Shown: positions 1 through 64,000 of the stretch, piece by piece
How positions within the stretch are numbered: position 1 is the stretch's first letter
Layout of the letters: every line of letters begins with the position of its first letter
NCBI RefSeq assembly: GCF_055900595.2
Contig: NZ_CM148325.1
Direction: 5' to 3' (one strand)
Length of the DNA: 64,000 nucleotides
The notes under the pieces: model-generated
Databases searched by the model: none
Told to the model about the DNA's origin: nothing
Seen by the model: only the letters and a program-made list of their open reading frames with translations
Position numbers and translations under genes: made by a program

Positions 1-4
1 AGGA

Positions 5-3000
5 ATGCGCAAATTCACACTAAACATATTCACGCTTTCCCTCGGTCTGGCCGTCATGCCGATGGTCGAGGCAGCACCAACCGCTCAGCAACAGTTGCTG
101 GAGCAAGTTCGGTTAGGCGAAGCGACCCATCGTGAAGATCTGGTGCAACAGTCGTTGTATCGGCTGGAACTTATTGATCCGAATAACCCGGACGTCGTTG
201 CCGCCCGTTTCCGTTCTCTGTTACGTCAGGGCGATATTGATGGCGCGCAAAAACAGCTCGATCGGCTGTCGCAGTTAGCGCCGAGTTCAAATGCGTATAA
301 ATCGTCGCGGACCACAATGTTACTTTCTACGCCGGATGGTCGTCAGGCACTGCAACAGGCAAGATTGCAGGCGACTACCGGTCATGCAGAAGAAGCTGTG
401 GCGAGTTACAACAAGCTGTTCAACGGTGCGCCGCCGGAAGGTGACATTGCCGTCGAGTACTGGAGTACGGTGGCGAAAATTCCGGCTCGCCGTGGCGAAG
501 CGATTAATCAGCTAAAACGCATTAATGCGGATACGCCGGGCAATACGGGCCTGCAAAACAATCTGGCGCTATTGCTGTTTAGTAGCGATCGGCGTGACGA
601 AGGCTTTGCCGTCCTGGAACAGATGGCGAAATCGAACGCCGGACGCGAAGGGGCCTCTAAAATCTGGTACGGGCAGATTAAAGACATGCCCGTCAGCGAT
701 GCCAGTGTGCAGGCGCTGAAAAAATATCTCTCGATCTTTAGCGATGGCGATAGCGTAGCTGCTGCGCAATCGCAACTGGCAGAACAGCAAAAACAGCTGG
801 CCGACCCTGCTTTCCGCGCTCGTGCGCAAGGTTTAGCGGCAGTGGACTCTGGCATGGCGGGTAAAGCCATTCCCGAACTACAACAGGCAGTGCGGGCGAA
901 CCCGAAAGACAGTGAGGCTCTGGGGGCGCTGGGCCAGGCGTATTCTCAGAAAGGCGATCGCGCCAATGCGGTGGCGAATCTGGAAAAATCCCTCGCACTG
1001 GACCCGCACAGCAGCAACAACGACAAATGGAACAGTCTGCTGAAAGTAAACCGCTACTGGCTGGCGATCCAGCAGGGTGATGCCGCGCTGAAAGCCAATA
1101 ATCCTGACCGGGCAGAACGCCTGTTCCAGCAGGCGCGCAGTGTCGATAACACCGACAGCTATGCGGTGTTGGGGCTGGGCGATGTGGCGATGGCGCGAAA
1201 AGATTATTCCGCCGCCGAACGTTATTATCAGCAGACCTTGCGTATGGACAGCGGCAACACTAACGCCGTGCGCGGGCTGGCGAATATTTACCGCCAGCAA
1301 TCGCCAGAAAAAGCAGAAGCGTTTATCGCCTCGCTCTCTGCCAGCCAGCGGCGCAGCATTGATGATATCGAACGTAGCCTGCAAAACGATCGTCTGGCAC
1401 AGCAGGCAGAGGCACTGGAAAACCAGGGCAAATGGGCGCAGGCAGCAGCACTTCAGCGGCAACGACTGGCACTGGACCCCGGCAGTGTATGGATTACTTA
1501 CCGACTTTCGCAGGATCTCTGGCAGGCCGGACAACGCAGCCAGGCCGATACGTTAATGCGCAATCTCGCGCAGCAGAAGCCGAACGACCCGGAGCAGGTT
1601 TACGCTTACGGGCTGTACCTCTCAGGTCACGACCAGGACAGAGCGGCACTGGCGCATATCAACAGCCTGCCGCGCACGCAGTGGAACAGCAATATTCAGG
1701 AGTTGGTTAATCGCCTGCAAAGCGATCAGGTGCTGGAAACCGCTAATCGCCTGCGAGAAAACGGCAAAGAGGCAGAAGCGGAAGCGATGCTGCGCCAGCA
1801 ACCGCCTTCCTCGCGTATTGATCTGACGCTGGCTGACTGGGCGCAACAACGACGTGATTACACCGCCGCCCGCACTGCATATCAGAATGTCCTGACGCGG
1901 GAGCCAACTAACGCCGATGCCATTCTTGGTCTGACGGAAGTGGATATTGCTGCCGGTGACAAAGCGGCGGCACGTAGCCAGCTGGCGAAACTGCCTGCTA
2001 CCGATAACGCCTCTCTGAACACACAGCGGCGCGTGGCGCTGGCGCAGGCGCAGCTTGGCGATACCGCAGCGGCGCAGAAGACGTTTAACAAGCTGATCCC
2101 GCAGGCAAAATCTCAGCCACCGTCGATGGAAAGCGCGATGGTACTGCGCGACGGTGCGAAGTTTGAAGCACAGGCGGGCGATCCAACGCAGGCGCTGGAA
2201 ACCTACAAAGACGCGATGGTTGCATCCGGTGTGACCACGACGCGTCCGCAGGATAACGACACCTTTACCCGGCTGACTCGTAACGACGAGAAAGATGACT
2301 GGCTGAAACGCGGCGTGCGCAGCGATGCGGCAGATCTCTACCGCCAGCAGGATCTTAACGTCACCCTCGAGCACGATTACTGGGGGTCGAGCGGCACCGG
2401 TGGTTACTCCGATCTGAAAGCGCACACTACCATGTTGCAGGTGGATGCGCCGTATTCTGACGGGCGGATGTTCTTTCGCAGTGATTTCGTCAATATGAAC
2501 GTCGGCAGTTTCTCCACGAATGCCGATGGCAAATGGGATGACAACTGGGGCACCTGTACATTACAGGACTGTAGCGGCAACCGCAGCCAGTCGGATTCCG
2601 GTGCCAGCGTGGCGGTCGGCTGGCGAAATGACGTCTGGAGCTGGGATATCGGCACCACGCCGATGGGCTTCAACGTGGTGGATGTGGTCGGCGGCATCAG
2701 TTACAGTGATGATATGGGGCCGCTGGGTTACACCGTTAACGCCCATCGTCGGCCCATTTCCAGTTCTTTGCTGGCCTTTGGCGGGCAAAAAGACTCCCCG
2801 AGCAATACCGGGAAAAAATGGGGTGGCGTGCGTGCCGACGGCGTGGGGCTAAGCCTGAGCTACGATAAAGGTGAAGCAAACGGCGTCTGGGCATCGCTTA
2901 GCGGCGACCAGTTAACCGGTAAAAATGTTGAAGATAACTGGCGCGTGCGCTGGATGACGGGCTATTACTATAAGGTCATCAACCAGAACAATCGCCGCGT

Positions 3001-3478
3001 GACAATCGGCCTGAACAACATGATCTGGCATTACGACAAAGACCTGAGTGGGTACTCACTCGGTCAGGGCGGTTACTACAGCCCGCAGGAATACCTGTCG
3101 TTTGCCATTCCGGTGATGTGGCGTGAACGGACAGAAAACTGGTCGTGGGAGCTGGGGGCGTCTGGTTCGTGGTCGCATTCGCGCACCAAAACCATGCCGC
3201 GGTATCCGCTGATGAATCTGATCCCGACTGACTGGCAGGAAGAAGCTGCGCGGCAATCCAACGATGGCGGCAGCAGTCAGGGCTTTGGCTATACGGCGCG
3301 GGCATTACTTGAGCGTCGCGTCACATCCAACTGGTTTGTCGGTACGGCAATTGATATCCAGCAAGCGAAGGATTACGCGCCCAGCCATTTCCTGCTCTAC
3401 GTACGTTATTCCGCCGCCGGATGGCAGGGTGACATGGATTTACCGCCGCAGCCGCTGATACCTTACGCCGACTGGTAA
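5..3478 (+). CDS. bcsC: Cellulose synthase operon protein BcsC (TPR repeats plus C-terminal outer-membrane beta-barrel), 1157 aa, complete
   Basis: Translation recognised as E. coli BcsC across its length; ATG at 5, TAA at 3476-3478; C-terminal aromatic-rich beta-barrel region. Recalled from memory, no search run. Confidence 0.93.
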   Translation: MRKFTLNIFTLSLGLAVMPMVEAAPTAQQQLLEQVRLGEATHREDLVQQSLYRLELIDPNNPDVVAARFRSLLRQGDIDGAQKQLDRLSQLAPSSNAYKSSRTTMLLSTPDGRQALQQARLQATTGHAEEAVASYNKLFNGAPPEGDIAVEYWSTVAKIPARRGEAINQLKRINADTPGNTGLQNNLALLLFSSDRRDEGFAVLEQMAKSNAGREGASKIWYGQIKDMPVSDASVQALKKYLSIFSDGDSVAAAQSQLAEQQKQLADPAFRARAQGLAAVDSGMAGKAIPELQQAVRANPKDSEALGALGQAYSQKGDRANAVANLEKSLALDPHSSNNDKWNSLLKVNRYWLAIQQGDAALKANNPDRAERLFQQARSVDNTDSYAVLGLGDVAMARKDYSAAERYYQQTLRMDSGNTNAVRGLANIYRQQSPEKAEAFIASLSASQRRSIDDIERSLQNDRLAQQAEALENQGKWAQAAALQRQRLALDPGSVWITYRLSQDLWQAGQRSQADTLMRNLAQQKPNDPEQVYAYGLYLSGHDQDRAALAHINSLPRTQWNSNIQELVNRLQSDQVLETANRLRENGKEAEAEAMLRQQPPSSRIDLTLADWAQQRRDYTAARTAYQNVLTREPTNADAILGLTEVDIAAGDKAAARSQLAKLPATDNASLNTQRRVALAQAQLGDTAAAQKTFNKLIPQAKSQPPSMESAMVLRDGAKFEAQAGDPTQALETYKDAMVASGVTTTRPQDNDTFTRLTRNDEKDDWLKRGVRSDAADLYRQQDLNVTLEHDYWGSSGTGGYSDLKAHTTMLQVDAPYSDGRMFFRSDFVNMNVGSFSTNADGKWDDNWGTCTLQDCSGNRSQSDSGASVAVGWRNDVWSWDIGTTPMGFNVVDVVGGISYSDDMGPLGYTVNAHRRPISSSLLAFGGQKDSPSNTGKKWGGVRADGVGLSLSYDKGEANGVWASLSGDQLTGKNVEDNWRVRWMTGYYYKVINQNNRRVTIGLNNMIWHYDKDLSGYSLGQGGYYSPQEYLSFAIPVMWRERTENWSWELGASGSWSHSRTKTMPRYPLMNLIPTDWQEEAARQSNDGGSSQGFGYTARALLERRVTSNWFVGTAIDIQQAKDYAPSHFLLYVRYSAAGWQGDMDLPPQPLIPYADW

Positions 3479-3559
3479 GTTTTCAGATAGCGCCTCTCTT
3501 AATGCCGCTGCGATCGGGTATACTCGGGCGGCAATCTGGGATTTCCGGGGGGAGACAAT

Positions 3560-5548
3560 TTGCGCGTAAGTCGCTCGTTAACAATCAAGCAGATGGCAAT
3601 GGTGGCAGCCGTTGTCCTGGTGTTCGTTTTTATTTTTTGCACCGTTTTGCTGTTCCATCTGGTCCAGCAGAATCGCTATAACACGGCTACGCAACTGGAA
3701 AGCATTGCTCGCTCTGTCCGCGAACCCTTATCTTCTGCCATTTTGAAAGGCGATATTCCCGAAGCGGAAGCTATTCTTGCCAGCATTAAACCGGCAGGCG
3801 TGGTCAGCCGTGCCGATGTGGTGCTGCCTAACCAGTTCCAGGCGCTGCGTAAAAGTTTTATTCCAGAGCGTCCGGTGCCGGTAATGGTTACTCGCATGTT
3901 TGAGCTACCGGTGCAAATCTCGCTGGGCGTTTACTCGCTGGAACGTCCGGCAAACCCGCAGCCAATTGCCTATCTGGTGCTACAGGCGGATTCCTTCCGC
4001 ATGTATAAGTTCGTGATGAGCACCCTCTCGACGTTAGTGACCATTTACTTACTTTTGTCGTTAATATTGACGGTGGCGATTAGCTGGTGCATTAACCGCC
4101 TGATTTTGCATCCGTTACGCAATATTGCTCGTGAACTTAACGCCATCCCAGCCCAGGAGCTTGTTGGTCACCAACTGGCATTACCACGTCTGCATCAGGA
4201 CGATGAAATCGGTATGCTGGTGCGCAGTTACAACCTCAACCAGCAATTGCTGCAGCGCCATTATGAAGAACAGAACGAAAATGCGATGCGCTTCCCGGTG
4301 TCGGATTTGCCGAACAAAGCCTTGCTGATGGAGATGCTGGAGCAGGTTGTCGCGCGTAAACAAACCACCGCGCTGATGATTATCACCTGTGAAACCCTGC
4401 GTGATACTGCGGGCGTGCTGAAAGAGGCGCAACGAGAAATTCTGCTGCTGACGCTGGTGGAAAAACTCAAATCGGTACTGTCGCCACGTATGATCCTCGC
4501 GCAGATTAGTGGTTATGACTTTGCTGTCATTGCCAACGGTGTACAGGAGCCGTGGCATGCTATTACTTTAGGTCAGCAAGTGCTCACTATCATGAGCGAG
4601 CGCCTGCCGATTGAACGTATTCAACTCCGTCCGCACTGTAGCATTGGCGTGGCGATGTTCTACGGCGATCTCACCGCCGAACAGCTTTACAGTCGCGCTA
4701 TTTCTGCGGCATTTACCGCTCGCCATAAAGGTAAGAATCAGATTCAGTTCTTTGATCCGCAGCAGATGGAAGCCGCCCAACAGCGGTTGACGGAAGAGAG
4801 CGATATCCTTAATGCACTGGAAAATCATCAGTTTGCGATTTGGTTACAGCCACAGGTCGAGATGACCAGCGGTAAACTGGTCAGTGCGGAAGTGTTACTG
4901 CGTATCCAGCAACCGGATGGCAGTTGGGATCTGCCGGATGGCTTAATCGATCGCATTGAGTGCTGTGGGCTGATGGTTACCGTCGGTCACTGGGTGCTGG
5001 AAGAGTCCTGTCGACTGCTGGCTGCCTGGCAAGAGCGCGGCATTATGTTGCCCTTGTCGGTAAACCTCTCAGCGCTGCAACTGATGCACCCGAATATGGT
5101 GGCGGATATGCTGGAGCTGTTAACCCGCTATCGCATTCAGCCGGGAACGCTGATTCTGGAAGTGACAGAAAGCCGACGTATTGACGACCCTCATGCAGCG
5201 GTGGCAATCCTCCGTCCGTTGCGTAATGCCGGCGTTCGGGTGGCGCTGGATGATTTCGGCATGGGCTACGCAGGGCTGCGTCAGCTGCAGCATATGAAAT
5301 CGTTGCCAATCGACGTGTTAAAAATCGACAAAATGTTTGTTGAAGGCTTGCCGGAAGATAGCAGCATGATTGCTGCAATTATCATGTTGGCGCAAAGCCT
5401 GAACTTACAAATGATTGCCGAAGGCGTGGAGACTGAAGCACAACGCGACTGGCTGGCAAAAGCGGGCGTTGGTATTGCCCAGGGCTTCCTTTTTGCTCGC
5501 CCACTCCCTATTGAAATCTTCGAAGAGAGTTACCTGGAAGAAAAGTAG
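3560..5548 (+). CDS. pdeK: c-di-GMP phosphodiesterase PdeK (YhjK); membrane-anchored, HAMP-like linker, degenerate GGDEF and EAL domains
   Basis: Translation matches YhjK; EAL-domain motifs near the C-terminus. TTG at 3560 is preceded by a GGGGAG Shine-Dalgarno about 5 nt upstream; in-frame ATGs at 3593 and 3599 are alternatives, so the start is uncertain. Confidence 0.85.
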
Positions 5549-5694
5549 CTACCCCAAACTGATTACAAAACTTTAAAAAGTGCTGGTTTGTGCGAGCCAG
5601 CTCAAACTTTTTAACCTTTTTGTTTCAATTATGATCCAGGTACATTTCTGTGATGTTGTCTGGGTGTTATTTTAAGGCCGCAGGTACCCCATAA

Positions 5695-7017
<1,323 letters not shown>

Positions 7018-7031
7018 TCTCACCACTTATG

Positions 7032-7064
7032 CCCGCACTCCCTTCCCCGAGTGCGGGTGTTTGC
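7032..7064 (+). terminator. Rho-independent terminator candidate downstream of dctA
   Basis: GC-rich inverted repeat CCCGCACTC...GAGTGCGGG followed by TGTTTG; a second hairpin CCTGAACT...AGTTCAGG plus TTTATTT follows at about 7083-7119. Confidence 0.6.
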
Positions 7065-7236
7065 GCATAATTGACCCCTGTGCCTGAACTTACCACCTGG
7101 GTGAGTTCAGGTTTATTTCACTTCTTCCGTGACATTTTCATGTTCTTGCGGTCTAACACGAAGTGTTTTTAATGTCATTTAGACTGACCGACAACGGGCA
7201 GTTTTTTATTACCAGGATAGTTGATCAGGGGTTCAC

Positions 7237-8733
7237 ATGCAGGGCACAAAAATTCGACTTTTAGCGGGCGGTTTGCTGATGATGGCCACTGCTGGCTATG
7301 TGCAGGCAGATGCGCTCCAGCCTGATCCAGCATGGCAACAGGGGACGCTTTCCAACGGTTTACAGTGGCAAGTGCTGACCACGCCCCAGCGTCCCAGCGA
7401 TCGTGTTGAAATTCGCCTGCTGGTTAATACCGGTTCGCTCGCCGAAAGTACACAACAGAGCGGTTACAGCCACGCCATCCCTCGTATTGCGTTAACGCAA
7501 AGCGGTGGCCTTGACGCAGCACAGGCGCGTTCATTGTGGCAGCAGGGGATCGACCCTAAACGCCCGATGCCGCCGGTAATTGTCTCTTATGACACCACGC
7601 TGTTTAATCTGAGTTTGCCCAATAACCGTAACGACTTGCTGAAAGAAGCGCTCTCTTATCTGGCAAATGCCACTGGCAAACTGACTATCACGCCAGAAAC
7701 CATCAACCACGCGTTGCAAAGTCAGGACATGGTGGCAACCTGGCCTGCCGATACTAAAGAGGGCTGGTGGCGCTATCGTCTGAAAGGATCAACCTTGTTA
7801 GGTCACGATCCTGCCGATCCGCTGAAACAACCCGTTGAAGCGGAAAAGATTAAAGATTTCTATCAGAAATGGTACACCCCGGATGCAATGACGCTGCTGG
7901 TGGTGGGAAACGTGGATGCGCGCTCGGTTGTCGACCAAATCAACAAAACGTTTGGCGAACTGAAAGGCAAACGTGAAACACCGGCCCCGGTGCCGACGCT
8001 TTCTCCGCTGCGTCCTGAAGCGGTGAGTATTATGACCGATGCGGTACGTCAGGACCGGTTATCTATCATGTGGGATACGCCGTGGCAGCCAATTCGTGAA
8101 TCAGCCGCACTGCTGCGCTACTGGCGTGCGGACCTGGCCCGTGAGGCGCTGTTCTGGCACGTTCAGCAAGCGTTAAGCACCAGTAACAGCAAAGACATCG
8201 GTCTTGGATTTGACTGCCGTGTGCTGTATCTGCGTGCGCAGTGTGCCATCAACATCGAGTCACCAAACGACAAGCTGAACAGCAACCTTAATTTGGTAGC
8301 GCGTGAGCTGGCAAAGGTTCGCGATAAAGGTCTGCCGGAAGAAGAGTTCAATGCGTTAGTGGCGCAAAAGAAACTGGAGCTGCAGAAACTGTTTGCCGCC
8401 TATGCGCGAGCTGATACCGATATTTTGATGGGGCAGCGGATGCGTTCGTTGCAAAATCAGGTCGTTGATATCGCGCCGGAGCAATATCAGAAACTGCGGC
8501 AGGATTTCCTTAATAGTCTGACGGTAGAGATGTTAAATCAGGATCTGCGCCAGCAGTTGTCGAACGATATGGCGTTAATTCTTCTGCAGCCGAAAGGCGA
8601 GCCAGAATTTAACATGAAAGCGTTGCAGGCGGCCTGGGATCAAATCATGGCCCCATCTACTACTGCTGCCACAACCTCTGTTGCCACGGATGACGTACAT
8701 CCTGAAGTGACGGATATTCCACCCGCACAGTAA
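7237..8733 (+). CDS. yhjJ: Putative periplasmic zinc-dependent peptidase YhjJ (M16 family), 498 aa
   Basis: Translation recognised as YhjJ; N-terminal signal-peptide-like segment. Confidence 0.9.
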   Translation: MQGTKIRLLAGGLLMMATAGYVQADALQPDPAWQQGTLSNGLQWQVLTTPQRPSDRVEIRLLVNTGSLAESTQQSGYSHAIPRIALTQSGGLDAAQARSLWQQGIDPKRPMPPVIVSYDTTLFNLSLPNNRNDLLKEALSYLANATGKLTITPETINHALQSQDMVATWPADTKEGWWRYRLKGSTLLGHDPADPLKQPVEAEKIKDFYQKWYTPDAMTLLVVGNVDARSVVDQINKTFGELKGKRETPAPVPTLSPLRPEAVSIMTDAVRQDRLSIMWDTPWQPIRESAALLRYWRADLAREALFWHVQQALSTSNSKDIGLGFDCRVLYLRAQCAINIESPNDKLNSNLNLVARELAKVRDKGLPEEEFNALVAQKKLELQKLFAAYARADTDILMGQRMRSLQNQVVDIAPEQYQKLRQDFLNSLTVEMLNQDLRQQLSNDMALILLQPKGEPEFNMKALQAAWDQIMAPSTTAATTSVATDDVHPEVTDIPPAQ

Positions 8734-8828
8734 TGCCTGATGGTGATGAGTTAGCACAACCATCAGGTATTTATGGATGAGCTGGATAGAGGGGTAACAC
8801 TTTATCCAGCCTTTTGCATATGCTGCTT

Positions 8829-9758
8829 TTACGCCGGCATCGCCTCACGCGGGATAATCGCGCCGCGATACTGAATAACGGTACTTGCGGTCAGGTGCCC
8901 GCGTTTCGCCGCATTTTCCGCACTGCCGCCCGTCAAACGTACCGCCAGATAACCGGCACTGAAAGAGTCGCCAGCTGCGGTGGTATCGATCACTTTTTCT
9001 TTCGGCAGTTTCACCGCCGGAACATCCACTAACCCTTCGCCAGCAATGGACACCAGGCAAGAATCCGCCCCGCGTTTCACCACCACTTCTTTCACGCCCG
9101 CGTTATGGGTGCGCGCAATGACGTCTTCCACCGGCTGTTGACCCCACAGCGCGTCTTCATCGTCCAGCGTCAGGAAGGCGATATCCGTGCATTCCAGCAT
9201 TTGCTGGTACACCTGCTGTGTCTCTTCTTTGCTGGCCCACAGGCGCGGACGATAGTTATTGTCGAAAATTACTTTTCCGCCGTTGGCGCGGCATTCGCGC
9301 AGCAGGGAAAGCAGCTTTTCGCGGCTGGTCGGGCTTAAGATCGCCAGGCTAATCCCGCTCAGGTAGAGATAATCGAAACTCGCCAGCTCTTCGCAAATCG
9401 CCGCGGATTGCTCACTCTCCAGCCAGAATTTGGCGGCGGCTTCGTTACGCCAGTAGTAGAACGTACGTTCGCCGGTGCTGTCGGTTTCAATGTAGTAAAG
9501 GCCCGGCAGACGGTTTTCCATCCGTTGGGTCAGGGAAGTATCAACGTTCTCGCCGTGCCAGGCGTCCAGCATCTGCTGGCTAAAACTGTCCGTTCCCAGC
9601 GCCGTTACGTAATGAACGGTTAATGCCGCAGGATCGACCTGACGGGCGATATAGACGGAAGTGTTCAGGGTATCGCCGCCGAAACCGCGCTTAACGTCCG
9701 CGCCTTTCTCGGAAAGCTCAATCATGCATTCGCCAATCACGGCAATCTTTTTGGACAT
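8829..9758 (-). CDS. kdgK: 2-dehydro-3-deoxygluconokinase KdgK, 309 aa
   Basis: Translation from MSKKIAVIGECMIELSEKGADVKRGFGGDTLNT recognised as KdgK (PfkB sugar kinase family). The six-frame ORF runs 116 codons further upstream; start trimmed to the conserved Met using the ORF-track frame. Confidence 0.9.
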   Translation of the reverse strand: MSKKIAVIGECMIELSEKGADVKRGFGGDTLNTSVYIARQVDPAALTVHYVTALGTDSFSQQMLDAWHGENVDTSLTQRMENRLPGLYYIETDSTGERTFYYWRNEAAAKFWLESEQSAAICEELASFDYLYLSGISLAILSPTSREKLLSLLRECRANGGKVIFDNNYRPRLWASKEETQQVYQQMLECTDIAFLTLDDEDALWGQQPVEDVIARTHNAGVKEVVVKRGADSCLVSIAGEGLVDVPAVKLPKEKVIDTTAAGDSFSAGYLAVRLTGGSAENAAKRGHLTASTVIQYRGAIIPREAMPA

Positions 9759-9824
9759 AGTCGTGAACCTGATCTGTAAAAAATTAGCGTTAGTTTGCGC
9801 TGTGGTGGTTTGCTGGTCAACCAT

Positions 9825-9843
9825 ATTAAAACAGTGTTCCATT
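9825..9843. promoter_or_regulatory. Candidate KdgR operator in the kdgK-pdeH divergent intergenic region
   Basis: ATTAAAACAGTGTTCCATT resembles the KdgR palindromic consensus (AAATGAAACA-N-TGTTTCATTT) as I recall it; kdgK is a KdgR regulon member. Inference from motif similarity only. Confidence 0.4.
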
Positions 9844-9914
9844 ATTTTTTTGAGCCAGAACGTATTCCTGAAAGATTCCGTTGTGGCGTGGGGAAATTTA
9901 CCCCGGCCAGGCGG

Positions 9915-9941
9915 TAAAGTTCTGCCTTTGCGCGCCGATAA
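9915..9941 (+). promoter_or_regulatory. Sigma-28 (FliA) class 3 flagellar promoter upstream of pdeH
   Basis: TAAAGTTC, 11-nt spacer, GCCGATAA is a near-perfect match to the FliA consensus TAAAGTTT-N11-GCCGATAA, about 50 bp upstream of the pdeH ATG. Confidence 0.7.
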
Positions 9942-9989
9942 TCTTTGTCGAGTCCGGGCAGCATCACTTTTAAACACAGGACATCTTTG

Positions 9990-10757
9990 ATGATAAGGCA
10001 GGTTATCCAGCGAATAAGCAACCCTGAAGCAAGCATCGAGAGCTTGCAGGAACGGCGTTTTTGGTTGCAGTGTGAGCGTGCTTACACCTGGCAGCCGATC
10101 TATCAAACCTGCGGACGGTTAATGGCCGTGGAGCTATTAACGGTGGTCACGCATCCCTTGAACCCTTCGCAACGCCTGCCACCGGATCGCTATTTTACTG
10201 AAATCACCGTCAGCCATCGGATGGAGGTTGTGAAAGAGCAGATTGATTTGCTGGCGCAAAAAGCCGACTTCTTTGTAGAGCACGACCTGCTGGCATCGGT
10301 CAATATTGATGGTCCTACGCTCATCGCCCTGCGTCAGCAACCAAAAATCCTGCGCCAGATTGAGCGTCTTCCCTGGCTGCGTTTCGAACTGGTGGAACAC
10401 ATCCGTCTGCCGAAAGATTCAACCTTTGCCTCGATGTGTGAATTTGGCCCGCTGTGGCTGGATGATTTTGGCACCGGGATGGCAAATTTCTCTGCGCTAA
10501 GTGAAGTGCGTTATGACTACATCAAAATCGCGCGAGAACTGTTTGTGATGCTGCGTCAGTCACCGGAAGGACGCACACTCTTTTCTCAGCTTTTACATCT
10601 CATGAATCGCTATTGTCGCGGGGTGATTGTTGAGGGCGTAGAAACGCCGGAAGAGTGGCGTGATGTTCAGAACTCGCCCGCATTCGCCGCACAAGGCTGG
10701 TTTCTTTCACGCCCGGCACCGATAGAAACGCTGAATTCGGCAGTTCTGGCGCTATAA
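9990..10757 (+). CDS. pdeH: c-di-GMP phosphodiesterase PdeH (YhjH), EAL domain, 255 aa
   Basis: Translation from MIRQVIQRISNPEASIESLQERRFWLQCERAY recognised as YhjH; the six-frame ORF starts 15 codons upstream. Confidence 0.93.
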   Translation: MIRQVIQRISNPEASIESLQERRFWLQCERAYTWQPIYQTCGRLMAVELLTVVTHPLNPSQRLPPDRYFTEITVSHRMEVVKEQIDLLAQKADFFVEHDLLASVNIDGPTLIALRQQPKILRQIERLPWLRFELVEHIRLPKDSTFASMCEFGPLWLDDFGTGMANFSALSEVRYDYIKIARELFVMLRQSPEGRTLFSQLLHLMNRYCRGVIVEGVETPEEWRDVQNSPAFAAQGWFLSRPAPIETLNSAVLAL

Positions 10758-10827
10758 GCTGCCTCATTTTCTGCCTGGCTGGACTATCTTTAGGACTGGC
10801 ACAGGAAGAAATATGAGGAAGCGAATG

Positions 10828-12888
10828 ATGAGCAAGGCAGGCAAAATAACCGCTGCGATTTCAGGGACTTTCTTGTTGTTGATTGTCGTGGCGATCATTT
10901 TGATTGCAACATTTGACTGGAATCGACTCAAACCGACCATCAACCAGAAAGTCTCTGCGGAGTTGAATCGTCCATTCGCTATCCGTGGCGATCTGGGCGT
11001 GGTGTGGGAGCGGCAAAAACAAGAAACCGGCTGGCGCAGCTGGGTGCCGTGGCCTCATGTGCATGCAGAAGACATCATTCTTGGCAATCCGCCGGATATT
11101 CCCGAAGTCACAATGGTGCATTTGCCACGCGTAGAGGCAACACTGGCCCCGCTGGCGTTGCTGACCAAAACGGTCTGGCTGCCGTGGATAAAACTGGAGA
11201 AGCCCGACGCGCGTCTGATTCGTCTCTCTGAAAAGAACAATAACTGGACCTTTAATCTCGCCAATGATGACAACAAAGACATGAATGCAAAGCCGTCGGC
11301 GTGGTCGTTTCGACTGGATAATATTCTGTTCGATCAAGGGCGGATCGCTATTGATGACAAAGTAAGCAAAGCGGATCTGGAAATTTTTGTCGATCCGTTA
11401 GGCAAGCCGCTGCCGTTCAGTGAAGTTACCGGATCGAAAGGTAAAGCGGACAAAGAAAAGGTGGGCGATTACGTTTTTGGTCTGAAGGCGCAGGGACGTT
11501 ATAACGGTGAACCGCTCACGGGCAAAGGTAAAATCGGCGGTATGCTGGCACTACGCGGCGAAGGTACACCGTTTCCGGTACAGGCTGATTTCCGCTCCGG
11601 GAATACTCGCGTCGCTTTTGATGGCGTCGTGAATGACCCAATGAAGATGGGCGGTGTCGATTTACGGCTTAAATTTTCTGGCGATTCGCTGGGTGATCTC
11701 TATGAACTGACGGGCGTTCTGCTGCCCGATACCCCGCCGTTTGAAACCGATGGTCGGCTGGTCGCGAAAATCGACACTGAAAAATCGTCGGTATTTGATT
11801 ATCGAGGCTTTAATGGGCGCATTGGCGATAGTGATATCCACGGTTCTCTGATCTACACCACCGGCAAGCCACGGCCAAAACTGGAAGGTGATGTCGAATC
11901 GCGGCAATTGCGGCTGGCAGATTTAGGGCCATTGATTGGCGTTGATTCTGGAAAAGGTGCAGAAAAGTCGAAACGGTCTGAGCAGAAGAAAGGCGAAAAA
12001 AGCGTTCAGCCTGCGGGCAAAGTGCTGCCTTATGACCGCTTCGAAACCGAAAAATGGGACGTCATGGATGCCGATGTCCGCTTCAAAGGTCGGCGCATTG
12101 AACATTGTAGTAGCTTGCCGATTAGCGATCTTTCTACTCATATCATCCTCAAAAATGCTGACCTGCGCCTGCAACCGCTGAAATTTGGCATGGCAGGCGG
12201 CAGCATTGCGGCGAATATTCATCTGGAAGGTGATAAAAAACCGATGCAGGGGCGGGCAGATATTCAGGCTCGTCGGCTGAAACTGAAAGAACTGATGCCG
12301 GATGTGGAGCTGATGCAGAAGACGCTGGGGGAAATGAACGGTGACGCGGAACTACGCGGTAGCGGTAACTCGGTGGCGGCGCTTTTAGGCAACAGTAACG
12401 GCAACCTGAAACTGTTGATGAATGACGGGCTGGTGAGCCGCAACCTGATGGAGATTGTCGGCCTGAATGTTGGTAACTACATTGTCGGTGCGATATTTGG
12501 TGACGATGAGGTGCGGGTGAACTGCGCGGCAGCGAATCTGGATATTGCCAACGGTGTGGCGCGTCCGCAGATTTTTGCTTTTGATACTGAGAATGCGTTG
12601 ATCAATGTTACCGGCACGGCAAGTTTTGCTTCGGAACAGCTGGATTTAACTATCGATCCAGAAAGTAAAGGGATTCGGATTATCACACTGCGTTCGCCGC
12701 TGTATGTGCGTGGGACATTTAAAAATCCGCAGGCTGGGGTAAAAGCCGGACCGTTGATTGCTCGCGGAGCCGTCGCGGCGGCACTGGCAACGCTGGTAAC
12801 ACCGGCGGCGGCGTTACTGGCGCTGATCTCTCCTTCCGAAGGGGAGGCTAATCAGTGTCGGACGATTTTGTCGCAGATGAAGAAGTGA
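10828..12888 (+). CDS. yhjG: AsmA-family inner-membrane-anchored protein YhjG, about 686 aa
   Basis: Translation recognised as YhjG (N-terminal TM anchor, long periplasmic AsmA-like region). Start is ambiguous among ATGs at 10813, 10825 and 10828; 10828 has a GAGGA Shine-Dalgarno at good spacing. Confidence 0.88.
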   Translation: MSKAGKITAAISGTFLLLIVVAIILIATFDWNRLKPTINQKVSAELNRPFAIRGDLGVVWERQKQETGWRSWVPWPHVHAEDIILGNPPDIPEVTMVHLPRVEATLAPLALLTKTVWLPWIKLEKPDARLIRLSEKNNNWTFNLANDDNKDMNAKPSAWSFRLDNILFDQGRIAIDDKVSKADLEIFVDPLGKPLPFSEVTGSKGKADKEKVGDYVFGLKAQGRYNGEPLTGKGKIGGMLALRGEGTPFPVQADFRSGNTRVAFDGVVNDPMKMGGVDLRLKFSGDSLGDLYELTGVLLPDTPPFETDGRLVAKIDTEKSSVFDYRGFNGRIGDSDIHGSLIYTTGKPRPKLEGDVESRQLRLADLGPLIGVDSGKGAEKSKRSEQKKGEKSVQPAGKVLPYDRFETEKWDVMDADVRFKGRRIEHCSSLPISDLSTHIILKNADLRLQPLKFGMAGGSIAANIHLEGDKKPMQGRADIQARRLKLKELMPDVELMQKTLGEMNGDAELRGSGNSVAALLGNSNGNLKLLMNDGLVSRNLMEIVGLNVGNYIVGAIFGDDEVRVNCAAANLDIANGVARPQIFAFDTENALINVTGTASFASEQLDLTIDPESKGIRIITLRSPLYVRGTFKNPQAGVKAGPLIARGAVAAALATLVTPAAALLALISPSEGEANQCRTILSQMKK

Positions 12889-12896
12889 TGGAAACT

Positions 12897-12993
12897 GCCG
12901 GATGCGGCGTGAACGCCTTATCCGGCCTACAAATCCTTGCGAATTCAATATATTTTATGGAAATTCAGGCCTGATAAGCGTAGCGCATCAGGC
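12897..12993. repeat. REP (repetitive extragenic palindromic) elements, two units
   Basis: GCCGGATGCGGCGTGAACGCCTTATCCGGCCTAC and AGGCCTGATAAGCGTAGCGCATCAGGC, the canonical E. coli REP sequences, between convergent yhjG and yhjE. Confidence 0.8.
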
Positions 12994-13005
12994 TTTTCAC
13001 TCTTA

Positions 13006-14328
13006 TTACAACGATTGATGTCGCGTCTCATGGGTCAGCAGCAGGGCGATTAAGGTCAAGCCAGCCATCGCCGCCAGATATAACCCCACCGCACCTAACC
13101 CGTAGTTAGTCTGCAACCAGGCTGCGATATATGGTGCAACGGAAGCCCCGAGAATCGACGCTACGTTGTAAGAGAACGATGCTCCGGTGTAACGCACTTC
13201 TGTCGGGAACAGCTCTGGTAACAGCGCGCCCATCGGCCCGAAGGTCAGTCCCATCAGACTTAACCCCAGCAGCAGGAAGGCAAAAACCAGAATCGGGTTG
13301 CCAGAACCGAGCAGCGGGTTAAAGGCGAACAGCGCGAACAGGATGATCAGCGTGGTGATGATTACCATGCTTTTACGGCGACCAAAGGCATCAGCCAGTA
13401 ATCCGGCGACTGGCACCATCACGCCAAAACCAATCACTGCCATCATCAGCATCCACAATACTTCGTTACGCGGCAGGCCAAGCCCAACTGGCGCGGCGGC
13501 GGTACTAAAGGTCATTGAGTAGACCGTCATGATGTAAAACAGCGTATAGGTTGCCAGCATAATGAACGTACCCAGTACGGTTACGCGAACATGTTTGGTC
13601 AGCAGCGTACCCAGCGGGATCTTCACCTGTTTTTTCGCTTTAGCGACTTTCTCAAACACCGGTGACTCATGCAGCGACACGCGAACATACAGGCCGATAA
13701 TGACCAGCACCGCCGAGAAGATAAACGGCACCCGCCAGCCCCAGCTCATAAACTGCTCGTCGGTCAGTAGCCAGGAAAGCAGTAAGAAAGTGCCGTTGGC
13801 AAAGAAGAAGCCAATCGGTGCGCCCAGTTGCGGGAAGGAGCCATACAGTGCACGTTTGCGCGGTGGTGCGTTCTCGGTTGCCAGCAGCGCCGCTCCGCCC
13901 CATTCGCCGCCTAAGCCCAGACCCTGACCAAATCGAGCCAGTGCCAGCAGCAGCGGGGCGAAAATACCAATCGTGGCGTAACCTGGCAGCAGACCAATCA
14001 CCACGGTCGAAATCCCCATCGTTAGCAACGAGGCGACCAGCGTCGCTTTACGCCCAACGCGATCGCCAAAATGACCAAAGACGGCAGAGCCAATAGGGCG
14101 CGCGACGAAGGCGATGGCGAAGGTGGCAAGCGACTGTAGCGTTGCTGCCGTAGGATCGCCCTGCGGGAAGAAGATATGCGGAAACACAATAACGGCCGCA
14201 GTGGCGTAAATATAAAAGTCGAAGAACTCAATGGCCGTGCCAATGAGAGAGGCGACAAGGACTTTATTACGCGAGTTGATCGGCGTGTATTCTTGCTCGT
14301 GGTCGAGTGTTGTGGCTGTTGCTTGCAT
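13006..14328 (-). CDS. yhjE: MFS-family transporter YhjE, 440 aa
   Basis: Translation recognised as YhjE; 12-TM major facilitator architecture. Confidence 0.93.
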   Translation of the reverse strand: MQATATTLDHEQEYTPINSRNKVLVASLIGTAIEFFDFYIYATAAVIVFPHIFFPQGDPTAATLQSLATFAIAFVARPIGSAVFGHFGDRVGRKATLVASLLTMGISTVVIGLLPGYATIGIFAPLLLALARFGQGLGLGGEWGGAALLATENAPPRKRALYGSFPQLGAPIGFFFANGTFLLLSWLLTDEQFMSWGWRVPFIFSAVLVIIGLYVRVSLHESPVFEKVAKAKKQVKIPLGTLLTKHVRVTVLGTFIMLATYTLFYIMTVYSMTFSTAAAPVGLGLPRNEVLWMLMMAVIGFGVMVPVAGLLADAFGRRKSMVIITTLIILFALFAFNPLLGSGNPILVFAFLLLGLSLMGLTFGPMGALLPELFPTEVRYTGASFSYNVASILGASVAPYIAAWLQTNYGLGAVGLYLAAMAGLTLIALLLTHETRHQSL

Positions 14329-14638
14329 AATCTTTTCTTATTTTTTGGCTAACGAATAGCCATATTACGCACAGCAAAAGTGATATTTCAATGTGTAACA
14401 AATCGCGGAGTTGGTCGAAAATCAGCCAAAAAGGGAATAATGTTTAAGCTGGTGATTTTTCTTCTATGAAATGCTTCACATAATTTCATAAATGGTGGAT
14501 AAAACTGGTTTTAGGTTAAATAAAAGTTACCAACTGGATTTATATGCTGGAGTAATGAGTTGGAATGAAATTGTTTGCTCCTAAGAGATGACAGAAAAGG
14601 CTCTGGGGAAGAGTTTAAGTGGTTATGTGCGCATGATA

Positions 14639-14730
14639 GCCGGATGCGATGCTGGCGCATTTTATCCGGCCTACGGGGAGCCAGGCCGAATAAATTCGTA
14701 GGCCGGATAAGGCGTTACGCTGCATCCGGC
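14639..14730. repeat. REP elements, two inverted units
   Basis: GCCGGATGCGATGCTGGCGCATTTTATCCGGCCTAC and GTAGGCCGGATAAGGCGTTACGCTGCATCCGGC immediately downstream of yhjD. Confidence 0.8.
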
Positions 14731-14735
14731 ATATT

Positions 14736-15749
14736 TTAAGACTGCGTTTTCCCCGGCATTCTCGGGTCGTCTTTGTATTCGGCGGTGGCAATCCACGCCG
14801 CGCAAAACAGCGTCAGACGAGCGAAGAAGTAGAAAAACGCCATCAGTCCCAGCACGGAGCCAAATGCTGCGCCAGACGGAGATTTCATCAGCGATGGCAG
14901 TGTGTAGGTCATCACGATTTTAATCACTTCAAAACCTATAGCAGCAAGAAATGTTCCGCGAATTAGCGCTTTTTTGCGCGGACGGTGGCGCGGCAATCGC
15001 CAAAAGATCCAGAAGAAAAGCAGATAGTTGGCGAAGATGGAAATCGCAAGACCAATCAACCGCCACGTTGGTTTCAGCCACTCAATGCTGTTCAGGTGCA
15101 GGGCGCTAATAATCATTTGCTGCGCCGAACCGGCAACCGAGGTGATCGAAAGCGTCACAATGAGCGCAATCAACAAACCTATCAGCGAAATAAAATCACG
15201 CAGATATTTAACCCAAAATTTTTCCTGATCCTGTGGCGAACGTTCCCAGACATCGCGCGATTGAGCGCGAATCGCTTCACGCAGGTTACCCATCCAGTTG
15301 ATGCCGGAATAAAGCGCCACCGCCAGGCCGACAAGCCCTACCGTCGTACGCTGTTGAACGGCGGTATTGATGGTGTTTTTCAATGTAGCTGCCAGCGTCG
15401 GATCGCTAATATTTTGCAGAATTTTGTCGAAGATATCCTGCAGCAGCATCGGATGGGAGGCCAGAACGAAACCAGCGGCGGCAAACGACACCATCAAAAT
15501 CGGAATCATCGACAAAAATGAGAAATAGGTGATAGCCGCACCAAACTGATTCCCCAGCCGATCGTTAAAGCGTTCAGTCGCGCGAATCAGGTGCGCAATA
15601 ATCGGTTGGCGTTGGACTTTTTCGGCAGTAGTGGTGACGGTTTCCAGCGCCTGGCTAACTTTGCCGCCTTTCTCGCTATTATCCAGCGGTTTAATCGGCT
15701 CGAGCTCCAGATCCTGGGTGGGACGTTTAATCTCGTTTTCCTGCGTCAT
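14736..15749 (-). CDS. yhjD: Inner membrane protein YhjD (YihY/virulence-factor BrkB family), 337 aa
   Basis: Translation recognised as YhjD. Confidence 0.93.
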   Translation of the reverse strand: MTQENEIKRPTQDLELEPIKPLDNSEKGGKVSQALETVTTTAEKVQRQPIIAHLIRATERFNDRLGNQFGAAITYFSFLSMIPILMVSFAAAGFVLASHPMLLQDIFDKILQNISDPTLAATLKNTINTAVQQRTTVGLVGLAVALYSGINWMGNLREAIRAQSRDVWERSPQDQEKFWVKYLRDFISLIGLLIALIVTLSITSVAGSAQQMIISALHLNSIEWLKPTWRLIGLAISIFANYLLFFWIFWRLPRHRPRKKALIRGTFLAAIGFEVIKIVMTYTLPSLMKSPSGAAFGSVLGLMAFFYFFARLTLFCAAWIATAEYKDDPRMPGKTQS

Positions 15750-15797
15750 CCGCTCTTTTATCCTTCTGTCTTGATCATTCTTAAAAAGTATAGTCGG

Positions 15798-16697
15798 TCA
15801 GTCCAGGTACTCTTTCATTACGCCAGCCAGCCACTGCATAAACAGGTTTACACGCCGGGAAAGCTCCCGACGCTGCGGATAAACCAGCGAAAGGGAGAGC
15901 GGCTCGGCACGGTAGCCAGGTAATACTTCAATAAGCCGCCCGGCACGCAGGGCTTCGCGCACGGCAATGCGCGGGATCTGAATAATCCCCAGACCGGCAA
16001 GACCGGCGGCGAGATAGTTTTCGCTACTGTTTACCGTCAACATGCCGCCAGACTTAAACCACTGGACACCATTAACGCTGGCAACCTCAAAACCTAACGG
16101 ATGTACACCCAGGTGCGGTGTGTAACGCACTATTGCGTGTGAAGTCAGATCATCGGGGCTTTGCGGATAACCAAAGCGCGTCAGATAGTGCGGACTGGCA
16201 CAGTTGACCATGGTCAGTTTGCCGAGGGGACAGGCGATAACACCATCTTCCGATAACGCGCCAGTGCGTATCACGCAATCAAAACCATCATGAAGAATAT
16301 CTACCGGACGGTCATGGCTACTCAGTTCCAGCTCAATTCCCGGATGCTGATAGAGAAATTCCGACAGGCGCGGCAGTAACAGGCTTTTCGCGATTCCTGG
16401 TGGGATGTCGATGCGTAATTTACCGCTGATACTGGTGGCATCCTGTTGAAACAGACCGTCCAGTTCGTTGAGATTACTCAACACATCTTTTGCCCGTTGA
16501 TAATAGGTCATGCCTTCTGGCGTGAGTTTGACCCGTCGCGTGGTGCGCTGGAGAAGCTGGGTGCCAAGTTGATGTTCCAGTGCCTGTATCTGGCGCGAAA
16601 CACTTCCCTTTGGCAAAGCAAAGAAATCCGCCGCGCGGGAAAAACTTTCCAGCTCCGCGACTTTGATGAACAACTGCATTGCGTGAATTTTATCCAT
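15798..16697 (-). CDS. yhjC: LysR-family transcriptional regulator YhjC, 299 aa
   Basis: N-terminal HTH (FSRAADFFALPKGSVSRQIQALE) typical of LysR-type regulators; matches YhjC. Confidence 0.93.
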   Translation of the reverse strand: MDKIHAMQLFIKVAELESFSRAADFFALPKGSVSRQIQALEHQLGTQLLQRTTRRVKLTPEGMTYYQRAKDVLSNLNELDGLFQQDATSISGKLRIDIPPGIAKSLLLPRLSEFLYQHPGIELELSSHDRPVDILHDGFDCVIRTGALSEDGVIACPLGKLTMVNCASPHYLTRFGYPQSPDDLTSHAIVRYTPHLGVHPLGFEVASVNGVQWFKSGGMLTVNSSENYLAAGLAGLGIIQIPRIAVREALRAGRLIEVLPGYRAEPLSLSLVYPQRRELSRRVNLFMQWLAGVMKEYLD

Positions 16698-17215
16698 TTC
16701 TTTGACCGATTGTTGTTCACAGCGAAACAGTAACGCGAATATCGCATTGTTTATTGTTTTTCTAACATCTAATGCCGGGTTTCACAATGTTGTCATGACG
16801 AATGTGGCGATTTCTCAGCAGGAAAAGGGGAGAATAGCTTTATGAGAACGGTGAATCCCCTTAAACAGAGTGTATTTTTCAGCGATTCCCTTTAAAGTGA
16901 ACAGAGGACGTGTTGGCTATTTGTGCTTATTTTTGTCTCATTGCCGTTTGTTATTTTTGTTTGTAGTCGCGGAATTTCATTTTTAATTGCATGCGTACTA
17001 GCCATCAATATAAGGAAATCCTCAAAATTGTTTTAAATAATGCCCTCGACATGTAATTTCAGGCGTTTAGCTGTAACTATTTATATCGGTAACTATTTTC
17101 TACGCGTCATCTCTGTAGAATGGCCACCGCCAAATGGCGAATTCTTATTTTTTCTCGCGGGTAATACCCTTCCACTACTTAAGTCTTTTTAACGTATTCA
17201 GGTGGAGATTCAGTT

Positions 17216-17818
17216 ATGCAAATAGTCATGTTTGACAGGCAGTCAATATTTATTCATGGAATGAAAATCAGTTTACAGCAACGTATTCCAGGAGTGAGTA
17301 TTCAGGGGGCCAGTCAGGCAGACGAGTTATGGCAAAAGCTGGAAAGTTACCCTGAAGCCTTAGTGATGCTCGATGGCGATCAGGATGGTGAGTTTTGCTA
17401 CTGGTTGCTGCAAAAAACCGTGGTGCAATTTCCTGAGGTTAAGGTGTTAATTACGGCGACGGATTGCAATAAACGGTGGTTACAGGAAGTTATCCATTTT
17501 AATGTGCTGGCCATTGTGCCTCGTGATTCAACCGTCGAGACATTTGCGTTGGCGGTAAATAGTGCGGCGATGGGGATGATGTTTCTGCCGGGAGACTGGC
17601 GAACGACGCCGGAAAAGGACATTAAAGATCTCAAATCGTTAAGCGCCCGCCAGCGGGAGATTTTAACCATGTTAGCGGCGGGCGAATCAAATAAAGAGAT
17701 CGGCAGGGCGCTAAATATCAGTACCGGAACGGTAAAAGCGCATCTGGAATCACTGTATCGCCGTCTGGAAGTGAAAAATCGCACCCAGGCGGCAATGATG
17801 TTAAATATCTCCTCCTGA
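17216..17818 (+). CDS. yhjB: LuxR/FixJ-family response-regulator-like protein YhjB, 200 aa
   Basis: C-terminal LuxR-type HTH (LSARQREILTMLAAGESNKEIGRALNISTGTVKAHL); matches YhjB. Confidence 0.93.
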   Translation: MQIVMFDRQSIFIHGMKISLQQRIPGVSIQGASQADELWQKLESYPEALVMLDGDQDGEFCYWLLQKTVVQFPEVKVLITATDCNKRWLQEVIHFNVLAIVPRDSTVETFALAVNSAAMGMMFLPGDWRTTPEKDIKDLKSLSARQREILTMLAAGESNKEIGRALNISTGTVKAHLESLYRRLEVKNRTQAAMMLNISS

Positions 17819-17868
17819 AGAGGATAATTTTACAGCCAGCAGGAAGTTAGCGGCTGGCTGTAAAAATA

Positions 17869-19548
<1,680 letters not shown>

Positions 19549-19801
19549 TTATCGGGCTTTTCTTTAAGGGTAGTCATTCGCTCCGCCTGGTGGGCGACAA
19601 AGCGTGCGGTGGATCACGTTTATTAACTTGTCAAAAAATATAACGCACTAATATCAATAGAATTTATAAAAATACGGATTCCGTGTTGTTTTTCATTTTC
19701 AGAACATTCAATCCTGCTCTCGCCGCAATCATGATATGCCATTCCTGCTCTGTATAATAGGCACAGACTATCTTATTGATAGTTTATATTCATGTAATTG
19801 A

Positions 19802-19815
19802 TTGATTCCTATCAA
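19802..19815. promoter_or_regulatory. FNR-binding site upstream of yhjA
   Basis: TTGATTCCTATCAA is an exact match to the FNR consensus TTGAT-N4-ATCAA, about 110 bp upstream of the yhjA ATG; yhjA is known to be FNR- and OxyR-dependent. Confidence 0.6.
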
Positions 19816-19922
19816 AAAGCGTATTTCCCTGTTTTTTATGATGGCTTTGTCTCGCAGAGACGTTTGCAGCATTCTGGAAAATTTTCTGGGTCACAATAAC
19901 TCACCACCGTGAGGGAAGAATA

Positions 19923-21320
19923 ATGAAAATGGTCTCACGTATTACCGCGATCGGCCTGGCTGGCGTCGCGATTTGCTATTTAGGGTTATCTGGTTATGTG
20001 TGGTACCACGATAATAAACGCAGTAAACAGGCCGATGTTCAGGCATCTGCTGTCAGTGAAAATAATCAGGTTTTAGGTTTTCTTCGCGAAAAAGGATGCG
20101 ACTATTGTCATACGCCTTCGGCAGAATTACCCGCCTATTATTATATTCCTGGCGCGAAACAGTTGATGGATTACGACATTAAGCTTGGATATAAATCTTT
20201 TAACCTCGAGGCCGTGCGTGCGGCTCTGTTGGCAGATAAACCCGTTTCGCAAAGCGATCTGAATAAGATTGAATGGGTGATGCAGTATGAAACTATGCCA
20301 CCAACGCGTTATACCGCGCTACACTGGGCGGGTAAGGTGAGTGATGAAGAGCGGGCGGAAATACTTGCCTGGATTGCAAAACAGCGCGCGGAATATTACG
20401 CCAGTAATGATACTGCTCCGGAGCATCGCAATGAACCGGTGCAGCCTATTCCGCAAAAACTACCTACCGATGCGCAAAAAGTGGCGTTGGGTTTTGCGCT
20501 GTATCATGATCCCCGTTTATCGGCTGATAGCACCATTTCATGTGCACATTGCCATGCGTTAAATGCGGGTGGCGTTGATGGTAGAAAAACGTCGATTGGT
20601 GTTGGTGGTGCCGTTGGGCCGATTAACGCACCAACGGTCTTTAACTCAGTATTTAACGTTGAGCAGTTCTGGGATGGTCGTGCGGCAACATTGCAGGATC
20701 AGGCGGGTGGACCGCCGTTGAACCCGATTGAAATGGCGTCGAAATCCTGGGACGAAATTATTGCTAAGCTGGAAAAAGATCCGCAGCTTAAAGCGCAGTT
20801 CCTCGAAGTCTATCCGCAAGGTTTCAGTGGCGAAAATATTACTGATGCTATTGCTGAATTTGAGAAAACATTAATTACGCCGGATTCCCCATTTGATAAA
20901 TGGTTGCGTGGAGATGAGAATGCGCTGACGGTGCAACAGAAAAAAGGCTATCAATTATTTAAAGATAATAAATGTGCAACTTGTCATGGTGGTATTATTC
21001 TCGGCGGACGTTCTTTCGAGCCGTTGGGGCTGAAAAAAGACTTTAACTTTGGTGAAATTACGGCGGCGGATATTGGTCGTATGAATGTTACTAAAGAAGA
21101 GCGTGATAAATTGCGTCAGAAAGTACCCGGTTTACGTAACGTTGCTTTAACGGCACCGTACTTCCATCGCGGTGACGTGCCGACGCTGGACGGGGCGGTA
21201 AAACTGATGCTGCGCTATCAGGTAGGCAAAGAGCTGCCGCAGGAGGATGTGGATGATATCGTAGCTTTCCTGCACAGTCTGAACGGGGTATATACGCCGT
21301 ATATGCAGGATAAACAATAA
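19923..21320 (+). CDS. yhjA: Di-haem cytochrome c peroxidase YhjA (Ccp), 465 aa
   Basis: Translation recognised as YhjA; haem-binding CxxCH motifs present (CAHCH, CATCH). Confidence 0.95.
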   Translation: MKMVSRITAIGLAGVAICYLGLSGYVWYHDNKRSKQADVQASAVSENNQVLGFLREKGCDYCHTPSAELPAYYYIPGAKQLMDYDIKLGYKSFNLEAVRAALLADKPVSQSDLNKIEWVMQYETMPPTRYTALHWAGKVSDEERAEILAWIAKQRAEYYASNDTAPEHRNEPVQPIPQKLPTDAQKVALGFALYHDPRLSADSTISCAHCHALNAGGVDGRKTSIGVGGAVGPINAPTVFNSVFNVEQFWDGRAATLQDQAGGPPLNPIEMASKSWDEIIAKLEKDPQLKAQFLEVYPQGFSGENITDAIAEFEKTLITPDSPFDKWLRGDENALTVQQKKGYQLFKDNKCATCHGGIILGGRSFEPLGLKKDFNFGEITAADIGRMNVTKEERDKLRQKVPGLRNVALTAPYFHRGDVPTLDGAVKLMLRYQVGKELPQEDVDDIVAFLHSLNGVYTPYMQDKQ

Positions 21321-21330
21321 TTAATTTGAT

Positions 21331-21363
21331 CGCCCAAACAGGAATGTTTGGGCGATTTTTATT
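21331..21363 (+). terminator. Rho-independent terminator of yhjA
   Basis: CGCCCAAACA-GGAA-TGTTTGGGCG hairpin followed by ATTTTTATT. Confidence 0.8.
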
Positions 21364-21431
21364 ACGACAATAAAGTCTGTTTTTAATATTATCATGTTAA
21401 ATGTTTATATTATAAAAAGTCGTTTTTCTGC

Positions 21432-21451
21432 TTAGGATTTTGTTATTTAAA
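21432..21451 (+). promoter_or_regulatory. GAD box (GadE/GadX/GadW binding element) upstream of gadA
   Basis: TTAGGATTTTGTTATTTAAA is the 20-bp GAD box as I recall it, about 80 bp upstream of the gadA ATG. Confidence 0.8.
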
Positions 21452-21530
21452 TTAAGCCTGTAATGCCTTGCTTCCATTGCGGATAAATCCTACTTTTTTA
21501 TTGCCTTCAAATAAATTTAAGGAGTTCGAA

Positions 21531-22931
21531 ATGGACCAGAAGCTGTTAACGGATTTCCGCTCAGAACTACTCGATTCACGTTTTGGCGCAAAGGCCATTT
21601 CTACTATCGCGGAGTCAAAACGATTTCCGCTGCACGAAATGCGTGATGATGTCGCATTCCAGATTATCAATGATGAATTATATCTTGATGGCAACGCTCG
21701 TCAGAACCTGGCCACTTTCTGCCAGACCTGGGACGACGAAAACGTCCATAAATTGATGGATTTGTCGATCAACAAAAACTGGATCGACAAAGAAGAATAT
21801 CCGCAATCTGCAGCTATCGACCTGCGTTGCGTAAACATGGTTGCTGACCTGTGGCATGCGCCTGCGCCAAAAAACGGTCAGGCCGTTGGCACCAACACCA
21901 TTGGCTCTTCCGAGGCCTGTATGCTCGGCGGGATGGCGATGAAATGGCGTTGGCGCAAGCGTATGGAAGCCGCAGGCAAGCCAACGGATAAACCTAATCT
22001 GGTGTGCGGCCCGGTACAAATCTGCTGGCATAAATTCGCCCGTTACTGGGATGTGGAGCTGCGTGAAATCCCTATGCGCCCCGGTCAGTTGTTTATGGAT
22101 CCGAAACGCATGATTGAAGCCTGCGACGAAAACACCATCGGCGTGGTGCCGACTTTCGGCGTGACCTACACCGGTAACTATGAATTCCCGCAACCGCTGC
22201 ATGATGCACTGGATAAATTCCAGGCCGACACCGGTATCGACATCGACATGCACATCGACGCCGCCAGCGGTGGCTTCCTGGCACCGTTCGTTGCCCCGGA
22301 TATCGTCTGGGACTTCCGCCTGCCACGTGTGAAATCGATCAGTGCTTCAGGCCACAAATTCGGTCTGGCTCCGCTGGGCTGCGGCTGGGTTATCTGGCGT
22401 GACGAAGAAGCGCTGCCGCAGGAACTGGTATTCAACGTTGACTACCTCGGTGGTCAGATTGGCACTTTCGCCATCAACTTCTCCCGTCCGGCGGGCCAGG
22501 TAATTGCACAGTACTACGAGTTCTTGCGCCTCGGTCGTGAAGGCTATACCAAAGTACAGAACGCTTCCTACCAGGTAGCTGCCTATCTGGCAGATGAAAT
22601 CGCCAAACTGGGGCCGTATGAGTTCATCTGTACGGGTCGCCCGGACGAAGGCATCCCGGCGGTTTGCTTCAAACTGAAAGATGGTGAAGATCCGGGATAC
22701 ACCCTGTATGACCTCTCTGAACGTCTGCGTCTGCGCGGCTGGCAGGTTCCGGCTTTCACTCTCGGCGGTGAAGCCACCGACATCGTGGTGATGCGCATTA
22801 TGTGCCGTCGTGGCTTCGAAATGGACTTTGCTGAACTGTTACTGGAAGACTACAAAGCCTCCCTGAAATACCTCAGCGATCACCCGAAACTGCAGGGTAT
22901 AGCCCAGCAGAACAGCTTTAAACACACCTGA
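21531..22931 (+). CDS. gadA: Glutamate decarboxylase alpha (GadA), PLP-dependent, 466 aa
   Basis: Translation from [44 protein letters not shown] recognised as GadA/GadB; assigned gadA by position next to gadX. AGGAG Shine-Dalgarno precedes the ATG; the six-frame ORF starts 21 codons upstream. Confidence 0.93.
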
Positions 22932-22950
22932 TAACATAATTTTGTAAAAA

Positions 22951-22989
22951 CCGAATGCCCCGACCTTAAAAAACAGGTGGGGCATTCGG
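22951..22989 (+). terminator. Hairpin downstream of gadA (weak terminator, consistent with gadA-gadX read-through)
   Basis: CCGAATGCCCC...GGGGCATTCGG inverted repeat with a poor T-tract (TTACTT). Confidence 0.5.
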
Positions 22990-23299
22990 TTACTTATTAA
23001 TGCAATAATATATTGGCTGTTTATTCATCGTGTTGATAAGATATATGTTATATGAATGTTATTAAGGGTGGCGAGACCGTTTAATATCACAATAAGGGAT
23101 TATTTGCTTACTAATAATTTCCCTGCGTTTTTAACGCCTTTTTTTGTATTATAAATCCAGTTATCCAGCCCGACTATCATCACACATCATCATCCTGTTT
23201 TCCCGCTTCGTTTAAATTTATTTATCAATCAATTTGACTTAAGAGGGCGGCGTGCTACATTAATAAACAGTAATATGTTTATGTAATATTAAGCCGACT

Positions 23300-24124
23300 A
23301 TGCAATCACTACATGGTAATTGTCTAATTGCGTACGCAAGACATAAATATATTCTCACCATGGTTAATGGTGAATATCGCTATTTTAATGGCGGTGAACT
23401 GGTTTTTGCGGATGCAAGTCAAATTCAAGTGGATAAGTGTGTCGAGAATTTTGTATTAGTTTCAAGGGACACGCTTTCATTATTTCTCCCGATGCTCAAG
23501 GAGGAGGCATTAAATCTTCATGCACATAAAAAAGTTCCTTCGTTACTCGTTCATCACTGTACCAGAGATATTCCTGTTTTTCAGGAGGTTGCGCAACTAT
23601 CGCAGAATAAGAATCTGCGCTATGCAGAAATGCTCCGTAAAAGAGCATTAATCTTTGCGTTGTTATCTGTTTTCCTGGAGGACGAGCAGTTTATACCGCT
23701 GCTTCTGAACGTTTTGCAACCGAACATGCGAACACGAGTTTGTACGGTCATCAATAATAATATCGCCCATGAGTGGACATTAGCCCAAATCGCCAGCGAG
23801 CTGTTGATGAGTTCAAGCCTGTTAAAGAAAAAATTGCGCGAAGAAGGTACGTCATATTCACAGTTGCTTACTGAGTGTAGAATGCAACGTGCTTTGCAAC
23901 TTATTGTTATACATGGTTTTTCAATTAAGCGAGTTGCAGTGTCCTGTGGTTATCACAGCGTGTCGTATTTCATTTACGTTTTTCGAAATTATTATGGGAT
24001 GACGCCCACAGAGTATCAGGAGCGATCGGCACAAGGATTGCCGAACCGTGACTCGGCGGCAAGTATTGTTGCGCAAGGGAATTTTTACGGTACTAACTAT
24101 TCTGCGGAAGAAATAAGATTATAG
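23300..24124 (+). CDS. gadX: AraC-family acid-resistance regulator GadX, 274 aa
   Basis: Translation recognised as GadX. Confidence 0.95.
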   Translation: MQSLHGNCLIAYARHKYILTMVNGEYRYFNGGELVFADASQIQVDKCVENFVLVSRDTLSLFLPMLKEEALNLHAHKKVPSLLVHHCTRDIPVFQEVAQLSQNKNLRYAEMLRKRALIFALLSVFLEDEQFIPLLLNVLQPNMRTRVCTVINNNIAHEWTLAQIASELLMSSSLLKKKLREEGTSYSQLLTECRMQRALQLIVIHGFSIKRVAVSCGYHSVSYFIYVFRNYYGMTPTEYQERSAQGLPNRDSAASIVAQGNFYGTNYSAEEIRL

Positions 24125-24139
24125 TTTTTACCCAGACAT

Positions 24140-24245
24140 AAAAAAAACCCGGCATAGGGGACCGGGAAGAGGATAGTCTGCCGTCTCCAGACTAATAAAC
24201 CGTTATAACACTCCCTGTTGGCACGGGAAACTTTGTGCTCTCAGT
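24140..24245 (-). ncRNA. gadY: GadY small RNA (antisense to the gadX 3' end, Hfq-dependent)
   Basis: Minus-strand sequence ACTGAGAGCACAAAGTTTCCCGTGCCAACAGGGAGTGTTATAACGGTTTATTAGTCTGGAGACGGCAGACTATCCTCTTCCCGGTCCCCTATGCCGGGTTTTTTTT matches GadY as recalled, with a terminal hairpin and U-tract; ends approximate. Confidence 0.8.
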
Positions 24246-24491
24246 AAGTTAAATATAACTTTTACTGGAGATAAGATCAGCCATTTTTTTATAAACATAA
24301 GCTATGCGCTGTGTGAAAATATATTCTTCTTGCATTTTCTTATTATCAATTAACTGTTATGTCAAACTACTTTTTGGATAACTTTTGGTCCTACCAAATA
24401 TGGCAGTTTATGCACGAAGAAGCGGTCTGGCATCATTTCATTAGTATACTGAAATTGAAATAATCGCAGTAATGAAATATAAGGGATAGTC

Positions 24492-25220
24492 ATGACTCAT
24501 GTCTGCTCGGTGATCCTCGTTCGTCGTTCATTGGATATTCATCATGAACAGCAAAAAATATCGTTGCACAACGAAAGTATTCTACTGCTGGATAAAAATT
24601 TGGCAGACGATTTTGCGTTTTGTTCACCGGATACACGACGACTGGATATCGATGAGCTGACAGTTTGCCATTACTTACAAAATATTCGTCAGTTACCGCG
24701 CAATTTAGGGTTACATAGCAAAGACCGTTTGTTAATTAACCAGTCCCCCCCCATGCCTCTGGTGACGGCGATTTTTGATAGTTTCAATGAATCCGGGGTA
24801 AATTCGCCGATAATGAGCAAGATGCTTTACCTTTCCTGTTTATCAATGTTTTCTCATAAGAAAGAACTTATCCCCTTACTTTTCAATAGTATCAGTACTG
24901 TTTCAGGAAAAGTTGAACGCCTTATTAGCTTTGATATCGCTAAACGTTGGTATCTACGCGATATCGCGGAAAGAATGTATACCAGCGAGAGTCTCATCAA
25001 AAAAAAGTTGCAGGATGAAAATACCTGTTTCAGTAAAATATTACTCGCCTCCAGGATGTCGATGGCCAGACGATTACTCGAGTTACGTCAAATTCCTCTA
25101 CATACTATTGCAGAAAAATGTGGGTATAGCAGTACGTCGTACTTTATAAACACATTTCGACAATATTATGGTGTAACGCCACATCAGTTTGCGCAACATT
25201 CGCCAGGTACCTTTTCCTGA
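24492..25220 (+). CDS. gadW: AraC-family acid-resistance regulator GadW, 242 aa
   Basis: Translation recognised as GadW. Confidence 0.95.
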   Translation: MTHVCSVILVRRSLDIHHEQQKISLHNESILLLDKNLADDFAFCSPDTRRLDIDELTVCHYLQNIRQLPRNLGLHSKDRLLINQSPPMPLVTAIFDSFNESGVNSPIMSKMLYLSCLSMFSHKKELIPLLFNSISTVSGKVERLISFDIAKRWYLRDIAERMYTSESLIKKKLQDENTCFSKILLASRMSMARRLLELRQIPLHTIAEKCGYSSTSYFINTFRQYYGVTPHQFAQHSPGTFS

Positions 25221-25582
25221 CATATTTCGCATTTGAATATTGGTCAGGATCTCACACGTGCTTCATGTGAAACTCTTCCCTGATGATTTCTGCCGGGCTA
25301 CCGGCTAGTTCTCTTTCGCAGTATGCCATGCGGTATAGGTATTTTCAGGAGGAAAAGACTCGGCATGTTTGGGATTATTAAGCTGACAATTCATACGATT
25401 ACGGGAATGTGGGTCAGTATTGTGCTGTTCAAATTGATGACGAATGGCTGGAGTGGTTTTTACTTTCAGTGCTGTGTACTAAGCCTGGTATTCCTGACGG
25501 TTAGCTGGTTGTTGAGTGGTGAATGGTTAGCAGGAAAGAGTAAGGCTGAACCCTCACGTTCAACCTTACTCTCATTTACACG

Positions 25583-28500
25583 TTACGCTTTTTTAAAGCG
25601 GGCAAAGAGATGTTCCACTACAACGAAAAAGACTGGAACGAAGTAAATGGCCAGCACTGTTGCGGCAAACATCCCGCCCATCACGCCGGTACCTACCGCG
25701 TTTTGCGCGCCAGAACCTGCGCCGTGGCTGATTACCAGCGGCAACACGCCGAGAATAAAGGCCAGAGAGGTCATCAGGATTGGGCGTAAACGCATCCGCG
25801 CCGCTTCGATGATTGCCTCTATCGGCGTTTTCCCTTCTTTCTGCATCATCTCAACGGCAAATTCGACGATCAGGATGGCGTTCTTGGCGGAAAGCCCGAT
25901 GGTAGTCAGCAAACCAACCTGGAAGTAGACGTCATTACTTAAGCCGCGCAGATCGGTGGCCAGTAATGCGCCAACGACACCTAACGGTACAACCAACATC
26001 ACCGAGAACGGAATTGACCAGCTCTCATAAAGTGCGGCAAGGGCGAGGAACACCACGACCAGTGAAATGGCATACAGCGCGGGAGCCTGGTTTGAGGATA
26101 ACGCTTCCTGATACGACAGTCCGGTCCACGAGTAGCCGACGCCTGCCGGAAGTTTAGCGACCAGGTCTGCCATAAATTTCATAGCGTCACCGGTACTTTT
26201 CCCGGCCGCCGCTTCACCTAAAATCTCCATTGACGGGATGCCGTTGTAGCGTTCCAGTCGCGGTGAACCATAGGTCCATTCGGTAGACGAATAGGCCGAA
26301 AGCGGTGCCATCGTGCCAGAGGCGTTGCGTACATACCACTGGTTGATGTTATCCGGCAACATACGGAACGGCGTGCCTGCCTGGACATACACTTTTTTCA
26401 CCCGCCCCTGGTTGAGGAAGTCGTTCACGTAGCTGCTGCCGAAGGCGGTGGAAATTGTCTGGTTGATATCAGACAGCGTCACACCCATTGCCTCGGCTTT
26501 CGCGGCGTTGACGTTCACTTTGAACATCGGCGTATCTTCCAGTCCGTTCGGGCGTACCCCGGTGACCTGATTCGGTGATTGCGCTGCCAGTGATAATAGC
26601 TCGTTTCGCGCCTGGGTCAGTTTTTCGTGCCCTAAGTTGCCGTTGTCCAGCAGTTCCATATCAAAACCTGACGCGGTACCCAGTTCAGCCACCGCGGGTA
26701 AGTTGAACGGGAAGACGACGGCTTTATTGATACTGCTTAACGCAATCATTGCCCGCTGAATGATCGCGGTAACCGAGTTTTCCTCACCGACACGTTCAGA
26801 CCACGGTTTGAGGCTGATAAACGCCAGACCGTTGTTTTGCCCCTGGCCACTGAAGCCAAAGCCGCCAACGGTAAACACCGACTGAACATTATCTTTCTCT
26901 TTTGTCAGATAATAATCAGTCACCTGTTGCAGCACTTTCGTGGTGTTAACCATGGTTGCACCGGAAGGTAACTGCGCGGTGGTCATAAATACCCCCTGAT
27001 CCTCTTCTGGTAAGAAAGAGGTCGGCGTACGCAGGAACAGCACTGCCATCCCGGCGCAAATCAGCAGGTAGACCACCATGTAGCGACCGGTACAACGCAA
27101 CAGCGAGCGGGTGCTATCGGTATAGTGATGAGTCGATTTTTCAAACAGCGTGTTGAAGCGTGCGAACAGGGCGTTAGGTTTGTGACCGCCTTCCGGCGCG
27201 GCTTTCAGAATGGTGGCGCACAGGGCAGGGGTCAGGCTCATTGCGACAAATACTGAAAGCAGCATCGAGGAGATCAGCGTGATGGAGAACTGACGATAAA
27301 TTTCCCCGGTCGCGCCGCTCATAAAGGCCATTGGCATAAACACCGCGGAAAGCACAACGGCAATCCCGACCAGAGCGCGTTGGATTTGCCCCATGGATTT
27401 ATGCGTTGCTTCCTTCGGCGGCAGTTTATCCTCCGCTATCACGCGCTCGACGTTTTCTACCACCACGATGGCGTCATCCACCAACAACCCTATCGCCAGC
27501 ACCATCCCGAACATGGTGAGGGTGTTGATGGTGAAACCGACCGCCGACAAGATCGCAAACGTCCCGAGAATAACCACCGGTACGGCAATCGTCGGGATGA
27601 TTGTGGCACGGAAATTCTGCAAAAACAGATACATGACCAGGAAGACGAGGATGATAGCCTCAACCAGTGTTTTGAAAACTTCCTGAATAGAAATTTCGAT
27701 AAACGGCGTCGTGTCGTAAGGATAAACCGTCTTCAGACTTGCGGGGAAATAGGCTGATAGGCGGTTTAGCTCCTCTTTGACTGCCCGTGAGGTATCCAGG
27801 GCATTTGCTCCGGTAGCCAGTTTGATGGCGATCCCGGCAGCAGGTTTGCCGTTATAGCGCGCCACGGTGGAATAATCTTCCGCCCCAAGTTCGACGCGGG
27901 CGACATCACGCAGCAGCACTTGCGAGCCATCTTGCTGAACTTTCAACAGGATTTTGCCAAATTCTTCCGGCGTTTGCAGACGCGTCTGCACAATGATCGA
28001 GGCGTTCAGTTGCTGGTCTGCCGCCTGTGGCATGCCACCCAGTTGACCACCAGAAATCTGGTTGTTTTGCACCTTAATCTGGGAAATAACATCGGAAGGT
28101 ACCAGGTTGTATTTATTGAGTTTTTGCGGGTCCAGCCAGATACGCATGGCATACTCGGAACCAAAGAGTTGTACGCTACCAACGCCCGCGGTACGGCTTA
28201 GCGGGTCTTTGATATTAGACGCTACATAGTCCGCGATATCGTACTGGTTGAGACTGCCGTTATCAGAAATGAACGCCGCTACCATCAGGATATTACTGCT
28301 CGACTTATCGACGCTAATCCCCTGCTGCTGCACCGCTTCAGGTAATGAAGGCATAGCGAGTTGCAGTTTATTTTGCACCTGAACCTGCGCGATATCAGGC
28401 GATGTCCCCGTCTCAAAGGTCAGAGTGATGGAGGCATTACCCGCCGCATCGCTGGTTGAAGACATGTACATCAGGCCATCAAGCCCATTCATATTTTGCT

Positions 28501-28696
28501 CAATCACCTGAGTGACCGAGTCTTCTACCGTTTGCGCATCGGCACCCGGATAGGTTGCGCTGACGGTAATGGTTGGTGGCGCAATCTGCGGATATTGCGC
28601 AACCGGTAAGTTCATGATCGCCAGACCACCTGCAAGCATCATAATAATGGCAAGTACCCAGGCAAAAACCGGGCGATCAATAAAATAGTTAGCCAT
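25583..28696 (-). CDS. mdtF: RND multidrug efflux pump inner-membrane subunit MdtF, 1037 aa
   Basis: Translation recognised as MdtF (AcrB paralogue). Confidence 0.95.
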
Positions 28697-28720
28697 GAAA
28701 GTCCCCTTAAGCCTGCAACG

Positions 28721-29878
28721 TTATTGTTTCGATTCGGTGCTGGCGTTTTCCTGGCTGGAGGAAATTGCACGTGCTTTGATACCCGGATGAATACGTTGCA
28801 AACCGGAAACGATCACCCGATCGCCAGCCTGCAAACCAGAAGTGACAACCCACTGGTCGCCGATGGCTTTGCTGGCTTCAATTTCGCGTAGCTGCACGAC
28901 ATCGTCTTTATCCAGAATGAGCGCCGTTGCTTTACCCTGGGCGTTGTGGGTGACGCCTTCCTGCGGCACCAGTAATACATTCTGGCGGCTACCTTCATCC
29001 ACTAATGCCGTGACATACATGCCAGGCAGCAAGTCACCATTTGGGTTGGGGAAAATCGCCCGTAACGTCACGGAGCCCGTGGTTTCATCCACCGTCGGGT
29101 CGGAGAATTTCAGCGTGCCGGTCTGGCCGTAACGTTTACCATTTTCCAGATTGAGCTGTACTGGCGTACTGCCCTGAACCTGTTTGATTTGCCCACTGGC
29201 GACCTCTTCTTTCATGCGCAAAAAATCCTGCACCGACTGCGTGAGATCGACATAAATCGGGTCCAGACGTTGTACGGTAACCAGCGAATCTGCCTGATTA
29301 GCGGTAACGAGTGCGCCGACGGTCACCGACGATTTCCCGCTGACGCCCGTAATCGGCGAGGTGACATTTGCGTATTGCAGGTTGATCGTCGCCTGTTCAA
29401 CAGCCGCTTTGGCGACGGTGACATTGGCTTCTGCCTCATTCAGCTGGGTGCGCGCGGTGTCGTAATCCTGACGGCTAACGTAGTTGGTCTTCAGCAACGA
29501 TGCCTGGCGGTTAAAGGTGATGCGGGCATTGCTGGCGGTAGAGAGCGCTTTCGCCAGCGTGCCTTTGGCGGAGTTCAGCTCGGCCTGTAAAGGTGCAGGA
29601 TCAATCTGATACAGCGAATCGCCCTGGTTCACTTTATCGCCTTCGATAAAGTTGCGTTTAATGATAATACCGCCCACCTGAGGGCGTATCTCGGCAACTT
29701 CATAAGGAACGGTTCTACCAGGCAATTCGCTCAACACATTGACCGAACCGGGGGAGAGTGTGACGACACCGACCTCAGGCGTCATGGCGGCGGCGTTTTC
29801 CGTCGATTTGTCATCGCAGGCGGTGAGCATCGCGCCGCAGAATAACAACGGTATTAACAGTTTTCTTCTTCTGTTCAT
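28721..29878 (-). CDS. mdtE: RND efflux membrane fusion protein MdtE, 385 aa
   Basis: Translation recognised as MdtE; lipoprotein signal with LTAC lipobox. Confidence 0.95.
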   Translation of the reverse strand: MNRRRKLLIPLLFCGAMLTACDDKSTENAAAMTPEVGVVTLSPGSVNVLSELPGRTVPYEVAEIRPQVGGIIIKRNFIEGDKVNQGDSLYQIDPAPLQAELNSAKGTLAKALSTASNARITFNRQASLLKTNYVSRQDYDTARTQLNEAEANVTVAKAAVEQATINLQYANVTSPITGVSGKSSVTVGALVTANQADSLVTVQRLDPIYVDLTQSVQDFLRMKEEVASGQIKQVQGSTPVQLNLENGKRYGQTGTLKFSDPTVDETTGSVTLRAIFPNPNGDLLPGMYVTALVDEGSRQNVLLVPQEGVTHNAQGKATALILDKDDVVQLREIEASKAIGDQWVVTSGLQAGDRVIVSGLQRIHPGIKARAISSSQENASTESKQ

Positions 29879-30216
29879 TTTAGTCCCTGAAAATTCTTGA
29901 GATATAACGGTTCTTTAAATTGCGCGCGAGGAGAGGTATGAGGGATTTACAGACCAGCGGCATAGTGGGGTTGTCAGCCAGTAAGATGGGATGCAAGCAC
30001 AGTGATCGACATGGTGAGGTCAACGACAAAAAAAATGTTGCCGTTCTGCCAACAGTTCCTGCCAGCATTCGGGCAACGAAGGGTTCTACTGGTGGATACA
30101 CATACCAGGGGAATAAAGTCGTTTTCGCCTCTCCTTTAGTCATCACCGGGGATAATGAAATCAGCATCTGCATCCCTCTTCATGCCTGCCATCATTTTCA
30201 GTTAATTATGTCCTGA

Positions 30217-30744
30217 CTAAAAATAAGATGTGATACCCAGGGTGACGATGTCGCTCATACGTCTTAGTTTCAGCTTGTACATAATGTTGAATTTCTGAAT
30301 CTTTAATGTTTGTTGCGAAATATTGAGCGTTGACGTGATATTGCTTTCGTTTTTGTTTTTCAGAATCAGCTGCATAATTTTGAACTGATTATGTGAAAAA
30401 CATAATTGTGAATTCTTATGGGGCAAGTGTTTACCATAAGTAATCTCAAGAAGATTTTTGATACTTTCTTTGCGGCTGACAAAATAAATAGGCGCTTTAG
30501 CTTTTAGTTTACTGATGTGATAAGGTGCCAAAACAATAATTCTCTCGGCGTCTAATTTCTCCAGAAATTTAATCGCTTCTTCATCAAGGATATGGTTGTG
30601 ATAGGTATCAATGATAACCTTGAAGGGTTTATTACCTACTTTTTTGATCTCTGACAGGGAATTGATTTTTATCATTTCGTGATTATCTTTCAACTGCCAA
30701 AAGCCCTGTAAAAGAAAAGAATCTTTCGTCATGAGAAAAATCAT
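30217..30744 (-). CDS. gadE: LuxR-family acid-resistance master regulator GadE, 175 aa
   Basis: Translation from MIFLMTKDSFLLQGFWQLKDNHEMIKINSLSEIKK recognised as GadE; the six-frame ORF runs 26 codons upstream. Confidence 0.92.
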   Translation of the reverse strand: MIFLMTKDSFLLQGFWQLKDNHEMIKINSLSEIKKVGNKPFKVIIDTYHNHILDEEAIKFLEKLDAERIIVLAPYHISKLKAKAPIYFVSRKESIKNLLEITYGKHLPHKNSQLCFSHNQFKIMQLILKNKNESNITSTLNISQQTLKIQKFNIMYKLKLRRMSDIVTLGITSYF

Positions 30745-31542
30745 AACTTGCTCCTTAGCCGTTATCGTTTCGAACATGTCATCCTTTTCATTATTTACAT
30801 CCCTGTCCGAATCGTTGTTCAATATAGTAAACGCCTATAAGAACCTTGCCCTTCGTGAACTAATACGTCTATTAACACTAATCAATACTTCAGATTTATC
30901 CATCACGCACTCCATATATTGATCCTAAGTAAAATTCCTGGTTGTTATCAGATTGTAAACTGCAAGCAAAAAATTAACGTTTGCGGATTACTGCCCAAGA
31001 ATAAGTTATCAATAACCAGTTTGTGATCTCTGAAGAATATTACTAAAGTTAAAATGTAATCCGATTTAAATATCGAGTCTCCTTGTTTCGACTTAAGCTG
31101 GCAATTGGATTGCCAGCTTTCTTTTAACGCATTGAAATTACCTGAGTAAATAACTCATTCATGTCTTCAGGTTTTTATATAGCGTCTGGAGACACGGATA
31201 TTTATGCAATGTAATCAACGCCAGTTGCAAAAAAATGAACCCGGATTACTTATTTAACCGCCCATAGCATCAACGTTTACGGAACTCTTTGTTCACTTTC
31301 CCACAGCACTTTTAAAACATTAAACCTGACTACGGAAAATATCAGCCATGATAATGTTTGAAATGGCTAATTTGCCATGCAATGAAAAAAATCAGATAAA
31401 ATTCAGTAGGTTGAAATACTCATCAGCAGGTAATTATTTCAATGATAGCGCGCAATTGATCTAAAATGCTGTGTAGCGGAGAGAGTATTAATTGGATCAT
31501 AGTCACATCAAGTGACTATGATCCAGGTGGCAATAGGGATAA
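30745..31542 (-). promoter_or_regulatory. Extended gadE upstream regulatory region (multiple promoters and long 5' UTRs)
   Basis: About 800 bp of AT-rich non-coding DNA between hdeD and gadE, matching the known large gadE control region; individual sites not resolved by eye. Confidence 0.5.
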
Positions 31543-32115
31543 TTATTGCTTTTTAACAAACAAACTGGCGAAGCTGAACAGGCTAGCGGCGCTAAATATC
31601 AGTTCAATTCCCACTAGTGTGGAAACCAGCGTTACAGAAACCATCGGCGTTGCACCAAGGAATATCCAGGCAATGACGATATCCAGCACACCAATAACGA
31701 GCTGTAGCCAACTGCCTTTCATTGAACGCTGACGATACCAACTCATCAGGCGAATAACTCCTGCCACACAGAACAAACCGGCAATAAATGCCGCAATGGC
31801 AAAAATGCCCAGCTCCGGTGCGCGGATGAAGAAATAGCCGATCAATAAATAGGCGACTGCGACGAGGAAACCGGATAATACCGGCCAGAAATTATGACTG
31901 CGGTTGCTGAATAGCCCGACAATAAGCGCAATGCCCGAGCAGATTAATAATGCACCCACTACTGTGCTTAAAATATCGCCAGAGACGAACGGAAAACTGA
32001 TACACAGCAACCCGACGATAAACAGCAGCACGGCAATAAACTGGATTGCTCTGCGATGTTTTTTAAGCATCTCCAGATCAAACTTCAAAATTGTTGCCTT
32101 ATCTATATATAACAT
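31543..32115 (-). CDS. hdeD: Acid-resistance membrane protein HdeD, 190 aa
   Basis: Translation recognised as HdeD. Confidence 0.95.
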   Translation of the reverse strand: MLYIDKATILKFDLEMLKKHRRAIQFIAVLLFIVGLLCISFPFVSGDILSTVVGALLICSGIALIVGLFSNRSHNFWPVLSGFLVAVAYLLIGYFFIRAPELGIFAIAAFIAGLFCVAGVIRLMSWYRQRSMKGSWLQLVIGVLDIVIAWIFLGATPMVSVTLVSTLVGIELIFSAASLFSFASLFVKKQ

Positions 32116-32369
32116 AGAACCACCCTATAAAATTAAGAAGAAAATCCCCTGCTATCAATCTATGCCAAAAACGCGTCTAAGAATGCAGTCGATTTAATAA
32201 AAATTTCCTAATTACAGTATCAGATGCATCTGTAACTCATTGTATTGAAATAAAAATATCTGATTTTGATATTTTCCATCAACATGACATATACAGAAAA
32301 CCAGGTTATAACCTCAGTGTCGAAATTGATTCGTGACGGCTCTTTCACTTTATAGTTGAGGATATTACG

Positions 32370-32702
32370 ATGAAAAAAGTATTAGGCGTTATTCTTGGTG
32401 GTCTGCTTCTTCTGCCAGTGGTCAGCAATGCAGCGGATGCACAAAAAGCAGCTGATAACAAAAAACCGGTCAACACCTGGACCTGTGAAGATTTTCTGGC
32501 TGTGGACGAATCCTTCCAGCCAACTGCAGTTGGTTTTGCTGAAGCACTGAACAATAAAGATAAACCAGAAGATGCGGTTTTAGATGTTCAGGGTATTGCA
32601 ACCGTAACCCCAGCGATCGTTCAGGCTTGTACTCAGGATAAACAAGCCAACTTTAAAGATAAAGTTAAAAGCGAATGGGACAAAGTTAAGAAAGATATGT
32701 AA
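32370..32702 (+). CDS. hdeA: Periplasmic acid-stress chaperone HdeA, 110 aa
   Basis: Translation recognised as HdeA. Confidence 0.95.
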   Translation: MKKVLGVILGGLLLLPVVSNAADAQKAADNKKPVNTWTCEDFLAVDESFQPTAVGFAEALNNKDKPEDAVLDVQGIATVTPAIVQACTQDKQANFKDKVKSEWDKVKKDM

Positions 32703-32817
32703 TTCCGGGAATACGTTACATCGTACTTCCTTGCATATTGAACAGGTAGGAATACCTTCTTCAAAAGCAGCTATTCCTTCTGTTCATATTTAATCTCTAT
32801 ATTGAATGGGTTACAAA

Positions 32818-33144
32818 ATGAATATTTCATCTCTCCGTAAAGCGTTTATTTTTATGGGCGCTGTAGCGGCTTTGTCACTGGTGAACGCACAATCTGCGCT
32901 GGCAGCCAATGAATCCGCTAAAGATATGACTTGCCAGGAATTTATTGATCTGAATCCAAAAGCAATGACACCGGTTGCGTGGTGGATGCTGCATGAAGAA
33001 ACAGTTTATAAAGGTGGTGATACTGTTACTTTAAATGAAACCGATCTTACTCAAATTCCTAAAGTGATCGAATACTGCAAAAAAAATCCGCAGAAAAATT
33101 TGTATACTTTCAAAAATCAAGCATCTAATGACTTGCCGAATTAA
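32818..33144 (+). CDS. hdeB: Periplasmic acid-stress chaperone HdeB, 108 aa
   Basis: Translation from MNISSLRKAFIFMGAVAALSLVNAQSALA recognised as HdeB; the six-frame ORF starts 4 codons upstream. Confidence 0.93.
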   Translation: MNISSLRKAFIFMGAVAALSLVNAQSALAANESAKDMTCQEFIDLNPKAMTPVAWWMLHEETVYKGGDTVTLNETDLTQIPKVIEYCKKNPQKNLYTFKNQASNDLPN

Positions 33145-33207
33145 TGGGGCACAAGTAAAAAGGAGTAGCAAGTTGAGCCATCTTGCTGCTCCTTTTTGCA
33201 TTTTTAT

Positions 33208-33855
33208 ATGACAGCAGAATTTATTATACGTCTTATACTCGCGGCAATTGCCTGTGGCGCTATTGGCATGGAAAGGCAAATGCGCGGCAAAGGAGCAGGG
33301 TTACGCACACATGTATTAATTGGCATGGGAAGCGCCCTGTTTATGATTGTTTCGAAATATGGTTTTGCTGACGTGCTGTCTTTAGATCACGTCGGACTGG
33401 ACCCCAGCCGTATTGCTGCTCAGGTGGTGACGGGCGTCGGGTTTATCGGTGCAGGTAACATTCTCGTTCGTAACCAAAATATTGTAGGTCTGACGACGGC
33501 AGCGGATATCTGGGTGACCGCCGCCATTGGTATGGTTATTGGTAGCGGTATGTACGAACTGGGCATTTATGGTTCAGTGATGACCTTACTGGTGCTGGAA
33601 GTCTTCCATCAATTAACCTTCCGCCTGATGAATAAAAATTACCATTTACAGCTGACATTAGTGAACGGTAATACGGTATCAATGCTCGACTGGTTTAAGC
33701 AGCAAAAAATAAAAACGGATTTAGTTTCGTTGCAGGAAAATGAAGATCATGAAGTGGTCGCCATTGATATCCAGCTTCATGCCACGACGTCGATAGAAGA
33801 TCTGTTGCGATTATTAAAAGGTATGGCAGGGGTGAAAGGCGTTTCAATTAGCTAA
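33208..33855 (+). CDS. yhiD: MgtC-family inner membrane protein YhiD, 215 aa
   Basis: Translation from MTAEFIIRLILAAIACGAIGMERQ recognised as YhiD. Confidence 0.92.
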   Translation: MTAEFIIRLILAAIACGAIGMERQMRGKGAGLRTHVLIGMGSALFMIVSKYGFADVLSLDHVGLDPSRIAAQVVTGVGFIGAGNILVRNQNIVGLTTAADIWVTAAIGMVIGSGMYELGIYGSVMTLLVLEVFHQLTFRLMNKNYHLQLTLVNGNTVSMLDWFKQQKIKTDLVSLQENEDHEVVAIDIQLHATTSIEDLLRLLKGMAGVKGVSIS

Positions 33856-33875
33856 TCTATATAGTTATTTATTCG

Positions 33876-33909
33876 CAGGAGTACCAGAGCGGTACTCCTG
33901 TTGGTTTTA
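33876..33909 (+). terminator. Terminator hairpin between yhiD and chuV (convergent)
   Basis: CAGGAGTACC-AGAGC-GGTACTCCTG followed by TTGGTTTT. Confidence 0.7.
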
Positions 33910-34677
33910 ATGATCGAGGACGATCAGTGGTGAATGGTTGGCAGGATCTTTAAGTACGGTAATATTCGCGCCGTAGAGCATTGTCAGCGCCTGCTGTGTC
34001 AATACGTCCTGCGGTTTACCATTTGCGATAACCTTTCCTTTTTGCATTAATACAACACGGTCTGCATAACGCGCGGCAAGATTTAGATCGTGCAATACGC
34101 AGCAAACATTGAACTGCCGTTCGTGAACTAGCTGGCGTAATAAACGAAACAAGTGCTGCTGATGGTGAATATCCAGCGCCGAAGTTGGTTCATCAAGAAA
34201 TAACCATTTCGGTGAGGGAGTTGGTTCCCAGAGTTGCACCAGCAGGCGCGCTAATTGCACGCGCTGTTGTTCACCACCGGATAATTGCCGATAGTCGCGG
34301 TTTGCTAACGCCTGACAGTCACATAACGCCATTATTTGTGCTGTTTCATTATCCTGATTACCAGTACGATGCGGATGCCGCCCCATCTGGATAACTTCTT
34401 GTACGCTGAATGGAAACGCCATGTGGCTATTTTGACGCATCACGGCCCGGTGTTTCGCCAGTTCAGTAATCGACCATTCATTTAATGGCTTATTAAACAA
34501 CCGACATTCGCCGCTATCAGGTTGAAGATAGCCGGTTAACTGGCGAAGCAGCGTAGATTTTCCCGCACCATTAGGGCCGAGAATGGCAACAATTTCCCCA
34601 CCGGGAAAAGTCAGCGAGACATTATCAGTCAGACGCCGCCCCTGAAGGCTATAAACCAGATTCTGGGCGCTGATCAT
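33907..34677 (-). CDS. chuV: Haemin ABC transporter ATP-binding protein ChuV (HmuV), 256 aa
   Basis: Walker A (GPNGAGKST), ABC signature (LSGGEQQR), Walker B ([11 protein letters not shown]); matches ChuV/ShuV. The ATG overlaps the chuU stop (ATGA); the six-frame ORF runs 51 codons upstream. Confidence 0.92.
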
Positions 34678-35666
34678 GTGATCCTCCGGTTGCGCAGAAT
34701 CAACCACATAAAATAAGGGCCACCAAGCAGGCTGGTTAATAATCCCACGGGCATTTCTGCTGGCTGTACCAGTGTGCGGGCAAGCGTGTCTGCCATCAGC
34801 AATAAACAGGCTCCGGCGAGGGCGGAGCAAGGGATTAGCCAGCGGTGATTTGCCCCGGTAGTCATACGAATCAGATGCGGGATCACCAGGCCAATAAAGC
34901 CGATAATGCCGCTTACCGATACGGCGGCACCAACGAGCAGTGAGCTCACTAACAGTAATTGCTGGCGTTTACGCTTAACGTTCACGCCGAGGTAGTGGGC
35001 TTCTTCATCACCGAGCTGCAGTAAATTCAGCGTTCCGGCGAGACAAGTTGTTGCAATAATGGCCGGTAGGATGAATGAACTGGCAACCAATAACGTCGGC
35101 CATTGCGCCTGTCCAAGATTGCCCATCATCCACAATGTGAGTTGTCGTAGCTGCTGCTCATCGCCGATATAGCTCAGGATGCCGATCGCTGCGCCGCACA
35201 GGGCATTGATGGCGATACCGGCGAGTAATAATTGCATCATGCTGCCATCGCGATGGCGCTGCGTGATGAGAAAAATGATGGTGCAGACCACTAAACTTCC
35301 GGCAATGGCAAACACCATTTGCTCATAGAGCACCAGCACCACTGGGAAGGAAAAGGGCAGCACAATAGCAACGCCAACCATTAATGCAGAACCGCTACTG
35401 ACGCCGAGTAATCCAGGGTCAGCCATTGGGTTGCGAAAAAGCCCCTGCATAATTACCCCGGCGGTTGCCAACGCTGCACCTACCAGCACCGCCAGCAAAA
35501 CCCGTGGTAGACGAATATTGAGCCAGATATCGCGGTATTCCTCATCAAAAAGGGCATCAAAACTGATCTTTAACGCTCCCTGACTGGCACCGAACAGCAC
35601 CAGAGCTAGCAATAATAGTGATAGCCCCATAAAGACCCTGGCGGAAGAGAGTGAATCCTTGAGCAC
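34674..35666 (-). CDS. chuU: Haemin ABC transporter permease ChuU (FecCD family), 330 aa
   Basis: Translation recognised as ChuU/HmuU; polytopic membrane protein. Confidence 0.93.
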
Positions 35667-35714
35667 GCAAAACTCCGTTACGACATTACGGCGCGGAGAT
35701 TCCGCGCCGGGGGA

Positions 35715-36338
35715 TCACGCCGGTTTCAGGTCCGGTTCAATCAGACTGTAGACCTGCTGGTTAAGTGCTGGCGCATTTGCCAGTTCATGGATATGTGCGG
35801 CGACATCGGCACGGTTAACAAAACCATGACACTCCTGATTTTGTATCCGTTGTGCTTTGCCCGTTGCCGCACCATCAAGCAGACCGCCAGGGCGGAGAAT
35901 GGCGTAATCAAGCTGGCTGGTTTGCAACCAGCTTTCCGCCAGCGTTTTTTCCCGTACCGCCTGACCAAACGCAGCCTTTGCCCGCTCCGATAAAAACGGC
36001 CAGCTATCGCCACATCCCAAAGAGGTCACCAGAATCATGCGACTGATGCCGGCCTTTTCGGCCTCATCAATCACTGTTCTGTGTGCCAGATAATCCTGAG
36101 CTCCGCCCATTGTTGAGATGATAAGCGCATCCGGGCCAGCTGCGCGGCAAGCAGCCGCGACTACGCTGGCATCACAGGCGTCGCCTGTAAAAACCTGTAC
36201 GCCTTGTTGCGCCAGTTTCGTGGCGGCATCAGCATGACGAATGACAGCAACGACCGGACGTTGTTCCGCCAGCGCCAGTTCAAGCGTTCTGGCACCCACA
36301 CCTTTTCCGCCTGCGCCAAAGAGTAGCCACGGCGTCAT
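35715..36338 (-). CDS. chuY: ChuY, NAD(P)-binding reductase of the haem utilisation locus (anaerobilin reductase), 207 aa
   Basis: N-terminal Rossmann-type glycine-rich motif (LLFGAGGKGVGART); matches ChuY. Confidence 0.9.
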   Translation of the reverse strand: MTPWLLFGAGGKGVGARTLELALAEQRPVVAVIRHADAATKLAQQGVQVFTGDACDASVVAAACRAAGPDALIISTMGGAQDYLAHRTVIDEAEKAGISRMILVTSLGCGDSWPFLSERAKAAFGQAVREKTLAESWLQTSQLDYAILRPGGLLDGAATGKAQRIQNQECHGFVNRADVAAHIHELANAPALNQQVYSLIEPDLKPA

Positions 36339-36832
36339 CAGGCGTGTTCCTTTAACGATGCTGCCAGAGCATGGAAGGCGCTGACTTGTTCGCTCAGGAG
36401 CTGACGATGGTCATCCCTGCCGAGGAAGATTTTCAGCATTGCGCTGCCTTCTTTGTTGAAAAAGAGAATGGATGCGGTGTCCATGCCCATAAATTTACGT
36501 TCGATCAAGGCAATATGTGTGCAGTTTTCTGCTTTGATATGCCCGGACATGCCGTGCTTTCCGCGTAGGTTGAAATAGCCGTGGCGATGGAAACCCGAAG
36601 GCAGTTCGCCGCTAAATTCGAGGATTACATCGGCAGTATGTACTAACGTGGTGACGTTGCCCCATTCGCAGACGGTATCCCAGACAGTATCGAATTTATC
36701 GCCTGACACTACGGTAGAGGAGGGTAGATTTCTCACTACTTCCAGCAGTGTGGTGTTGTATTGTTCGGCTACCACCTCCAGCGTACCGTCCGGCTCCGTT
36801 TTCAAAAATTCTTGTAACGAGACATGGCTCAT
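36338..36832 (-). CDS. chuX: ChuX, cytoplasmic haem-binding protein, 164 aa
   Basis: Translation recognised as ChuX; its stop overlaps the chuY start. Confidence 0.9.
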   Translation of the reverse strand: MSHVSLQEFLKTEPDGTLEVVAEQYNTTLLEVVRNLPSSTVVSGDKFDTVWDTVCEWGNVTTLVHTADVILEFSGELPSGFHRHGYFNLRGKHGMSGHIKAENCTHIALIERKFMGMDTASILFFNKEGSAMLKIFLGRDDHRQLLSEQVSAFHALAASLKEHA

Positions 36833-36844
36833 AAATCACTCCTG

Positions 36845-38182
36845 TTATGGTTTTTCACGCACAATCGTTGGCGCATTAAGTGCCTGAATTAGTTCATTAA
36901 GAGACTGCAAAATATTGCTTGCCCAGAAACGACCTTCATTAGTCAGCCGCAGGCAAGTTGAAGCATCGCGGCTTAAGCCTTTTTGGTGCCATTGAGCCAG
37001 TAACGGCGCGAGTTTTTCGGCATGTGGCGTAAGTTCATCCAGCGGTACACGCGCTGTTTCAACACCTGACTGCAAGGTATGACGCCATTGCGCATTACGT
37101 TCGGCGTTACGCATGATCATCATCAGCGGTTTTTTGCCTGCCGCGACGGATTCATGCCAGGTCTGAAGACTGCGTTCGTTCATCCAGGAGTAACCATTAA
37201 TCGAACCGCCGGCTCCGGAACCAAAGGCCAGACAATCGGCACCTTGTTTAATCAGCAGGTTATAGAGATTGCGTTCGCGTGTGGTACGGCCCCAGTGGCT
37301 GTTACTGATACAGCGCCAACCAGCTTCGTCCATGAAGTCACACCCTTGCAGATAAAGATCGCGTCGTTCTGCCGGAGAGGGCACGGTAGTACGCCCATTT
37401 TCCACGGCTTTGCCCAGCGGTGTATTGGGCAGGACATTGAGCGCATAGAGATCGACGCCGTCGAGACCGATATCGCGGGCAATAGTCAGATCTTCTCCCC
37501 AGGTTTGCGCATCCTGACCCGGCAGGCCAAACAGAAGGTCACAGACCACCGCAGCACGGTCGCGTTTGACCAGGCTTTCCATAAACGCAATGGCGGTTGG
37601 GCCATCCGAGGTGCGGGCCATTTTCTTACGGATTTTGCTGTTAAACGACTGAATACCAATTGAGAAGCGGTTTGCTCCTGCATCAAGGCAAGCATCGATT
37701 CGCTCAGCGTCAAAATTCAGTACCCGGCCTTCGATAGTGATTTCACAATCAGGGGCCAGTGGCAGCTTTTCTCGTAATGTGGTGATAATTCTGGCCAAAT
37801 CGTGTGCCGAAAGCGCGGAAGGCGTGCCGCCACCGAAATAGACCGCGTGGATGGGGGCAGACTGATGCAATACGCTGTCCGCTTCCATTTCTATTTCACG
37901 AATCAGGGCGTCGGTATAATGAGCACACGCATCTTCATTAAAACGGTTCTGATAAAAACCACAAAACGTGCAGTGTGTTGCACAAAAAGGAATGTGTAGA
38001 TAAACCAGTCGCTTACGTGGTGATACCGTTTGATTGAGCATCTCTTGCCAGGTCTGTGCCAGTTGCTCTTTGGCAACTGGAATGGCCCCACGAAACGGCA
38101 TCATGGCGCGCCTGTCTTTAAATGGCTGATCACCGTCTAAAGCAAAATGTGGCGTGAGATCCAGGGGGTTATTTGTGTTCAT
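36845..38182 (-). CDS. chuW: ChuW, radical SAM haem-degrading methyltransferase (HemN-like; anaerobilin synthase), 445 aa
   Basis: Radical SAM CxxxCxxC motif (CATHCTFCGF) and HemN-like architecture; matches ChuW. Confidence 0.92.
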   Translation of the reverse strand: MNTNNPLDLTPHFALDGDQPFKDRRAMMPFRGAIPVAKEQLAQTWQEMLNQTVSPRKRLVYLHIPFCATHCTFCGFYQNRFNEDACAHYTDALIREIEMEADSVLHQSAPIHAVYFGGGTPSALSAHDLARIITTLREKLPLAPDCEITIEGRVLNFDAERIDACLDAGANRFSIGIQSFNSKIRKKMARTSDGPTAIAFMESLVKRDRAAVVCDLLFGLPGQDAQTWGEDLTIARDIGLDGVDLYALNVLPNTPLGKAVENGRTTVPSPAERRDLYLQGCDFMDEAGWRCISNSHWGRTTRERNLYNLLIKQGADCLAFGSGAGGSINGYSWMNERSLQTWHESVAAGKKPLMMIMRNAERNAQWRHTLQSGVETARVPLDELTPHAEKLAPLLAQWHQKGLSRDASTCLRLTNEGRFWASNILQSLNELIQALNAPTIVREKP

Positions 38183-38201
38183 TCGTCTGATTTAAATCCA
38201 T

Positions 38202-39116
38202 TTATTGTGGCCAAAGCTGCTGGTGTAAAGACTCAACGACATCAGCAATACGCGGACCCATTCCCAGAATCAGGTTTTGATCAACGGTGATAATGCGCTG
38301 GTTTTTCCATGCGGCAGTGTGGGTAATTCCGGCAATAGAACGTAGCCGGTTAATATCGCCATCGACCATTTGTGAGGTTACGACAATCACTTCTGGATTA
38401 GCCGCAATCAGTGATTCTGCACTGTAGCTTTTGTACTGCTGGTGGGTTGCGACGTTTTCTGCTCCGGCAAGCGAAAGAATGGCGTCCGCGACGCTGCCTT
38501 TACCGGCAACCTGTGGCGCACTTCCGCCTGCGGAGAGAATAAACATGGCTTTAACCGGGGCTTTTTTGGCCGCCACGTTTTGCTGTACTCGCTCCAGGCG
38601 TTGGTTGATCTGTGTCACCAGCGCCTCGCCTTGTTCAGGAACCTGTAGCGTTTTTGCCAGTTGGCGAATGTTGGCGTACATCTGCTCAAGGGTGGCAGGC
38701 ACACGCGGCAGGGTGACGACGTTGACTTTCTGCGCTCGTAGTTGGTCGAGCACAATTTGTGGCCCGGCATCCTGCCAGGTAATTACGCTATCCGGGCGAA
38801 GTGACAAAATGCCTTCGCTGCTGAGTTGTTTCCAGTAGCCAATATGCGGCAGTTTGGCGGTTTCTGGTGGATAAGATGTCGTTTCATCGACACCAACCAC
38901 GCGTTCGCCAGCGCCCATCGCGTAGATTAGCTCCGTCAGCGATCCTCCTGCGACCACGATACGTTCGGCAGCCGTTACGCTAAAAGCCCAGCTAAGAGCC
39001 AGTACTGCCGTAAACAATTTTTTTCGTTTTACCGCGGTCTTCGCGGCAGAGGCCACGGCTGAAATACATAACGTCAGTGGGGAAAAAAGAAACGGCCTGG
39101 TGATGATCCTTGGCAT
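38202..39116 (-). CDS. chuT: ChuT, periplasmic haem-binding protein of the ABC importer, about 304 aa
   Basis: Translation recognised as ChuT/ShuT. Start set at MPRIITR because the longer six-frame ORF would place the Fur box inside the coding sequence; exact start uncertain. Confidence 0.85.
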   Translation of the reverse strand: MPRIITRPFLFSPLTLCISAVASAAKTAVKRKKLFTAVLALSWAFSVTAAERIVVAGGSLTELIYAMGAGERVVGVDETTSYPPETAKLPHIGYWKQLSSEGILSLRPDSVITWQDAGPQIVLDQLRAQKVNVVTLPRVPATLEQMYANIRQLAKTLQVPEQGEALVTQINQRLERVQQNVAAKKAPVKAMFILSAGGSAPQVAGKGSVADAILSLAGAENVATHQQYKSYSAESLIAANPEVIVVTSQMVDGDINRLRSIAGITHTAAWKNQRIITVDQNLILGMGPRIADVVESLHQQLWPQ

Positions 39117-39140
39117 AATATGAGAACTCTTATCAAATTG

Positions 39141-39161
39141 AGAATGATCATGATTATCATT
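39141..39161. promoter_or_regulatory. Fur box at the chuT promoter
   Basis: AGAATGATCATGATTATCATT closely matches the Fur consensus GATAATGATAATCATTATC, about 25 bp upstream of the chuT start. Confidence 0.7.
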
Positions 39162-39490
39162 TGAGTTATATATGAAATACAACCGTCGATTCAATACGCA
39201 AGGCGTTACAAGCGTATTTATTTTTGATTTTTATCAAGATGCTTCGTCAGCTAACGTTCTTGTTACCGACTAAATTTCAGCGCGGGAAAAAGCTGAGAAC
39301 CCAGAGATATCGCGGCTTGCAGAGCAAAGAGAAGAGAAAATTATCACTGTTAACGACAAAGTTTAGTGATGAGGTTATGGGGGAATAACCATAAAAACAA
39401 AGTGGTTTCCAGGGCGCAGGATAGGTTTCATAACCCCCTGTTTATTGTGTTAATGGCGGTTAAAAAAAGCTTGATCATAAAAAATTGATC

Positions 39491-39509
39491 GATAATAATT
39501 CTCATTATC
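39491..39509. promoter_or_regulatory. Fur box at the chuA promoter
   Basis: GATAATAATTCTCATTATC is a near-consensus Fur box about 290 bp upstream of the chuA ATG, implying a long 5' UTR. Confidence 0.7.
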
Positions 39510-39798
39510 ACGTTCGCGCTTAACAAAACACGACCATATGGATAACAAAACCATAGCATTTGCAAGGGATAACGCACAGCGCTCTTCACTCCTGATGGGG
39601 CATATCGTTTTGCCTGATAAAGAGGGCGTGCTTTTGCGTATTTGCCGAGATACCAGGCAATTTCATGGGATATAAACGCCTGTAAACTCACCCGGCGAAT
39701 ATTATCGCTCTGAATTTTAAATAAATTTATTTCTCGCAAGCCACCCCGGTATTAACCCAGGCAGCCAGCATTTTTTATTTTCCTCATGGAGAATCGCT

Positions 39799-41781
39799 AT
39801 GTCACGTCCGCAATTTACCTCGTTGCGTTTGAGTTTGTTGGCTTTGGCTGTTTCTGCCACCTTGCCAACGTTTGCTTTTGCTACTGAAACCATGACCATT
39901 ACGGCAACGGGGAATGCCCGTAGTTCCTTCGAAGCGCCTATGATGGTCAGCGTCATCGACACTTCCGCTCCTGAAAATCAAACGGCTACTTCAGCCACCG
40001 ATCTGCTGCGTCATGTTCCTGGAATTACTCTTGATGGTACCGGACGAACCAACGGTCAGGATGTAAATATGCGTGGCTATGATCATCGCGGCGTGCTGGT
40101 TCTTGTCGATGGTGTTCGCCAGGGAACGGATACCGGACACCTGAATGGTACTTTTCTCGATCCGGCGCTGATCAAGCGTGTTGAGATTGTTCGCGGACCT
40201 TCAGCATTACTGTATGGCAGTGGCGCGCTGGGTGGGGTGATCTCCTACGATACGGTCGATGCAAAAGATTTATTGCAGGAAGGACAAAGTAGTGGTTTTC
40301 GTGTCTTTGGTACTGGTGGCACGGGGGACCATAGCCTGGGATTAGGCGCGAGCGCGTTTGGGCGAACTGAAAATCTGGATGGTATTGTGGCCTGGTCCAG
40401 TCGCGATCGGGGTGATTTACGCCAGAGCAATGGTGAAACCGCGCCGAATGACGAGTCCATTAATAACATGCTGGCGAAAGGGACCTGGCAAATTGATTCA
40501 GCCCAGTCTCTGAGCGGTTTAGTGCGTTACTACAACAACGACGCGCGTGAACCAAAAAATCCGCAGACCGTTGAGGCTTCTGAAAGCAGCAACCCGATGG
40601 TTGATCGTTCAACAATTCAACGCGATGCGCAGCTTTCTTATAAACTCGCCCCGCAGGGCAACGACTGGTTAAATGCAGATGCAAAAATTTACTGGTCGGA
40701 AGTCCGTATTAATGCGCAAAACACGGGGAGTTCCGGCGAGTATCGTGAACAGATAACAAAAGGAGCCAGGCTGGAGAACCGTTCCACTCTATTTGCCGAC
40801 AGTTTCGCTTCTCACTTACTGACATATGGCGGTGAGTATTATCGTCAGGAACAACATCCGGGCGGCGCGACGACGGGCTTTCCGCAAGCAAAAATCGATT
40901 TTAGCTCTGGCTGGCTACAGGATGAGATCACCTTACGCGATCTGCCGATTACCCTGCTTGGCGGAACCCGCTATGACAGTTATCACGGTAGCAGCGACGG
41001 CTACAAAGATGTTGATGCTGACAAATGGTCATCTCGTGCGGGGATGACTATCAACCCGACCAACTGGCTGATGTTATTTGGCTCATATGCCCAGGCATTC
41101 CGCGCCCCGACGATGGGCGAAATGTATAACGATTCTAAGCACTTCTCGATTGGTAGCTTCTATACCAACTATTGGGTGCCAAACCCGAACTTACGTCCGG
41201 AAACTAACGAAACTCAGGAGTACGGTTTTGGGCTGCGTTTTGATGACCTGATGTTGTCCAATGATGCCCTGGAATTTAAAGCCAGCTACTTTGATACCAA
41301 AGCGAAGGATTACATCTCCACGACTGTCGATTTCGCGGCTGCGACAACTATGTCGTATAACGTCCCGAACGCCAAAATCTGGGGCTGGGATGTGATGACG
41401 AAATATACCACTGATCTGTTTAGCCTTGATGTGGCCTATAACCGTACCCGCGGCAAAGACACCGATACCGGGGAATATATTTCCAGTATTAACCCGGATA
41501 CCGTTACCAGCACCCTGAATATTCCGATCGCTCACAGTGGCTTCTCTGTTGGTTGGGTCGGTACGTTTGCCGATCGCTCAACACATATCAGCAGCAGTTA
41601 CAGCAAACAACCTGGCTATGGTGTGAATGATTTCTACGTCAGTTATCAAGGGCAGCAGGCGCTCAAAGGTATGACCACTACTCTGGTATTGGGCAACGCC
41701 TTCGACAAAGAGTACTGGTCGCCGCAAGGCATCCCACAGGATGGTCGTAACGGAAAAATTTTCGTGAGTTATCAATGGTAA
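39799..41781 (+). CDS. chuA: ChuA, TonB-dependent outer-membrane haem/haemoglobin receptor, 660 aa
   Basis: Translation recognised as ChuA/ShuA; signal peptide, TonB-box region, C-terminal aromatic terminus (SYQW). Confidence 0.95.
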   Translation: MSRPQFTSLRLSLLALAVSATLPTFAFATETMTITATGNARSSFEAPMMVSVIDTSAPENQTATSATDLLRHVPGITLDGTGRTNGQDVNMRGYDHRGVLVLVDGVRQGTDTGHLNGTFLDPALIKRVEIVRGPSALLYGSGALGGVISYDTVDAKDLLQEGQSSGFRVFGTGGTGDHSLGLGASAFGRTENLDGIVAWSSRDRGDLRQSNGETAPNDESINNMLAKGTWQIDSAQSLSGLVRYYNNDAREPKNPQTVEASESSNPMVDRSTIQRDAQLSYKLAPQGNDWLNADAKIYWSEVRINAQNTGSSGEYREQITKGARLENRSTLFADSFASHLLTYGGEYYRQEQHPGGATTGFPQAKIDFSSGWLQDEITLRDLPITLLGGTRYDSYHGSSDGYKDVDADKWSSRAGMTINPTNWLMLFGSYAQAFRAPTMGEMYNDSKHFSIGSFYTNYWVPNPNLRPETNETQEYGFGLRFDDLMLSNDALEFKASYFDTKAKDYISTTVDFAAATTMSYNVPNAKIWGWDVMTKYTTDLFSLDVAYNRTRGKDTDTGEYISSINPDTVTSTLNIPIAHSGFSVGWVGTFADRSTHISSSYSKQPGYGVNDFYVSYQGQQALKGMTTTLVLGNAFDKEYWSPQGIPQDGRNGKIFVSYQW

Positions 41782-41829
41782 TCATCTGCCCCGATATTTC
41801 GGGGCATTTATCTGGAAGGAAGAGAGACA

Positions 41830-42858
41830 ATGAACCACTACACACGCTGGCTTGAGTTAAAAGAACAAAATCCCGGAAAGTACGCGCGTGACATCGCAGG
41901 TTTAATGAATATTAGCGAAGCAGAACTGGCATTTGCGCGCGTCACGCACGATGCGTGGCGGATGTGCGGCGATATCCGTGACATTCTGGCGGCGCTCGAA
42001 AGTGTTGGCGAGACCAAATGTATTTGTCGTAATGAATATGCAGTCCATGAGCAAGTTGGTGCGTTCACAAACCAGCATTTAAACGGACATGCCGGATTGA
42101 TCCTCAATCCGCGCGCGCTGGATTTGCGTCTGTTTCTCAATCAATGGGCCAGTGTTTTCCACATCAAAGAAAATACGACTCGTGGCGAACGCCAGAGTAT
42201 TCAGTTCTTTGATCATCAGGGCGATGCATTACTAAAAGTTTATGCCACCGACAATACCGATATGGCGGCATGGAGTGAGCTTCTGGCACGGTTTATCACC
42301 GATGAGAATACGCCGCTTGAGTTAAAAGCCGTTGATGCGCCAGTTGTTCAAAAGCGAGCCGATGCCAGTGTGGTCGAGCAAGAGTGGCGGGCGATGACCG
42401 ACGTTCATCAGTTTTTTACGTTGCTCAAGCGCCACAACCTGACGCGCCAACAGGCGTTCAATCTGGTGGCAGATGATTTGGCCTGCAAAGTATCCAACAG
42501 TGCGTTGGCGCAAATTCTTGAATCTGCACAGCAGGATGGCAATGAAATCATGGTGTTTGTTGGCAACCGTGGCTGCGTACAGATTTTCACTGGCGTGGTA
42601 GAAAAAGTGGTGCCAATGAAAGGTTGGCTGAATATTTTTAACCCGACGTTTACTCTTCATCTATTAGAAGAGAGCATTGCTGAAACCTGGGTAACCCGTA
42701 AACCTGCTAGTGACGGTTATGTGACCAGTCTGGAATTGTTTGCCCATGATGGTACGCAGATAGCGCAACTTTATGGTCAACGTACAGAAGGCGAACAGGA
42801 GCAAGCGCAATGGCGTAAGCAAATTGCTTCGCTGATACCGGAAGGCGTTACTGCATAA
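41830..42858 (+). CDS. chuS: ChuS, haem oxygenase / haem degradation protein, 342 aa
   Basis: Translation recognised as ChuS/ShuS. Confidence 0.93.
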   Translation: MNHYTRWLELKEQNPGKYARDIAGLMNISEAELAFARVTHDAWRMCGDIRDILAALESVGETKCICRNEYAVHEQVGAFTNQHLNGHAGLILNPRALDLRLFLNQWASVFHIKENTTRGERQSIQFFDHQGDALLKVYATDNTDMAAWSELLARFITDENTPLELKAVDAPVVQKRADASVVEQEWRAMTDVHQFFTLLKRHNLTRQQAFNLVADDLACKVSNSALAQILESAQQDGNEIMVFVGNRGCVQIFTGVVEKVVPMKGWLNIFNPTFTLHLLEESIAETWVTRKPASDGYVTSLELFAHDGTQIAQLYGQRTEGEQEQAQWRKQIASLIPEGVTA

Positions 42859-42918
42859 CGTATAATTAAAGGGAGGTCTGGCTATTTATTGCTGGGCCTC
42901 TTTATATTAATCAATCGA

Positions 42919-43449
42919 TCACACCAGATAATCAATATGCTGATGGCGTACCAACTCATTGATCCGCTTAAGATTGAGGATCATCATGATATTGTGTTTA
43001 TGGCAGTAGAACGTTTTTAGCGATATTTTCAGTTTCTCCAGAATATCTTCCGTTGTCATTTGATTCGCAATGCAGCTCAGAACCTGATGCTGCTTGCGCG
43101 AAAGGGACACATCCGCTTCAGGCACAGAGCAGTAACTGCCATTGATGAGTGCGACAAAGTCGATGATGGTGATAGTTCGCGGAACAAAGGTCACCGGTAC
43201 TTTCCCCAGGCAGCGTTTAATATTAAAGGGAGAGAAAATAATCACATGGACAGGTTTTAATCGTTCAATCTGAGTGAGCAAATTAGAATGAAATACATTA
43301 TTCATTAATGTATCAATAATGACGAAGGCATGCTGATGCAACATTACGTCGATCTCTTCTTCGTTCTGTATATGAACGACATTACCTTTGCTCAGAATGT
43401 TTTTCATCGCAGTGAAGAACATCGTATCCCTGGTAATTATAAGAAACAT
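42919..43449 (-). CDS. dctR: LuxR-family regulator DctR (YhiF), 176 aa
   Basis: Translation recognised as DctR/YhiF. Confidence 0.93.
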   Translation of the reverse strand: MFLIITRDTMFFTAMKNILSKGNVVHIQNEEEIDVMLHQHAFVIIDTLMNNVFHSNLLTQIERLKPVHVIIFSPFNIKRCLGKVPVTFVPRTITIIDFVALINGSYCSVPEADVSLSRKQHQVLSCIANQMTTEDILEKLKISLKTFYCHKHNIMMILNLKRINELVRHQHIDYLV

Positions 43450-43604
43450 AACCGACTCCTGGTGCGGACATTAACTTTATAATCAGTTTGCCAAAGGTAA
43501 TTAACAGGACAGGGCTTATAATAATAATAGTTAGCTGGCTGTGTATTAATTTGATGTAATGCATGATGCAGATGCTGAGAAAGCATCTGCATCTCTCGGT
43601 GGTG

Positions 43605-44171
43605 TTATTTGACCAGCTCAGGTGTTACTTGACTCACCGCATTGGTGTAGTAAGGCGCGCCCCAGCCCGGTTCCGGCCAGAATGCACCATAGCCGTAATC
43701 CCACAGGTTATAGGTGGTATTAACCACTTCTCTCAAATGCCACACCTGGATGCCCTGCATATTCACTTCCAGGAAGTTATACGGGACTTTATTGATAAAG
43801 CCAGGTTGTTCACCCTGAATGGTACCGAGGATGGTAACAAAGTGATTACGATAGTTCACTGGATCAAGGAAGCCGCTTTGTCTGGCGAGCAGTCGGCCCT
43901 GATAGTTGGCTTCAATATCAGGCTTCGCATAGCTATCCAACGGTAATACAGCGATTTCTAACAACGTATCCGTTTTACCATTGATAACGTTGATAACCTT
44001 CCCGCCAAAGCGCGCTTGTTGACCAACATATAACCCCGGCTGGTTATGAACAGCAACAAAACTTTTTTGAATATCAGGTTGGTTATTGCCTTTGATATTT
44101 TGCGGAATTGAACTACATGCGGCAAGCAAAAATGAAAGGCTGAGGATGAGTGCACCTTTTGTCATGTTCAT
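43605..44171 (-). CDS. slp: Outer-membrane starvation lipoprotein Slp, 188 aa
   Basis: Translation from MNMTKGALILSLSFLLAACSS (lipobox LAAC) recognised as Slp; the six-frame ORF runs 73 codons upstream. Confidence 0.92.
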   Translation of the reverse strand: MNMTKGALILSLSFLLAACSSIPQNIKGNNQPDIQKSFVAVHNQPGLYVGQQARFGGKVINVINGKTDTLLEIAVLPLDSYAKPDIEANYQGRLLARQSGFLDPVNYRNHFVTILGTIQGEQPGFINKVPYNFLEVNMQGIQVWHLREVVNTTYNLWDYGYGAFWPEPGWGAPYYTNAVSQVTPELVK

Positions 44172-44416
44172 GTTACTATCCTTATCAACAAATATTAAAA
44201 CCATAATAGATATTTCTTTATAGTTTTCATCTGATTCTGAGGCGATATGCCTGATAGTAACGTAAACCTGTCTGATGTTTATATCCCTTCTGTTTAGTTT
44301 AATTCTGTTAATTTTGGGGCGTGACATGAGTATCCATCGCCCCATAAAATAGCCTTTTTTTAAAGGTACATAAAATCTATTTTTATTCAATGCTTATAAA
44401 GCGCTAATGTTCAATA

Positions 44417-64000: not shown

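Follow-up and report, generated by a model that had tools for sequence, protein, structure and literature searches.

A KdgR-type operator and a FliA promoter in the divergent kdgK-pdeH intergenic region of Escherichia coli

The kdgK-pdeH locus and its described counterparts

The gene pdeH (yhjH) is the main c-di-GMP phosphodiesterase gene, and the class 3 (FliA) promoter of yhjH in E. coli K-12 was reportedly first described by Ko and Park in 2000. ChIP-seq in K-12 placed a FliA peak at yhjH (fold-above-threshold 67), and deleting fliA lowered the RNA-seq value of the gene from 511 to 2 (PMC4183435). Microarrays gave values for yhjH of −9.6-fold when fliA was deleted and +1.9-fold when FliA was induced (Zhao et al. 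2007, PMC1935009). As a fusion of −280..+51, a span that takes in the operator described below, pdeH serves as a reporter of sigma-FliA activity (Klauck et al. 2018, PMC6119863).

The neighboring gene, kdgK, is described as a target of KdgR repression with a KdgR box of its own (PMC6958661, PMC4784465, PMC6892915). Its mRNA was elevated in an E. coli kdgR mutant as seen by Northern blot (PMC6958661), it was derepressed by deletion of kdgR in Salmonella and induced by 2-keto-3-deoxygluconate (KDG) (PMC4784465), and it was raised in an evolved strain that had lost kdgR (PMC6892915). In addition, kdgK is among the genomic SELEX targets of PlaR (YiaJ), an IclR paralogue; in gel shifts with PlaR, all twelve target probes tried gave complexes, and the box ATnTGAAACnnnGTTCAnTT was derived (Shimada et al. 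2019, PMC6958661). The same study proposed co-regulation by KdgR and PlaR at shared boxes and reported mutual regulation of plaR and kdgR (PMC6958661).

The DNA analyzed here, a stretch of 64 kb that we call the window (positions are counted from its first letter), belongs to an E. coli chromosome. Of 5426 complete E. coli genomes, 5421 contain the segment 9700-10050 at an identity of at least 95%; the match is perfect (100%) in strain Z0117EC0005 and 98.9% in K-12 MG1655, where the flanking genes are annotated as kdgK and pdeH. Positions 9759-9989 are the entire intergenic region (231 bp) between the divergent genes kdgK (minus strand) and pdeH (plus strand), whose features are collected in Table 1. 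The ATG of kdgK lies at 9758..9756 on the minus strand, the sequence beginning MSKKIAVIGECM, and pdeH starts with the ATG at 9990, the protein beginning MIRQVIQRI. An Rfam search of 9650-10100 at E<=1 returned no RNA family. Both regulatory assignments discussed below are already established for the same locus in E. coli K-12, and the window carries the standard alleles. Overall, the 231-bp region is very probably best explained as two independent promoters placed back to back and firing divergently, a KdgR/PlaR-controlled one for kdgK and a FliA-driven one for pdeH.

Table 1. Features of the kdgK-pdeH intergenic region and flanking genes, in window coordinates.
Feature	Position	Strand	Basis and remarks
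kdgK CDS (2-dehydro-3-deoxygluconokinase)	8829..9758	-	ORF and translation; RefSeq annotation of matching E. coli DNA (identical or nearly so)
Candidate kdgK sigma-70 -10, CAAACT	9792..9797	-	predicted start near 9785
Candidate kdgK sigma-70 -35, TTGACC	9815..9820	-	conserved columns; 4 bp from operator
KdgR-type (IclR-family) palindrome ATTAAAACAGTGTTCCATT	9825..9843		core TTAAAAC-N3-GTTCC; pattern, PWM, conservation, literature
T7 run next to the operator, toward pdeH	9845..9851		columns at least 90% conserved across genera
FliA -35 element TAAAGTTC	9915..9922	+	pattern, PWM, conservation; same element as K-12 yhjH ChIP-seq motif TAAAGTTCTGCCCTTACGCGCCGATAAT
FliA -10 element GCCGATAA	9934..9941	+	pattern, PWM, conservation; spacer always 11 bp
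Conserved block TTGTCGAGTCC around predicted pdeH start	9945..9955	+	conserved columns
pdeH Shine-Dalgarno region ACAGGA	9976..9981	+	GG invariant, ACAGGA conserved to at least 90%; 8 nt before ATG 9990
pdeH (yhjH) CDS, EAL-domain c-di-GMP phosphodiesterase	9990..10757	+	ORF and translation; annotation

The locus was compared across enterobacteria by a scan for PdeH with one genome per species, which gave 80 loci from about 25 genera, including Escherichia, Citrobacter, Salmonella, Enterobacter, Lelliottia, Leclercia, Kosakonia, Atlantibacter, Franconibacter, Siccibacter and Pseudocitrobacter. Upstream DNA was available for 79 loci, and 73 upstream regions were aligned. Wherever enough flanking sequence was present (77 of 77 loci), kdgK was the divergent upstream neighbor of pdeH. 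The only invariant intergenic columns among the 73 aligned sequences were TAAAGTT.T, GCCGATAA and the GG of the Shine-Dalgarno sequence. Blocks of high information, computed from 32 sequences less than 90% identical to one another, spanned 9823-9838, 9844-9853, 9911-9925, 9932-9944 and 9976-9983, and the operator and the FliA motif were the sharpest phylogenetic footprints of the intergenic region.

Two further observations concern variation within and near E. coli. The KdgK of one Escherichia locus (L002, from a record titled E. coli SCPM-O-B-8794) shares 98.7% identity with the window protein, while PdeH is only about 92% identical in the Escherichia loci L002, L003 and L004, and their spacers also differ (operator centre GCC or ACT); among Escherichia lineages, therefore, the kdgK side and the pdeH side of the region have not diverged to the same extent. 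A small inverted repeat, GGGG-AAATTTA-CCCC, lies at 9890-9904, in the stretch from the operator to the FliA -35 element; it is imperfect in K-12 (GAGG...CCCC), and its conservation does not extend beyond E. coli.

The FliA promoter of pdeH

An earlier note on this DNA, made from its letters alone, had claimed a FliA promoter facing pdeH, had placed the gene under flagellar class 3 control, and had proposed scans with KdgR and FliA matrices as a check. On the plus strand, TAAAGTTC-N11-GCCGATAA spans 9915-9941 and points to pdeH; compared with TAAAGTTT-N11-GCCGATAA, 15 of the 16 specified bases agree and the spacer has the same 11 bp. At one mismatch or fewer, this was the single match to the FliA pattern in 64 kb, against 0.01 expected. 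For the matrix scan, a position weight matrix (PWM) was built from the 28-nt motifs of 51 published ChIP-seq sites (Table 2 of Fitzgerald et al. 2014, PMC4183435), with yhjH left out. With this leave-one-out matrix the pdeH site scored 23.8 bits, compared to 14.5 bits for the runner-up in the window and a median of 16.5 bits for the real sites, and it would rank fourth of 52 known FliA sites, with only tar, flgM and motA scoring above it.

The full FliA motif was found in all 79 loci with upstream DNA, and none of the 73 aligned sequences departed from its elements (TAAAGTT.T and GCCGATAA) or from a spacer of exactly 11 bp. The -10 element ends 48 bp ahead of the pdeH ATG in the window, and this distance was 44-54 bp in 72 of the 73. 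The promoter also shares with that of K-12 yhjH the -35 element TAAAGTTC, the -10 element GCCGATAA(T), the spacer length of 11 bp, the orientation and the distance to the ATG, and differs from it only by two substitutions within the spacer (CCTTTGCGC here, CCCTTACGC in K-12); as these fall in the non-specific spacer, a functional difference is not expected. The promoter is thus real, given its top matrix score, its conservation, and elements identical to those of a K-12 promoter bound by FliA in ChIP-seq, and the class 3 assignment is borne out by the published FliA binding and FliA-dependent expression of the gene in K-12. Unchanged pdeH transcription in a fliA mutant, which the earlier note had named as evidence against its proposal, is contradicted by the published K-12 RNA values, according to which pdeH expression is essentially all-or-none with FliA.

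The pdeH transcript is predicted to start at about 9947-9951, giving a leader of about 40 nt. Since our literature search found no mapped transcription start for kdgK or pdeH, both starts, as well as the kdgK promoter described below, are inferred ones. The block TTGTCGAGTCC, directly downstream of the FliA -10 element, reads TTGACGAGTCC in most genera and is strongly conserved (TTGaCGAGTCC). A regulatory RNA structure in the pdeH leader, comprising this block and the Shine-Dalgarno sequence, was considered and rejected: RNAalifold gave no consensus pairs over 31 non-redundant 5' leaders, and the single-sequence fold was no better than that of shuffled sequences (z = +1.16). In Citrobacter amalonaticus S646 (locus coordinates 2266-2480), about 190 bp are inserted between the FliA promoter and the pdeH Shine-Dalgarno sequence, so that the -10 element lies 235 bp from the ATG, compared to 44-54 bp elsewhere; this insertion had no significant match in Rfam (best sX9, E = 0.14).

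The KdgR-type operator and the candidate kdgK promoter

Boxes of the KdgR regulon, with the consensus AAATGAAACAnTGTTTCATTT (taken as quoted in PMC5559549, from Rodionov et al. 2000/2004), are two-fold symmetric, A/T-rich 19-21-mers upstream of genes of the KDG pathway. The palindrome of the window is of this kind, and the kdgK box of E. coli K-12 is a 19-mer identical to it. It agrees with the consensus at 15 of 20 positions, with a perfect AAACAnTGTT core, and its centre lies 76 bp upstream of the kdgK ATG. At two mismatches or fewer it was the sole match to the KdgR pattern in the window, where 0.07 were expected. A symmetrized KdgR matrix was built from three K-12 boxes that we located ourselves upstream of kdgT (AAATAAAACAGCGTTTCAATT, 3 mismatches) and kduI (AAATAAAACAATGTTTCATTT and TAGTGAAACACTGTTTCGTTT, 1 and 3 mismatches); the eda P2 region was left out of the matrix as a poor match to the consensus (8 mismatches). 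In the scan with this matrix the palindrome ranked first in the window with 21.9 bits, a score reached in none of 100 simulated 64-kb sequences, whose maxima were 13.3 ± 2.5 bits. The palindrome is comparable to the boxes of kdgT and kduI but weaker. Relative to the regulon consensus it has half-sites AAAAC/GTTCC instead of GAAAC/GTTTC, and it lies just upstream of the inferred -35 element and not over the core promoter. The second-best match to the matrix, AAATAAACCATTGATTTGTTT at 44807-44827 (19.3 bits), is a near-palindrome within an ORF at 44417..45640 on the minus strand, encoding a 407-aa 'hypothetical protein'; the ORF is covered over at least 80% of its length in 3988 of 5426 genomes, and most matching genomes are only 80-90% identical to it. 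We rejected this site as a likely chance match, lying as it does inside a strain-variable ORF and having no GAAAC core.

Across the compared genera the operator core TTAAAAC-N3-GTTCC was kept in 77 of 79 loci and was at least 90% conserved, while the central triplet varied freely and took 11 different values. Conserved AAAAC-N3-GTTCC arms around a free triplet are the pattern expected of an IclR-type box, and they fit the PlaR box ATnTGAAACnnnGTTCAnTT, itself an IclR-family palindrome with an unconstrained central triplet. The conserved T7 run on the pdeH side of the operator is probably the A/T-rich flank of the KdgR box; it may reflect an extended A/T-rich contact of KdgR or PlaR, or DNA curvature. 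Our literature search found no KdgR footprint or ChIP at the E. coli kdgK site, and the assignment of the operator to KdgR rests on motif, conservation and mutant expression. On these grounds the KdgR-like palindrome proposed in the earlier note is upheld: it is the sole close match and the top-scoring one, it is conserved, and kdgK is derepressed in kdgR mutants.

Could the two motifs be functionless chance matches to their consensus sequences? When 3 mismatches are allowed, both patterns are common enough, with 0.61 FliA matches expected per window and six KdgR matches counted. At the quality observed, however, the expectations drop to the values given above for each motif, and both motifs lead their matrix scans by wide margins and form the sharpest intergenic footprints across about 25 genera, in agreement with the published ChIP-seq and mutant expression data (PMC4183435, PMC6958661). 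We give an accidental origin of either motif practically no chance; it is already refuted by the conservation and the published in vivo data.

PlaR, which is reported to bind upstream of kdgK (PMC6958661), was not mentioned in the earlier note. The palindrome is a probable PlaR box as well as a KdgR operator. It might even be mainly an operator of PlaR, with the control of kdgK by KdgR exerted elsewhere or indirectly, as the SELEX result, the fit of the free-triplet box ATnTGAAACnnnGTTCAnTT to the conserved arms, and the mutual regulation of plaR and kdgR would allow (PMC6958661). However, loss of kdgR alone strongly derepresses kdgK in both E. coli and Salmonella, and KDG induces the gene (PMC6958661, PMC4784465, PMC6892915), the palindrome is the only KdgR-like site in the kdgK-pdeH intergenic region, a matrix made from the boxes of other KdgR targets, kdgT and kduI, ranks it first, and the authors of the PlaR study themselves propose co-regulation at shared boxes (PMC6958661). 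A palindrome serving mainly PlaR is thus very improbable, and we treat it as a KdgR operator that PlaR appears to share.

A consensus scan of 9650-10100 for sigma-70 promoters and terminators gave nothing at threshold (9/12 for sigma-70), and a promoter candidate for kdgK emerged from phylogenetic footprinting alone. On the minus strand, TTGAC[C/G]-N17-CAnA[C/A]T stands at a fixed distance of 4 bp from the operator in 76 of 79 loci. The version in the window, TTGACC-N17-CAAACT, matches the consensus at 8 of 12 positions, with a weak -10 element (3/6), and was missed by the scan because 8/12 is below the threshold. Judged from its conserved position, it is probably the sigma-70 promoter of kdgK. 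The operator would then be centred near −49 of the predicted kdgK start, that is, upstream of the core promoter and not over it, and because of this position any mode of kdgK repression is only putative. A kdgK promoter lying within the operator itself, with the extended -10 TGTTTTAAT, is disfavored as an alternative, as its TG falls in the variable triplet and is not conserved.

Relation of the operator to the pdeH promoter

RNA polymerase is predicted to cover about 9765-9840 at the kdgK promoter and about 9895-9970 at the pdeH promoter, and these footprints do not overlap and are about 55 bp apart. The earlier note had suggested that occupancy by KdgR of the shared spacer could affect the pdeH promoter. 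In one form of this idea, KdgR or PlaR on the palindrome (9825-9843) would alter the activity of the FliA promoter, be it through occlusion, looping or local supercoiling, and the supply of sugar acids would thereby be tied to c-di-GMP and motility. Both elements do lie within one 231-bp spacer whose divergent arrangement is constant, and, although the DNA between them has diverged, 69 of 72 sequences place the operator centre 78-84 bp from the FliA -35 element. However, the operator edge (9843) is separated from the FliA -35 element (9915) by 71 bp, the operator centre lies at about −115 from the predicted pdeH start and thus outside the polymerase footprint, and the DNA between the two elements is the least conserved part of the region. 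The range of spacings exceeds half a helical turn, and in three Pseudocitrobacter loci, where about 30 bp are absent, the distance shrinks to 51 bp; since it varies in this way, there is no constraint on helical phasing, although the length is fairly stable. Expression data argue in the same direction: pdeH is essentially all-or-none with FliA (PMC4183435), and the genes up in a kdgR-deleted strain were kdgT, kdgK, asr, hyi, kduD and kduI, with pdeH not among them (PMC6892915). Taken together, the gap, the unconserved intervening DNA and the behavior of pdeH in the kdgR-deleted strain speak against the suggestion, and control of the pdeH promoter from the operator is most unlikely. Even less credence is given to the broader proposal that the pdeH promoter is adjusted across about 115 bp, via supercoiling or looping, by KdgR/PlaR binding or by the act of transcribing kdgK, with the 78-84-bp spacing across about 25 genera reflecting this coupling. 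If it were true, pectin-derived sugar acids would feed into the c-di-GMP level and motility.

With two independent promoters as the preferred reading, the region would work as follows. On its left side, kdgK would probably be read leftward from the weak sigma-70 promoter TTGACC-N17-CAAACT, KdgR, apparently together with its paralogue PlaR, would block initiation at kdgK from the palindrome abutting the -35 element, and KDG or related effectors would release the repressor and turn kdgK on. The control of kdgK by KdgR is published, and the geometry of operator and promoter in this scheme is our inference. On the right side, sigma-28 (FliA) RNA polymerase acts at TAAAGTTC-N11-GCCGATAA to produce pdeH mRNA from the predicted start at about 9947-9951. 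Once flagella are complete and FlgM has been exported, FliA becomes active and PdeH is made, keeping c-di-GMP low and permitting swimming; this chain from FliA to PdeH has been published for K-12, whose promoter elements are the same as those of the window.

Both the FliA-pdeH link and the control of kdgK by KdgR are established knowledge. The only addition to it would be a demonstrated cross-talk of the sugar-acid repressor with the pdeH promoter, against which the present evidence argues. For the biology of E. coli, the sigma-28 promoter of pdeH makes low c-di-GMP follow from a finished flagellum, and thereby favors swimming rather than biofilm formation.

Follow-up and report, generated by a model that had tools for sequence, protein, structure and literature searches.

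The 20-mer TTAGGATTTTGTTATTTAAA, on the plus strand at 21432-21451 of the window (the whole stretch of 64,000 nucleotides analysed here, a segment of an E. coli chromosome in the reverse orientation of K-12), is by its sequence the well-known GAD box of the gadA promoter, an element already known and ordinary; with a probability of roughly 0.93, it would serve the gadA(-gadX) promoter of the acid fitness island as its upstream activator site, bound by GadE and RcsB as in K-12. The basis for this reading here is sequence, position, identity with K-12, conservation and an intact gadE; binding, the need for a heterodimer and the dependence on single bases of the box are taken from the K-12 literature, and by analogy the same GadE-RcsB binding and activation would be expected in the strain of the window.

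An exact GAD box at this place, as claimed by a sequence-only reading of this DNA, is indeed present. It is the single match in the 64 kb on both strands, even when 3 mismatches are allowed (at this threshold, dinucleotide-preserving shuffles give 0.01 expected matches per window), and the next-best sites in the window share at most 15 of its 20 bases. It is identical to the box of the K-12 gadA promoter and to the characterised GadE site, which is printed as TTAGGAttTTgTTATTTAAa (PMC4918353). The comparison with the K-12 gadA promoter, which that reading had named as a check, extends this identity over the 140 nt that directly precede the gadA ATG at 21531. The complete ccp(yhjA)-gadA intergenic region (21321-21530, 210 bp) has a G+C content of 28.6%, against 49.4% for the window, and differs from K-12 by only three SNPs, two in the ccp terminator hairpin and one at 21367. 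The former lie in the intrinsic terminator of ccp (yhjA) found by a terminator scan at 21328-21357 (+), a 13-bp stem followed by a T-run; one of them replaces a G·T pair by A-T, hence the perfect 13-bp stem. At 21367, which lies at the edge of the GadX-occupied region, the window has C and K-12 has T.

The transcription start of gadA maps to 21504 (+), leaving a 27-nt leader, as fixed by the primers of PMC2887963 (gadAup (-101) falls at 21403 and gadAdown (+24) at 21527); the +1 implied by ChIP-exo distances lies at most 1 nt away. Relative to this start the box spans -72 to -53, with its centre at -62.5, and ends 16 bp upstream of the -35 element TTGCTT (21468-21473, +); in K-12, the 20-bp GAD box is likewise described as having its centre 63 bp before the start sites of gadA and gadBC and as lying 16 bp upstream of -35 (PMC2887963), and the placement asserted for gadA thus agrees with K-12. 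The -10 element TACTTT (21491-21496, +), assigned by its position relative to +1 and preceded by a C (cTACTTT, 21490-21496), is invariant among 11 aligned gad promoters, and the TTGC of the -35 element is kept in 11/11. Abutting the -10 element is the RcsB box GGATAAATCCTACT (~21481-21494, +, boundaries approximate), a low-affinity repressor site; it is described as lying just upstream of -10 and as differing between gadA and gadB by a G to C at its left end (PMC2887963), a difference that the alignments locate at 21481. A scan for the sigma-70 consensus does not pick up the mapped gadA promoter, which fits a weak, activator-dependent promoter. The same scan proposed three A+T-rich pseudo-promoters at ~21364-21416, which are rejected as the gadA promoter since the published +1, -35 and -10 lie at other positions.

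The box had also been said to be bound by GadE and GadX/GadW. Here the GadE part stands, with the qualification that GadE binds only with RcsB (footprinting, EMSA and ChIP-exo in K-12 point to a heterodimer of the two), and the GadX/GadW part does not, the motif and ChIP-exo peaks of these proteins lying upstream. In K-12, the GadE+RcsB heterodimer protects -76 to -50 from DNase I in vitro, equivalent to 21428-21454 (+) of the window through the 140-nt identity; MBP-GadE alone protected neither box, GadE alone giving no binding, a G-to-C change in the GAD box abolished both the complex and GadE-dependent activation, and the authors attributed earlier results with GadE alone to contamination by RcsB (PMC2887963). 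In vivo, GadE gives ChIP-exo peaks at -64 at gadA, with a weak signal (S/N 1.48), and at -62.5 at gadBC, and GadX gives peaks at -106 and -127.5 at gadA, where GadW has no peak in K-12 (PMC4918353, the GadE peaks from its Suppl. Table 1). In these published K-12 ChIP-exo data, no GadX/GadW occupancy is found over the GAD box (-72 to -53). Mapping onto the window uses a shift of +1977 that we assume between the coordinates of the ChIP-exo study and NC_000913.3; it places the GadE peak at ~21425-21453 and the GadX peaks at ~21366-21407. This shift brings the gadB box inside peak P3 and implies a +1 that is 1 nt from 21504.

Motif searches separate the two kinds of site in the same way. A GadX/GadW box has been given as AtGtcTGATtTttatattat (Tramonti et al. 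2006/2008, cited by PMC4918353). The GadX/GadW motif AKGKCTGWTWTTWWYMYVAK has three matches in the window at up to 2 mismatches, against 0.39 expected; the one in this region is AAGTCTGTTTTTAATATTAT at 21373-21392 (+), with 2 mismatches, at -131 to -112 and separate from the GAD box, which this motif does not match at up to 2 mismatches. The second match lies at 24265-24284 (-), beside GadY, and the third at 31330-31349 (-), in the long upstream region of gadE. Tramonti et al. reportedly described in 2006 a 44-bp site shared by GadX and GadW and centred at -110.5, which we take to fall at 21373-21416. The degenerate GadE ChIP-exo motif TTARGAWWWWAAATA says little here: with up to 2 mismatches allowed, it has four matches in the window where 2.9 would be expected, and the GAD box is not among them, because the spacing of this motif is compressed.

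That GadX and GadW, which are AraC-type regulators, (also) use the GAD box as an operator, binding it directly and in competition with GadE, is very unlikely, although Ma et al. are said to have reported in 2002 that regulation by GadX/GadW requires the GAD box. Such a dependence is explained by GadX/GadW acting through gadE, and both the motif match at 21373-21392 and the GadX peaks at -106 and -127.5 lie away from the box. Competition of GadX/GadW at the GAD box appears only in older work (2001-2002), as relayed in PMC6128205, whereas the model of 2010 keeps the GadXW box, the GAD box and the RcsB box apart as three elements (PMC2887963). By analogy with K-12, the GAD box should therefore read as a GadE-RcsB site, with GadX/GadW probably acting from the neighbouring upstream site and through gadE.

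On this GadE-RcsB reading, GadE, whose gene is 9 kb away in the window, would bind at -72 to -53 as a heterodimer with the response regulator RcsB, whose gene lies outside the window. From this class-I-like position the heterodimer would recruit RNA polymerase to the weak promoter or stabilise it there, through a presumed contact with the polymerase; glutamate decarboxylase would thus be switched on in acid or in stationary phase, and gadX would follow by read-through. GadX (in vitro also GadW) would act from the upstream site at about -106 to -131 and indirectly through gadE, and RcsB at high levels would repress through the second box abutting the -10 element. The genes concerned are present in the window: gadE (30217-30744, -) encodes a LuxR-type activator of 175 aa, its translation free of stops and the gene annotated in a near-identical strain; gadX (23300-24124, +; annotation and NF007432, E=1e-178) and gadW (24492-25220, +; annotation and AraC-family matches) encode full-length AraC-type regulators of 274 and 242 aa. 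With a standard K-12-type gadA promoter and an intact gadE, the strain of the window is expected to control its glutamate-dependent acid resistance in the way K-12 does; beyond annotation, this has little significance.

Between the gadA and gadB promoters, the box forms a 20/20 island in unrelated flanks, which share 11/40 identities upstream of it (chance level) and 2/16 in the spacer to -35. It is also invariant, between diverged flanks, in 11 aligned gadA-/gadB-type promoters from five Escherichia lineages, an invariance that is partly ascertainment, the cross-species loci having been retrieved by exact match. Within E. coli, whose genomes do not count as independent samples, 5,284 of 5,426 genomes have the exact 28-30-mer centred on the box, so that the box itself is exact in at least this number; in a 60-mer around it, by contrast, 1,922 of 5,411 genomes show one or more differences, so that most of the variation lies in the outer 30 bp. 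When 100,044 species genomes were scanned for exact matches, eight loci in Escherichia came up, five of gadA type and three of gadB type, in E. coli, E. albertii, E. whittamii and Escherichia sp. E1V33. Outside this genus, the scan gave three exact hits, all in MAGs of Lentisphaeria and Bacteroidales and none of them beside a gad gene. These three are rejected as homologues, given their lack of gad context and a number that is about that expected by chance for an A+T-rich 20-mer in 298 Gb. To judge from these alignments, the box appears to be conserved under selection relative to its flanks.

Such conservation could also be read as that of an H-NS nucleation site, the box being mainly part of an A+T-rich silencing tract; the low G+C content of the intergenic region (28.6%) is in line with this, as are the H-NS sites that the K-12 model places across the gadA regulatory region (PMC2887963). 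H-NS, however, binds degenerately and would have no need of 20/20 identity between paralogues and between species, and a single G-to-C change is enough to abolish GadE/RcsB binding and activation (PMC2887963), so that this explanation is very improbable.

The identity of the box in the two paralogous promoters bears directly on a further claim, that it supports gadA rather than gadB. The K-12 gadB promoter has a box identical to it in 20/20 positions and equally far from the ATG, three further Escherichia genomes likewise carry it 20/20 in their gadB-type promoters, and across 5,424 E. coli genomes an 80-nt probe containing it has a median of two matching places per genome; being identical at gadA and gadB, the box gives no support for one over the other, and this part of the sequence-only reading fails. 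Among the 10,658 places matching the box-containing 80-mer, six are on plasmids, pointing to plasmid-borne copies of a gad promoter in a few strains. The lesson for annotators is that gadA and gadB cannot be told apart by the GAD box, and that the GadX/GadW sites are to be treated as separate upstream elements.

The gene preceded by the box is nevertheless gadA, as had been proposed; the assignment is right on the grounds of synteny, of flanks that are not homologous to those of gadB and of the GadA-specific residues Q3, L5, L6, F9 and A22, the five diagnostic N-terminal positions at which it differs from K-12 GadB (Q3K, L5Q, L6V, F9L, A22S). The gene (21531-22931, +) encodes glutamate decarboxylase A, of 466 aa, with a protein 100% identical to K-12 GadA (TIGR01788, E=1e-208), and gadA is annotated in 5,400+ genomes. 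A 211-bp region is matched in 5,412 of 5,426 complete E. coli genomes and always adjoins gadA. The gene order of the window is treF, ccp (yhjA, 19923-21320), gadA, gadX, gadW, mdtF, mdtE, gadE, hdeD, hdeAB, yhiD, the chu/shu haem-uptake cluster, dctR and slp; strain Z0117EC0005 differs from the window at 8 positions in 40 kb. The gene body is of no use for telling the paralogues apart, since gadA and gadB evolve in concert, to judge from their sequences: within K-12 they differ by 31 nt, with 26 of these falling within the first 243 nt, compared with 51 differing sites, all synonymous, between the gadA genes of the window and of K-12.

Exchange between the paralogues also reaches the promoter in other strains. 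In 15 of 5,426 E. coli genomes, for example EC26 (NZ_CP196718.1, L016:2410-2634), the gadA promoter is chimeric: it is gadA-type through the GAD box, gadB-type for ~30 nt (the spacer, the -35 element and the RcsB box's left end, equivalent to 21452-21482 of the window), and then gadA-type again. The 15 genomes, mostly from pig and cattle isolates and including strain 1303, are probably one lineage. Judged by this mosaic, the chimeric promoter is a gadB-to-gadA gene-conversion tract with the GAD box as its left boundary; since it puts a gadB-type spacer and -35 element at gadA in these genomes, the spacer is not a fully reliable paralogue marker.

This tract, which starts at the box, and the concerted evolution of the two genes (31 nt against 51) are what speaks for the box being a 20-mer without a function of its own, left over from the gadA/gadB duplication and kept identical by gene conversion. 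That account is hardly credible: conversion would homogenise the flanks, yet these share only 2/16 positions after the box and 11/40 before it, mutation of the box abolishes activation in K-12 (PMC2887963), and GadE has its in vivo peak on the box (PMC4918353). Both the passive relic and the H-NS-only explanation are accordingly rejected, on the contrast between flanks and box and on the published point mutant, in favour of an activator site for GadE-RcsB.

A compatible but rather doubtful suggestion is that the invariant GAD box may in addition act as an upstream homology anchor for the exchange of the core-promoter module between gadB and gadA. If this were so, the promoters of the paralogues, besides their coding regions, would evolve in concert, with possible effects on GadX- and RcsB-dependent tuning; the suggestion concerns other strains, the window itself carrying the standard gadA promoter. 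A different variant occurs in KR2009 (NZ_CP040664.1, L017:1501-1661), where a 64-bp deletion between two ATAAA repeats, equivalent to ~21417-21480 of the window, removes the GAD box and the -35 element of gadA but spares the RcsB box, the -10 element and the gene; this may be a promoter knocked out in nature or a mistake in the assembly. Only the conversion tract of the 15 genomes and this deletion, both in other genomes, are new, and only mildly so.

Several further elements were observed elsewhere in the window. The best degenerate GAD-box-like site outside the gadA promoter is TTAGGAAATTTTTATTAAAT (15/20) at 32192-32211 (-), in the hdeD-hdeA intergenic region and in the orientation of hdeD; GadE ChIP-exo peaks have been reported for hdeD (-54) and for hdeAB (PMC4918353). 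The sRNA GadY (RF00122, 150 bits) is found at 24135-24248 (-), between gadX and gadW, and a match to the sRNA ES205 (RF02754, 105 bits) at 30028-30099 (-), directly downstream of gadE, between gadE and mdtE; the latter overlaps an annotation as 'hypothetical protein' that a near-identical strain has on the other strand (~29938-30216 of the window). The chu/shu haem-uptake cluster (~33907-42858; chuA, chuS, shuT, hutW, hutX, chuY, shuU and an ATPase) lies within the acid fitness island, with yhiD on one side and dctR on the other, and is absent from K-12; it contains a match to the RNA thermometer of the shuA/chuA 5'-UTR (RF02597) at 39770-39801. Two matches to AgrB-family antisense RNAs (RF02891, ~90 bits each), at 50045-50127 (-) and 50278-50362 (-), adjoin the dinQ type I toxin gene, upstream of arsRBC, and a borderline ES036/CssrF match lies at 59141-59181.

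Among known systems, the closest is K-12 gadA itself (b3517; Castanie-Cornet & Foster 2001; Castanie-Cornet et al. 2010, PMC2887963), which has the same box, distances and 140 nt, and the same neighbours as in the window, with ccp upstream and gadX and gadW downstream. The K-12 gadBC promoter (b1493) shares the 20-bp box, and its core promoter and leader are identical to those of gadA in the window at 50/63 positions; it differs in its neighbours, pqqL and gadC, in the five N-terminal residues of its protein, and in the binding of GadX, at -184 rather than at -106/-127.5 as at gadA (ChIP-exo, PMC4918353). The GadX/GadW box lies in the same intergenic region as the GAD box and feeds the same promoter, but it has another sequence and another place (21373-21392), and is bound by AraC-type proteins, not by GadE/RcsB. 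With the RcsB/RcsAB box, built of NarL/FixJ-type half-sites, the GAD box shares a resemblance in its left half, TTAGGA, to an RcsB half-site; the GAD box needs GadE as a partner and activates, whereas the RcsB box is bound by RcsB alone at high concentration and represses (PMC2887963).

Follow-up and report, generated by a model that had tools for sequence, protein, structure and literature searches.

The 64,000-nt stretch of DNA analysed here (the window; NCBI RefSeq assembly GCF_055900595.2, contig NZ_CM148325.1) carries in the gadX-gadW spacer, on the minus strand, what is almost certainly the orthologous and intact gadY gene of an E. coli acid fitness island, presumably acting according to the published model (probability of about 0.96). 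The gene comprises 106 nt, with its 5' end at position 24245 and its 3' end at position 24140, and it is identical without a single mismatch to the curated gadY gene (b4452) of E. coli K-12 MG1655, which is annotated as an ncRNA of 106 nt (NC_000913.3, 3664864..3664969). The exact K-12 string is present in one copy in the window. Moreover, a scan with 4,227 Rfam families, which was applied to a first 12 kb and then to the whole window, yielded a single match at the gadX-gadW spacer, and this match was to GadY (RF00122; 24135..24248, minus strand; 150 bits against a gathering score of 45; E = 1.6e-32). The match spans positions 1-114 of the 114-position model and all aligned bases correspond to the model consensus. 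The assignment is correct but ordinary: gadY at this site is already known, and the current understanding of GadY is unchanged.

A sequence-only reading of the region had claimed that a GadY-like sequence on the minus strand follows directly on the gadX stop codon and ends in a hairpin and a U-tract. Such a sequence is indeed present, and its extent could be refined to 24140..24245. The alignment to the K-12 gadY gene, which had been suggested as a check, revealed zero divergence, and the terminator, for which a disruption had been considered, is intact. The interval initially delimited (24125..24260) extends beyond the gadY gene by 15 nt on either side, comprising 3' flank at one end and promoter sequence with the −10 element at the other. 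The proposed synteny with gadX and gadW was found as well (Table 1); the RefSeq annotation that was used for the coordinates of both genes is that of a closely related genome. The gadX stop codon (24122..24124) is separated by 15 nt from the 3' end of GadY (16 nt in K-12), and 246 nt lie between the 5' end of gadY and the start codon of gadW. Thus arranged, gadY is convergent with gadX and divergent from gadW, and the locus is bordered by gadA upstream and by mdtF downstream on the opposite strand. Owing to its location opposite to the gadX-gadW transcript, gadY encodes an RNA with perfect complementarity to the gadX 3'UTR and the adjoining intergenic segment. The overlap with the gadX 3'UTR that had been pointed out before is therefore real, but it had been restricted to the 3' portion of GadY, and this restriction did not hold, as all 106 nt are complementary to the intergenic RNA. 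It had also been remarked that a view based on open reading frames would miss this RNA. The remark is justified because the PGAP/RefSeq records contain no feature under gadY: in the E. coli RefSeq genomes annotated by PGAP the entry under the gadY match is 'none', and the curated MG1655 record alone annotates the gene.

Table 1. Coordinates of gadY, its neighbours and further features of the window
Feature	Position	Strand	Evidence or remark
gadX	23300..24124	+	274 aa; NCBIfam NF007432 GadX equivalog, 592 bits (cutoff 500); same coordinates in RefSeq
gadY	24140..24245	−	106/106 nt identical to K-12 b4452; RF00122, 150 bits
GadY target region (gadX 3'UTR / gadX-gadW intergenic RNA)	24140..24245	+	opposite strand, perfectly complementary
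gadY Rho-independent terminator	24140..24166	−	stem-loop 24148..24166 and U8 24140..24147; terminator scan
GadY central hairpin	24174..24194	−	7-bp stem, 7-nt loop; invariant across the Escherichia compared
GadY 5' domain, Rfam nested helices 1-3	24199..24245	−	MFE fold and Rfam consensus structure
gadY −10 hexamer TATATT (predicted)	24252..24257	−	positions −12..−7; same as in K-12; invariant across species
AppY-binding motif ATGGCTGA (predicted)	24277..24284	−	positions −39..−32; overlaps the weak −35; consensus ATGSCWGM
gadW	24492..25220	+	242 aa; ORF; RefSeq gadW at matching coordinates; AraC-family matches
ES205 sRNA	30028..30099	−	Rfam match, 105 bits (gathering score 86)
Heme ABC ATPase	33907..34830	−	chu locus
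ChuW/HutW	36845..38182	−	chu locus
shuA/chuA 5'UTR thermoregulator	39770..39801	+	Rfam match
ChuA-type TonB heme receptor	39799..41781	+	chu locus
AgrB (two tandem copies)	50045..50127 and 50278..50362	−	Rfam matches, ~90 bits each
ES036 (CssrF)	59141..59181	−	Rfam match, 37.9 bits (gathering score 37.6), barely reached

The 3' end of gadY is formed by a Rho-independent terminator with the sequence CCCGGT-CCCCTAT-GCCGGG at 24166..24148, which is followed by U8 at 24147..24140. The stem consists of 6 bp (5 GC) and encloses a loop of 7 nt. In a terminator scan of the region 23900..24600 this was the sole terminator-like site, it was called in the minus direction only, and no plus-strand terminator was called between gadX and gadW. 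On the plus strand, A8 stands before the hairpin and GAAGAGGA, without a T-run, after it. Thus, transcription of gadX encounters no sequence-encoded stop before gadW, in agreement with the co-transcript of gadX and gadW that has been published. These observations also bear on the idea that the segment is a mere terminator region of gadX, either a bidirectional terminator or a repeat element, that gave rise to the Rfam match. A GC-rich hairpin is indeed located 24–42 nt past the gadX stop codon; however, the match extends far beyond this hairpin, as it includes the full 114-position model and the entire K-12 gadY sequence. A dispersed repeat can be discounted as well, as the window has one copy of the gadY sequence and genomes typically have a single copy. 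Given the missing T-run on the plus strand and the full-length GadY match, a plain gadX terminator could be excluded as an explanation, and its probability is negligible.

The predicted promoter region of gadY (24246..24290, ~45 bp) combines the AppY motif ATGGCTGA with a −35 element that is weak and a −10 element that is good; the −10 element and the AppY motif were placed by their position relative to the 5' end of gadY. Within 60 nt upstream of gadY the sole difference to K-12 is found at position −25, which is a C in the window and a T in K-12; the C is the majority base across the Escherichia species. The gadY promoter was missed by a generic scan for consensus sigma-70 promoters. This is to be expected for an activator- or RpoS-dependent promoter with a weak −35 element, and the miss is no positive evidence. 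The −10 element and the AppY motif are present and conserved, and the region probably functions as the gadY promoter, which is reported to depend on RpoS, GadX/GadW and AppY. It has also been reported that AppY binds to the gadY promoter and that the AppY motif overlaps the −35 element of gadY (PMC10057817).

It is conceivable that the conserved block is maintained for a function of the plus strand only, for instance as a structured gadX 3'UTR or as an element of the gadX-gadW intergenic RNA that serves in processing or stability, and that the minus strand gives rise to an incidental RNA or, in this lineage, to none. The two strands have their hairpins in common, conservation alone cannot tell which strand is selected, and the RNA that is cleaved is the plus-strand RNA (PMC3919570). 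However, a U8 tract after the stem is found on the minus strand only, and conservation continues for ~45–55 nt upstream of the GadY 5' end, where it takes in the −10 element and the AppY motif, both of them meaningless for a plus-strand RNA. In K-12, moreover, an sRNA with the identical sequence has been detected by experiment. A function restricted to the plus strand is thus very unlikely, since the terminator and the conserved promoter elements are meaningful only for an RNA transcribed from the minus strand.

The minus strand also contains short ATG-initiated ORFs, and the conserved sequence might thus encode a small protein of either 31 aa (24203..24298) or 20 aa (24093..24155). The longer ORF has its start codon at position 24298 and thus begins 53 nt before the 5' end of GadY; it is therefore not contained in the transcript. 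Moreover, its frame is shifted by indels, namely by an extra A near GadY position 11 in E. coli E69 and by the loss of the C at position 19 in E. albertii, whereas the RNAs that bear these indels remain significant matches to the Rfam model. The shorter ORF covers the divergent 3' flank of gadY. A small protein was therefore excluded on the basis of the ORF start upstream of the transcription start and the frameshifts in the orthologues, and we attach hardly any probability to it. The intact gadY gene remains the preferred reading of the locus.

The conservation of gadY stands out from that of its surroundings. At least 99% identity to gadY was observed in 5,412 of the 5,426 complete E. coli genomes, where the gene is always chromosomal and typically present in a single copy. 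By contrast, the 1.9-kb gadX–gadW block of the window is at least 99% identical in only 12 of 5,418 E. coli genomes, and 2,777 genomes fall between 90 and 95% identity. The rarity of the window allele and the large number of genomes in this range indicate that gadX and gadW are unusually polymorphic for E. coli core genes. A comparison of the window with K-12 gave identities of 94.9% for gadX, 95.9% for gadW and 92.3% for the gadY–gadW spacer, while gadY is 100% identical. The 15 nt that separate the gadX stop codon from gadY are 81% identical to K-12 and show two substitutions and a 1-nt deletion. At the substitution rate of the flanks, the probability of finding no difference at all in 106 positions is 0.0036. 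The longest run of identity between the window and K-12 is 137 nt in length (24133..24269) and corresponds to gadY and its core promoter. Strain 2013C-4282 is 100% identical to the window over 24100..24300 and ~98.5% identical over the 25 kb shared by both.

A similar picture emerged from the genus Escherichia. The search relied on an exact 22-mer and one genome per species and does not establish that gadY is absent from E. marmotae, E. ruysiae and E. fergusonii; within this scope, matches were obtained in Escherichia only, namely in E. coli lineages, E. albertii, E. whittamii and two unnamed species. All of these GadY copies gave significant Rfam scores (117–150 bits). The gene is 92–97% identical in the other Escherichia species, as compared to ~75% for the flanks, and every other segment of the gadX–gadW region varies more between the species. 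In an alignment of nine gadX–gadW sequences, the mean pairwise difference was 0.02–0.08 at 24150..24299 and 0.10–0.42 elsewhere. Identity drops sharply right after the U-tract, while at the other end the conserved block reaches ~45–55 nt beyond the GadY 5' end and includes the −10 element and the AppY motif. The longest run that is invariant throughout the genus (24173..24198) includes the central hairpin, and invariance is focused in the 3' ~59 nt of GadY, which consist of an AU-rich linker, the central hairpin and the terminator. As judged from these alignments, the conserved core of GadY is this 3' part of ~59 nt. Escherichia sp. MOD1-EC7003 carries a 622-bp deletion (at 1532..1546, which corresponds to 23257..23878 in the window) that removed the promoter-proximal region of gadX and ~580 nt of its 5' end. 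No gadX-sized ORF is left in this strain; gadY is identical to that of the window at 114 of 114 positions, and gadW is intact.

Folding of the RNA gave a more differentiated result. The MFE fold of GadY reproduces the three-domain structure of the Rfam model. However, the folding energy of the whole RNA is no better than that of shuffled sequence (z = −0.44), and the 5' domain is likewise no more stable than its shuffled counterparts (z = +0.45). Only the two 3' hairpins fold with individual significance, the central hairpin with z = −2.76 and the terminator hairpin with z = −2.63; all six pairs of the latter (6/6) are invariant in the Escherichia sequences compared. The covariation analysis was based on eight sequences, six of them distinct, from five Escherichia species or lineages. 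No compensatory pair was detected among the six distinct sequences, and 97% of the cells pair. The test is uninformative for the central and the terminator helices because these helices never vary. Variation occurs in the 5' domain. Here, the exchanges G31U and U47C of E. whittamii and Escherichia sp. E1V33 each break a pair. In E. albertii, A7G turns an A-U into a G-U pair, one C (position 19) is deleted from the 5' arm of the inner helix, and the 3' arm opposite to it carries G31A. As the variants break pairs and are not compensated, the 5' domain of the Rfam model is left without comparative support, and the covariation result appears mildly negative for this part of GadY.

In K-12, GadY occurs in forms of 105, 90 and 59 nt and acts as a positive regulator of gadX (PMC4574537). 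It has been reported that GadY is induced at the entry into stationary phase via RpoS (PMC12266141) and that pairing of GadY with the gadX 3'UTR stabilises the gadX mRNA (PMC10057817). Moreover, the gadX-gadW mRNA is cleaved in a GadY-dependent manner and the products accumulate (PMC3919570; PMC12266141). The cleavage within the region paired with GadY involves RNase III and persists in an rnc mutant, which implies another nuclease (PMC3919570). GadY also binds Hfq and probably acts in trans, too (PMC12266141; PMC11300174). The expression of the ~105-, 90- and 59-nt forms in stationary phase and the binding of Hfq are documented for K-12 only (PMC4574537; PMC11300174).

The sequence of the window is fully compatible with this mechanism, which is also the one that the sequence-only reading had cited for the processing and stabilisation of gadX mRNA. 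From the literature we infer that expression, the shorter forms, Hfq binding and the cleavage and stabilisation of the target apply to the strain of the window as well. In this strain, transcription from an RpoS- and activator-dependent promoter in 24246..24290 would yield an RNA of ~105 nt and would end at the Rho-independent terminator of gadY, which leaves 15 nt to the gadX stop codon. Provided that the 3' end at the terminator is common to all forms, the 5' ends of the 90-nt and the 59-nt RNAs would presumably be located at ~24229 and ~24198, respectively. GadY would then pair perfectly with the gadX 3'UTR and the intergenic segment of the gadX-gadW transcript, and the duplex would direct RNase III and at least one further nuclease to endonucleolytic cleavage of the paired segment.

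The system most closely related to the one described here is the GadY locus of K-12 (b4452; RF00122), with which the window shares all 106 nt, the antisense position relative to gadX and gadW, the terminator, the −10 element and the AppY motif. Only the flanks differ, i.e. the SNP at −25 in the promoter spacer, the altered 15-nt gap and the neighbouring gadX, gadW and spacer alleles, which are 4–8% divergent and of which those in the window are rare. Like GadY, the lambda OOP/cII-O, OrzO/zorO and Sok/hok systems rely on cis-encoded antisense RNAs that direct RNase III-dependent processing of an mRNA, and the resemblance includes cleavage within the duplex, RNase III and a residual cleavage independent of RNase III (PMC3919570). 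In contrast to repressive antitoxin RNAs, the cleavage directed by GadY raises the levels of the mRNA halves according to the published model and is thus a positive regulation. Unlike typical repressive antitoxin RNAs, GadY also binds Hfq and has reported trans targets (PMC12266141; PMC11300174). The sRNA SraG is similar in that its gene, in the rpsO-pnp intergenic region, lies between two coding regions of the same orientation and is transcribed against their direction (PMC5029454). However, SraG belongs to another locus and has another target, and the resemblance is only architectural.

Several other features of the window were observed (Table 1). Within the acid fitness island, yhiD and dctR are separated by a chu heme-uptake locus of ~9 kb (33859..42918), which is absent from the same site in the related strain 2013C-4282. 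That strain contains between yhjJ and kdgK (3182..8836) ~5.6 kb of genes for hypothetical proteins, including a DUF3142 protein, where the yhjJ–kdgK interval of the window (8735..8835) is just ~100 nt in length. Downstream of gadE (30217..30744, minus strand), the ES205 match occupies the 3' region at a distance of 118–189 nt from the stop codon and probably corresponds to GadF, an sRNA derived from the gadE 3'UTR. PGAP has placed a hypothetical 92-aa coding sequence opposite to this match (29938..30216, plus strand). In the arsR–gor spacer, the two AgrB matches adjoin dinQ, a gene for a type I toxin; this is the known agrA/agrB–dinQ arrangement. The ES036 match is part of a ~99-nt element (59120..59218), of which an inverted copy with ~85–87% identity exists at 12896..12993. 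Owing to this copy, the match is probably not a specific sRNA gene but part of a dispersed intergenic repeat.

Returning to the near-invariance of gadY, the complementarity of a cis-encoded antisense RNA to its target survives any mutation, and pairing with the gadX-gadW transcript alone can therefore not explain it. The invariance might instead arise from sequence constraints that are independent of gadX, such as Hfq binding, seeds for trans targets or nuclease recognition; this is a tentative proposal, which we rate at somewhat below even odds. The perfect gadY gene that MOD1-EC7003 has retained despite the gadX deletion fits a gadX-independent role. If true, such a constraint would be a corroboration, since a role of GadY in trans has already been proposed in the literature. 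Finally, the presence of an intact gadY gene beside unusually divergent gadX and gadW alleles suggests that the post-transcriptional layer of this regulation is conserved even where the protein regulators vary.

Follow-up and report, generated by a model that had tools for sequence, protein, structure and literature searches.

The window, a stretch of 64,000 nt from contig NZ_CM148325.1 (RefSeq assembly GCF_055900595.2), carries the convergent genes gadW and mdtF, which are separated by a spacer of 362 bp: gadW ends at 25220 and the mdtF stop codon occupies 25583-25585. The listing of open reading frames contains a plus-strand ORF at 25323..25646, which comprises 107 aa when read from ATG 25323, while an in-frame ATG at 25365 yields 93 aa with the same end at 25646. 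This ORF had been pointed out by the initial annotation, which put the spacer at 360 bp, and its description was borne out: both strongly hydrophobic stretches are found in the translation, the AGGAGG said to lie about 12 nt ahead of ATG 25365 is separated from it by exactly this gap, and the 3' end of the ORF is antisense to the 3' end of mdtF over 64 nt. The features of the locus are compiled in the table.

Table. Features at the gadW/mdtF locus (positions refer to the window; a dot denotes features given without strand)
Feature	Position	Strand	Basis
gadW CDS, 242 aa; upstream gene, presumably in the same transcription unit	24492..25220	+	ORF listing; annotation of RefSeq genomes; K-12 gene order
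sORF14, a published candidate of 13 aa with GTG start; lies in the spacer ahead of the small gene	25267..25308	+	Table S7, PMC10746267
Short GC hairpin GCCGG-GCTA-CCGGC followed by T-rich tail; weak, terminator-like	25292..25305	+	Consensus scan
Strain-specific in-frame ATG giving the 107-codon reading	25323..25325	+	Not a conserved start
Shine-Dalgarno AGGAGG, 12 nt ahead of the start codon	25347..25352	+	Read from sequence
CDS of 93-aa small membrane protein (published sORF15), including stop codon	25365..25646	+	ORF listing; match to Table S7; conservation
Predicted transmembrane helix 1, residues about 4-22	25374..25430	+	Hydropathy; AF2 helix 2-26; DeepTMHMM (PMC10746267)
Most conserved motif NGWSGFYFQCC, residues 27-37, inter-helix turn	25443..25475	+	Columns invariant except Q35H
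Predicted transmembrane helix 2, residues about 31-56	25455..25532	+	Hydropathy up to 1.95; AF2 helix 31-57
Conserved hairpin of 16 bp just past the mdtF stop, within small-gene codons 58-70	25536..25573	.	RNAalifold; scan flagged the inner part
64-nt antisense overlap of small-gene codons 73-93 (basic tail) with the last 21 mdtF codons	25583..25646	.	ORF coordinates
mdtF, RND efflux permease, 1037 aa; convergent neighbor	25583..28696	-	ORF listing; RefSeq annotation

According to the initial annotation, no annotated gene is known at this position. This holds for RefSeq, where the gadW/mdtF spacer is devoid of annotated features in K-12 MG1655 as well as in each of 40 E. coli genomes drawn as an even sample from 5,415 matching E. 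coli records. However, the gene has already been published, namely as the acid-induced candidate sORF15 located at NC_000913.3:3663464-3663745 on the minus strand (Schumacher et al. 2023, mSystems 8:e01037-23, PMC10746267; Table S7). The K-12 sequence resides in the mdtF/gadW spacer and aligns base for base with window positions 25365-25646, and start codon, Shine-Dalgarno and location in the gadW 3' UTR are shared. Thus, the small gene is sORF15 and not new. The proteins are identical in 92 of 93 residues; the exception is C65R, with R65 of the window strain representing the majority allele and C65 being present in K-12. Both alleles belong to one 90% cluster of 703 members. The window strain further differs from the K-12 sORF15 sequence by the rare upstream ATG at 25323. 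Apart from the 2023 study and its preprint, no other literature on sORF15 was found.

The published data reveal that the gene is strongly induced by acid. At pH 4.4 as compared to pH 7.6, the Ribo-seq signal of sORF15 rises with a log2FC of +4.21 (~18-fold, padj 1e-38; PMC10746267, Table S8) and its RNA with a log2FC of +4.03 (PMC10746267), while GadW reaches a Ribo-seq log2FC of +3.03 in the same dataset. Hence, the ribosome occupancy that the initial annotation had suggested to look for is on record. Epitope tagging, likewise proposed there, is covered in part: a 3xFLAG fusion of sORF15 gave a signal in Western blotting, but it was expressed for 1 h from an arabinose promoter on a plasmid rather than from the native locus (PMC10746267). 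The same study predicted two transmembrane helices for sORF15 using DeepTMHMM.

Start codon and upstream spacer

Two start codons come into question, and the longer reading of 107 codons offered as an alternative by the initial annotation did not hold up. The position of ATG 25323 is TTG in K-12 and in 37/42 metagenomic copies, whereas ATG occurs in only 1/42. Given the rarity of this ATG, the gene is not the 107-codon form, which also lacks a Shine-Dalgarno; the added stretch evolves like non-coding DNA. At the Shine-Dalgarno of the 93-codon form, in contrast, TTTTCAGGAGGAAAA shows no variation among the Escherichia species compared, while its flanks are divergent. Accordingly, the p-distance in the Escherichia alignment is 0.08 for the stretch from Shine-Dalgarno to ATG vs. 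0.22 for the remaining spacer. The spacing of 12 nt between the two elements exceeds the optimum.

The remainder of the spacer provides little that is conserved. The short GC hairpin at 25292..25305 has suffered substitutions and, in locus L003, an 11-nt deletion removing part of the 3' arm and the tail. The frame of sORF14 is open for 6 to 122 codons across Escherichia and its GTG is changed to GTA in two species, which makes sORF14 unlikely to be a conserved coding gene. The idea of a spacer structure that masks the Shine-Dalgarno was dismissed (fold z-score only -1.37). A consensus scan of the plus strand from gadW to the ATG gave no match to a promoter of the small gene's own, which is a weak negative.

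Conservation of the reading frame

When 426-nt sequences of matching composition are simulated with a Markov model, 1.9% contain an ATG-initiated ORF of at least 93 codons in one of the six frames; ORF length by itself is weak evidence for a gene. A chance ORF had appeared plausible to the initial annotation, which rated the gene as a low-prior candidate. In this reading, the ORF would lie in a 3' UTR and be subject to pervasive, functionless translation. Hydrophobic codons are favored in T-rich DNA, and the neighboring sORF14, which stems from the same Ribo-seq study, is not conserved. Conservation, together with the published Ribo-seq data, is what marks this ORF as more than chance.

A small gene is located between gadW and mdtF at every Escherichia locus compared, and its frame is intact in 9/10 Escherichia sequences. 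The exception is L012, in which an additional T in a T-run shifts the frame of the tail and that of mdtF alike. Exactly 93 codons as well as the ATG and the AGGAGG are kept in 8/8 other Escherichia loci with readable tail; the 93-codon ORF is found in E. coli, E. albertii, E. whittamii, E. marmotae and three further Escherichia lineages. Over the 216 nt of ORF preceding the mdtF overlap there is not a single indel across the genus and the p-distance is 0.146, whereas the upstream spacer with its p-distance of 0.22 contains 14 gap columns.

The substitution pattern within these codons 1-72 was evaluated with the NG86 method, yielding a pN/pS of 0.19, a median dN/dS of 0.12 and zero stop codons. 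The five alternative frames gave 0.27-2.2 and 30-76 stops in the same test. Compared by dN/dS, the sORF15 frame stands at 0.12 vs. 0.68-2.1 in the others, except for the antisense frame sharing the wobble position, which reaches 0.21. Carrying 30 stops in 10 sequences, the latter frame is rejected as an opposite-strand gene that could cause the codon-position pattern. Variable sites are distributed over codon positions 1/2/3 as 23/14/43 (p = 2.6e-4). A parsimony count based on an mdtF tree yielded 78 synonymous vs. 48 non-synonymous changes for Escherichia as a whole, while 78% non-synonymous changes are expected under neutrality (p = 3e-22). Polymorphisms within E. coli point in the same direction, with 7 synonymous and 3 non-synonymous changes (p = 0.0015). 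The comparison of synonymous and non-synonymous changes recommended in the initial annotation thus revealed a synonymous excess at both scales. gadW, which served as control in the same analysis, gave 0.09-0.18. By these substitution ratios, the small gene is under purifying selection as strong as that acting on gadW.

The gene is real: together with the published Ribo-seq data, the substitution pattern favors it over the low prior initially assigned. A chance ORF, which would hardly have kept its Shine-Dalgarno and ATG invariant and its length constant, is effectively refuted by dN/dS and parsimony counts, and a distant homolog in E. fergusonii is still under purifying selection; we regard this reading as scarcely credible. 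The proposed gene for a small two-helix membrane protein, with the AGGAGG ahead of its start at ATG 25365, is supported, and the tests named along with it turned out favorable. Intact copies prevail among the metagenomic sequences (37/43). About 5/43 are disrupted, as is the small gene in one O121 genome; at least some strains can therefore do without it.

Protein architecture, relatives and the mdtF overlap

The small protein comprises 93 residues and has a mass of 10.5 kDa and a pI of about 10. Kyte-Doolittle windows of 19 residues exceed 1.6 at residues 4-22 and 31-56, and AF2 places helices at residues 2-26, 31-57 and 65-88, albeit with low confidence (pLDDT 64.6). The C-terminal tail is strongly basic with a net charge of +9. 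Hydropathy and charge thus predict two bilayer-spanning segments and a positive cytoplasmic side, as is characteristic of small inner-membrane proteins. Most likely, the protein resides in the inner membrane with both termini in the cytoplasm (N-in/C-in), as judged from these predictions, which would place the NGWSGFYFQCC turn on the periplasmic side.

A shorter relative is encoded at the syntenic position in E. fergusonii. This 54-aa homolog (49% identity over 41 aa, E = 3e-13) has kept the two-helix core only, including GWSGF-F-CC, and lacks the C-terminal third. It is represented by one genome only, starts with GTG and has no visible Shine-Dalgarno. In comparison with E. coli, its pN/pS is 0.35 in frame vs. 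0.94 and 1.61 in other frames. The sequence conservation suggests that the working part of the protein is the two-helix hairpin with its GWSGF...CC turn.

No further relatives emerged. When 1.84 billion representatives were searched exhaustively with an HMMER profile, only Escherichia copies and fragments and the E. fergusonii short form were retrieved; a further search that started from the E. fergusonii protein returned nothing but this protein. One apparent divergent homolog, P0028 (72% identity, 30 Logan blocks), was excluded: every difference in it fits a C-to-T change (T to I/M, H to Y, A to V, P to F/L), and it occurs on short contigs that lack the normal neighbors. We take it as bisulfite-converted E. 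coli DNA. By these searches the gene is restricted to Escherichia. This corrects the distribution published in PMC10746267, where homologs with >80% identity were listed for Vibrio, Klebsiella, Salmonella and Enterococcus, while here relatives were detected in Escherichia and Shigella only. Pfam provided no family match for the window protein at E <= 10, searches of NCBIfam and PDB sequence profiles returned nothing significant (best E = 6.4), the best hit in PHROGs was a family of unknown function with an E-value of 0.09, and Foldseek found no match in the PDB using the low-confidence AF2 model as query.

Two helices and a tail of net charge +9 resemble class II holins such as S21 and type I toxins, which have small size, two transmembrane segments, N-in/C-in topology and a charged C-terminal tail in common with the small protein. 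The protein might accordingly be a membrane-damaging toxin, holin-like or type I toxin-like, and the convergent mdtF mRNA overlapping it in antisense could act as antidote. However, there is neither a phage family match in PHROG, Pfam or NCBIfam nor a prophage lysis cassette, the neighbors being gadW and mdtF in a chromosomal regulatory context. The basic tail, which the E. fergusonii protein lacks, is dictated by mdtF on the opposite strand, and 93 aa is more than usual for type I toxins. In addition, the product could be detected after 1 h of expression from the arabinose promoter, and no toxicity was reported (PMC10746267). We consider a toxin very unlikely.

In the last third of the E. coli protein, the frame crosses a terminator-like hairpin of mdtF before it continues antisense to the mdtF 3' end. 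RNAalifold predicts this hairpin in 9 Escherichia sequences with -25 kcal/mol, most pairs being invariant and one compensatory; it looks like a minus-strand terminator for mdtF. In the subsequent overlap, the third codon positions of the small gene and mdtF coincide. The small gene has a dN of 0 there and mdtF a dN/dS of 0.01-0.02, and because of this constraint on mdtF the conservation of the tail cannot be credited to the small gene. Hence, both the hairpin and mdtF confound the conservation seen in codons 58-93.

These features raise the question of whether selection acts on RNA instead. The long gadW 3' UTR, convergent into mdtF, could act in cis through antisense pairing with the mdtF 3' end, through transcriptional interference or through the shared hairpin serving as bidirectional terminator; the protein would be incidental and ribosomes on the ORF would just stabilize the RNA or counteract termination. 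In addition to the overlap and the hairpin embedded in the ORF, the lowered dS of 0.32 in codons 56-72 reflects constraint at the RNA level, and antisense RNA processing already takes place at the locus, as exemplified by GadY (Rfam match at 24135-24248). Selection on amino acids, however, is strongest in codons 1-55 (dN/dS 0.10-0.16, dS 0.93), which overlap neither the hairpin nor another gene. The absence of indels genus-wide, as opposed to the gapped spacer, also speaks for the protein, and so does the E. fergusonii ortholog, which keeps the helices, yet stops before its own terminator hairpin without overlapping mdtF. An effect of the RNA alone is thus improbable, if less so than a toxin, while an RNA role could exist in addition to the protein.

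Possible function and bearing on mutants of the locus

Very probably, positions 25365-25646 (+) represent a genuine gene omitted from RefSeq, which encodes an acid-induced protein with two transmembrane helices from the distal part of the gadW message. The small gene would be transcribed as distal part of the gadW (gadXW) mRNA. Its translation relies on a conserved AGGAGG and ATG of its own, and at pH 4.4 it is induced along with the Gad/acid-fitness regulon. The two-helix protein may then bind and tune a larger membrane protein of the acid response in the manner of AcrZ, SafA, MgrB and MgtS. This class of mechanism is a guess by analogy, albeit one that we mildly favor.

AcrZ is a 49-aa accessory subunit of the RND pump AcrB and has one transmembrane helix. 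It resembles the small protein in being a small inner-membrane protein without soluble domain, but the latter has two helices, and the analogy concerns the mode of action alone. If it applies, the small protein would pair with an RND permease; MdtF, a paralog of AcrB, is encoded next door. SafA (B1500, 65 aa) connects EvgS/EvgA with PhoQ/PhoP. It likewise is a small acid-induced membrane protein whose gene forms an operon with that of an AraC-family acid-resistance regulator (safA-ydeO), reminiscent of gadW-sORF15. However, SafA has a single transmembrane helix and is encoded upstream of its regulator, whereas the small protein has two and is encoded downstream of gadW. BLASTP produced no alignment of the small protein with AcrZ or with SafA at E <= 100.

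As partner, MdtEF-TolC is the leading candidate, although this is a guess that we make with low confidence; it is preferred since the gene has mdtF as its neighbor even in E. fergusonii, at a locus without gadX or gadA. GadC or a sensor kinase, i.e. a SafA-like target, are less likely guesses. Still more speculative, and rather unlikely when taken as a whole, is the idea that this Escherichia-only orphan constitutes an accessory or regulatory subunit of a novel type in an acid-response membrane machine (MdtEF-TolC in the first place, GadC or a sensor kinase alternatively), whose C-terminal third was created by overprinting in the E. coli lineage. In this event, the frame would have been extended across the terminator hairpin of mdtF and from there into the antisense strand of this gene. 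Overprinting of this kind, if true, would create a physical link between expression of the gadW regulator unit and the 3' end of the efflux pump gene.

Few loci of E. coli have been studied as much as the acid fitness island, yet this gene is missing from the K-12 RefSeq annotation and from 40/40 sampled genomes. The evolutionary analysis lends independent support to a published candidate and narrows its functional part to the two-helix hairpin; its practical value is a justified target for knockout and partner search rather than a discovery. Existing mutants may be affected as well. Keio deletions reportedly leave just 21 nt at the 3' end of the target gene in place, and a standard mdtF deletion of this design would take about 14 codons off the end of the small gene, while a deletion or cassette in gadW would alter its transcription. 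Therefore, phenotypes ascribed to MdtF or GadW may be partly due to the small protein.

The gadW/mdtF spacer and sORF15

The window contains the E. coli acid fitness island, in which gadW and mdtF converge on a spacer of 362 bp between their stop codons. The initial annotation had placed a low-prior candidate ORF there, of 107 codons or of 93 from a second ATG, with an AGGAGG motif about 12 nt upstream of the latter, two hydrophobic stretches and a 3' end antisense to that of mdtF. The ORF listing agrees with this frame and its in-frame ATG, and the motif and the antisense overlap are present. A Kyte-Doolittle scan recovered the hydrophobic stretches as two membrane-length segments at residues 4–22 and 31–56. 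ORF length by itself is weak evidence for a gene, because ATG ORFs of 93 codons or more turned up in 1.9% of sequences simulated with matching length and first-order composition.

Features of the gadX–mdtF region (window coordinates)
Feature	Position	Strand	Remark
gadX	23300-24124	+	
GadY, full-length match	24135-24248	-	Rfam, 150 bits
gadW	24492-25220	+	
sORF14, the other published candidate of this 3' UTR	25267-25308	+	GTG start, 13 aa
Hairpin, weak, unconserved	25292-25305		
ORF, 107 aa from ATG 25323	25323-25646	+	ORF listing; in-frame ATG 25365 gives 93 aa
AGGAGG	25347-25352	+	12 nt upstream of ATG 25365; sequence reading
sORF15	25365-25646	+	93 codons
Hairpin, 16 bp	25536-25573	both	RNAalifold; ~10 nt past mdtF stop on minus strand, then CUCUUUCC
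mdtF	25583-28696	-	
Antisense overlap	25583-25646		last 64 nt of ORF, last 21 codons of mdtF

The small gene has already been published, as sORF15 of Schumacher et al. 2023 (mSystems 8:e01037-23, PMC10746267), located at NC_000913.3:3663464-3663745(-) with the upstream sequence AGGAAAAGACTCGGC (Table S7 therein). The K-12 protein starts with MFGIIKLTIHTITGMWV, ends with KKTGTK and differs from the window protein solely at residue 65 (Cys in K-12, Arg in the window). At pH 4.4 versus pH 7.6, sORF15 ribosome footprints were up by log2 4.21 (padj 1e-38) and its RNA by log2 4.03, with unchanged translation efficiency; GadW footprints were up by log2 3.03 (PMC10746267). The same study detected sORF15:3xFLAG expressed from a pBAD24 construct by Western blotting, obtained two transmembrane helices by DeepTMHMM and a suggestion of a third, C-terminal helix by ColabFold, and proposed a possible link to GadC or MdtF.

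Literature searches found no later paper on sORF15. No feature is annotated between mdtF and gadW in RefSeq K-12 MG1655, and an even sample of 40 genomes out of 5,415 matching E. coli records shows none in the spacer either. GenBank and UniProt entries for the protein, which is listed also under Shigella flexneri and S. boydii, read only "hypothetical" or "uncharacterized protein" (e.g. A0A0D6GAG9_ECOLX). The present analysis adds evolutionary evidence, the correct start, the restriction to Escherichia/Shigella, a short E. fergusonii orthologue defining the functional core and an embedded terminator-like hairpin of mdtF. Caution is advised with gadW and mdtF deletion alleles, which may disturb the small gene.

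Start codon and selection on the protein

Ten sequences were compared, comprising scan loci, look-ups, K-12 and the window. A GTDB scan covering 100,044 species by one genome each yielded six loci, none of them outside Escherichia (E. coli, Escherichia sp. MOD1-EC7003, E. whittamii, E. albertii, the "E. coli E69" lineage and Escherichia sp. E1V33), and look-ups of the exact protein contributed two more, E. marmotae (L008) and Escherichia sp. E2593 (L012). A gadW orthologue and mdtF flank the ORF at every locus with a readable flank. In loci L002 to L008 the ATG is conserved, the ORF has exactly 93 codons and the invariant TTTTCAGGAGGAAAA precedes the start, while sequence further upstream diverges, with indels. 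L012 has the same start, but an additional T within a T-run shifts the frame of the small-gene tail and of the mdtF C-terminus. This T lies in the last mdtF codons (PDII01000009.1, equivalent of ~25589-25594), giving 1043 versus 1037 aa for mdtF and a 96-aa small protein with a different tail; faulty assembly may account for it, or else a genuine variant that hits both genes at once.

The codon at 25323 is TTG in K-12, and among 42 metagenomic copies it is TTG in 37, TCG in 2 and ATG in 1. No Shine-Dalgarno precedes ATG 25323, and the 42 nt from there to 25365 evolve like the remaining spacer, Shine-Dalgarno excepted. The 107-codon reading was thus rejected, its start being peculiar to the lineage of the window strain. 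The gene is the 93-codon form.

Substitution measures were taken on codons 1–72, i.e. outside the mdtF overlap. Nei-Gojobori pN/pS was 0.19 in the true frame versus 0.27–2.2 in the other five, and across the ten sequences the true frame had no stop codon versus 30–76 in the others. Median pairwise dN/dS was 0.12, compared to 0.09 for gadW (242 codons; pN/pS 0.18) and 0.01–0.02 for mdtF. Pairwise p-distance was 0.146, against 0.22 for the spacer from the gadW stop to the Shine-Dalgarno, with gaps in 0 of 216 and 14 of 122 alignment columns, respectively. Variable sites were distributed 23/14/43 over the codon positions (p = 2.6e-4). Fitch parsimony on an mdtF-based tree counted 78 synonymous and 48 non-synonymous changes, a non-synonymous share of 38%, against 78% expected under neutrality (binomial p = 3e-22) and 72–74% in other frames. 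This synonymous excess is the opposite of the equal frequencies that the initial annotation had named as evidence against the gene. Within E. coli, polymorphisms outside the overlap comprised 7 synonymous and 3 non-synonymous sites (p = 0.0015; 34 metagenomic copies, 14 haplotypes). Taken together, the data show that the frame is maintained for its protein, and the evolutionary evidence for a real gene is strong.

Selection is strongest on the two-helix core. Codons 1–55 had a dN/dS of 0.10–0.16 at a dS of 0.93, and the turn and start of helix 2 (N27 G W S G F Y F Q/H C C) are nearly invariant. In codons 56–72, dN/dS was higher (0.30) and dS lower (0.32), the latter because the 16-bp hairpin is embedded there. 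Codons 73–93 encode a very basic tail over mdtF, where third codon positions of both genes coincide; its dN of 0 provides no independent evidence, since the constraint on mdtF suffices to explain it. The convergent overlap might have an additional role at the RNA level, which would leave the amino-acid-level selection in codons 1–55 unexplained. Net charge over the C-terminal 41 residues is +9, and an AF2 model (mean pLDDT 64.6) has helices at residues 2–26, 31–57 and 65–88.

Distribution and disrupted copies

Profile searching with HMMER, run exhaustively against 1.84 billion representative proteins, gave 19 matches. All but one are this Escherichia protein again, whether complete, truncated, frameshifted or chimeric. 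The remaining match comes from E. fergusonii ATCC 35469; it is 54 aa long, bears the annotation "hypothetical protein; putative exported protein" and shows 49% identity over 41 aa (E = 3e-13), with the two-helix core kept and GIIKL...GWSGF-F-CC preserved. Its ORF has a GTG start without obvious Shine-Dalgarno, begins 19 nt past the stop of the gadW orthologue (62% identical), is convergent to mdtF and ends ahead of a strong GGCCGG-TTTC-CCGGCC hairpin without mdtF overlap. Compared with E. coli, pS was 0.93 (saturated) and pN 0.32, a ratio of 0.35 versus 0.94 and 1.61 in other frames. As this version has the core and no tail over mdtF, the two-TM hairpin is the ancestral, conserved unit; the long basic tail of other Escherichia looks like a later extension across the terminator into mdtF antisense. 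The E. fergusonii island (CU928158.2, 1-12165) keeps hdeD, gadE, mdtE, mdtF and a gadW-like gene, and at the place of E. coli gadX/gadA a second AraC-family gene (289 aa) and a histidine-phosphatase-family gene were called. Its gadW/mdtF spacer is just 225 bp, with the GC hairpin between small ORF and mdtF.

The small protein had no Pfam, NCBIfam, PHROG or PDB-sequence match, and Foldseek against the PDB returned nothing. Homologues more than 80% identical have been claimed in Vibrio, Klebsiella, Salmonella and Enterococcus (PMC10746267, Fig. S9C). We did not find the protein outside Escherichia/Shigella among 5.8 billion proteins, 1.84 billion representatives and 100,044 species-representative genomes. 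Because the species scan depends on exact matching of two peptide patterns, it could overlook very divergent copies; the HMMER search also argues against such copies. The claimed matches are probably mislabelled or contaminated assemblies. A 72%-identity Logan match (P0028, loci L010/L011; SRR1812924, SRR3359618) was rejected as a homologue, since it differs from E. coli by C-to-T type changes only. At least 20 sequencing runs contain it on short contigs, and the simplest explanation is bisulfite-converted E. coli DNA that was assembled as native sequence, which can mislead homology searches of Logan assemblies.

Among the 43 usable metagenomic copies, 37 retain an intact 93-codon frame; a 15-nt in-frame deletion is present in one and W48* in another, and the remainder are frameshifted or fused to foreign sequence. 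W48* (TGG to TGA, equivalent of 25508, inside helix 2) is carried by an otherwise E. coli-like gut metagenome contig (ERZ1031779, coverage ~6x), and some disrupted copies, on contigs of ~2x coverage, may be assembly errors. In the complete genome of E. coli O121 strain 201805972 (NZ_CP119441.1), an IS66-family element (tnpA/tnpB/tnpC) sits at about codon 14 (window ~25405). The small gene is common, yet not indispensable. In this O121 genome the gadW side of the query does not extend past the junction with the IS66-family element, beyond which lies an IS1; the query also matches the record at a second place.

Proposed mode of action and spacer hairpins

The small gene is a conserved, translated, acid-induced ORF with two hydrophobic helices; conservation and published induction support its initial interpretation as a gene for a small two-helix membrane protein. 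It is probably co-transcribed with gadW, as suggested by the parallel RNA induction, a consensus scan of the spacer without any promoter-like site, the weak and unconserved upstream hairpin and the 19-nt spacing in E. fergusonii. According to the positive-inside rule, its topology would be N-in/C-in, with the invariant GWSGF...CC turn at the periplasmic and thus acid-exposed face.

Small membrane proteins with known partners include AcrZ (AcrB), SafA and MgrB (PhoQ) and MgtS (MgtA). By analogy, binding to a larger membrane protein is the most plausible mode of action of the small protein, a guess based on its size of 10 kDa and its being almost entirely membrane helix. It has no sequence relationship to AcrZ or SafA; the likeness is one of mechanism only, not of family membership. 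We rank MdtEF-TolC first among candidate partners, as a tentative and rather improbable guess, because adjacency to mdtF holds at every locus, including E. fergusonii, where neither gadX nor gadA lies beside the gadW-like gene. GadC, HdeD, YhiD or a sensor kinase are possible partners as well.

sORF14 lacks conservation as an ORF: in other Escherichia species its frame is open for 6 to 122 codons, with its stop TAG changed to AAG, frame-shifting indels and GTG replaced by GTA in two lineages. Despite its Ribo-seq signal, sORF14 probably does not function as a coding gene. The 16-bp hairpin is kept across Escherichia, with variation mostly in the loop (RNAalifold). Its U-tract is weak, and it is likely the mdtF terminator, which the small gene reads through in codons 58–70. 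The plus-strand gadW/sORF15 transcript forms it as well, 73 nt ahead of the sORF15 stop, posing the question of how this message is completed. The common R65C polymorphism (25557) falls into the hairpin loop; K-12 has the minority Cys (7 of 34 metagenomic E. coli copies), which is found too in E. coli E69 and Escherichia sp. E1V33.

Follow-up and report, generated by a model that had tools for sequence, protein, structure and literature searches.

The window analyzed here is a stretch of 64,000 nucleotides (contig NZ_CM148325.1 of the NCBI RefSeq assembly GCF_055900595.2), and all positions refer to it unless given relative to the gadE ATG. At 30745..31542, on the minus strand, the ORF map and the alignment to K-12 place the hdeD-gadE intergenic region, the gadE "sensory integration" region. 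It comprises 798 non-coding bases that fit exactly between two ORFs of the ORF list, hdeD (31543..32115, minus strand) and gadE (30217..30744, minus strand, 175 aa). According to the ORFs and the K-12 and RefSeq annotation, the two genes lie on one strand inside the acid fitness island. The GC content of the interval is 35.7%, against 49.4% for the whole window, and the counterpart in K-12 MG1655 (5569..6366 of the K-12 locus, L001) has the same length of 798 bp. The initial annotation had described an AT-rich non-coding gadE control region of about 800 bp, and both the coordinates and the composition agree with this description. The gadE gene is 98.5% identical to that of K-12 at the DNA level, and the GadE accession WP_000576690.1 is common to all 13 RefSeq loci fetched besides K-12. 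Glutamate-dependent acid resistance, by which E. coli survives stomach acid, has GadE as its master switch. Its promoter region was described as an "unusually large 798 bp", among about eight such intergenic regions in E. coli, with more than ten regulators at it (PMC3708157). The interval 30745..31542 is therefore the well-studied gadE control region of E. coli, and it is already known.

The region was found in 5413 of 5426 complete E. coli genomes, and seven of these 5413 matches covered less than 80% of it. One genome, E. coli strain 3059 (NZ_CP103559.1), matched only the hdeD-proximal 29% of the region, and a Tn3-family transposase is annotated across that match; the gadE control region seems to have been disrupted naturally in this strain. 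Two further sequences were set aside from the comparison, a Flavobacterium paronense contig (L021; 95.6% identical, many indels) and a Streptomyces sp. DH24 contig (L022; a 466-bp fragment, with protein-level identity). The E. coli hdeD-gadE sequence in these two assemblies is almost certainly contamination.

Two annotations were noted on the downstream side of gadE. GadF, an sRNA from the gadE 3' UTR, lies at 30028..30118 (minus strand) and is 100% identical to K-12; the Rfam match named ES205 (30028..30099) is the same RNA. Antisense to GadF, in the gadE-mdtE spacer, RefSeq/PGAP annotates a 92-aa "hypothetical protein" (WP_001205315.1; 29938..30216, plus strand) in many non-K-12 genomes. K-12 carries no such annotation, and this protein is probably an annotation artefact.

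The initial annotation expected several promoters and long leaders upstream of gadE, which the K-12 literature and the core start-site regions bear out. Transcripts of gadE start at -21, -124 (T1), -324/-317 (T2), and -566 (T3) from the ATG (PMC3708157). In the window, the segments from -60 to +10 around T3 (31310), T2 (31068/31061), and T1 (30868) are all identical to K-12. The P3 block, which includes the T3 start, extends over 31303..31378 on the minus strand (relative -634..-559); its sequence is that of K-12 without any change, and among Escherichia species the identity is 93-100%. The two T2 starts, located at 31061..31068 (minus strand) from the published positions (PMC3708157), fall within the segment complementary to the sRNA ArrS. 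The T1 leader (30745..30868, minus strand) is 94-99% identical across Escherichia and differs from K-12 by four SNPs, at -104, -101, -59, and -31. The gadE Shine-Dalgarno sequence, AAGGAG, lies at -13..-8, and it and the GGA motifs of the T1 leader are the same as in K-12, where CsrA binds the gadE leader. In K-12, H-NS silencing of the gadE region is lifted by ArcA together with other activators, and GadE activates its own expression at P1 (PMC3708157). A scan with the GAD-box consensus found no match within three mismatches in the hdeD-gadE region, and weaker matches were at chance level; the same scan recovered the gadA box exactly, at 21432..21451.

The T1 leader also contains an in-frame ATG at 30775..30777 (minus strand), 33 nt 5' of the annotated gadE start and preceded by AAGGA. 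As judged by an exact 31-mer, this ATG is present in 3904 of 5426 genomes, with ATA at the same place in K-12. It could yield a GadE isoform 11 residues longer, with the canonical start having a much better Shine-Dalgarno sequence. An N-terminal extension of GadE from a TTG at -78 was rejected, since 1-nt indels in other species disrupt the frame. Upstream, in E. albertii, E. whittamii, and two more Escherichia lineages (L017-L020), the T3 leader has lost about 70-100 nt between P3 and ArrS or has other sequence in their place. The change corresponds to alignment columns 330-440 (about 31126..31230 of the window), and P3, ArrS, P1, and the T1 leader are kept.

The suspicion that the region encodes an ArrS-type antisense RNA was correct for ArrS itself, and no second antisense RNA was found. 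By exact string match to the K-12 annotation, the arrS gene, a 70-nt sRNA antisense to the T3 leader, was identified at 31056..31125 on the plus strand (relative -381..-312), with all 70 nucleotides the same as K-12 b4704. It is encoded opposite gadE, downstream of T3 and overlapping T2. The 80 bp 5' of the ArrS start (30976..31055, plus strand), its promoter region, are 100% identical to K-12. The terminator scan detected an intrinsic terminator hairpin of 11 bp followed by TCTTTT at 31095..31119 (plus strand), and the predicted fold of ArrS has an energy of -20.2 kcal/mol (z = -3.8 relative to shuffled controls). Antisense transcription of the ArrS type is thus, by its sequence, very likely real here, as a feature that is already known.

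Of 5426 E. coli genomes, 4095 have exactly this 70-mer, and the rest have one or two mismatches. ArrS is also 94-100% identical in six further lineages of Escherichia, among them E. albertii and E. whittamii, which were found via the GadE protein; conservation sets in exactly at its 3' end, and the adjoining T3 leader is 27-39% identical. An A-to-G variant in the terminator stem of other lineages gives a G.U pair in the ArrS sense and an A.C mismatch in the gadE sense, which is consistent with selection on the ArrS strand. Searches against Rfam 15 at both gathering and permissive (E <= 10) thresholds returned no family at the ArrS position and only chance snoRNA/CRISPR matches in the region. 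Rfam apparently has no model that recognizes ArrS, so the missing match is no argument against its identity, and the identification rests on identity with the K-12 annotation.

For RNA 3' ends, we used the K-12 Term-seq and bicyclomycin data of Adams et al. 2021 (eLife, supplementary files 1 and 2). The ArrS 3' end is very strong in these data; it lies at K-12 position 3657984/5 (minus strand) and corresponds to relative position -381 and window position 31125. A second 3' end, on the gadE strand (3658019, plus strand in K-12; relative -347), corresponds to about 31091 on the minus strand of the window. This places it inside the T3 leader, directly past the stretch complementary to the terminator hairpin of ArrS. 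This hairpin may be bidirectional, truncating some T3 transcripts at about 220 nt.

In K-12, ArrS and the leader of T3, the longest gadE transcript, are complementary, and ArrS is induced by acid or in stationary phase by way of GadE and sigma-S. RNase III targets the ArrS/gadE duplex, and through Hfq ArrS has effects in trans as well. GadE has been confirmed to activate arrS, whose locus is part of an H-NS/StpA-dependent protein-occupancy domain (EPOD).

Alignment to K-12, which had been proposed as a check for indels, was run over the 798 bp and resulted in 31 substitutions and no indels (96.1% identity). No indel thus separates the two sequences, but neither does the identity with K-12 that the initial annotation had named as refuting its idea hold, given the 31 SNPs. 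Accelerated divergence of the region was considered and rejected, because 96.1% is typical of the acid fitness island. Its other genes and spacers are mostly 94-99% identical to K-12, with a lowest value of 89.2% (for example, mdtF 96.4%, gadW 95.9%, and hdeB 96.3%). The substitutions are unevenly distributed. Nineteen occur in the hdeD-proximal 164 bp (relative -795..-635; 31379..31542; binomial P about 1e-6), two in the central 405 bp (relative -634..-230; P about 1e-7), six in the 41 bp at relative -229..-189, and four at relative -104..-31, within the 124-nt T1 leader. A polymorphism hot spot between T2 and T1 (30949..30983, minus strand; relative -239..-205) has ten variable columns among 15 E. 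coli haplotypes; it is 54-89% identical to the other nine Escherichia sequences and varies in all lineages.

The polarity of the SNPs was assessed by comparing the 15 E. coli haplotypes with two close outgroups. In that sample, four of the 31 differences (-795, -635, -104, and -31) were private to K-12, and most of the remaining ones were polymorphisms common to other lineages or outgroups. About eight alleles are apparently specific to the haplotype group of the window (-705, -675, -532, -229, -222, -217, -208, and -101), none of them in ArrS, the ArrS promoter, or a mapped core promoter. Overall, the 31 SNPs behave like normal sequence variation, most dense in the hdeD 3' UTR.

The segment that varies most, 31379..31542 on the minus strand, with 19 of the 31 SNPs, is the hdeD 3' UTR as far as a Rho termination region. 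Over these 164 bp, just 17 genomes reach 99% identity with the window, compared with 4070 over the central 405 bp, and in distant Escherichia the segment is 50-58% identical. At its hdeD end, a predicted stem-loop with a 14-bp stem, a 5-nt loop, and no U tract occupies 31493..31525 (minus strand), beginning about 17 nt 3' of the hdeD stop codon. The predicted energy is -23.7 kcal/mol (z = -7.3). Across ten Escherichia sequences, 95% of cells are paired, and for three pairs both partners have changed in a compensatory way, one example being C:G in K-12 and T:A in the window. A G-to-A change in the stem-loop of E. whittamii, E. albertii, and E1V33 leaves A.C in the hdeD sense and G.U in the opposite sense.

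The K-12 3'-end data fit this placement. An RNA 3' end at 3657621 (plus strand; relative -745, window 31489) sits 4 nt past the hdeD stem, and a Rho termination region (3657733, plus strand; Rho score 6.8, p = 2e-20; relative -633, window about 31377) follows about 110 nt further. The arrangement fits the general account of Adams et al. 2021, in which the stem-loop would protect the 3' end of a Rho-terminated hdeD mRNA. Much less probably, the stem-loop, with its covarying pairs and no U tract, could be more than a passive 3'-end protector. The hdeD-proximal 164 bp are probably not gadE promoter, since the K-12 3'-end data place the hdeD 3' UTR there. Conservation and these data indicate that roughly one fifth of what is called the 798-bp gadE promoter acts as an hdeD 3' UTR/terminator zone, and most of the strain-to-strain variation lies within it.

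Taken as a whole, we are highly confident that this is an ordinary E. coli gadE regulatory region, working as described for K-12. H-NS-silenced, AT-rich DNA with three main promoters (P3, P2, and P1) would give rise to gadE mRNAs whose leaders measure 566, about 320, and 124 nt. EvgA, YdeO, GadE, GadX/W, ArcA, PhoP, RpoS, and others would integrate acid, growth-phase, and anaerobic signals at the region. From the opposite strand, a GadE- and sigma-S-dependent promoter would produce the 70-nt ArrS, ending at its intrinsic terminator. ArrS would pair perfectly with the T3 leader and create an RNase III substrate, with altered processing and stability of the gadE mRNA as the outcome, and it would additionally act in trans through Hfq. 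The hdeD-proximal 164 bp would functionally belong to hdeD, with the stem-loop marking the 3' end of the hdeD mRNA and a Rho termination zone behind it. A segment with this role would be free to vary, which would explain most of the difference from K-12.

The position, identity, and conservation of P3/T3, T2, T1, ArrS with its terminator, and the hdeD stem-loop were observed directly in the alignments. How the region is transcribed, which regulators bind it, and how ArrS would work in this strain, we take from the K-12 literature; because the relevant DNA is identical, these steps presumably operate unchanged. As the mapped promoter cores and ArrS are unchanged, knowledge from K-12 should transfer to this lineage.

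We also considered quantitative tuning of gadE expression by lineage-specific SNPs, with no involvement of chu, which would give the strain another basal level or another degree of heterogeneity in its acid resistance. Altered H-NS nucleation, hdeD read-through into P3, or T1 leader translation would be examples of routes. The eight apparently derived alleles, the two polymorphism hot spots, and the differences from K-12 at -101, -59, and -31 in an otherwise highly conserved T1 leader speak for such tuning, and gadE expression is known to be noisy and tunable by evolution (PMC9769608). However, most of the differences lie in the hdeD 3' UTR and the Rho zone, which vary in all lineages. Moreover, within the T1 leader, -104 and -31 are sites of minority K-12-type alleles and -59 is common to outgroups, whereas the GGA motifs and the Shine-Dalgarno sequence are unaltered. 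We regard quantitative tuning as unlikely. A narrower form, for which we would allow a still lower probability, is that the approximately eight private SNPs and the hypervariable zone 5' of P3 might change hdeD-to-gadE read-through or H-NS silencing, and with it set a lineage-specific level of acid resistance.

A further unannotated product, either a second antisense RNA or a translated small ORF, would be another departure from the K-12 arrangement. One antisense candidate is a promoter-like match, CTGACT-18-GATAAT, at 31326..31355 (plus strand), in the invariant P3 block and divergent from P3. Sigma-70-like matches are, however, as frequent in the region as in shuffled sequences (4 versus 4.5 +/- 2.2), the sequence 3' of the candidate is the hypervariable stretch, and K-12 Term-seq in three growth conditions shows no antisense 3' end in the region except that of ArrS. 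This divergent promoter was rejected, its match being no better than those in shuffles and no K-12 antisense 3' end fitting it.

For small ORFs, 18 of at least 12 codons on both strands were surveyed in ten Escherichia sequences. A single one, a 26-codon ORF at 30915..30835 (minus strand), is intact in all ten; it lies in the T2 and T3 leaders and has AGGA and GGAG 5' of two ATGs. Its substitutions number about 3, 7-8, and 6 at codon positions 1, 2, and 3, which is neither a coding signature nor a third-position bias, and the ORF stays intact because it overlaps the conserved P1 promoter. A Pfam search of the region ORFs gave zero matches. The earlier remark that the ORF track shows nothing convincing therefore holds, with no Pfam match and no coding pattern across Escherichia, while the small ORFs it anticipated did not materialize among the 18 examined. 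With no coding signature, no Pfam match, and no extra antisense 3' end, we propose no new product and consider one very improbable.

The haplotype of the whole region is rare: among 5426 complete genomes, only 18 reach 99% identity with it, and the next best stands at 97.6%. The rarity arises almost entirely from the hdeD-proximal 164 bp and the hot spot at -239..-205. The initial annotation had linked a nearby chu insertion to possible rewiring of gadE regulation in this lineage. The insertion is indeed there: the chu cluster, for heme uptake, starts at about 33859, right after yhiD, and homology to chu-negative strains stops at about 33858. It adjoins yhiD some 2.3 kb from the hdeD-gadE region, with hdeD and the hdeAB-yhiD operon in between. 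The junction itself, 3 nt past the yhiD stop, was placed at 33856..33906, with the chu cluster from 33907 onward. The shuA/chuA 5' UTR RNA thermometer (Rfam) is intact upstream of chuA at 39770..39801 (plus strand).

That the gadE control was rewired through, or in association with, this insertion could draw on the proximity of chu, the rare haplotype, and the 31 sites unlike K-12. Yet the window haplotype (99.1-99.6% identical) occurs in the chu-negative strains 2013C-4282, MFDS1022581, 2017-02-2CC, and WL297 (L004, L010, L011, and L012) as well as in the chu-positive Z0117EC0005, EC42405, and RMDEC465 (L002, L009, and L013). In the chu-negative carriers, yhiD adjoins dctR, and the region differs from the window at 3-7 of 798 positions. 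Among the chu-positive carriers, Z0117EC0005 has a region identical to that of the window. The haplotypes of other chu-positive lineages (PCN033, strain 132, APEC O18, and others) are quite unlike it, with 20-39 differences, and none of the 72 variable columns among the 15 haplotypes segregates with chu. The acid-island haplotype (98.6-99.1% over 6.4 kb) occurs with and without chu, which implies that, inside one haplotype group, chu was gained or lost or recombination took place.

With the same haplotype in chu-negative carriers, the rewiring through chu is largely refuted; given also the absence of indels, the K-12 sequence of all mapped core elements including ArrS and its promoter, and the genes that separate chu from the region, it is not supported and we hold it to be extremely improbable. 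The state of the region is independent of chu, and an effect of the chu island on the control of acid resistance should not be taken for granted.

Our preferred reading, an ordinary gadE regulatory region, can be compared with three known systems. The closest is the K-12 gadE sensory integration region itself (Ma et al. 2004; Sayed & Foster 2009; via PMC3708157), with which the window shares the flanking genes and the 798-bp length without indels. The window is likewise AT-rich, the type of DNA targeted by H-NS, and differs by its 31 substitutions (3.9%), 19 of them in the part that is hdeD 3' UTR. The second is the K-12 ArrS (Aiso et al. 2011, 2014), whose length of 70 nt, position, strand, terminator, and 80-bp promoter region are all the same in the window, with zero sequence difference in ArrS. 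The third is GadY (Rfam RF00122), of the gadX-gadW spacer, which is intact in the window at 24135..24248 (minus strand). Like ArrS, GadY is an antisense sRNA encoded in the island and directs how the mRNA that it overlaps is processed; however, it has another locus and sequence, and it overlaps the gadX 3' UTR, whereas ArrS overlaps a 5' leader.

Follow-up and report, generated by a model that had tools for sequence, protein, structure and literature searches.

The chu locus is known as an iron source associated with virulence, and one of its genes, chuA, is among those used for assigning E. coli to phylogroups. In E. coli O157:H7, where it is the equivalent of the shu locus of Shigella dysenteriae, the locus is O-island 140 and consists of eight genes in two divergent units at the yhiD-dctR (yhiF) site of the acid fitness island (PMC10540162, PMC3893438, PMC5799925). 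The window analyzed here, that is, the whole stretch of 64,000 nucleotides of contig NZ_CM148325.1 (assembly GCF_055900595.2), carries the same eight genes in the same two divergent units and at the same site, and also shares with O-island 140 the junction sequences, the Fur elements and the thermometer elements (PMC10540162, PMC3893438, PMC3660397, PMC5458455). Both the locus and its arrangement are already known, and the differences from O-island 140 are only allelic, the genes of the window being 97-99% identical to those of an O157-like locus. In the chuT-chuA intergenic region, the window is 96.5% identical to the O157-like sequence and 88.9% identical to that of phylogroup B2, and the chuS-dctR spacer differs from the B2 spacer by a 4-bp indel.

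More distant likenesses are found in the hemR/hmuR-S-T-U-V loci of Citrobacter, Enterobacter, Kluyvera and Yersinia, in which, as in the window, the gene for a TonB-dependent receptor precedes that for a ChuS-type protein, and a haem ABC transporter is encoded as well. In Citrobacter, Enterobacter and Kluyvera, the counterparts of ChuA and ChuS are 84-88% and 78-85% identical, respectively, to the proteins of the window, and those of ChuT, ChuU and ChuV are 31-37%, approximately 60% and approximately 50% identical; the genes in these three genera are colinear and have no W, X or Y genes within 10 kb, whereas the genes of the window are divergent. The Yersinia locus is colinear in the order W-X-Y-R-S-T-U-V, with W-X-Y upstream, at 55-70% identity overall and 55-59% for W-X-Y. 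Thus, given that the two divergent chu units have different nearest relatives, the Escherichia locus looks, on these identities, as if two modules of separate history had been joined.

The hutWXZ genes of Vibrio cholerae and hmuW of Fusobacterium provide a further comparison, in that ChuW of the window is recognised by the HutW equivalog model, and ChuX by that for HutX; the anaerobic haem-degradation chemistry of the Vibrio and Fusobacterium type has been reviewed (PMC10114669, PMC10404700). In contrast to hutWXZ, the third gene in the window is not hutZ but chuY, which encodes a reductase (PDB 5guy), and, unlike in Vibrio and Fusobacterium, the W, X and Y genes are part of the transporter operon, where they separate chuT from chuU.

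With regard to the history of the locus, the xenoGI study found the same eight genes in the E. albertii island and a non-syntenic island without the chu genes in E. fergusonii, a distribution that requires either insertion followed by clean deletion, or transfer combined with gene conversion (PMC5799925).

An intact chu locus within the acid fitness island

The list of open reading frames for window positions 30000-47000 includes six minus-strand ORFs in a row and a plus-strand pair within 33907-42858, an interval that is bounded by the stop codons of chuV and chuS. The gene order along the window is chuV-U-Y-X-W-T on the minus strand, followed by chuA-chuS on the plus strand; an earlier note on this DNA, made from the sequence alone, gave the genes in textbook order, opposite to that along the window. 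When positions 33000-44000 were compared by megablast with 5,426 complete E. coli genomes, identity was 100% to E. coli E200086 (NZ_CM128605.1) and to a few sister strains, so that the source is E. coli, in line with the chu-positive E. coli or Shigella lineage proposed in the note. The RefSeq annotation of NZ_CM128605.1 lists hdeA, hdeB, yhiD, a haem ABC transporter ATPase (chuV), shuU/chuU, chuY, hutX/chuX, hutW/chuW, shuT/chuT, chuA, chuS, dctR and slp, and carries no pseudogene flag for any of these genes; none of the eight chu ORFs, which are all full length, contains an internal stop. The acid fitness island set annotated around chu in this identical record comprises slp, dctR, yhiD, hdeB, hdeA, hdeD, gadE, mdtE, mdtF, gadW, gadX and gadA, and the small RNAs GadY and ES205 are present in the window. 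The placement of chu between yhiD and dctR within the slp-gadA island, as put forward in the note, is borne out by this annotation and by the comparison with K-12 given below.

In the minus-strand unit, the haem ABC transporter ATPase gene chuV (33907-34677) matches NF010068 with 394.6 bits (cut-off 261), and its product retains the Walker A motif GPNGAGKS and the LSGG signature. By 4 bp, chuV overlaps chuU (34674-35666), the gene for the transporter permease, which was assigned from the ShuU/ChuU annotation and from matches to BtuC/FecCD-type permeases. The anaerobilin reductase gene chuY (35715-36338) was identified from annotation and from full-length matches to PDB 5guy and 5ffq (ChuY/ShuY-like, E = 1e-134), and chuX (36338-36832), encoding a cytoplasmic haem-binding carrier, from the HutX model TIGR04108 (209 bits) and PDB 2ovi (ChuX, E = 3e-108). 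The radical-SAM methyltransferase of anaerobic haem degradation, encoded by chuW (36845-38182), matches TIGR04107 (rSAM_HutW) with 571 bits (cut-off 400) and has its CX3CX2C motif, CATHCTFC, at residue 67; the nearest solved structure is HemN, which is in keeping with ChuW being a radical-SAM enzyme of class C. The last gene of this unit, chuT (38202-39116), is annotated as the gene for the periplasmic haem-binding protein, and residues 49-304 of its product match ShuT (PDB 2r7a/2rg7, E = 2e-162).

In the plus-strand unit, chuA (39799-41781) encodes the TonB-dependent outer-membrane haem/haemoglobin receptor (TIGR01785, 586 bits; PDB 9dir, 9dhe and 3fhh (ShuA), E = 0). The histidines at precursor positions 114 and 448 correspond to His86 and His420 of mature ChuA/ShuA. 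A GC-rich hairpin with a T-tail (41787-41806, plus strand), found in the terminator scan, is a putative element of the gap between chuA and chuS. The gene for the cytoplasmic haem-degrading and haem-binding protein, chuS (41830-42858), matches PDB 1u9t and 4cdp (ChuS) with E = 8e-227, and its product has both Arg100 and His193 among its catalytic and ligand residues.

For ChuV, ChuW, ChuX and ChuA, the scores exceed the curated cut-offs of NCBIfam, with hits at the equivalog level, and ChuS, ChuY, ChuA/ShuA, ShuT and ChuX are near-identical to solved structures. The claim of the note that eight complete and intact chu orthologues are present thus stands, with coordinates that match exactly and with agreement among family models, solved structures and motifs; the same holds for the presence of the anaerobic haem-degradation genes together with chuS, given the CX3CX2C motif of the radical-SAM protein ChuW and the matches of ChuY, ChuX and ChuS to their own solved structures. 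As judged from these data, the segment is almost certainly an intact locus for haem acquisition and utilisation of the Chu (Shu) type, located where this locus normally lies in the chromosome.

From what is known of these families, and with the proteins recognised here by sequence identity, ChuA would take haem, including haem derived from haemoglobin, across the outer membrane with energy supplied by TonB, ChuT would carry it across the periplasm, and ChuUV would pump it into the cytoplasm, where ChuS and ChuX would bind it. With oxygen present, haem would be degraded by ChuS, whereas in its absence radical-SAM ChuW would open the ring to yield anaerobilin, which ChuY would then reduce; this anaerobic pathway from ChuW through anaerobilin to ChuY is covered in PMC10114669 and PMC10404700.

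Predicted regulation of the two units

Fur sites were sought in the whole 64 kb, on both strands, as matches to the consensus with at most 3 mismatches. Fur-like sites were found in two places (four strand-specific matches, compared to 0.02 expected), both in the 682-bp chuT-chuA intergenic region. The predicted chuT Fur site (39140-39158, minus strand; consensus match with 3 mismatches) spans positions +1 to +19, and the chuT ATG follows exactly 42 nt downstream of its start, which is the layout published for shuT, where the transcription start lies 42 nt upstream and the Fur site occupies +1 to +19 with three mismatches (PMC5458455). The other predicted Fur box (39491-39509, 2 mismatches in the minus-strand reading), approximately 290 nt upstream of the chuA ATG, overlaps a chuA promoter-like site detected by the promoter scan (39471-39509, plus strand; TTGATC, a 17-nt spacer and AATAAT).

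The chuA/shuA FourU RNA thermometer over the Shine-Dalgarno sequence (39770-39801, plus strand) was recognised by Rfam RF02597 with 60.1 bits (gathering score 58), and in the predicted fold UUUUCC is paired with GGAGAA; the function of this thermometer has been demonstrated (PMC3660397). The 42-nt 5′ untranslated region of chuT (39117-39158, minus strand) folds into a weak hairpin, in which UUCUC is paired with the ribosome-binding region. The thermometer hairpins of both chuA and chuT are weak, with a stability not above that of shuffled sequence, a result that is expected for thermometers and does not count as support for them. The two divergent units, chuAS and chuTWXYUV, would each be repressed by Fur through one Fur box and, at low temperature, would each be held back by a short RNA thermometer over the ribosome-binding site.

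A consensus search of the window for GAD boxes returned only one, upstream of gadA, and none in chu; there is no sign in the sequence that GadE or the other Gad regulators reach into chu, whose predicted control elements are Fur boxes and RNA thermometers. A functional tie of haem uptake to acid resistance has been suggested (PMC10540162), and because no GAD box was found within chu, this tie has no support from the sequence.

Junctions and frequency of the chu block in E. coli

In K-12 MG1655, 41 bp separate the convergent genes dctR and yhiD. In a BLAST comparison, K-12 is aligned with the window up to position 33858 and again from position 42919, so that a block of 9,060 bp (33859-42918) in the window corresponds to a spacer of 38 bp in K-12. 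Homology stops 3 bp beyond the stop codon of yhiD, the left flank gene of the acid fitness island (33208-33855, plus strand; RefSeq annotation; NCBIfam NF007431, 401.7 bits), and restarts exactly at the stop codon of the right flank gene, dctR (42919-43449, minus strand; assigned by annotation). Thus, the block is missing from K-12, as the earlier note had asserted.

The frequency of each junction type was assessed by megablast of 120-bp probes, centred on the junctions, against the 5,426 complete E. coli genomes. The filled left junction was found in 2,236 genomes and the K-12-type empty junction in 3,179 genomes; given that the two together account for 5,415 of the 5,426 genomes, there are essentially two alleles. 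The right-junction probe detected 1,183 genomes only, because the B2 spacer, with its 4-bp indel and several substitutions, breaks the megablast words; the junction itself is unchanged.

The window comes from one of the filled lineages. The core segment of 12 kb at 51000-63000, when compared with the complete E. coli genomes, is 100% identical in 8 of 5,426, 97.9-98.4% identical in about nine further genomes, and at most 96.8% identical in all others. These three identity bands indicate that the window derives from a chu-positive E. coli lineage that is rare and branches deeply; they would fit a cryptic clade. The isolates of this lineage are mostly human, with one from a dog, and E200086 was obtained from human stool in Mali.

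The absence of the block from 3,179 of the 5,426 genomes, together with a step in GC content from 39-43% in the hdeAB-yhiD and dctR-slp flanks to 51-53% in chu, could be read as the mark of a recent insertion of the mobile genomic island type. Among the attributes of such islands (of the pathogenicity-island type), a composition that differs from the flanks is present; however, inspection of the RefSeq annotation and of the junction alignments, which the note had called for, revealed no direct repeat or target duplication, IS end or other mobile-element remnant, integrase, or tRNA gene at either junction. Moreover, it is the low-GC flanks, not chu, that have the atypical composition for E. coli. 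The junctions are also identical in lineages that are 2-12% divergent, and chu diverges in step with its flanks, as detailed in the next section. A recent insertion is, accordingly, largely refuted and very improbable.

Filled and empty alleles in other Escherichia

Relatives of the locus were sought by scanning a set of genomes, one for each GTDB species, with ChuS and then running tblastn with every protein of the window, which yielded three Escherichia loci and, outside Escherichia, the colinear hemR-S-T-U-V loci compared above; further loci were obtained through a DctR search and look-ups of gene context. Two of the three loci (L008 and L009) have the full chu locus between yhiD and dctR, with DNA that is approximately 90-92% identical to the window, although their records are labelled E. 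coli. The third (L007, from Escherichia sp. MOD1-EC7003), approximately 95% identical to the window, has only chuA-chuS at the yhiD-dctR site: a probably ERIC-like repeat of 82 bp stands in place of chuTWXYUV and the chuT promoter, and the chuA leader contains another copy of this repeat in inverted orientation. Another filled lineage (L105) has a frameshifted chuA, and one more locus (L106) lacks both chu and yhiD. A DctR homologue with 52% identity (P0042) was discarded, its urease context being unrelated.

The decay seen in two of these relatives, namely, the loss of chuTWXYUV in L007 and the chuA frameshift in L105, raises the question of whether the locus in the window is itself a decayed, non-functional remnant; with eight full-length ORFs, catalytic and ligand residues in place, conserved regulatory elements and no pseudogene marks in RefSeq, this is scarcely credible for the window.

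The identity of the chu genes to those of the window, 89-94% in L008 and L009 and 95-96% in L007, tracks that of the flanking genes. In the alignment, the window has its filled junctions in common with L008, L009, an O157-like strain and a B2 strain, across lineages that are 2-12% divergent. The same set of filled alleles has kept a terminator-like hairpin in the yhiD-chuV spacer (33875-33901, plus strand; 11 pairs followed by a T-run, from the terminator scan). In the chuS-dctR spacer, a hairpin read from the sequence, with a 10-pair stem that includes G-T pairs and is followed by TTTATATT (42873-42900, plus strand), has its stem retained, with base changes, in L007, L008 and L009. Shared junctions combined with co-divergence of chu and its flanks, seen here in Escherichia lineages at 5-12% divergence from the window, is, as far as sequence comparison goes, a vertical pattern and not one of recent transfer, although old inter-species recombination could mimic the co-divergence. 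The description of the locus in the earlier note as an island within an island is, thus, a fair one, but the nesting is old and common to other Escherichia lineages, and is not specific to the lineage from which the window comes.

In E. fergusonii ATCC 35469 (L099), the site is empty and the island around it is non-syntenic; the spacer of this strain could not be aligned with that of K-12 (1,855 of 2,000 shuffles scored as well) and is therefore of no help as a spacer outgroup. In GCA_020283705.1 (L102/L103), an empty site lies in the syntenic context gor-ars-slp-dctR|yhiD-hdeBA, with flank genes (L103) that are approximately 87% identical to those of every E. coli compared, including K-12. 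The 42-bp spacer of L103 can be aligned with the 41-bp spacer of K-12 with 27 of 41 positions identical, a score that was reached by none of 5,000 shuffles. By comparison, the similarity of the K-12 spacer to the sequence next to the left chu junction is at the chance level (887 of 2,000 shuffles), and that to the sequence next to the right junction is marginal (40 of 2,000 shuffles), through an inverted AGCCAGAC word. The homology of the K-12 and L103 spacers suggests that the empty allele has an old spacer of its own, which a deletion from the filled allele would not have produced.

History of the presence and absence of chu

These observations bear on an alternative under which the ancestor of E. 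coli already had chu, and the chu-negative phylogroups inherited the K-12-type state from a common ancestor that had lost the block in one clean deletion. Such a deletion is one of the two options given in the xenoGI study (PMC5799925), and chu is indeed present in several deeper Escherichia lineages; furthermore, the flank genes of an O157-like (filled) strain and of K-12 (empty) are 99.3% identical, so that the change between the two states took place without foreign flanking DNA. However, a deletion leaves no new sequence, and K-12 has 38 bp that are absent beside either chu junction and that are homologous to the empty-site spacer of the lineage with flank genes of approximately 87% identity. 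We consider a single deletion to be unlikely, although it deserves considerably more weight than either a recent insertion or a decayed locus.

The history to which we give the most weight, and for which we put the chances at about even, is that the presence or absence of chu at yhiD-dctR is an old polymorphism across Escherichia that, within E. coli, has been sorted or converted over very short tracts. The 9,060-bp block would have replaced a yhiD-dctR spacer of approximately 40 bp once, before the split of the Escherichia lineages other than E. fergusonii, and the filled and empty alleles would both have persisted since, with the window and K-12 as present-day carriers of the old filled and the old empty allele, respectively. 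Under such an old polymorphism, the K-12 empty allele would keep the pre-insertion spacer, still recognisable in L103, and the filled allele would have diverged along with the genus. The age of the alleles is read from sequence divergence, by which both states look old. At the same time, the 99.3% identity of the O157-like and K-12 flanks implies that the alleles were exchanged or sorted recently in E. coli, without foreign flanks, and speaks against an import from a distant donor. If the polymorphism is old, the chu-negative state of phylogroups A, B1 and C would have come about not by deletion but through the sorting of alleles or through gene conversion over short tracts.

The presence of chu in the window indicates only that the DNA originates from a chu-positive lineage. 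The data as a whole favour two long-lived alleles at the yhiD-dctR site, which bears on how the presence of chuA is to be read as a phylogenetic character. An old polymorphism, if true, would also answer the question raised by the xenoGI study, clean deletion or conversion (PMC5799925).

Composition of the chu locus

When compared with haem loci outside Escherichia, the chu locus looks, from protein similarity, like a join of two modules. The HemR and HemS proteins of Citrobacter, Enterobacter and Kluyvera are 78–88% identical to ChuA and ChuS of the window, whereas the same loci show only 31–37% identity to ChuT, ~60% to ChuU and ~50% to ChuV, and, unlike the chu locus, lack the W, X and Y genes. 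The most variable part of the locus is the chuT-chuA intergenic region (39117–39798), with 88.9% identity to B2 and 80–81% to two other filled Escherichia loci (L008 and L009).

A GC-rich hairpin of 8 pairs with a T-tail lies between chuA and chuS (41787–41806), that is, inside what has been described as a single transcription unit, and may attenuate chuS relative to chuA. Within the chuS-dctR spacer, a stretch of the hairpin stem, GTCTGGCTA (42873–42882), has a partial reverse-complement match, TAGCCAGAC, in the spacer of the K-12 empty site (7215–7252 of the K-12 comparison locus, L002). Local alignment of the two spacers was marginal (40/2,000 shuffles), and the match could be due to chance or could be a remnant of a shared terminator.

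States of the site in relatives

In Escherichia sp. MOD1-EC7003 (L007, 5891–6403), an 82-bp repeat is found in place of chuTWXYUV and the chuT promoter, and a second, inverted copy of the same repeat type lies within the chuA 5′ leader (6282–6403); we take both to be ERIC-like. By its gene content, this strain keeps the haem receptor and ChuS but not their dedicated transporter. Among the Logan records, SRR36465124 (DctR 86% identical) has a filled site with chuA broken into ORFs of 514 and 146 aa, and SRR26188688 (DctR 74% identical) has the order slp-dctR-hdeB-hdeA, with neither chu nor yhiD.

Source lineage and neighbouring regions

For the core segment at 51000–63000, 8 of 5,426 complete E. 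coli genomes showed 100% identity and about nine showed 97.9–98.4%, while none of the remainder exceeded 96.8%; judged by this segment, the source lineage is rare within E. coli.

Rfam matches in the window comprise GadY (24135–24248), ES205 between gadE and mdtE (30028–30099), and two copies of AgrB adjoining dinQ (50045–50127 and 50278–50362); each of the four lies on the minus strand. The O157-like E. coli SRCC 1675 (L006, NZ_CP015023.1) has lost mdtF, mdtE, gadE and most of gadW; at 8363–8745 of this locus, the annotation gives gadX and a gadW fragment, followed directly by hdeD.

Between yhiS and arsC, ~1.6 kb (45957–47556) has no counterpart in K-12; it encodes a permease of 337 aa, assigned to the ArsP_1 family in relatives, together with an ArsR/SmtB regulator in divergent orientation. 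The adjacent yhiS is intact (44417–45640, 407 aa), whereas that of K-12 is a pseudogene split by IS5. Two divergent Escherichia loci (L102 and L103) also carry the permease-regulator pair, so that the K-12 state of the yhiS-arsC segment, too, looks derived.

Follow-up and report, generated by a model that had tools for sequence, protein, structure and literature searches.

A probable Fur operator and 291-nt chuA leader in an Escherichia coli chu/shu locus, compared with experimentally characterised alleles

Described chuA and shuA leaders and their relatives

A chuA leader that carries a Fur operator, a thermometer, small RNA sites and Rho attenuation is already known and has been characterised experimentally. 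Transcription of chuA and shuA is repressed by Fur (PMC3660397; PMC9002310, the latter citing Torres & Payne 1997). Kouse et al. (2013, PLoS One 8:e63781, PMC3660397) found that the leaders of shuA and of UPEC chuA drive more translation of a reporter at 37°C than at 25°C, and they bounded the S. dysenteriae shuA untranslated region (UTR) by RT-PCR at 278 to 342 nt. In their mutants, a U-to-C change at -19 kept expression low at 37°C, and a U-to-A change at -19 (chuA) or a C-to-A change at -17 (shuA) raised expression at 25°C. The FourU element and its surroundings were reported to be completely conserved among shuA and chuA (PMC3660397).

For E. coli O157:H7 strain Sakai, dRNA-seq placed the primary 5' end of chuA at 4,391,862, which gives a 5' UTR of 291 nt (Sy & Tree 2022, Front Microbiol 13:821196, PMC9002310). 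Term-seq located 3' ends within this leader at +129, +271, and +297, and termination at +271 was sensitive to bicyclomycin and required the stretch from +177 to +217, a proposed Rho loading site that lowers expression about 9-fold; the same authors considered it probable that some additional factor, not yet identified, tunes termination by Rho, and ARNold gave no intrinsic terminator in the leader (PMC9002310). The small RNA CyaR activates chuA by direct pairing about 15 nt upstream of the Shine-Dalgarno sequence (SD), as compensatory mutants demonstrated, and this activation is independent of both the hairpin and Rho, while a U273A hairpin mutant of EHEC gave a consistent response to temperature and stem mutation (PMC9002310). 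Hfq crosslinks were located at the ribosome-binding site and at +160 to +200 of the leader. RyhB and the EHEC-specific Esr41 repress chuA translation by pairing near the ribosome-binding site, and ChiX represses chuA indirectly.

Two further thermometers are relevant for comparison. The founding member of the FourU class, that of Salmonella agsA (RF01795), served as the positive control in the study of Kouse et al. (PMC3660397) and shares with chuA the four U residues that pair with the SD in a short, heat-weakened hairpin, but the two have no homology in sequence or structure, and the chuA hairpin is the last element of a 291-nt leader with small RNA sites and Rho termination. The Salmonella-type model RF01795 gave no match at E <= 10 in positions 38900-40100 of the DNA analysed here, and this missing homology leaves the FourU assignment of chuA intact, as the class is a matter of motif and mechanism and not of common descent. 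The second is the 5' UTR of shuT, the divergent gene that shares the intergenic region with chuA (Wei et al. 2017, MicrobiologyOpen 6:e00442). In contrast to the chuA leader, it is short (42 nt), has its Fur site past the transcription start, at the published positions +1 to +19, and carries a thermometer described as distinct from that of shuA. The published shuT Fur site maps exactly to a second Fur-box match at 39140-39158, and the shuT thermometer and Fur site are an element separate from the chuA leader.

The chu locus, its Fur operator and the start of the leader

Our analysis covers a window of 64,000 nucleotides (64 kb), by which we mean the whole stretch of DNA under study. We conclude with high confidence that the interval of interest within it represents the Fur operator and the 291-nt leader of chuA in an E. 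coli/Shigella chu/shu locus, under the kind of layered control described above. The 32 nt, the 7-bp hairpin, their position and the gene that follows are common to RF02597, the alleles of Kouse et al. and this interval; the element is unchanged relative to those alleles, and the middle of the leader is about 79% identical to the UPEC type. The leader of Sakai (Sy & Tree 2022; Waters et al. 2017, EMBO J 36:374) is likewise 291 nt long and is 96% identical, with the Fur box, the region +177 to +217, the CyaR site, the hairpin and the ribosome-binding site all identical to the window. Esr41 is described as EHEC-specific, so this input may be absent in the present non-O157 background.

The open reading frame (ORF) that follows the leader encodes 660 amino acids with Plug and TonB-dependent beta-barrel domains (Pfam), and an E. 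coli genome that is 100% identical gives its product the name 'TonB-dependent heme/hemoglobin receptor ChuA/ShuA'; the ChuA/ShuA annotation of the downstream gene recurs across 2236 E. coli genomes. ChuA is a haem receptor associated with virulence. An 801-bp segment (39100-39900) is 100% identical to E. coli Z0117EC0005, and the gene order, with shuT/chuT pointing leftward and chuA-chuS rightward, is that of the usual chu locus, flanked by yhiD on one side and dctR/slp on the other. The features discussed below are as follows.

38202-39116, minus strand: shuT, from the annotation of Z0117EC0005
39471-39499, plus strand: predicted chuA sigma-70 promoter, TTGATC-17-AATAAT, from a consensus scan
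39491-39509: Fur box, GATAATAATTCTCATTATC, lying across the -10 element and +1
39508, plus strand: transcription start (+1), placed by homology with Sakai and uncertain by a nucleotide or two
39508-39798, plus strand: 5' untranslated leader of chuA, 291 nt, by homology with Sakai
39538-39675 (+31 to +168), plus strand: candidate upstream ORF (uORF) of 45 codons, from the ORF list
39611-39636, plus strand: small terminator-like hairpin and U-run, TGCCTGATAAAGAGGGCG followed by TGCTTTTGCG, from a terminator scan
39684-39724, plus strand: region of Rho sensitivity in Sakai (+177 to +217), by homology, with the window identical to Sakai
39756-39775, plus strand: predicted CyaR pairing site, CCCAGGCAGCCAGCAUUUUU, the best local duplex
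39770-39801, plus strand: match to Rfam RF02597, 'shuA/chuA 5' UTR thermoregulator', 60.1 bits, E = 1.3e-08
39777-39794, plus strand: FourU hairpin of 7 bp, from the Rfam match and folding
39778, plus strand: Rho-dependent termination point +271, published in Sakai and mapped by homology
39799-41781, plus strand: coding sequence of chuA, TonB-dependent haem/haemoglobin receptor, from the ORF, its domains and the annotation
41830-42858: chuS, the next gene after chuA, from the annotation of Z0117EC0005

The Fur box GATAATAATTCTCATTATC agrees with the Fur consensus GATAATGATAATCATTATC at 16 of 19 positions on the plus strand and 17 of 19 on the minus strand, and its end lies 290 bp from the A of the chuA ATG. 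These counts bear out the preliminary description, made from the letters of the window, which had placed a near-consensus Fur box about 290 bp before that codon. At three or fewer mismatches the 64-kb window contains just two Fur-box matches, the one at 39491-39509 and the one at 39140-39158 (0.02 expected from shuffles), and both lie inside the shuT/chuT-chuA intergenic region. The predicted promoter consists of the -35 element TTGATC (39471-39476), a spacer of 17 nt and the -10 element AATAAT (39494-39499), and it is the sole sigma-70-like site on the plus strand within 39000-39900. The consensus scan gave three sites against 2.9 expected in shuffles, and the chuA promoter is to be read as a prediction only. 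The Fur box covers both the predicted -10 element and the +1 mapped by homology. It is identical in all six alleles that cover the stretch, where the -10 element is also invariant, and the promoter as a whole is near-invariant in the six, with one substitution in the -35 region of Sakai and substitutions in the spacer of E. albertii and E69.

Alignment of the window with Sakai needs no indel anywhere between the Fur box and the ATG, and together with the published dRNA-seq start it places +1 at 39508. This position is within the Fur box, 9 nt past the predicted -10 element. The Sakai record has the chuA ATG at 4,391,571 on the minus strand, which fits a 291-nt UTR exactly. As a cross-check, Sy & Tree number a mutated uracil U273 and Kouse et al. 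place theirs 19 nt before the start codon; both designate 39780 only if +1 is 39508. The leader differs from that of Sakai at 11 of its 291 positions (+8, +11, +12, +74, +111, +134, +143, +146, +173, +226, and +231). The unusually long chuA 5' UTR that had been proposed at the outset agrees with the 291 nt obtained from Sakai dRNA-seq and the indel-free alignment. Published 5' ends from this 96%-identical allele are incompatible with a start in the last 40 nt or so before the ATG.

We surveyed 5426 complete E. coli genomes, among which the chu intergenic region is present in 2236. The 87 nt that run through the ATG (39715-39801) are at least 95% identical in 2234 of the 2235 chuA-positive genomes, and the middle 195 nt of the leader fall into two allele classes, with at least 95% identity in 1006 genomes and 60 to 80% in 1230. 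Two substitutions in the present allele, +226 T>C and +231 C>A, are rare; they fall past the +217 boundary and just short of the CyaR site, and the variant of the 87-nt stretch that contains them occurs in 10 of the 2235 genomes. In an alignment of seven sequences, +263 to +302 is invariant in all seven, the hairpin included, and the least conserved stretch of the leader is +183 to +202, with a fraction of 0.15 invariant columns. This is a canonical element that adds nothing new to biology from this window and is essentially invariant in the 2235 chuA-positive E. coli genomes.

Beyond E. coli proper, using one genome per species, the element was found in E. albertii, two divergent 'E. coli' species representatives and Escherichia sp. 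MOD1-EC7003, and it is unchanged in E. albertii and the three other Escherichia representatives. The pattern scan behind this result demanded the exact stem with loop and spacer left free, a design to which diverged stems are undetectable, and it returned 13 loci, of which four are Escherichia chuA leaders and nine belong to unrelated taxa and were taken as chance without inspection; these nine presumed chance matches aside, the scan found no copy of the thermometer outside Escherichia.

FourU hairpin, small RNA sites and Rho

From a T-rich sequence around the chuA ribosome-binding site, the preliminary description had proposed a FourU-type thermometer and a possible small RNA target. The quoted sequence, CAGCATTTTTTATTTTCCTCATGGAGAATCGCTATG, is present at 39766-39801, and the thermometer reading is upheld by the RF02597 match, which lies above the gathering score (60.1 bits against 58) and concerns the same element that Kouse et al. 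mutated (PMC3660397). The match spans model positions 1-32 of 32 with the consensus matched at 32 of 32, ends on the ATG (39799-39801) and is the single above-threshold Rfam match in 38900-40100. The hairpin pairs a 5' arm, AUUUUCC (39777-39783), across a UCAU loop with a 3' arm, GGAGAAU (39788-39794). Its four U residues (39778-39781) pair with A39793, A39792, G39791, and A39790, and C39782 and C39783 pair with G39789 and G39788, with a U.G wobble at 39780-39791. The SD GGAG (39788-39791), which lies 7 nt before the AUG, is buried by the hairpin.

The residues changed in the published mutants are present in the window, the -19 U at 39780 and the -17 C at 39782, and the same changes were made in silico at 37°C. 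Against -6.1 kcal/mol for the wild type, the U-to-C change at -19 gave -8.7 kcal/mol, the U-to-A change at -19 gave -2.5 kcal/mol and the C-to-A change at -17 gave -1.7 kcal/mol; the stability shifts of all three follow the published directions. By homology with the mutagenised alleles, translation of chuA is probably thermoregulated in this strain.

Among the other Rfam matches, Hammerhead_HH9 at 38988-39063 scored 20 bits where the gathering score is 52 and was rejected as chance, and so were the remaining matches besides RF02597, all of them far under threshold.

Folding with ViennaRNA changed the free energy of the hairpin from -8.4 kcal/mol at 25°C to -6.1 kcal/mol at 37°C (a change of about 2.3 kcal/mol), and the opening energy of the stretch from the SD to the AUG (39786-39801) in the full leader fell from 11.4 to 9.1 kcal/mol over the same range. 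Whatever the temperature, the hairpin appeared in the predictions for the isolated element and for the full leader, in which its pair probabilities were 0.76 to 0.98; at 37°C the SD was more than 99% paired in the model, and the melting point of the isolated hairpin was about 70 to 75°C. From 15 to 45°C we saw gradual weakening and no switch. The comparison of 25°C and 37°C that the preliminary description had suggested thus showed the weakening and not a temperature-dependent opening of the SD, and it does not discriminate: it neither supports nor refutes the thermometer, because every hairpin weakens with temperature. Nearest-neighbour folding cannot display a thermometer switch, and the evidence for one is the published mutagenesis of the same element. 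The covariation term from RNAalifold was +1.09 for six alleles, with compensatory changes in 3 of 75 pairs and no variable pair in the hairpin, and the FourU hairpin draws no covariation support since it never varies. The whole 336-nt leader was no better folded than its dinucleotide shuffles (z = -0.10), and a large, structured, riboswitch-like domain is therefore unsupported.

The proposal of a small RNA target is matched by the published roles of CyaR, RyhB and Esr41 and by the location of the best CyaR duplex at the published position. When the leader was scanned in 28-nt windows, the top CyaR duplex involved +241/+249 to +268 (39748/39756-39775) at -18 to -20 kcal/mol, with CyaR nucleotides 19-40, extending to 19-47, as partners in the best duplexes. 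The predicted site abuts the 5' arm of the hairpin, in agreement with the published location, and is near-invariant across the Escherichia alleles, with E. albertii alone differing, at two positions. The CyaR sequence used as query was confirmed as RF00112 (100.7 bits) and is 100% identical in E. coli genomes. The cyaR gene itself lies outside the window; it was found in 5423 of the 5426 complete E. coli genomes, and its presence in this genome is very likely. A full-length RNAduplex comparison of CyaR with the leader had produced unrealistic duplexes of 80 nt, with 22 of 200 shuffles as good, and was replaced by the windowed scan.

We observed directly the sequence features of the locus, which are identical or nearly identical to those of the studied alleles, together with the hairpin, the complementarity to CyaR and the conservation pattern. 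The regulatory events are those of the literature, transferred by homology, and they would combine as follows. In the presence of iron, Fur would occupy the 19-bp box at 39491-39509, over the -10 element and +1, and would block initiation; in its absence, a transcript would begin at about 39508, and part of the elongating transcript would be ended by Rho near +271 in a manner dependent on +177 to +217. Full-length mRNA would be translated poorly at 25°C, where the 7-bp FourU hairpin would pair UUUUCC with the GGAGAA of the SD, and at 37°C a weaker hairpin would give the ribosome access. CyaR would pair just upstream of the hairpin (39756-39775) and raise expression independently of it, and RyhB, together with Esr41 in EHEC, would repress by pairing near the ribosome-binding site. 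The chuA leader would in this way layer control by iron (Fur), temperature (FourU), carbon status (CyaR), iron sparing (RyhB and Esr41) and Rho, and it is an experimentally validated riboregulator and promoter that a reader can recognise from sequence alone, without tools.

An effect of RfaH on ChuA is said to have been described by Nagy et al. in 2001. The ops element GGCGGTAGNNTG had no match at two or fewer mismatches on either strand of 38857-43001, and for this reason the effect of RfaH on ChuA is probably indirect.

Alternative readings of the leader and minor leads

The 290 bp between the Fur box and chuA could in principle be a spacer with no leader at all if a second promoter near the ATG drove the gene. 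We consider this extremely unlikely: nothing in its favour came to light, the consensus scan found no promoter-like site on the plus strand of 39500-39799, the primary 5' end in Sakai lies at -291 by dRNA-seq (PMC9002310), the RT-PCR bounds on the S. dysenteriae shuA UTR (278-342 nt, PMC3660397) agree with a long leader, and Hfq crosslinks and Term-seq 3' ends fall inside it (PMC9002310). We attach equally little credence to the notion that the interval matters as the coding sequence of a minus-strand protein. A 103-codon ORF with a TTG start does run along the minus strand at 39428-39739, and Hücker et al. (2017) worked with an older Sakai annotation that listed ECs4381 (4391722-4391928) in the equivalent place, but ECs4381 showed very low RNA-seq and RIBOseq values (coverage 0.16 to 0.42; Hücker et al. 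2017) and RefSeq at present annotates it neither in Sakai nor in the 100%-identical genome. Moreover, the frame ends elsewhere in Sakai owing to a 1-nt indel relative to the window. The minus-strand ORF has no Pfam match; more generally, Pfam gave none for the two antisense ORFs or for a 54-aa intergenic ORF.

A leader-ORF attenuator, in which translation of the uORF at 39538-39675 would gate Rho loading at +177 to +217 and termination at +271 and the thermometer would be secondary, also seems very unlikely to be the main account of this leader, even though more speaks in its favour. The uORF begins with ATG in five alleles and GTG in one, its frame stays open for 34 to 53 codons in all six, which differ by up to about 20%, and the other two frames are shut within 1 to 9 codons; the resulting p of about 0.02 for retention holds only under an assumption of independence that overstates significance, and an ATG ORF of at least 45 codons occurs in 13% of shuffled leaders. 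For codons 1-27, 12 of 15 allele pairs have a pN/pS ratio below 1, a figure based on just some 17 synonymous sites, and the C-terminal third is altered between alleles by frameshifting indels, so that the length varies. The ATG has no Shine-Dalgarno sequence upstream (AACAAAACACGACCAT), the product has no Pfam match, and the A-rich 5' end of the leader is already accounted for as (ARN)n Hfq-binding motifs (PMC9002310). The stop codon does lie 9 nt short of the stretch on which Rho sensitivity depends in Sakai, and Sy & Tree held that a further factor probably modulates Rho termination in a paper from which the uORF is absent (PMC9002310). However, when +1 to +116 was removed from the Sakai leader, expression rose only about 2-fold and bicyclomycin sensitivity persisted (PMC9002310), and the latter result argues against a need for the uORF in Rho action. 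In the Sakai RIBOseq supplement of Hücker et al. (2017), the sole entry for the leader is the antisense ECs4381, with negligible signal, and the signal in the chuA region was too low to judge the uORF. The narrower proposal that the uORF (+31 to +168) is translated, and that ribosome traffic along it sets the access of Rho to +177 to +217 and constitutes the factor postulated by Sy & Tree, strikes us as improbable in its own right. The reading that we prefer remains that of a Fur operator followed by a 291-nt leader with a thermometer, small RNA sites and Rho termination.

The uORF, the terminator-like hairpin at 39611-39636 and a long-range helix are the leads that fall outside the literature searched, and all of them are weak; the uORF or the hairpin, if confirmed, would refine a detailed existing model and would not open a new one. 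A still weaker variant would have the stretch +87 to +97 pair with the start-codon region (+290 to +300) as a long-range lock on initiation. This 11-bp helix is 95.5% paired in six alleles, through one-sided wobble changes only, and by our own estimate its length is at chance level for an RNA of 330 nt. As for the hairpin and U-run at 39611-39636, the hairpin itself spans 39611-39628, within the variable middle of the leader; six alleles preserve its helix (alignment columns 106-110/120-124), and one double change occurs among them. The element coincides with +129 (= 39636), where Term-seq placed a 3' end in Sakai (PMC9002310), and we infer a link between the two.

Predicted structures and a short ORF within the chuA leader

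The 291-nt chuA leader (39508-39798, + strand; +n counts from +1 = 39508, placed by homology to E. coli O157:H7 Sakai) holds several elements in addition to its start-proximal region.

39538-39675, + strand: upstream ORF of 45 codons within the leader
39594-39604 (+87 to +97) with 39797-39807, + strand: predicted 11-bp long-range helix with the start-codon region
39611-39636, + strand: conserved island amid the variable mid-leader
39733 (+226 T>C) and 39738 (+231 C>A): substitutions that set the window apart from nearly all other chuA leaders

The island is made up of a hairpin of 5 bp (UGCCU/GGGCG) and, directly after it, UGCUUUUG; its position is that of the Sakai 3' end which Term-seq placed at +129. 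An ARNold search by Sy & Tree (PMC9002310) found no intrinsic terminator. The predicted long-range helix is 95.5% paired over the six alleles compared: it is complete in the alleles of UPEC, E. albertii, SCPM-O-B-8794, and E69, and has a mismatch in those of the window and Sakai. It is not demonstrable because the changes across the six alleles are one-sided wobble changes only.

The upstream ORF retains its start codon and open frame in all six Escherichia alleles, and its stop codon lies 9 nt 5' of the region needed for Rho-dependent termination. It has no Shine-Dalgarno sequence, its C terminus is not conserved among the alleles, and Sy & Tree 2022 make no mention of it; the statistical case for this ORF is weak. 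Both substitutions lie 3' of the truncation boundary at +217 and 5' of the CyaR site (39756-39775), and the variant of the 87-nt start-proximal block (39715-39801) that carries them is confined to 10 of the 2235 chuA-positive complete E. coli genomes.

The divergent shuT/chuT side and the antisense strand

38988-39063, - strand: sub-threshold Rfam match to Hammerhead_HH9 (E = 0.044)
39140-39158: second Fur-box match from the consensus scan, upstream of shuT/chuT (- strand, ATG 39116)
39428-39739, - strand: 103-codon ORF with a TTG start, from the ORF scan of the window
~39442-39648, - strand: equivalent of ECs4381

The second Fur-box match coincides exactly with the published shuT Fur site, which occupies +1 to +19 of the 42-nt shuT 5' UTR (Wei et al. 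2017, PMC5458455). Placed on the window, the published transcription start is 39158, 42 nt 5' of the start codon, leaving 350 bp between the divergent shuT and chuA starts. A distinct RNA thermometer has been reported within this 42-nt UTR (Wei et al. 2017, PMC5458455), which corresponds to 39117-39158, where an Rfam scan gave no family match. The Hammerhead_HH9 match falls within the shuT coding region; it scores 20.3 bits, where the family's gathering score is 52, and is almost certainly due to chance.

ECs4381, a 207-nt gene of the chuA-chuT intergenic region in the older Sakai annotation (4391722-4391928; Hücker et al. 2017), apparently lies antisense to the promoter and leader of chuA. 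Its RIBOseq signal was negligible (Hücker et al. 2017), and it is absent from the current RefSeq annotation of Sakai. The related 103-codon ORF had no Pfam match.

Interrupted chuA leaders in other genomes

In Escherichia sp. MOD1-EC7003, which belongs to another Escherichia species, a 125-nt insertion (L016:153-277) interrupts the middle of the chuA leader at a point opposite window position ~39653/39654 (about +146). The inserted sequence also occurs, at 80 to 95% identity, in unannotated intergenic places of 2872 E. coli genomes, and we take it to resemble the ERIC/IRU intergenic repeat. The leader tolerates this insertion, which lies 5' of the conserved proximal block.

The chuA leader of E. 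coli WP4-S17-ESBL-03 (L018; NZ_AP022044.1, 235000-248500) is broken at about +21. An annotated IS26 copy adjoins each broken end, the second lying beside a split rlmJ, and the ~9-kb segment between the copies, with chuA-chuS, is inverted relative to chuT. This layout has the appearance of an inversion mediated by IS26, and in this strain it parts chuA from its Fur-controlled promoter.
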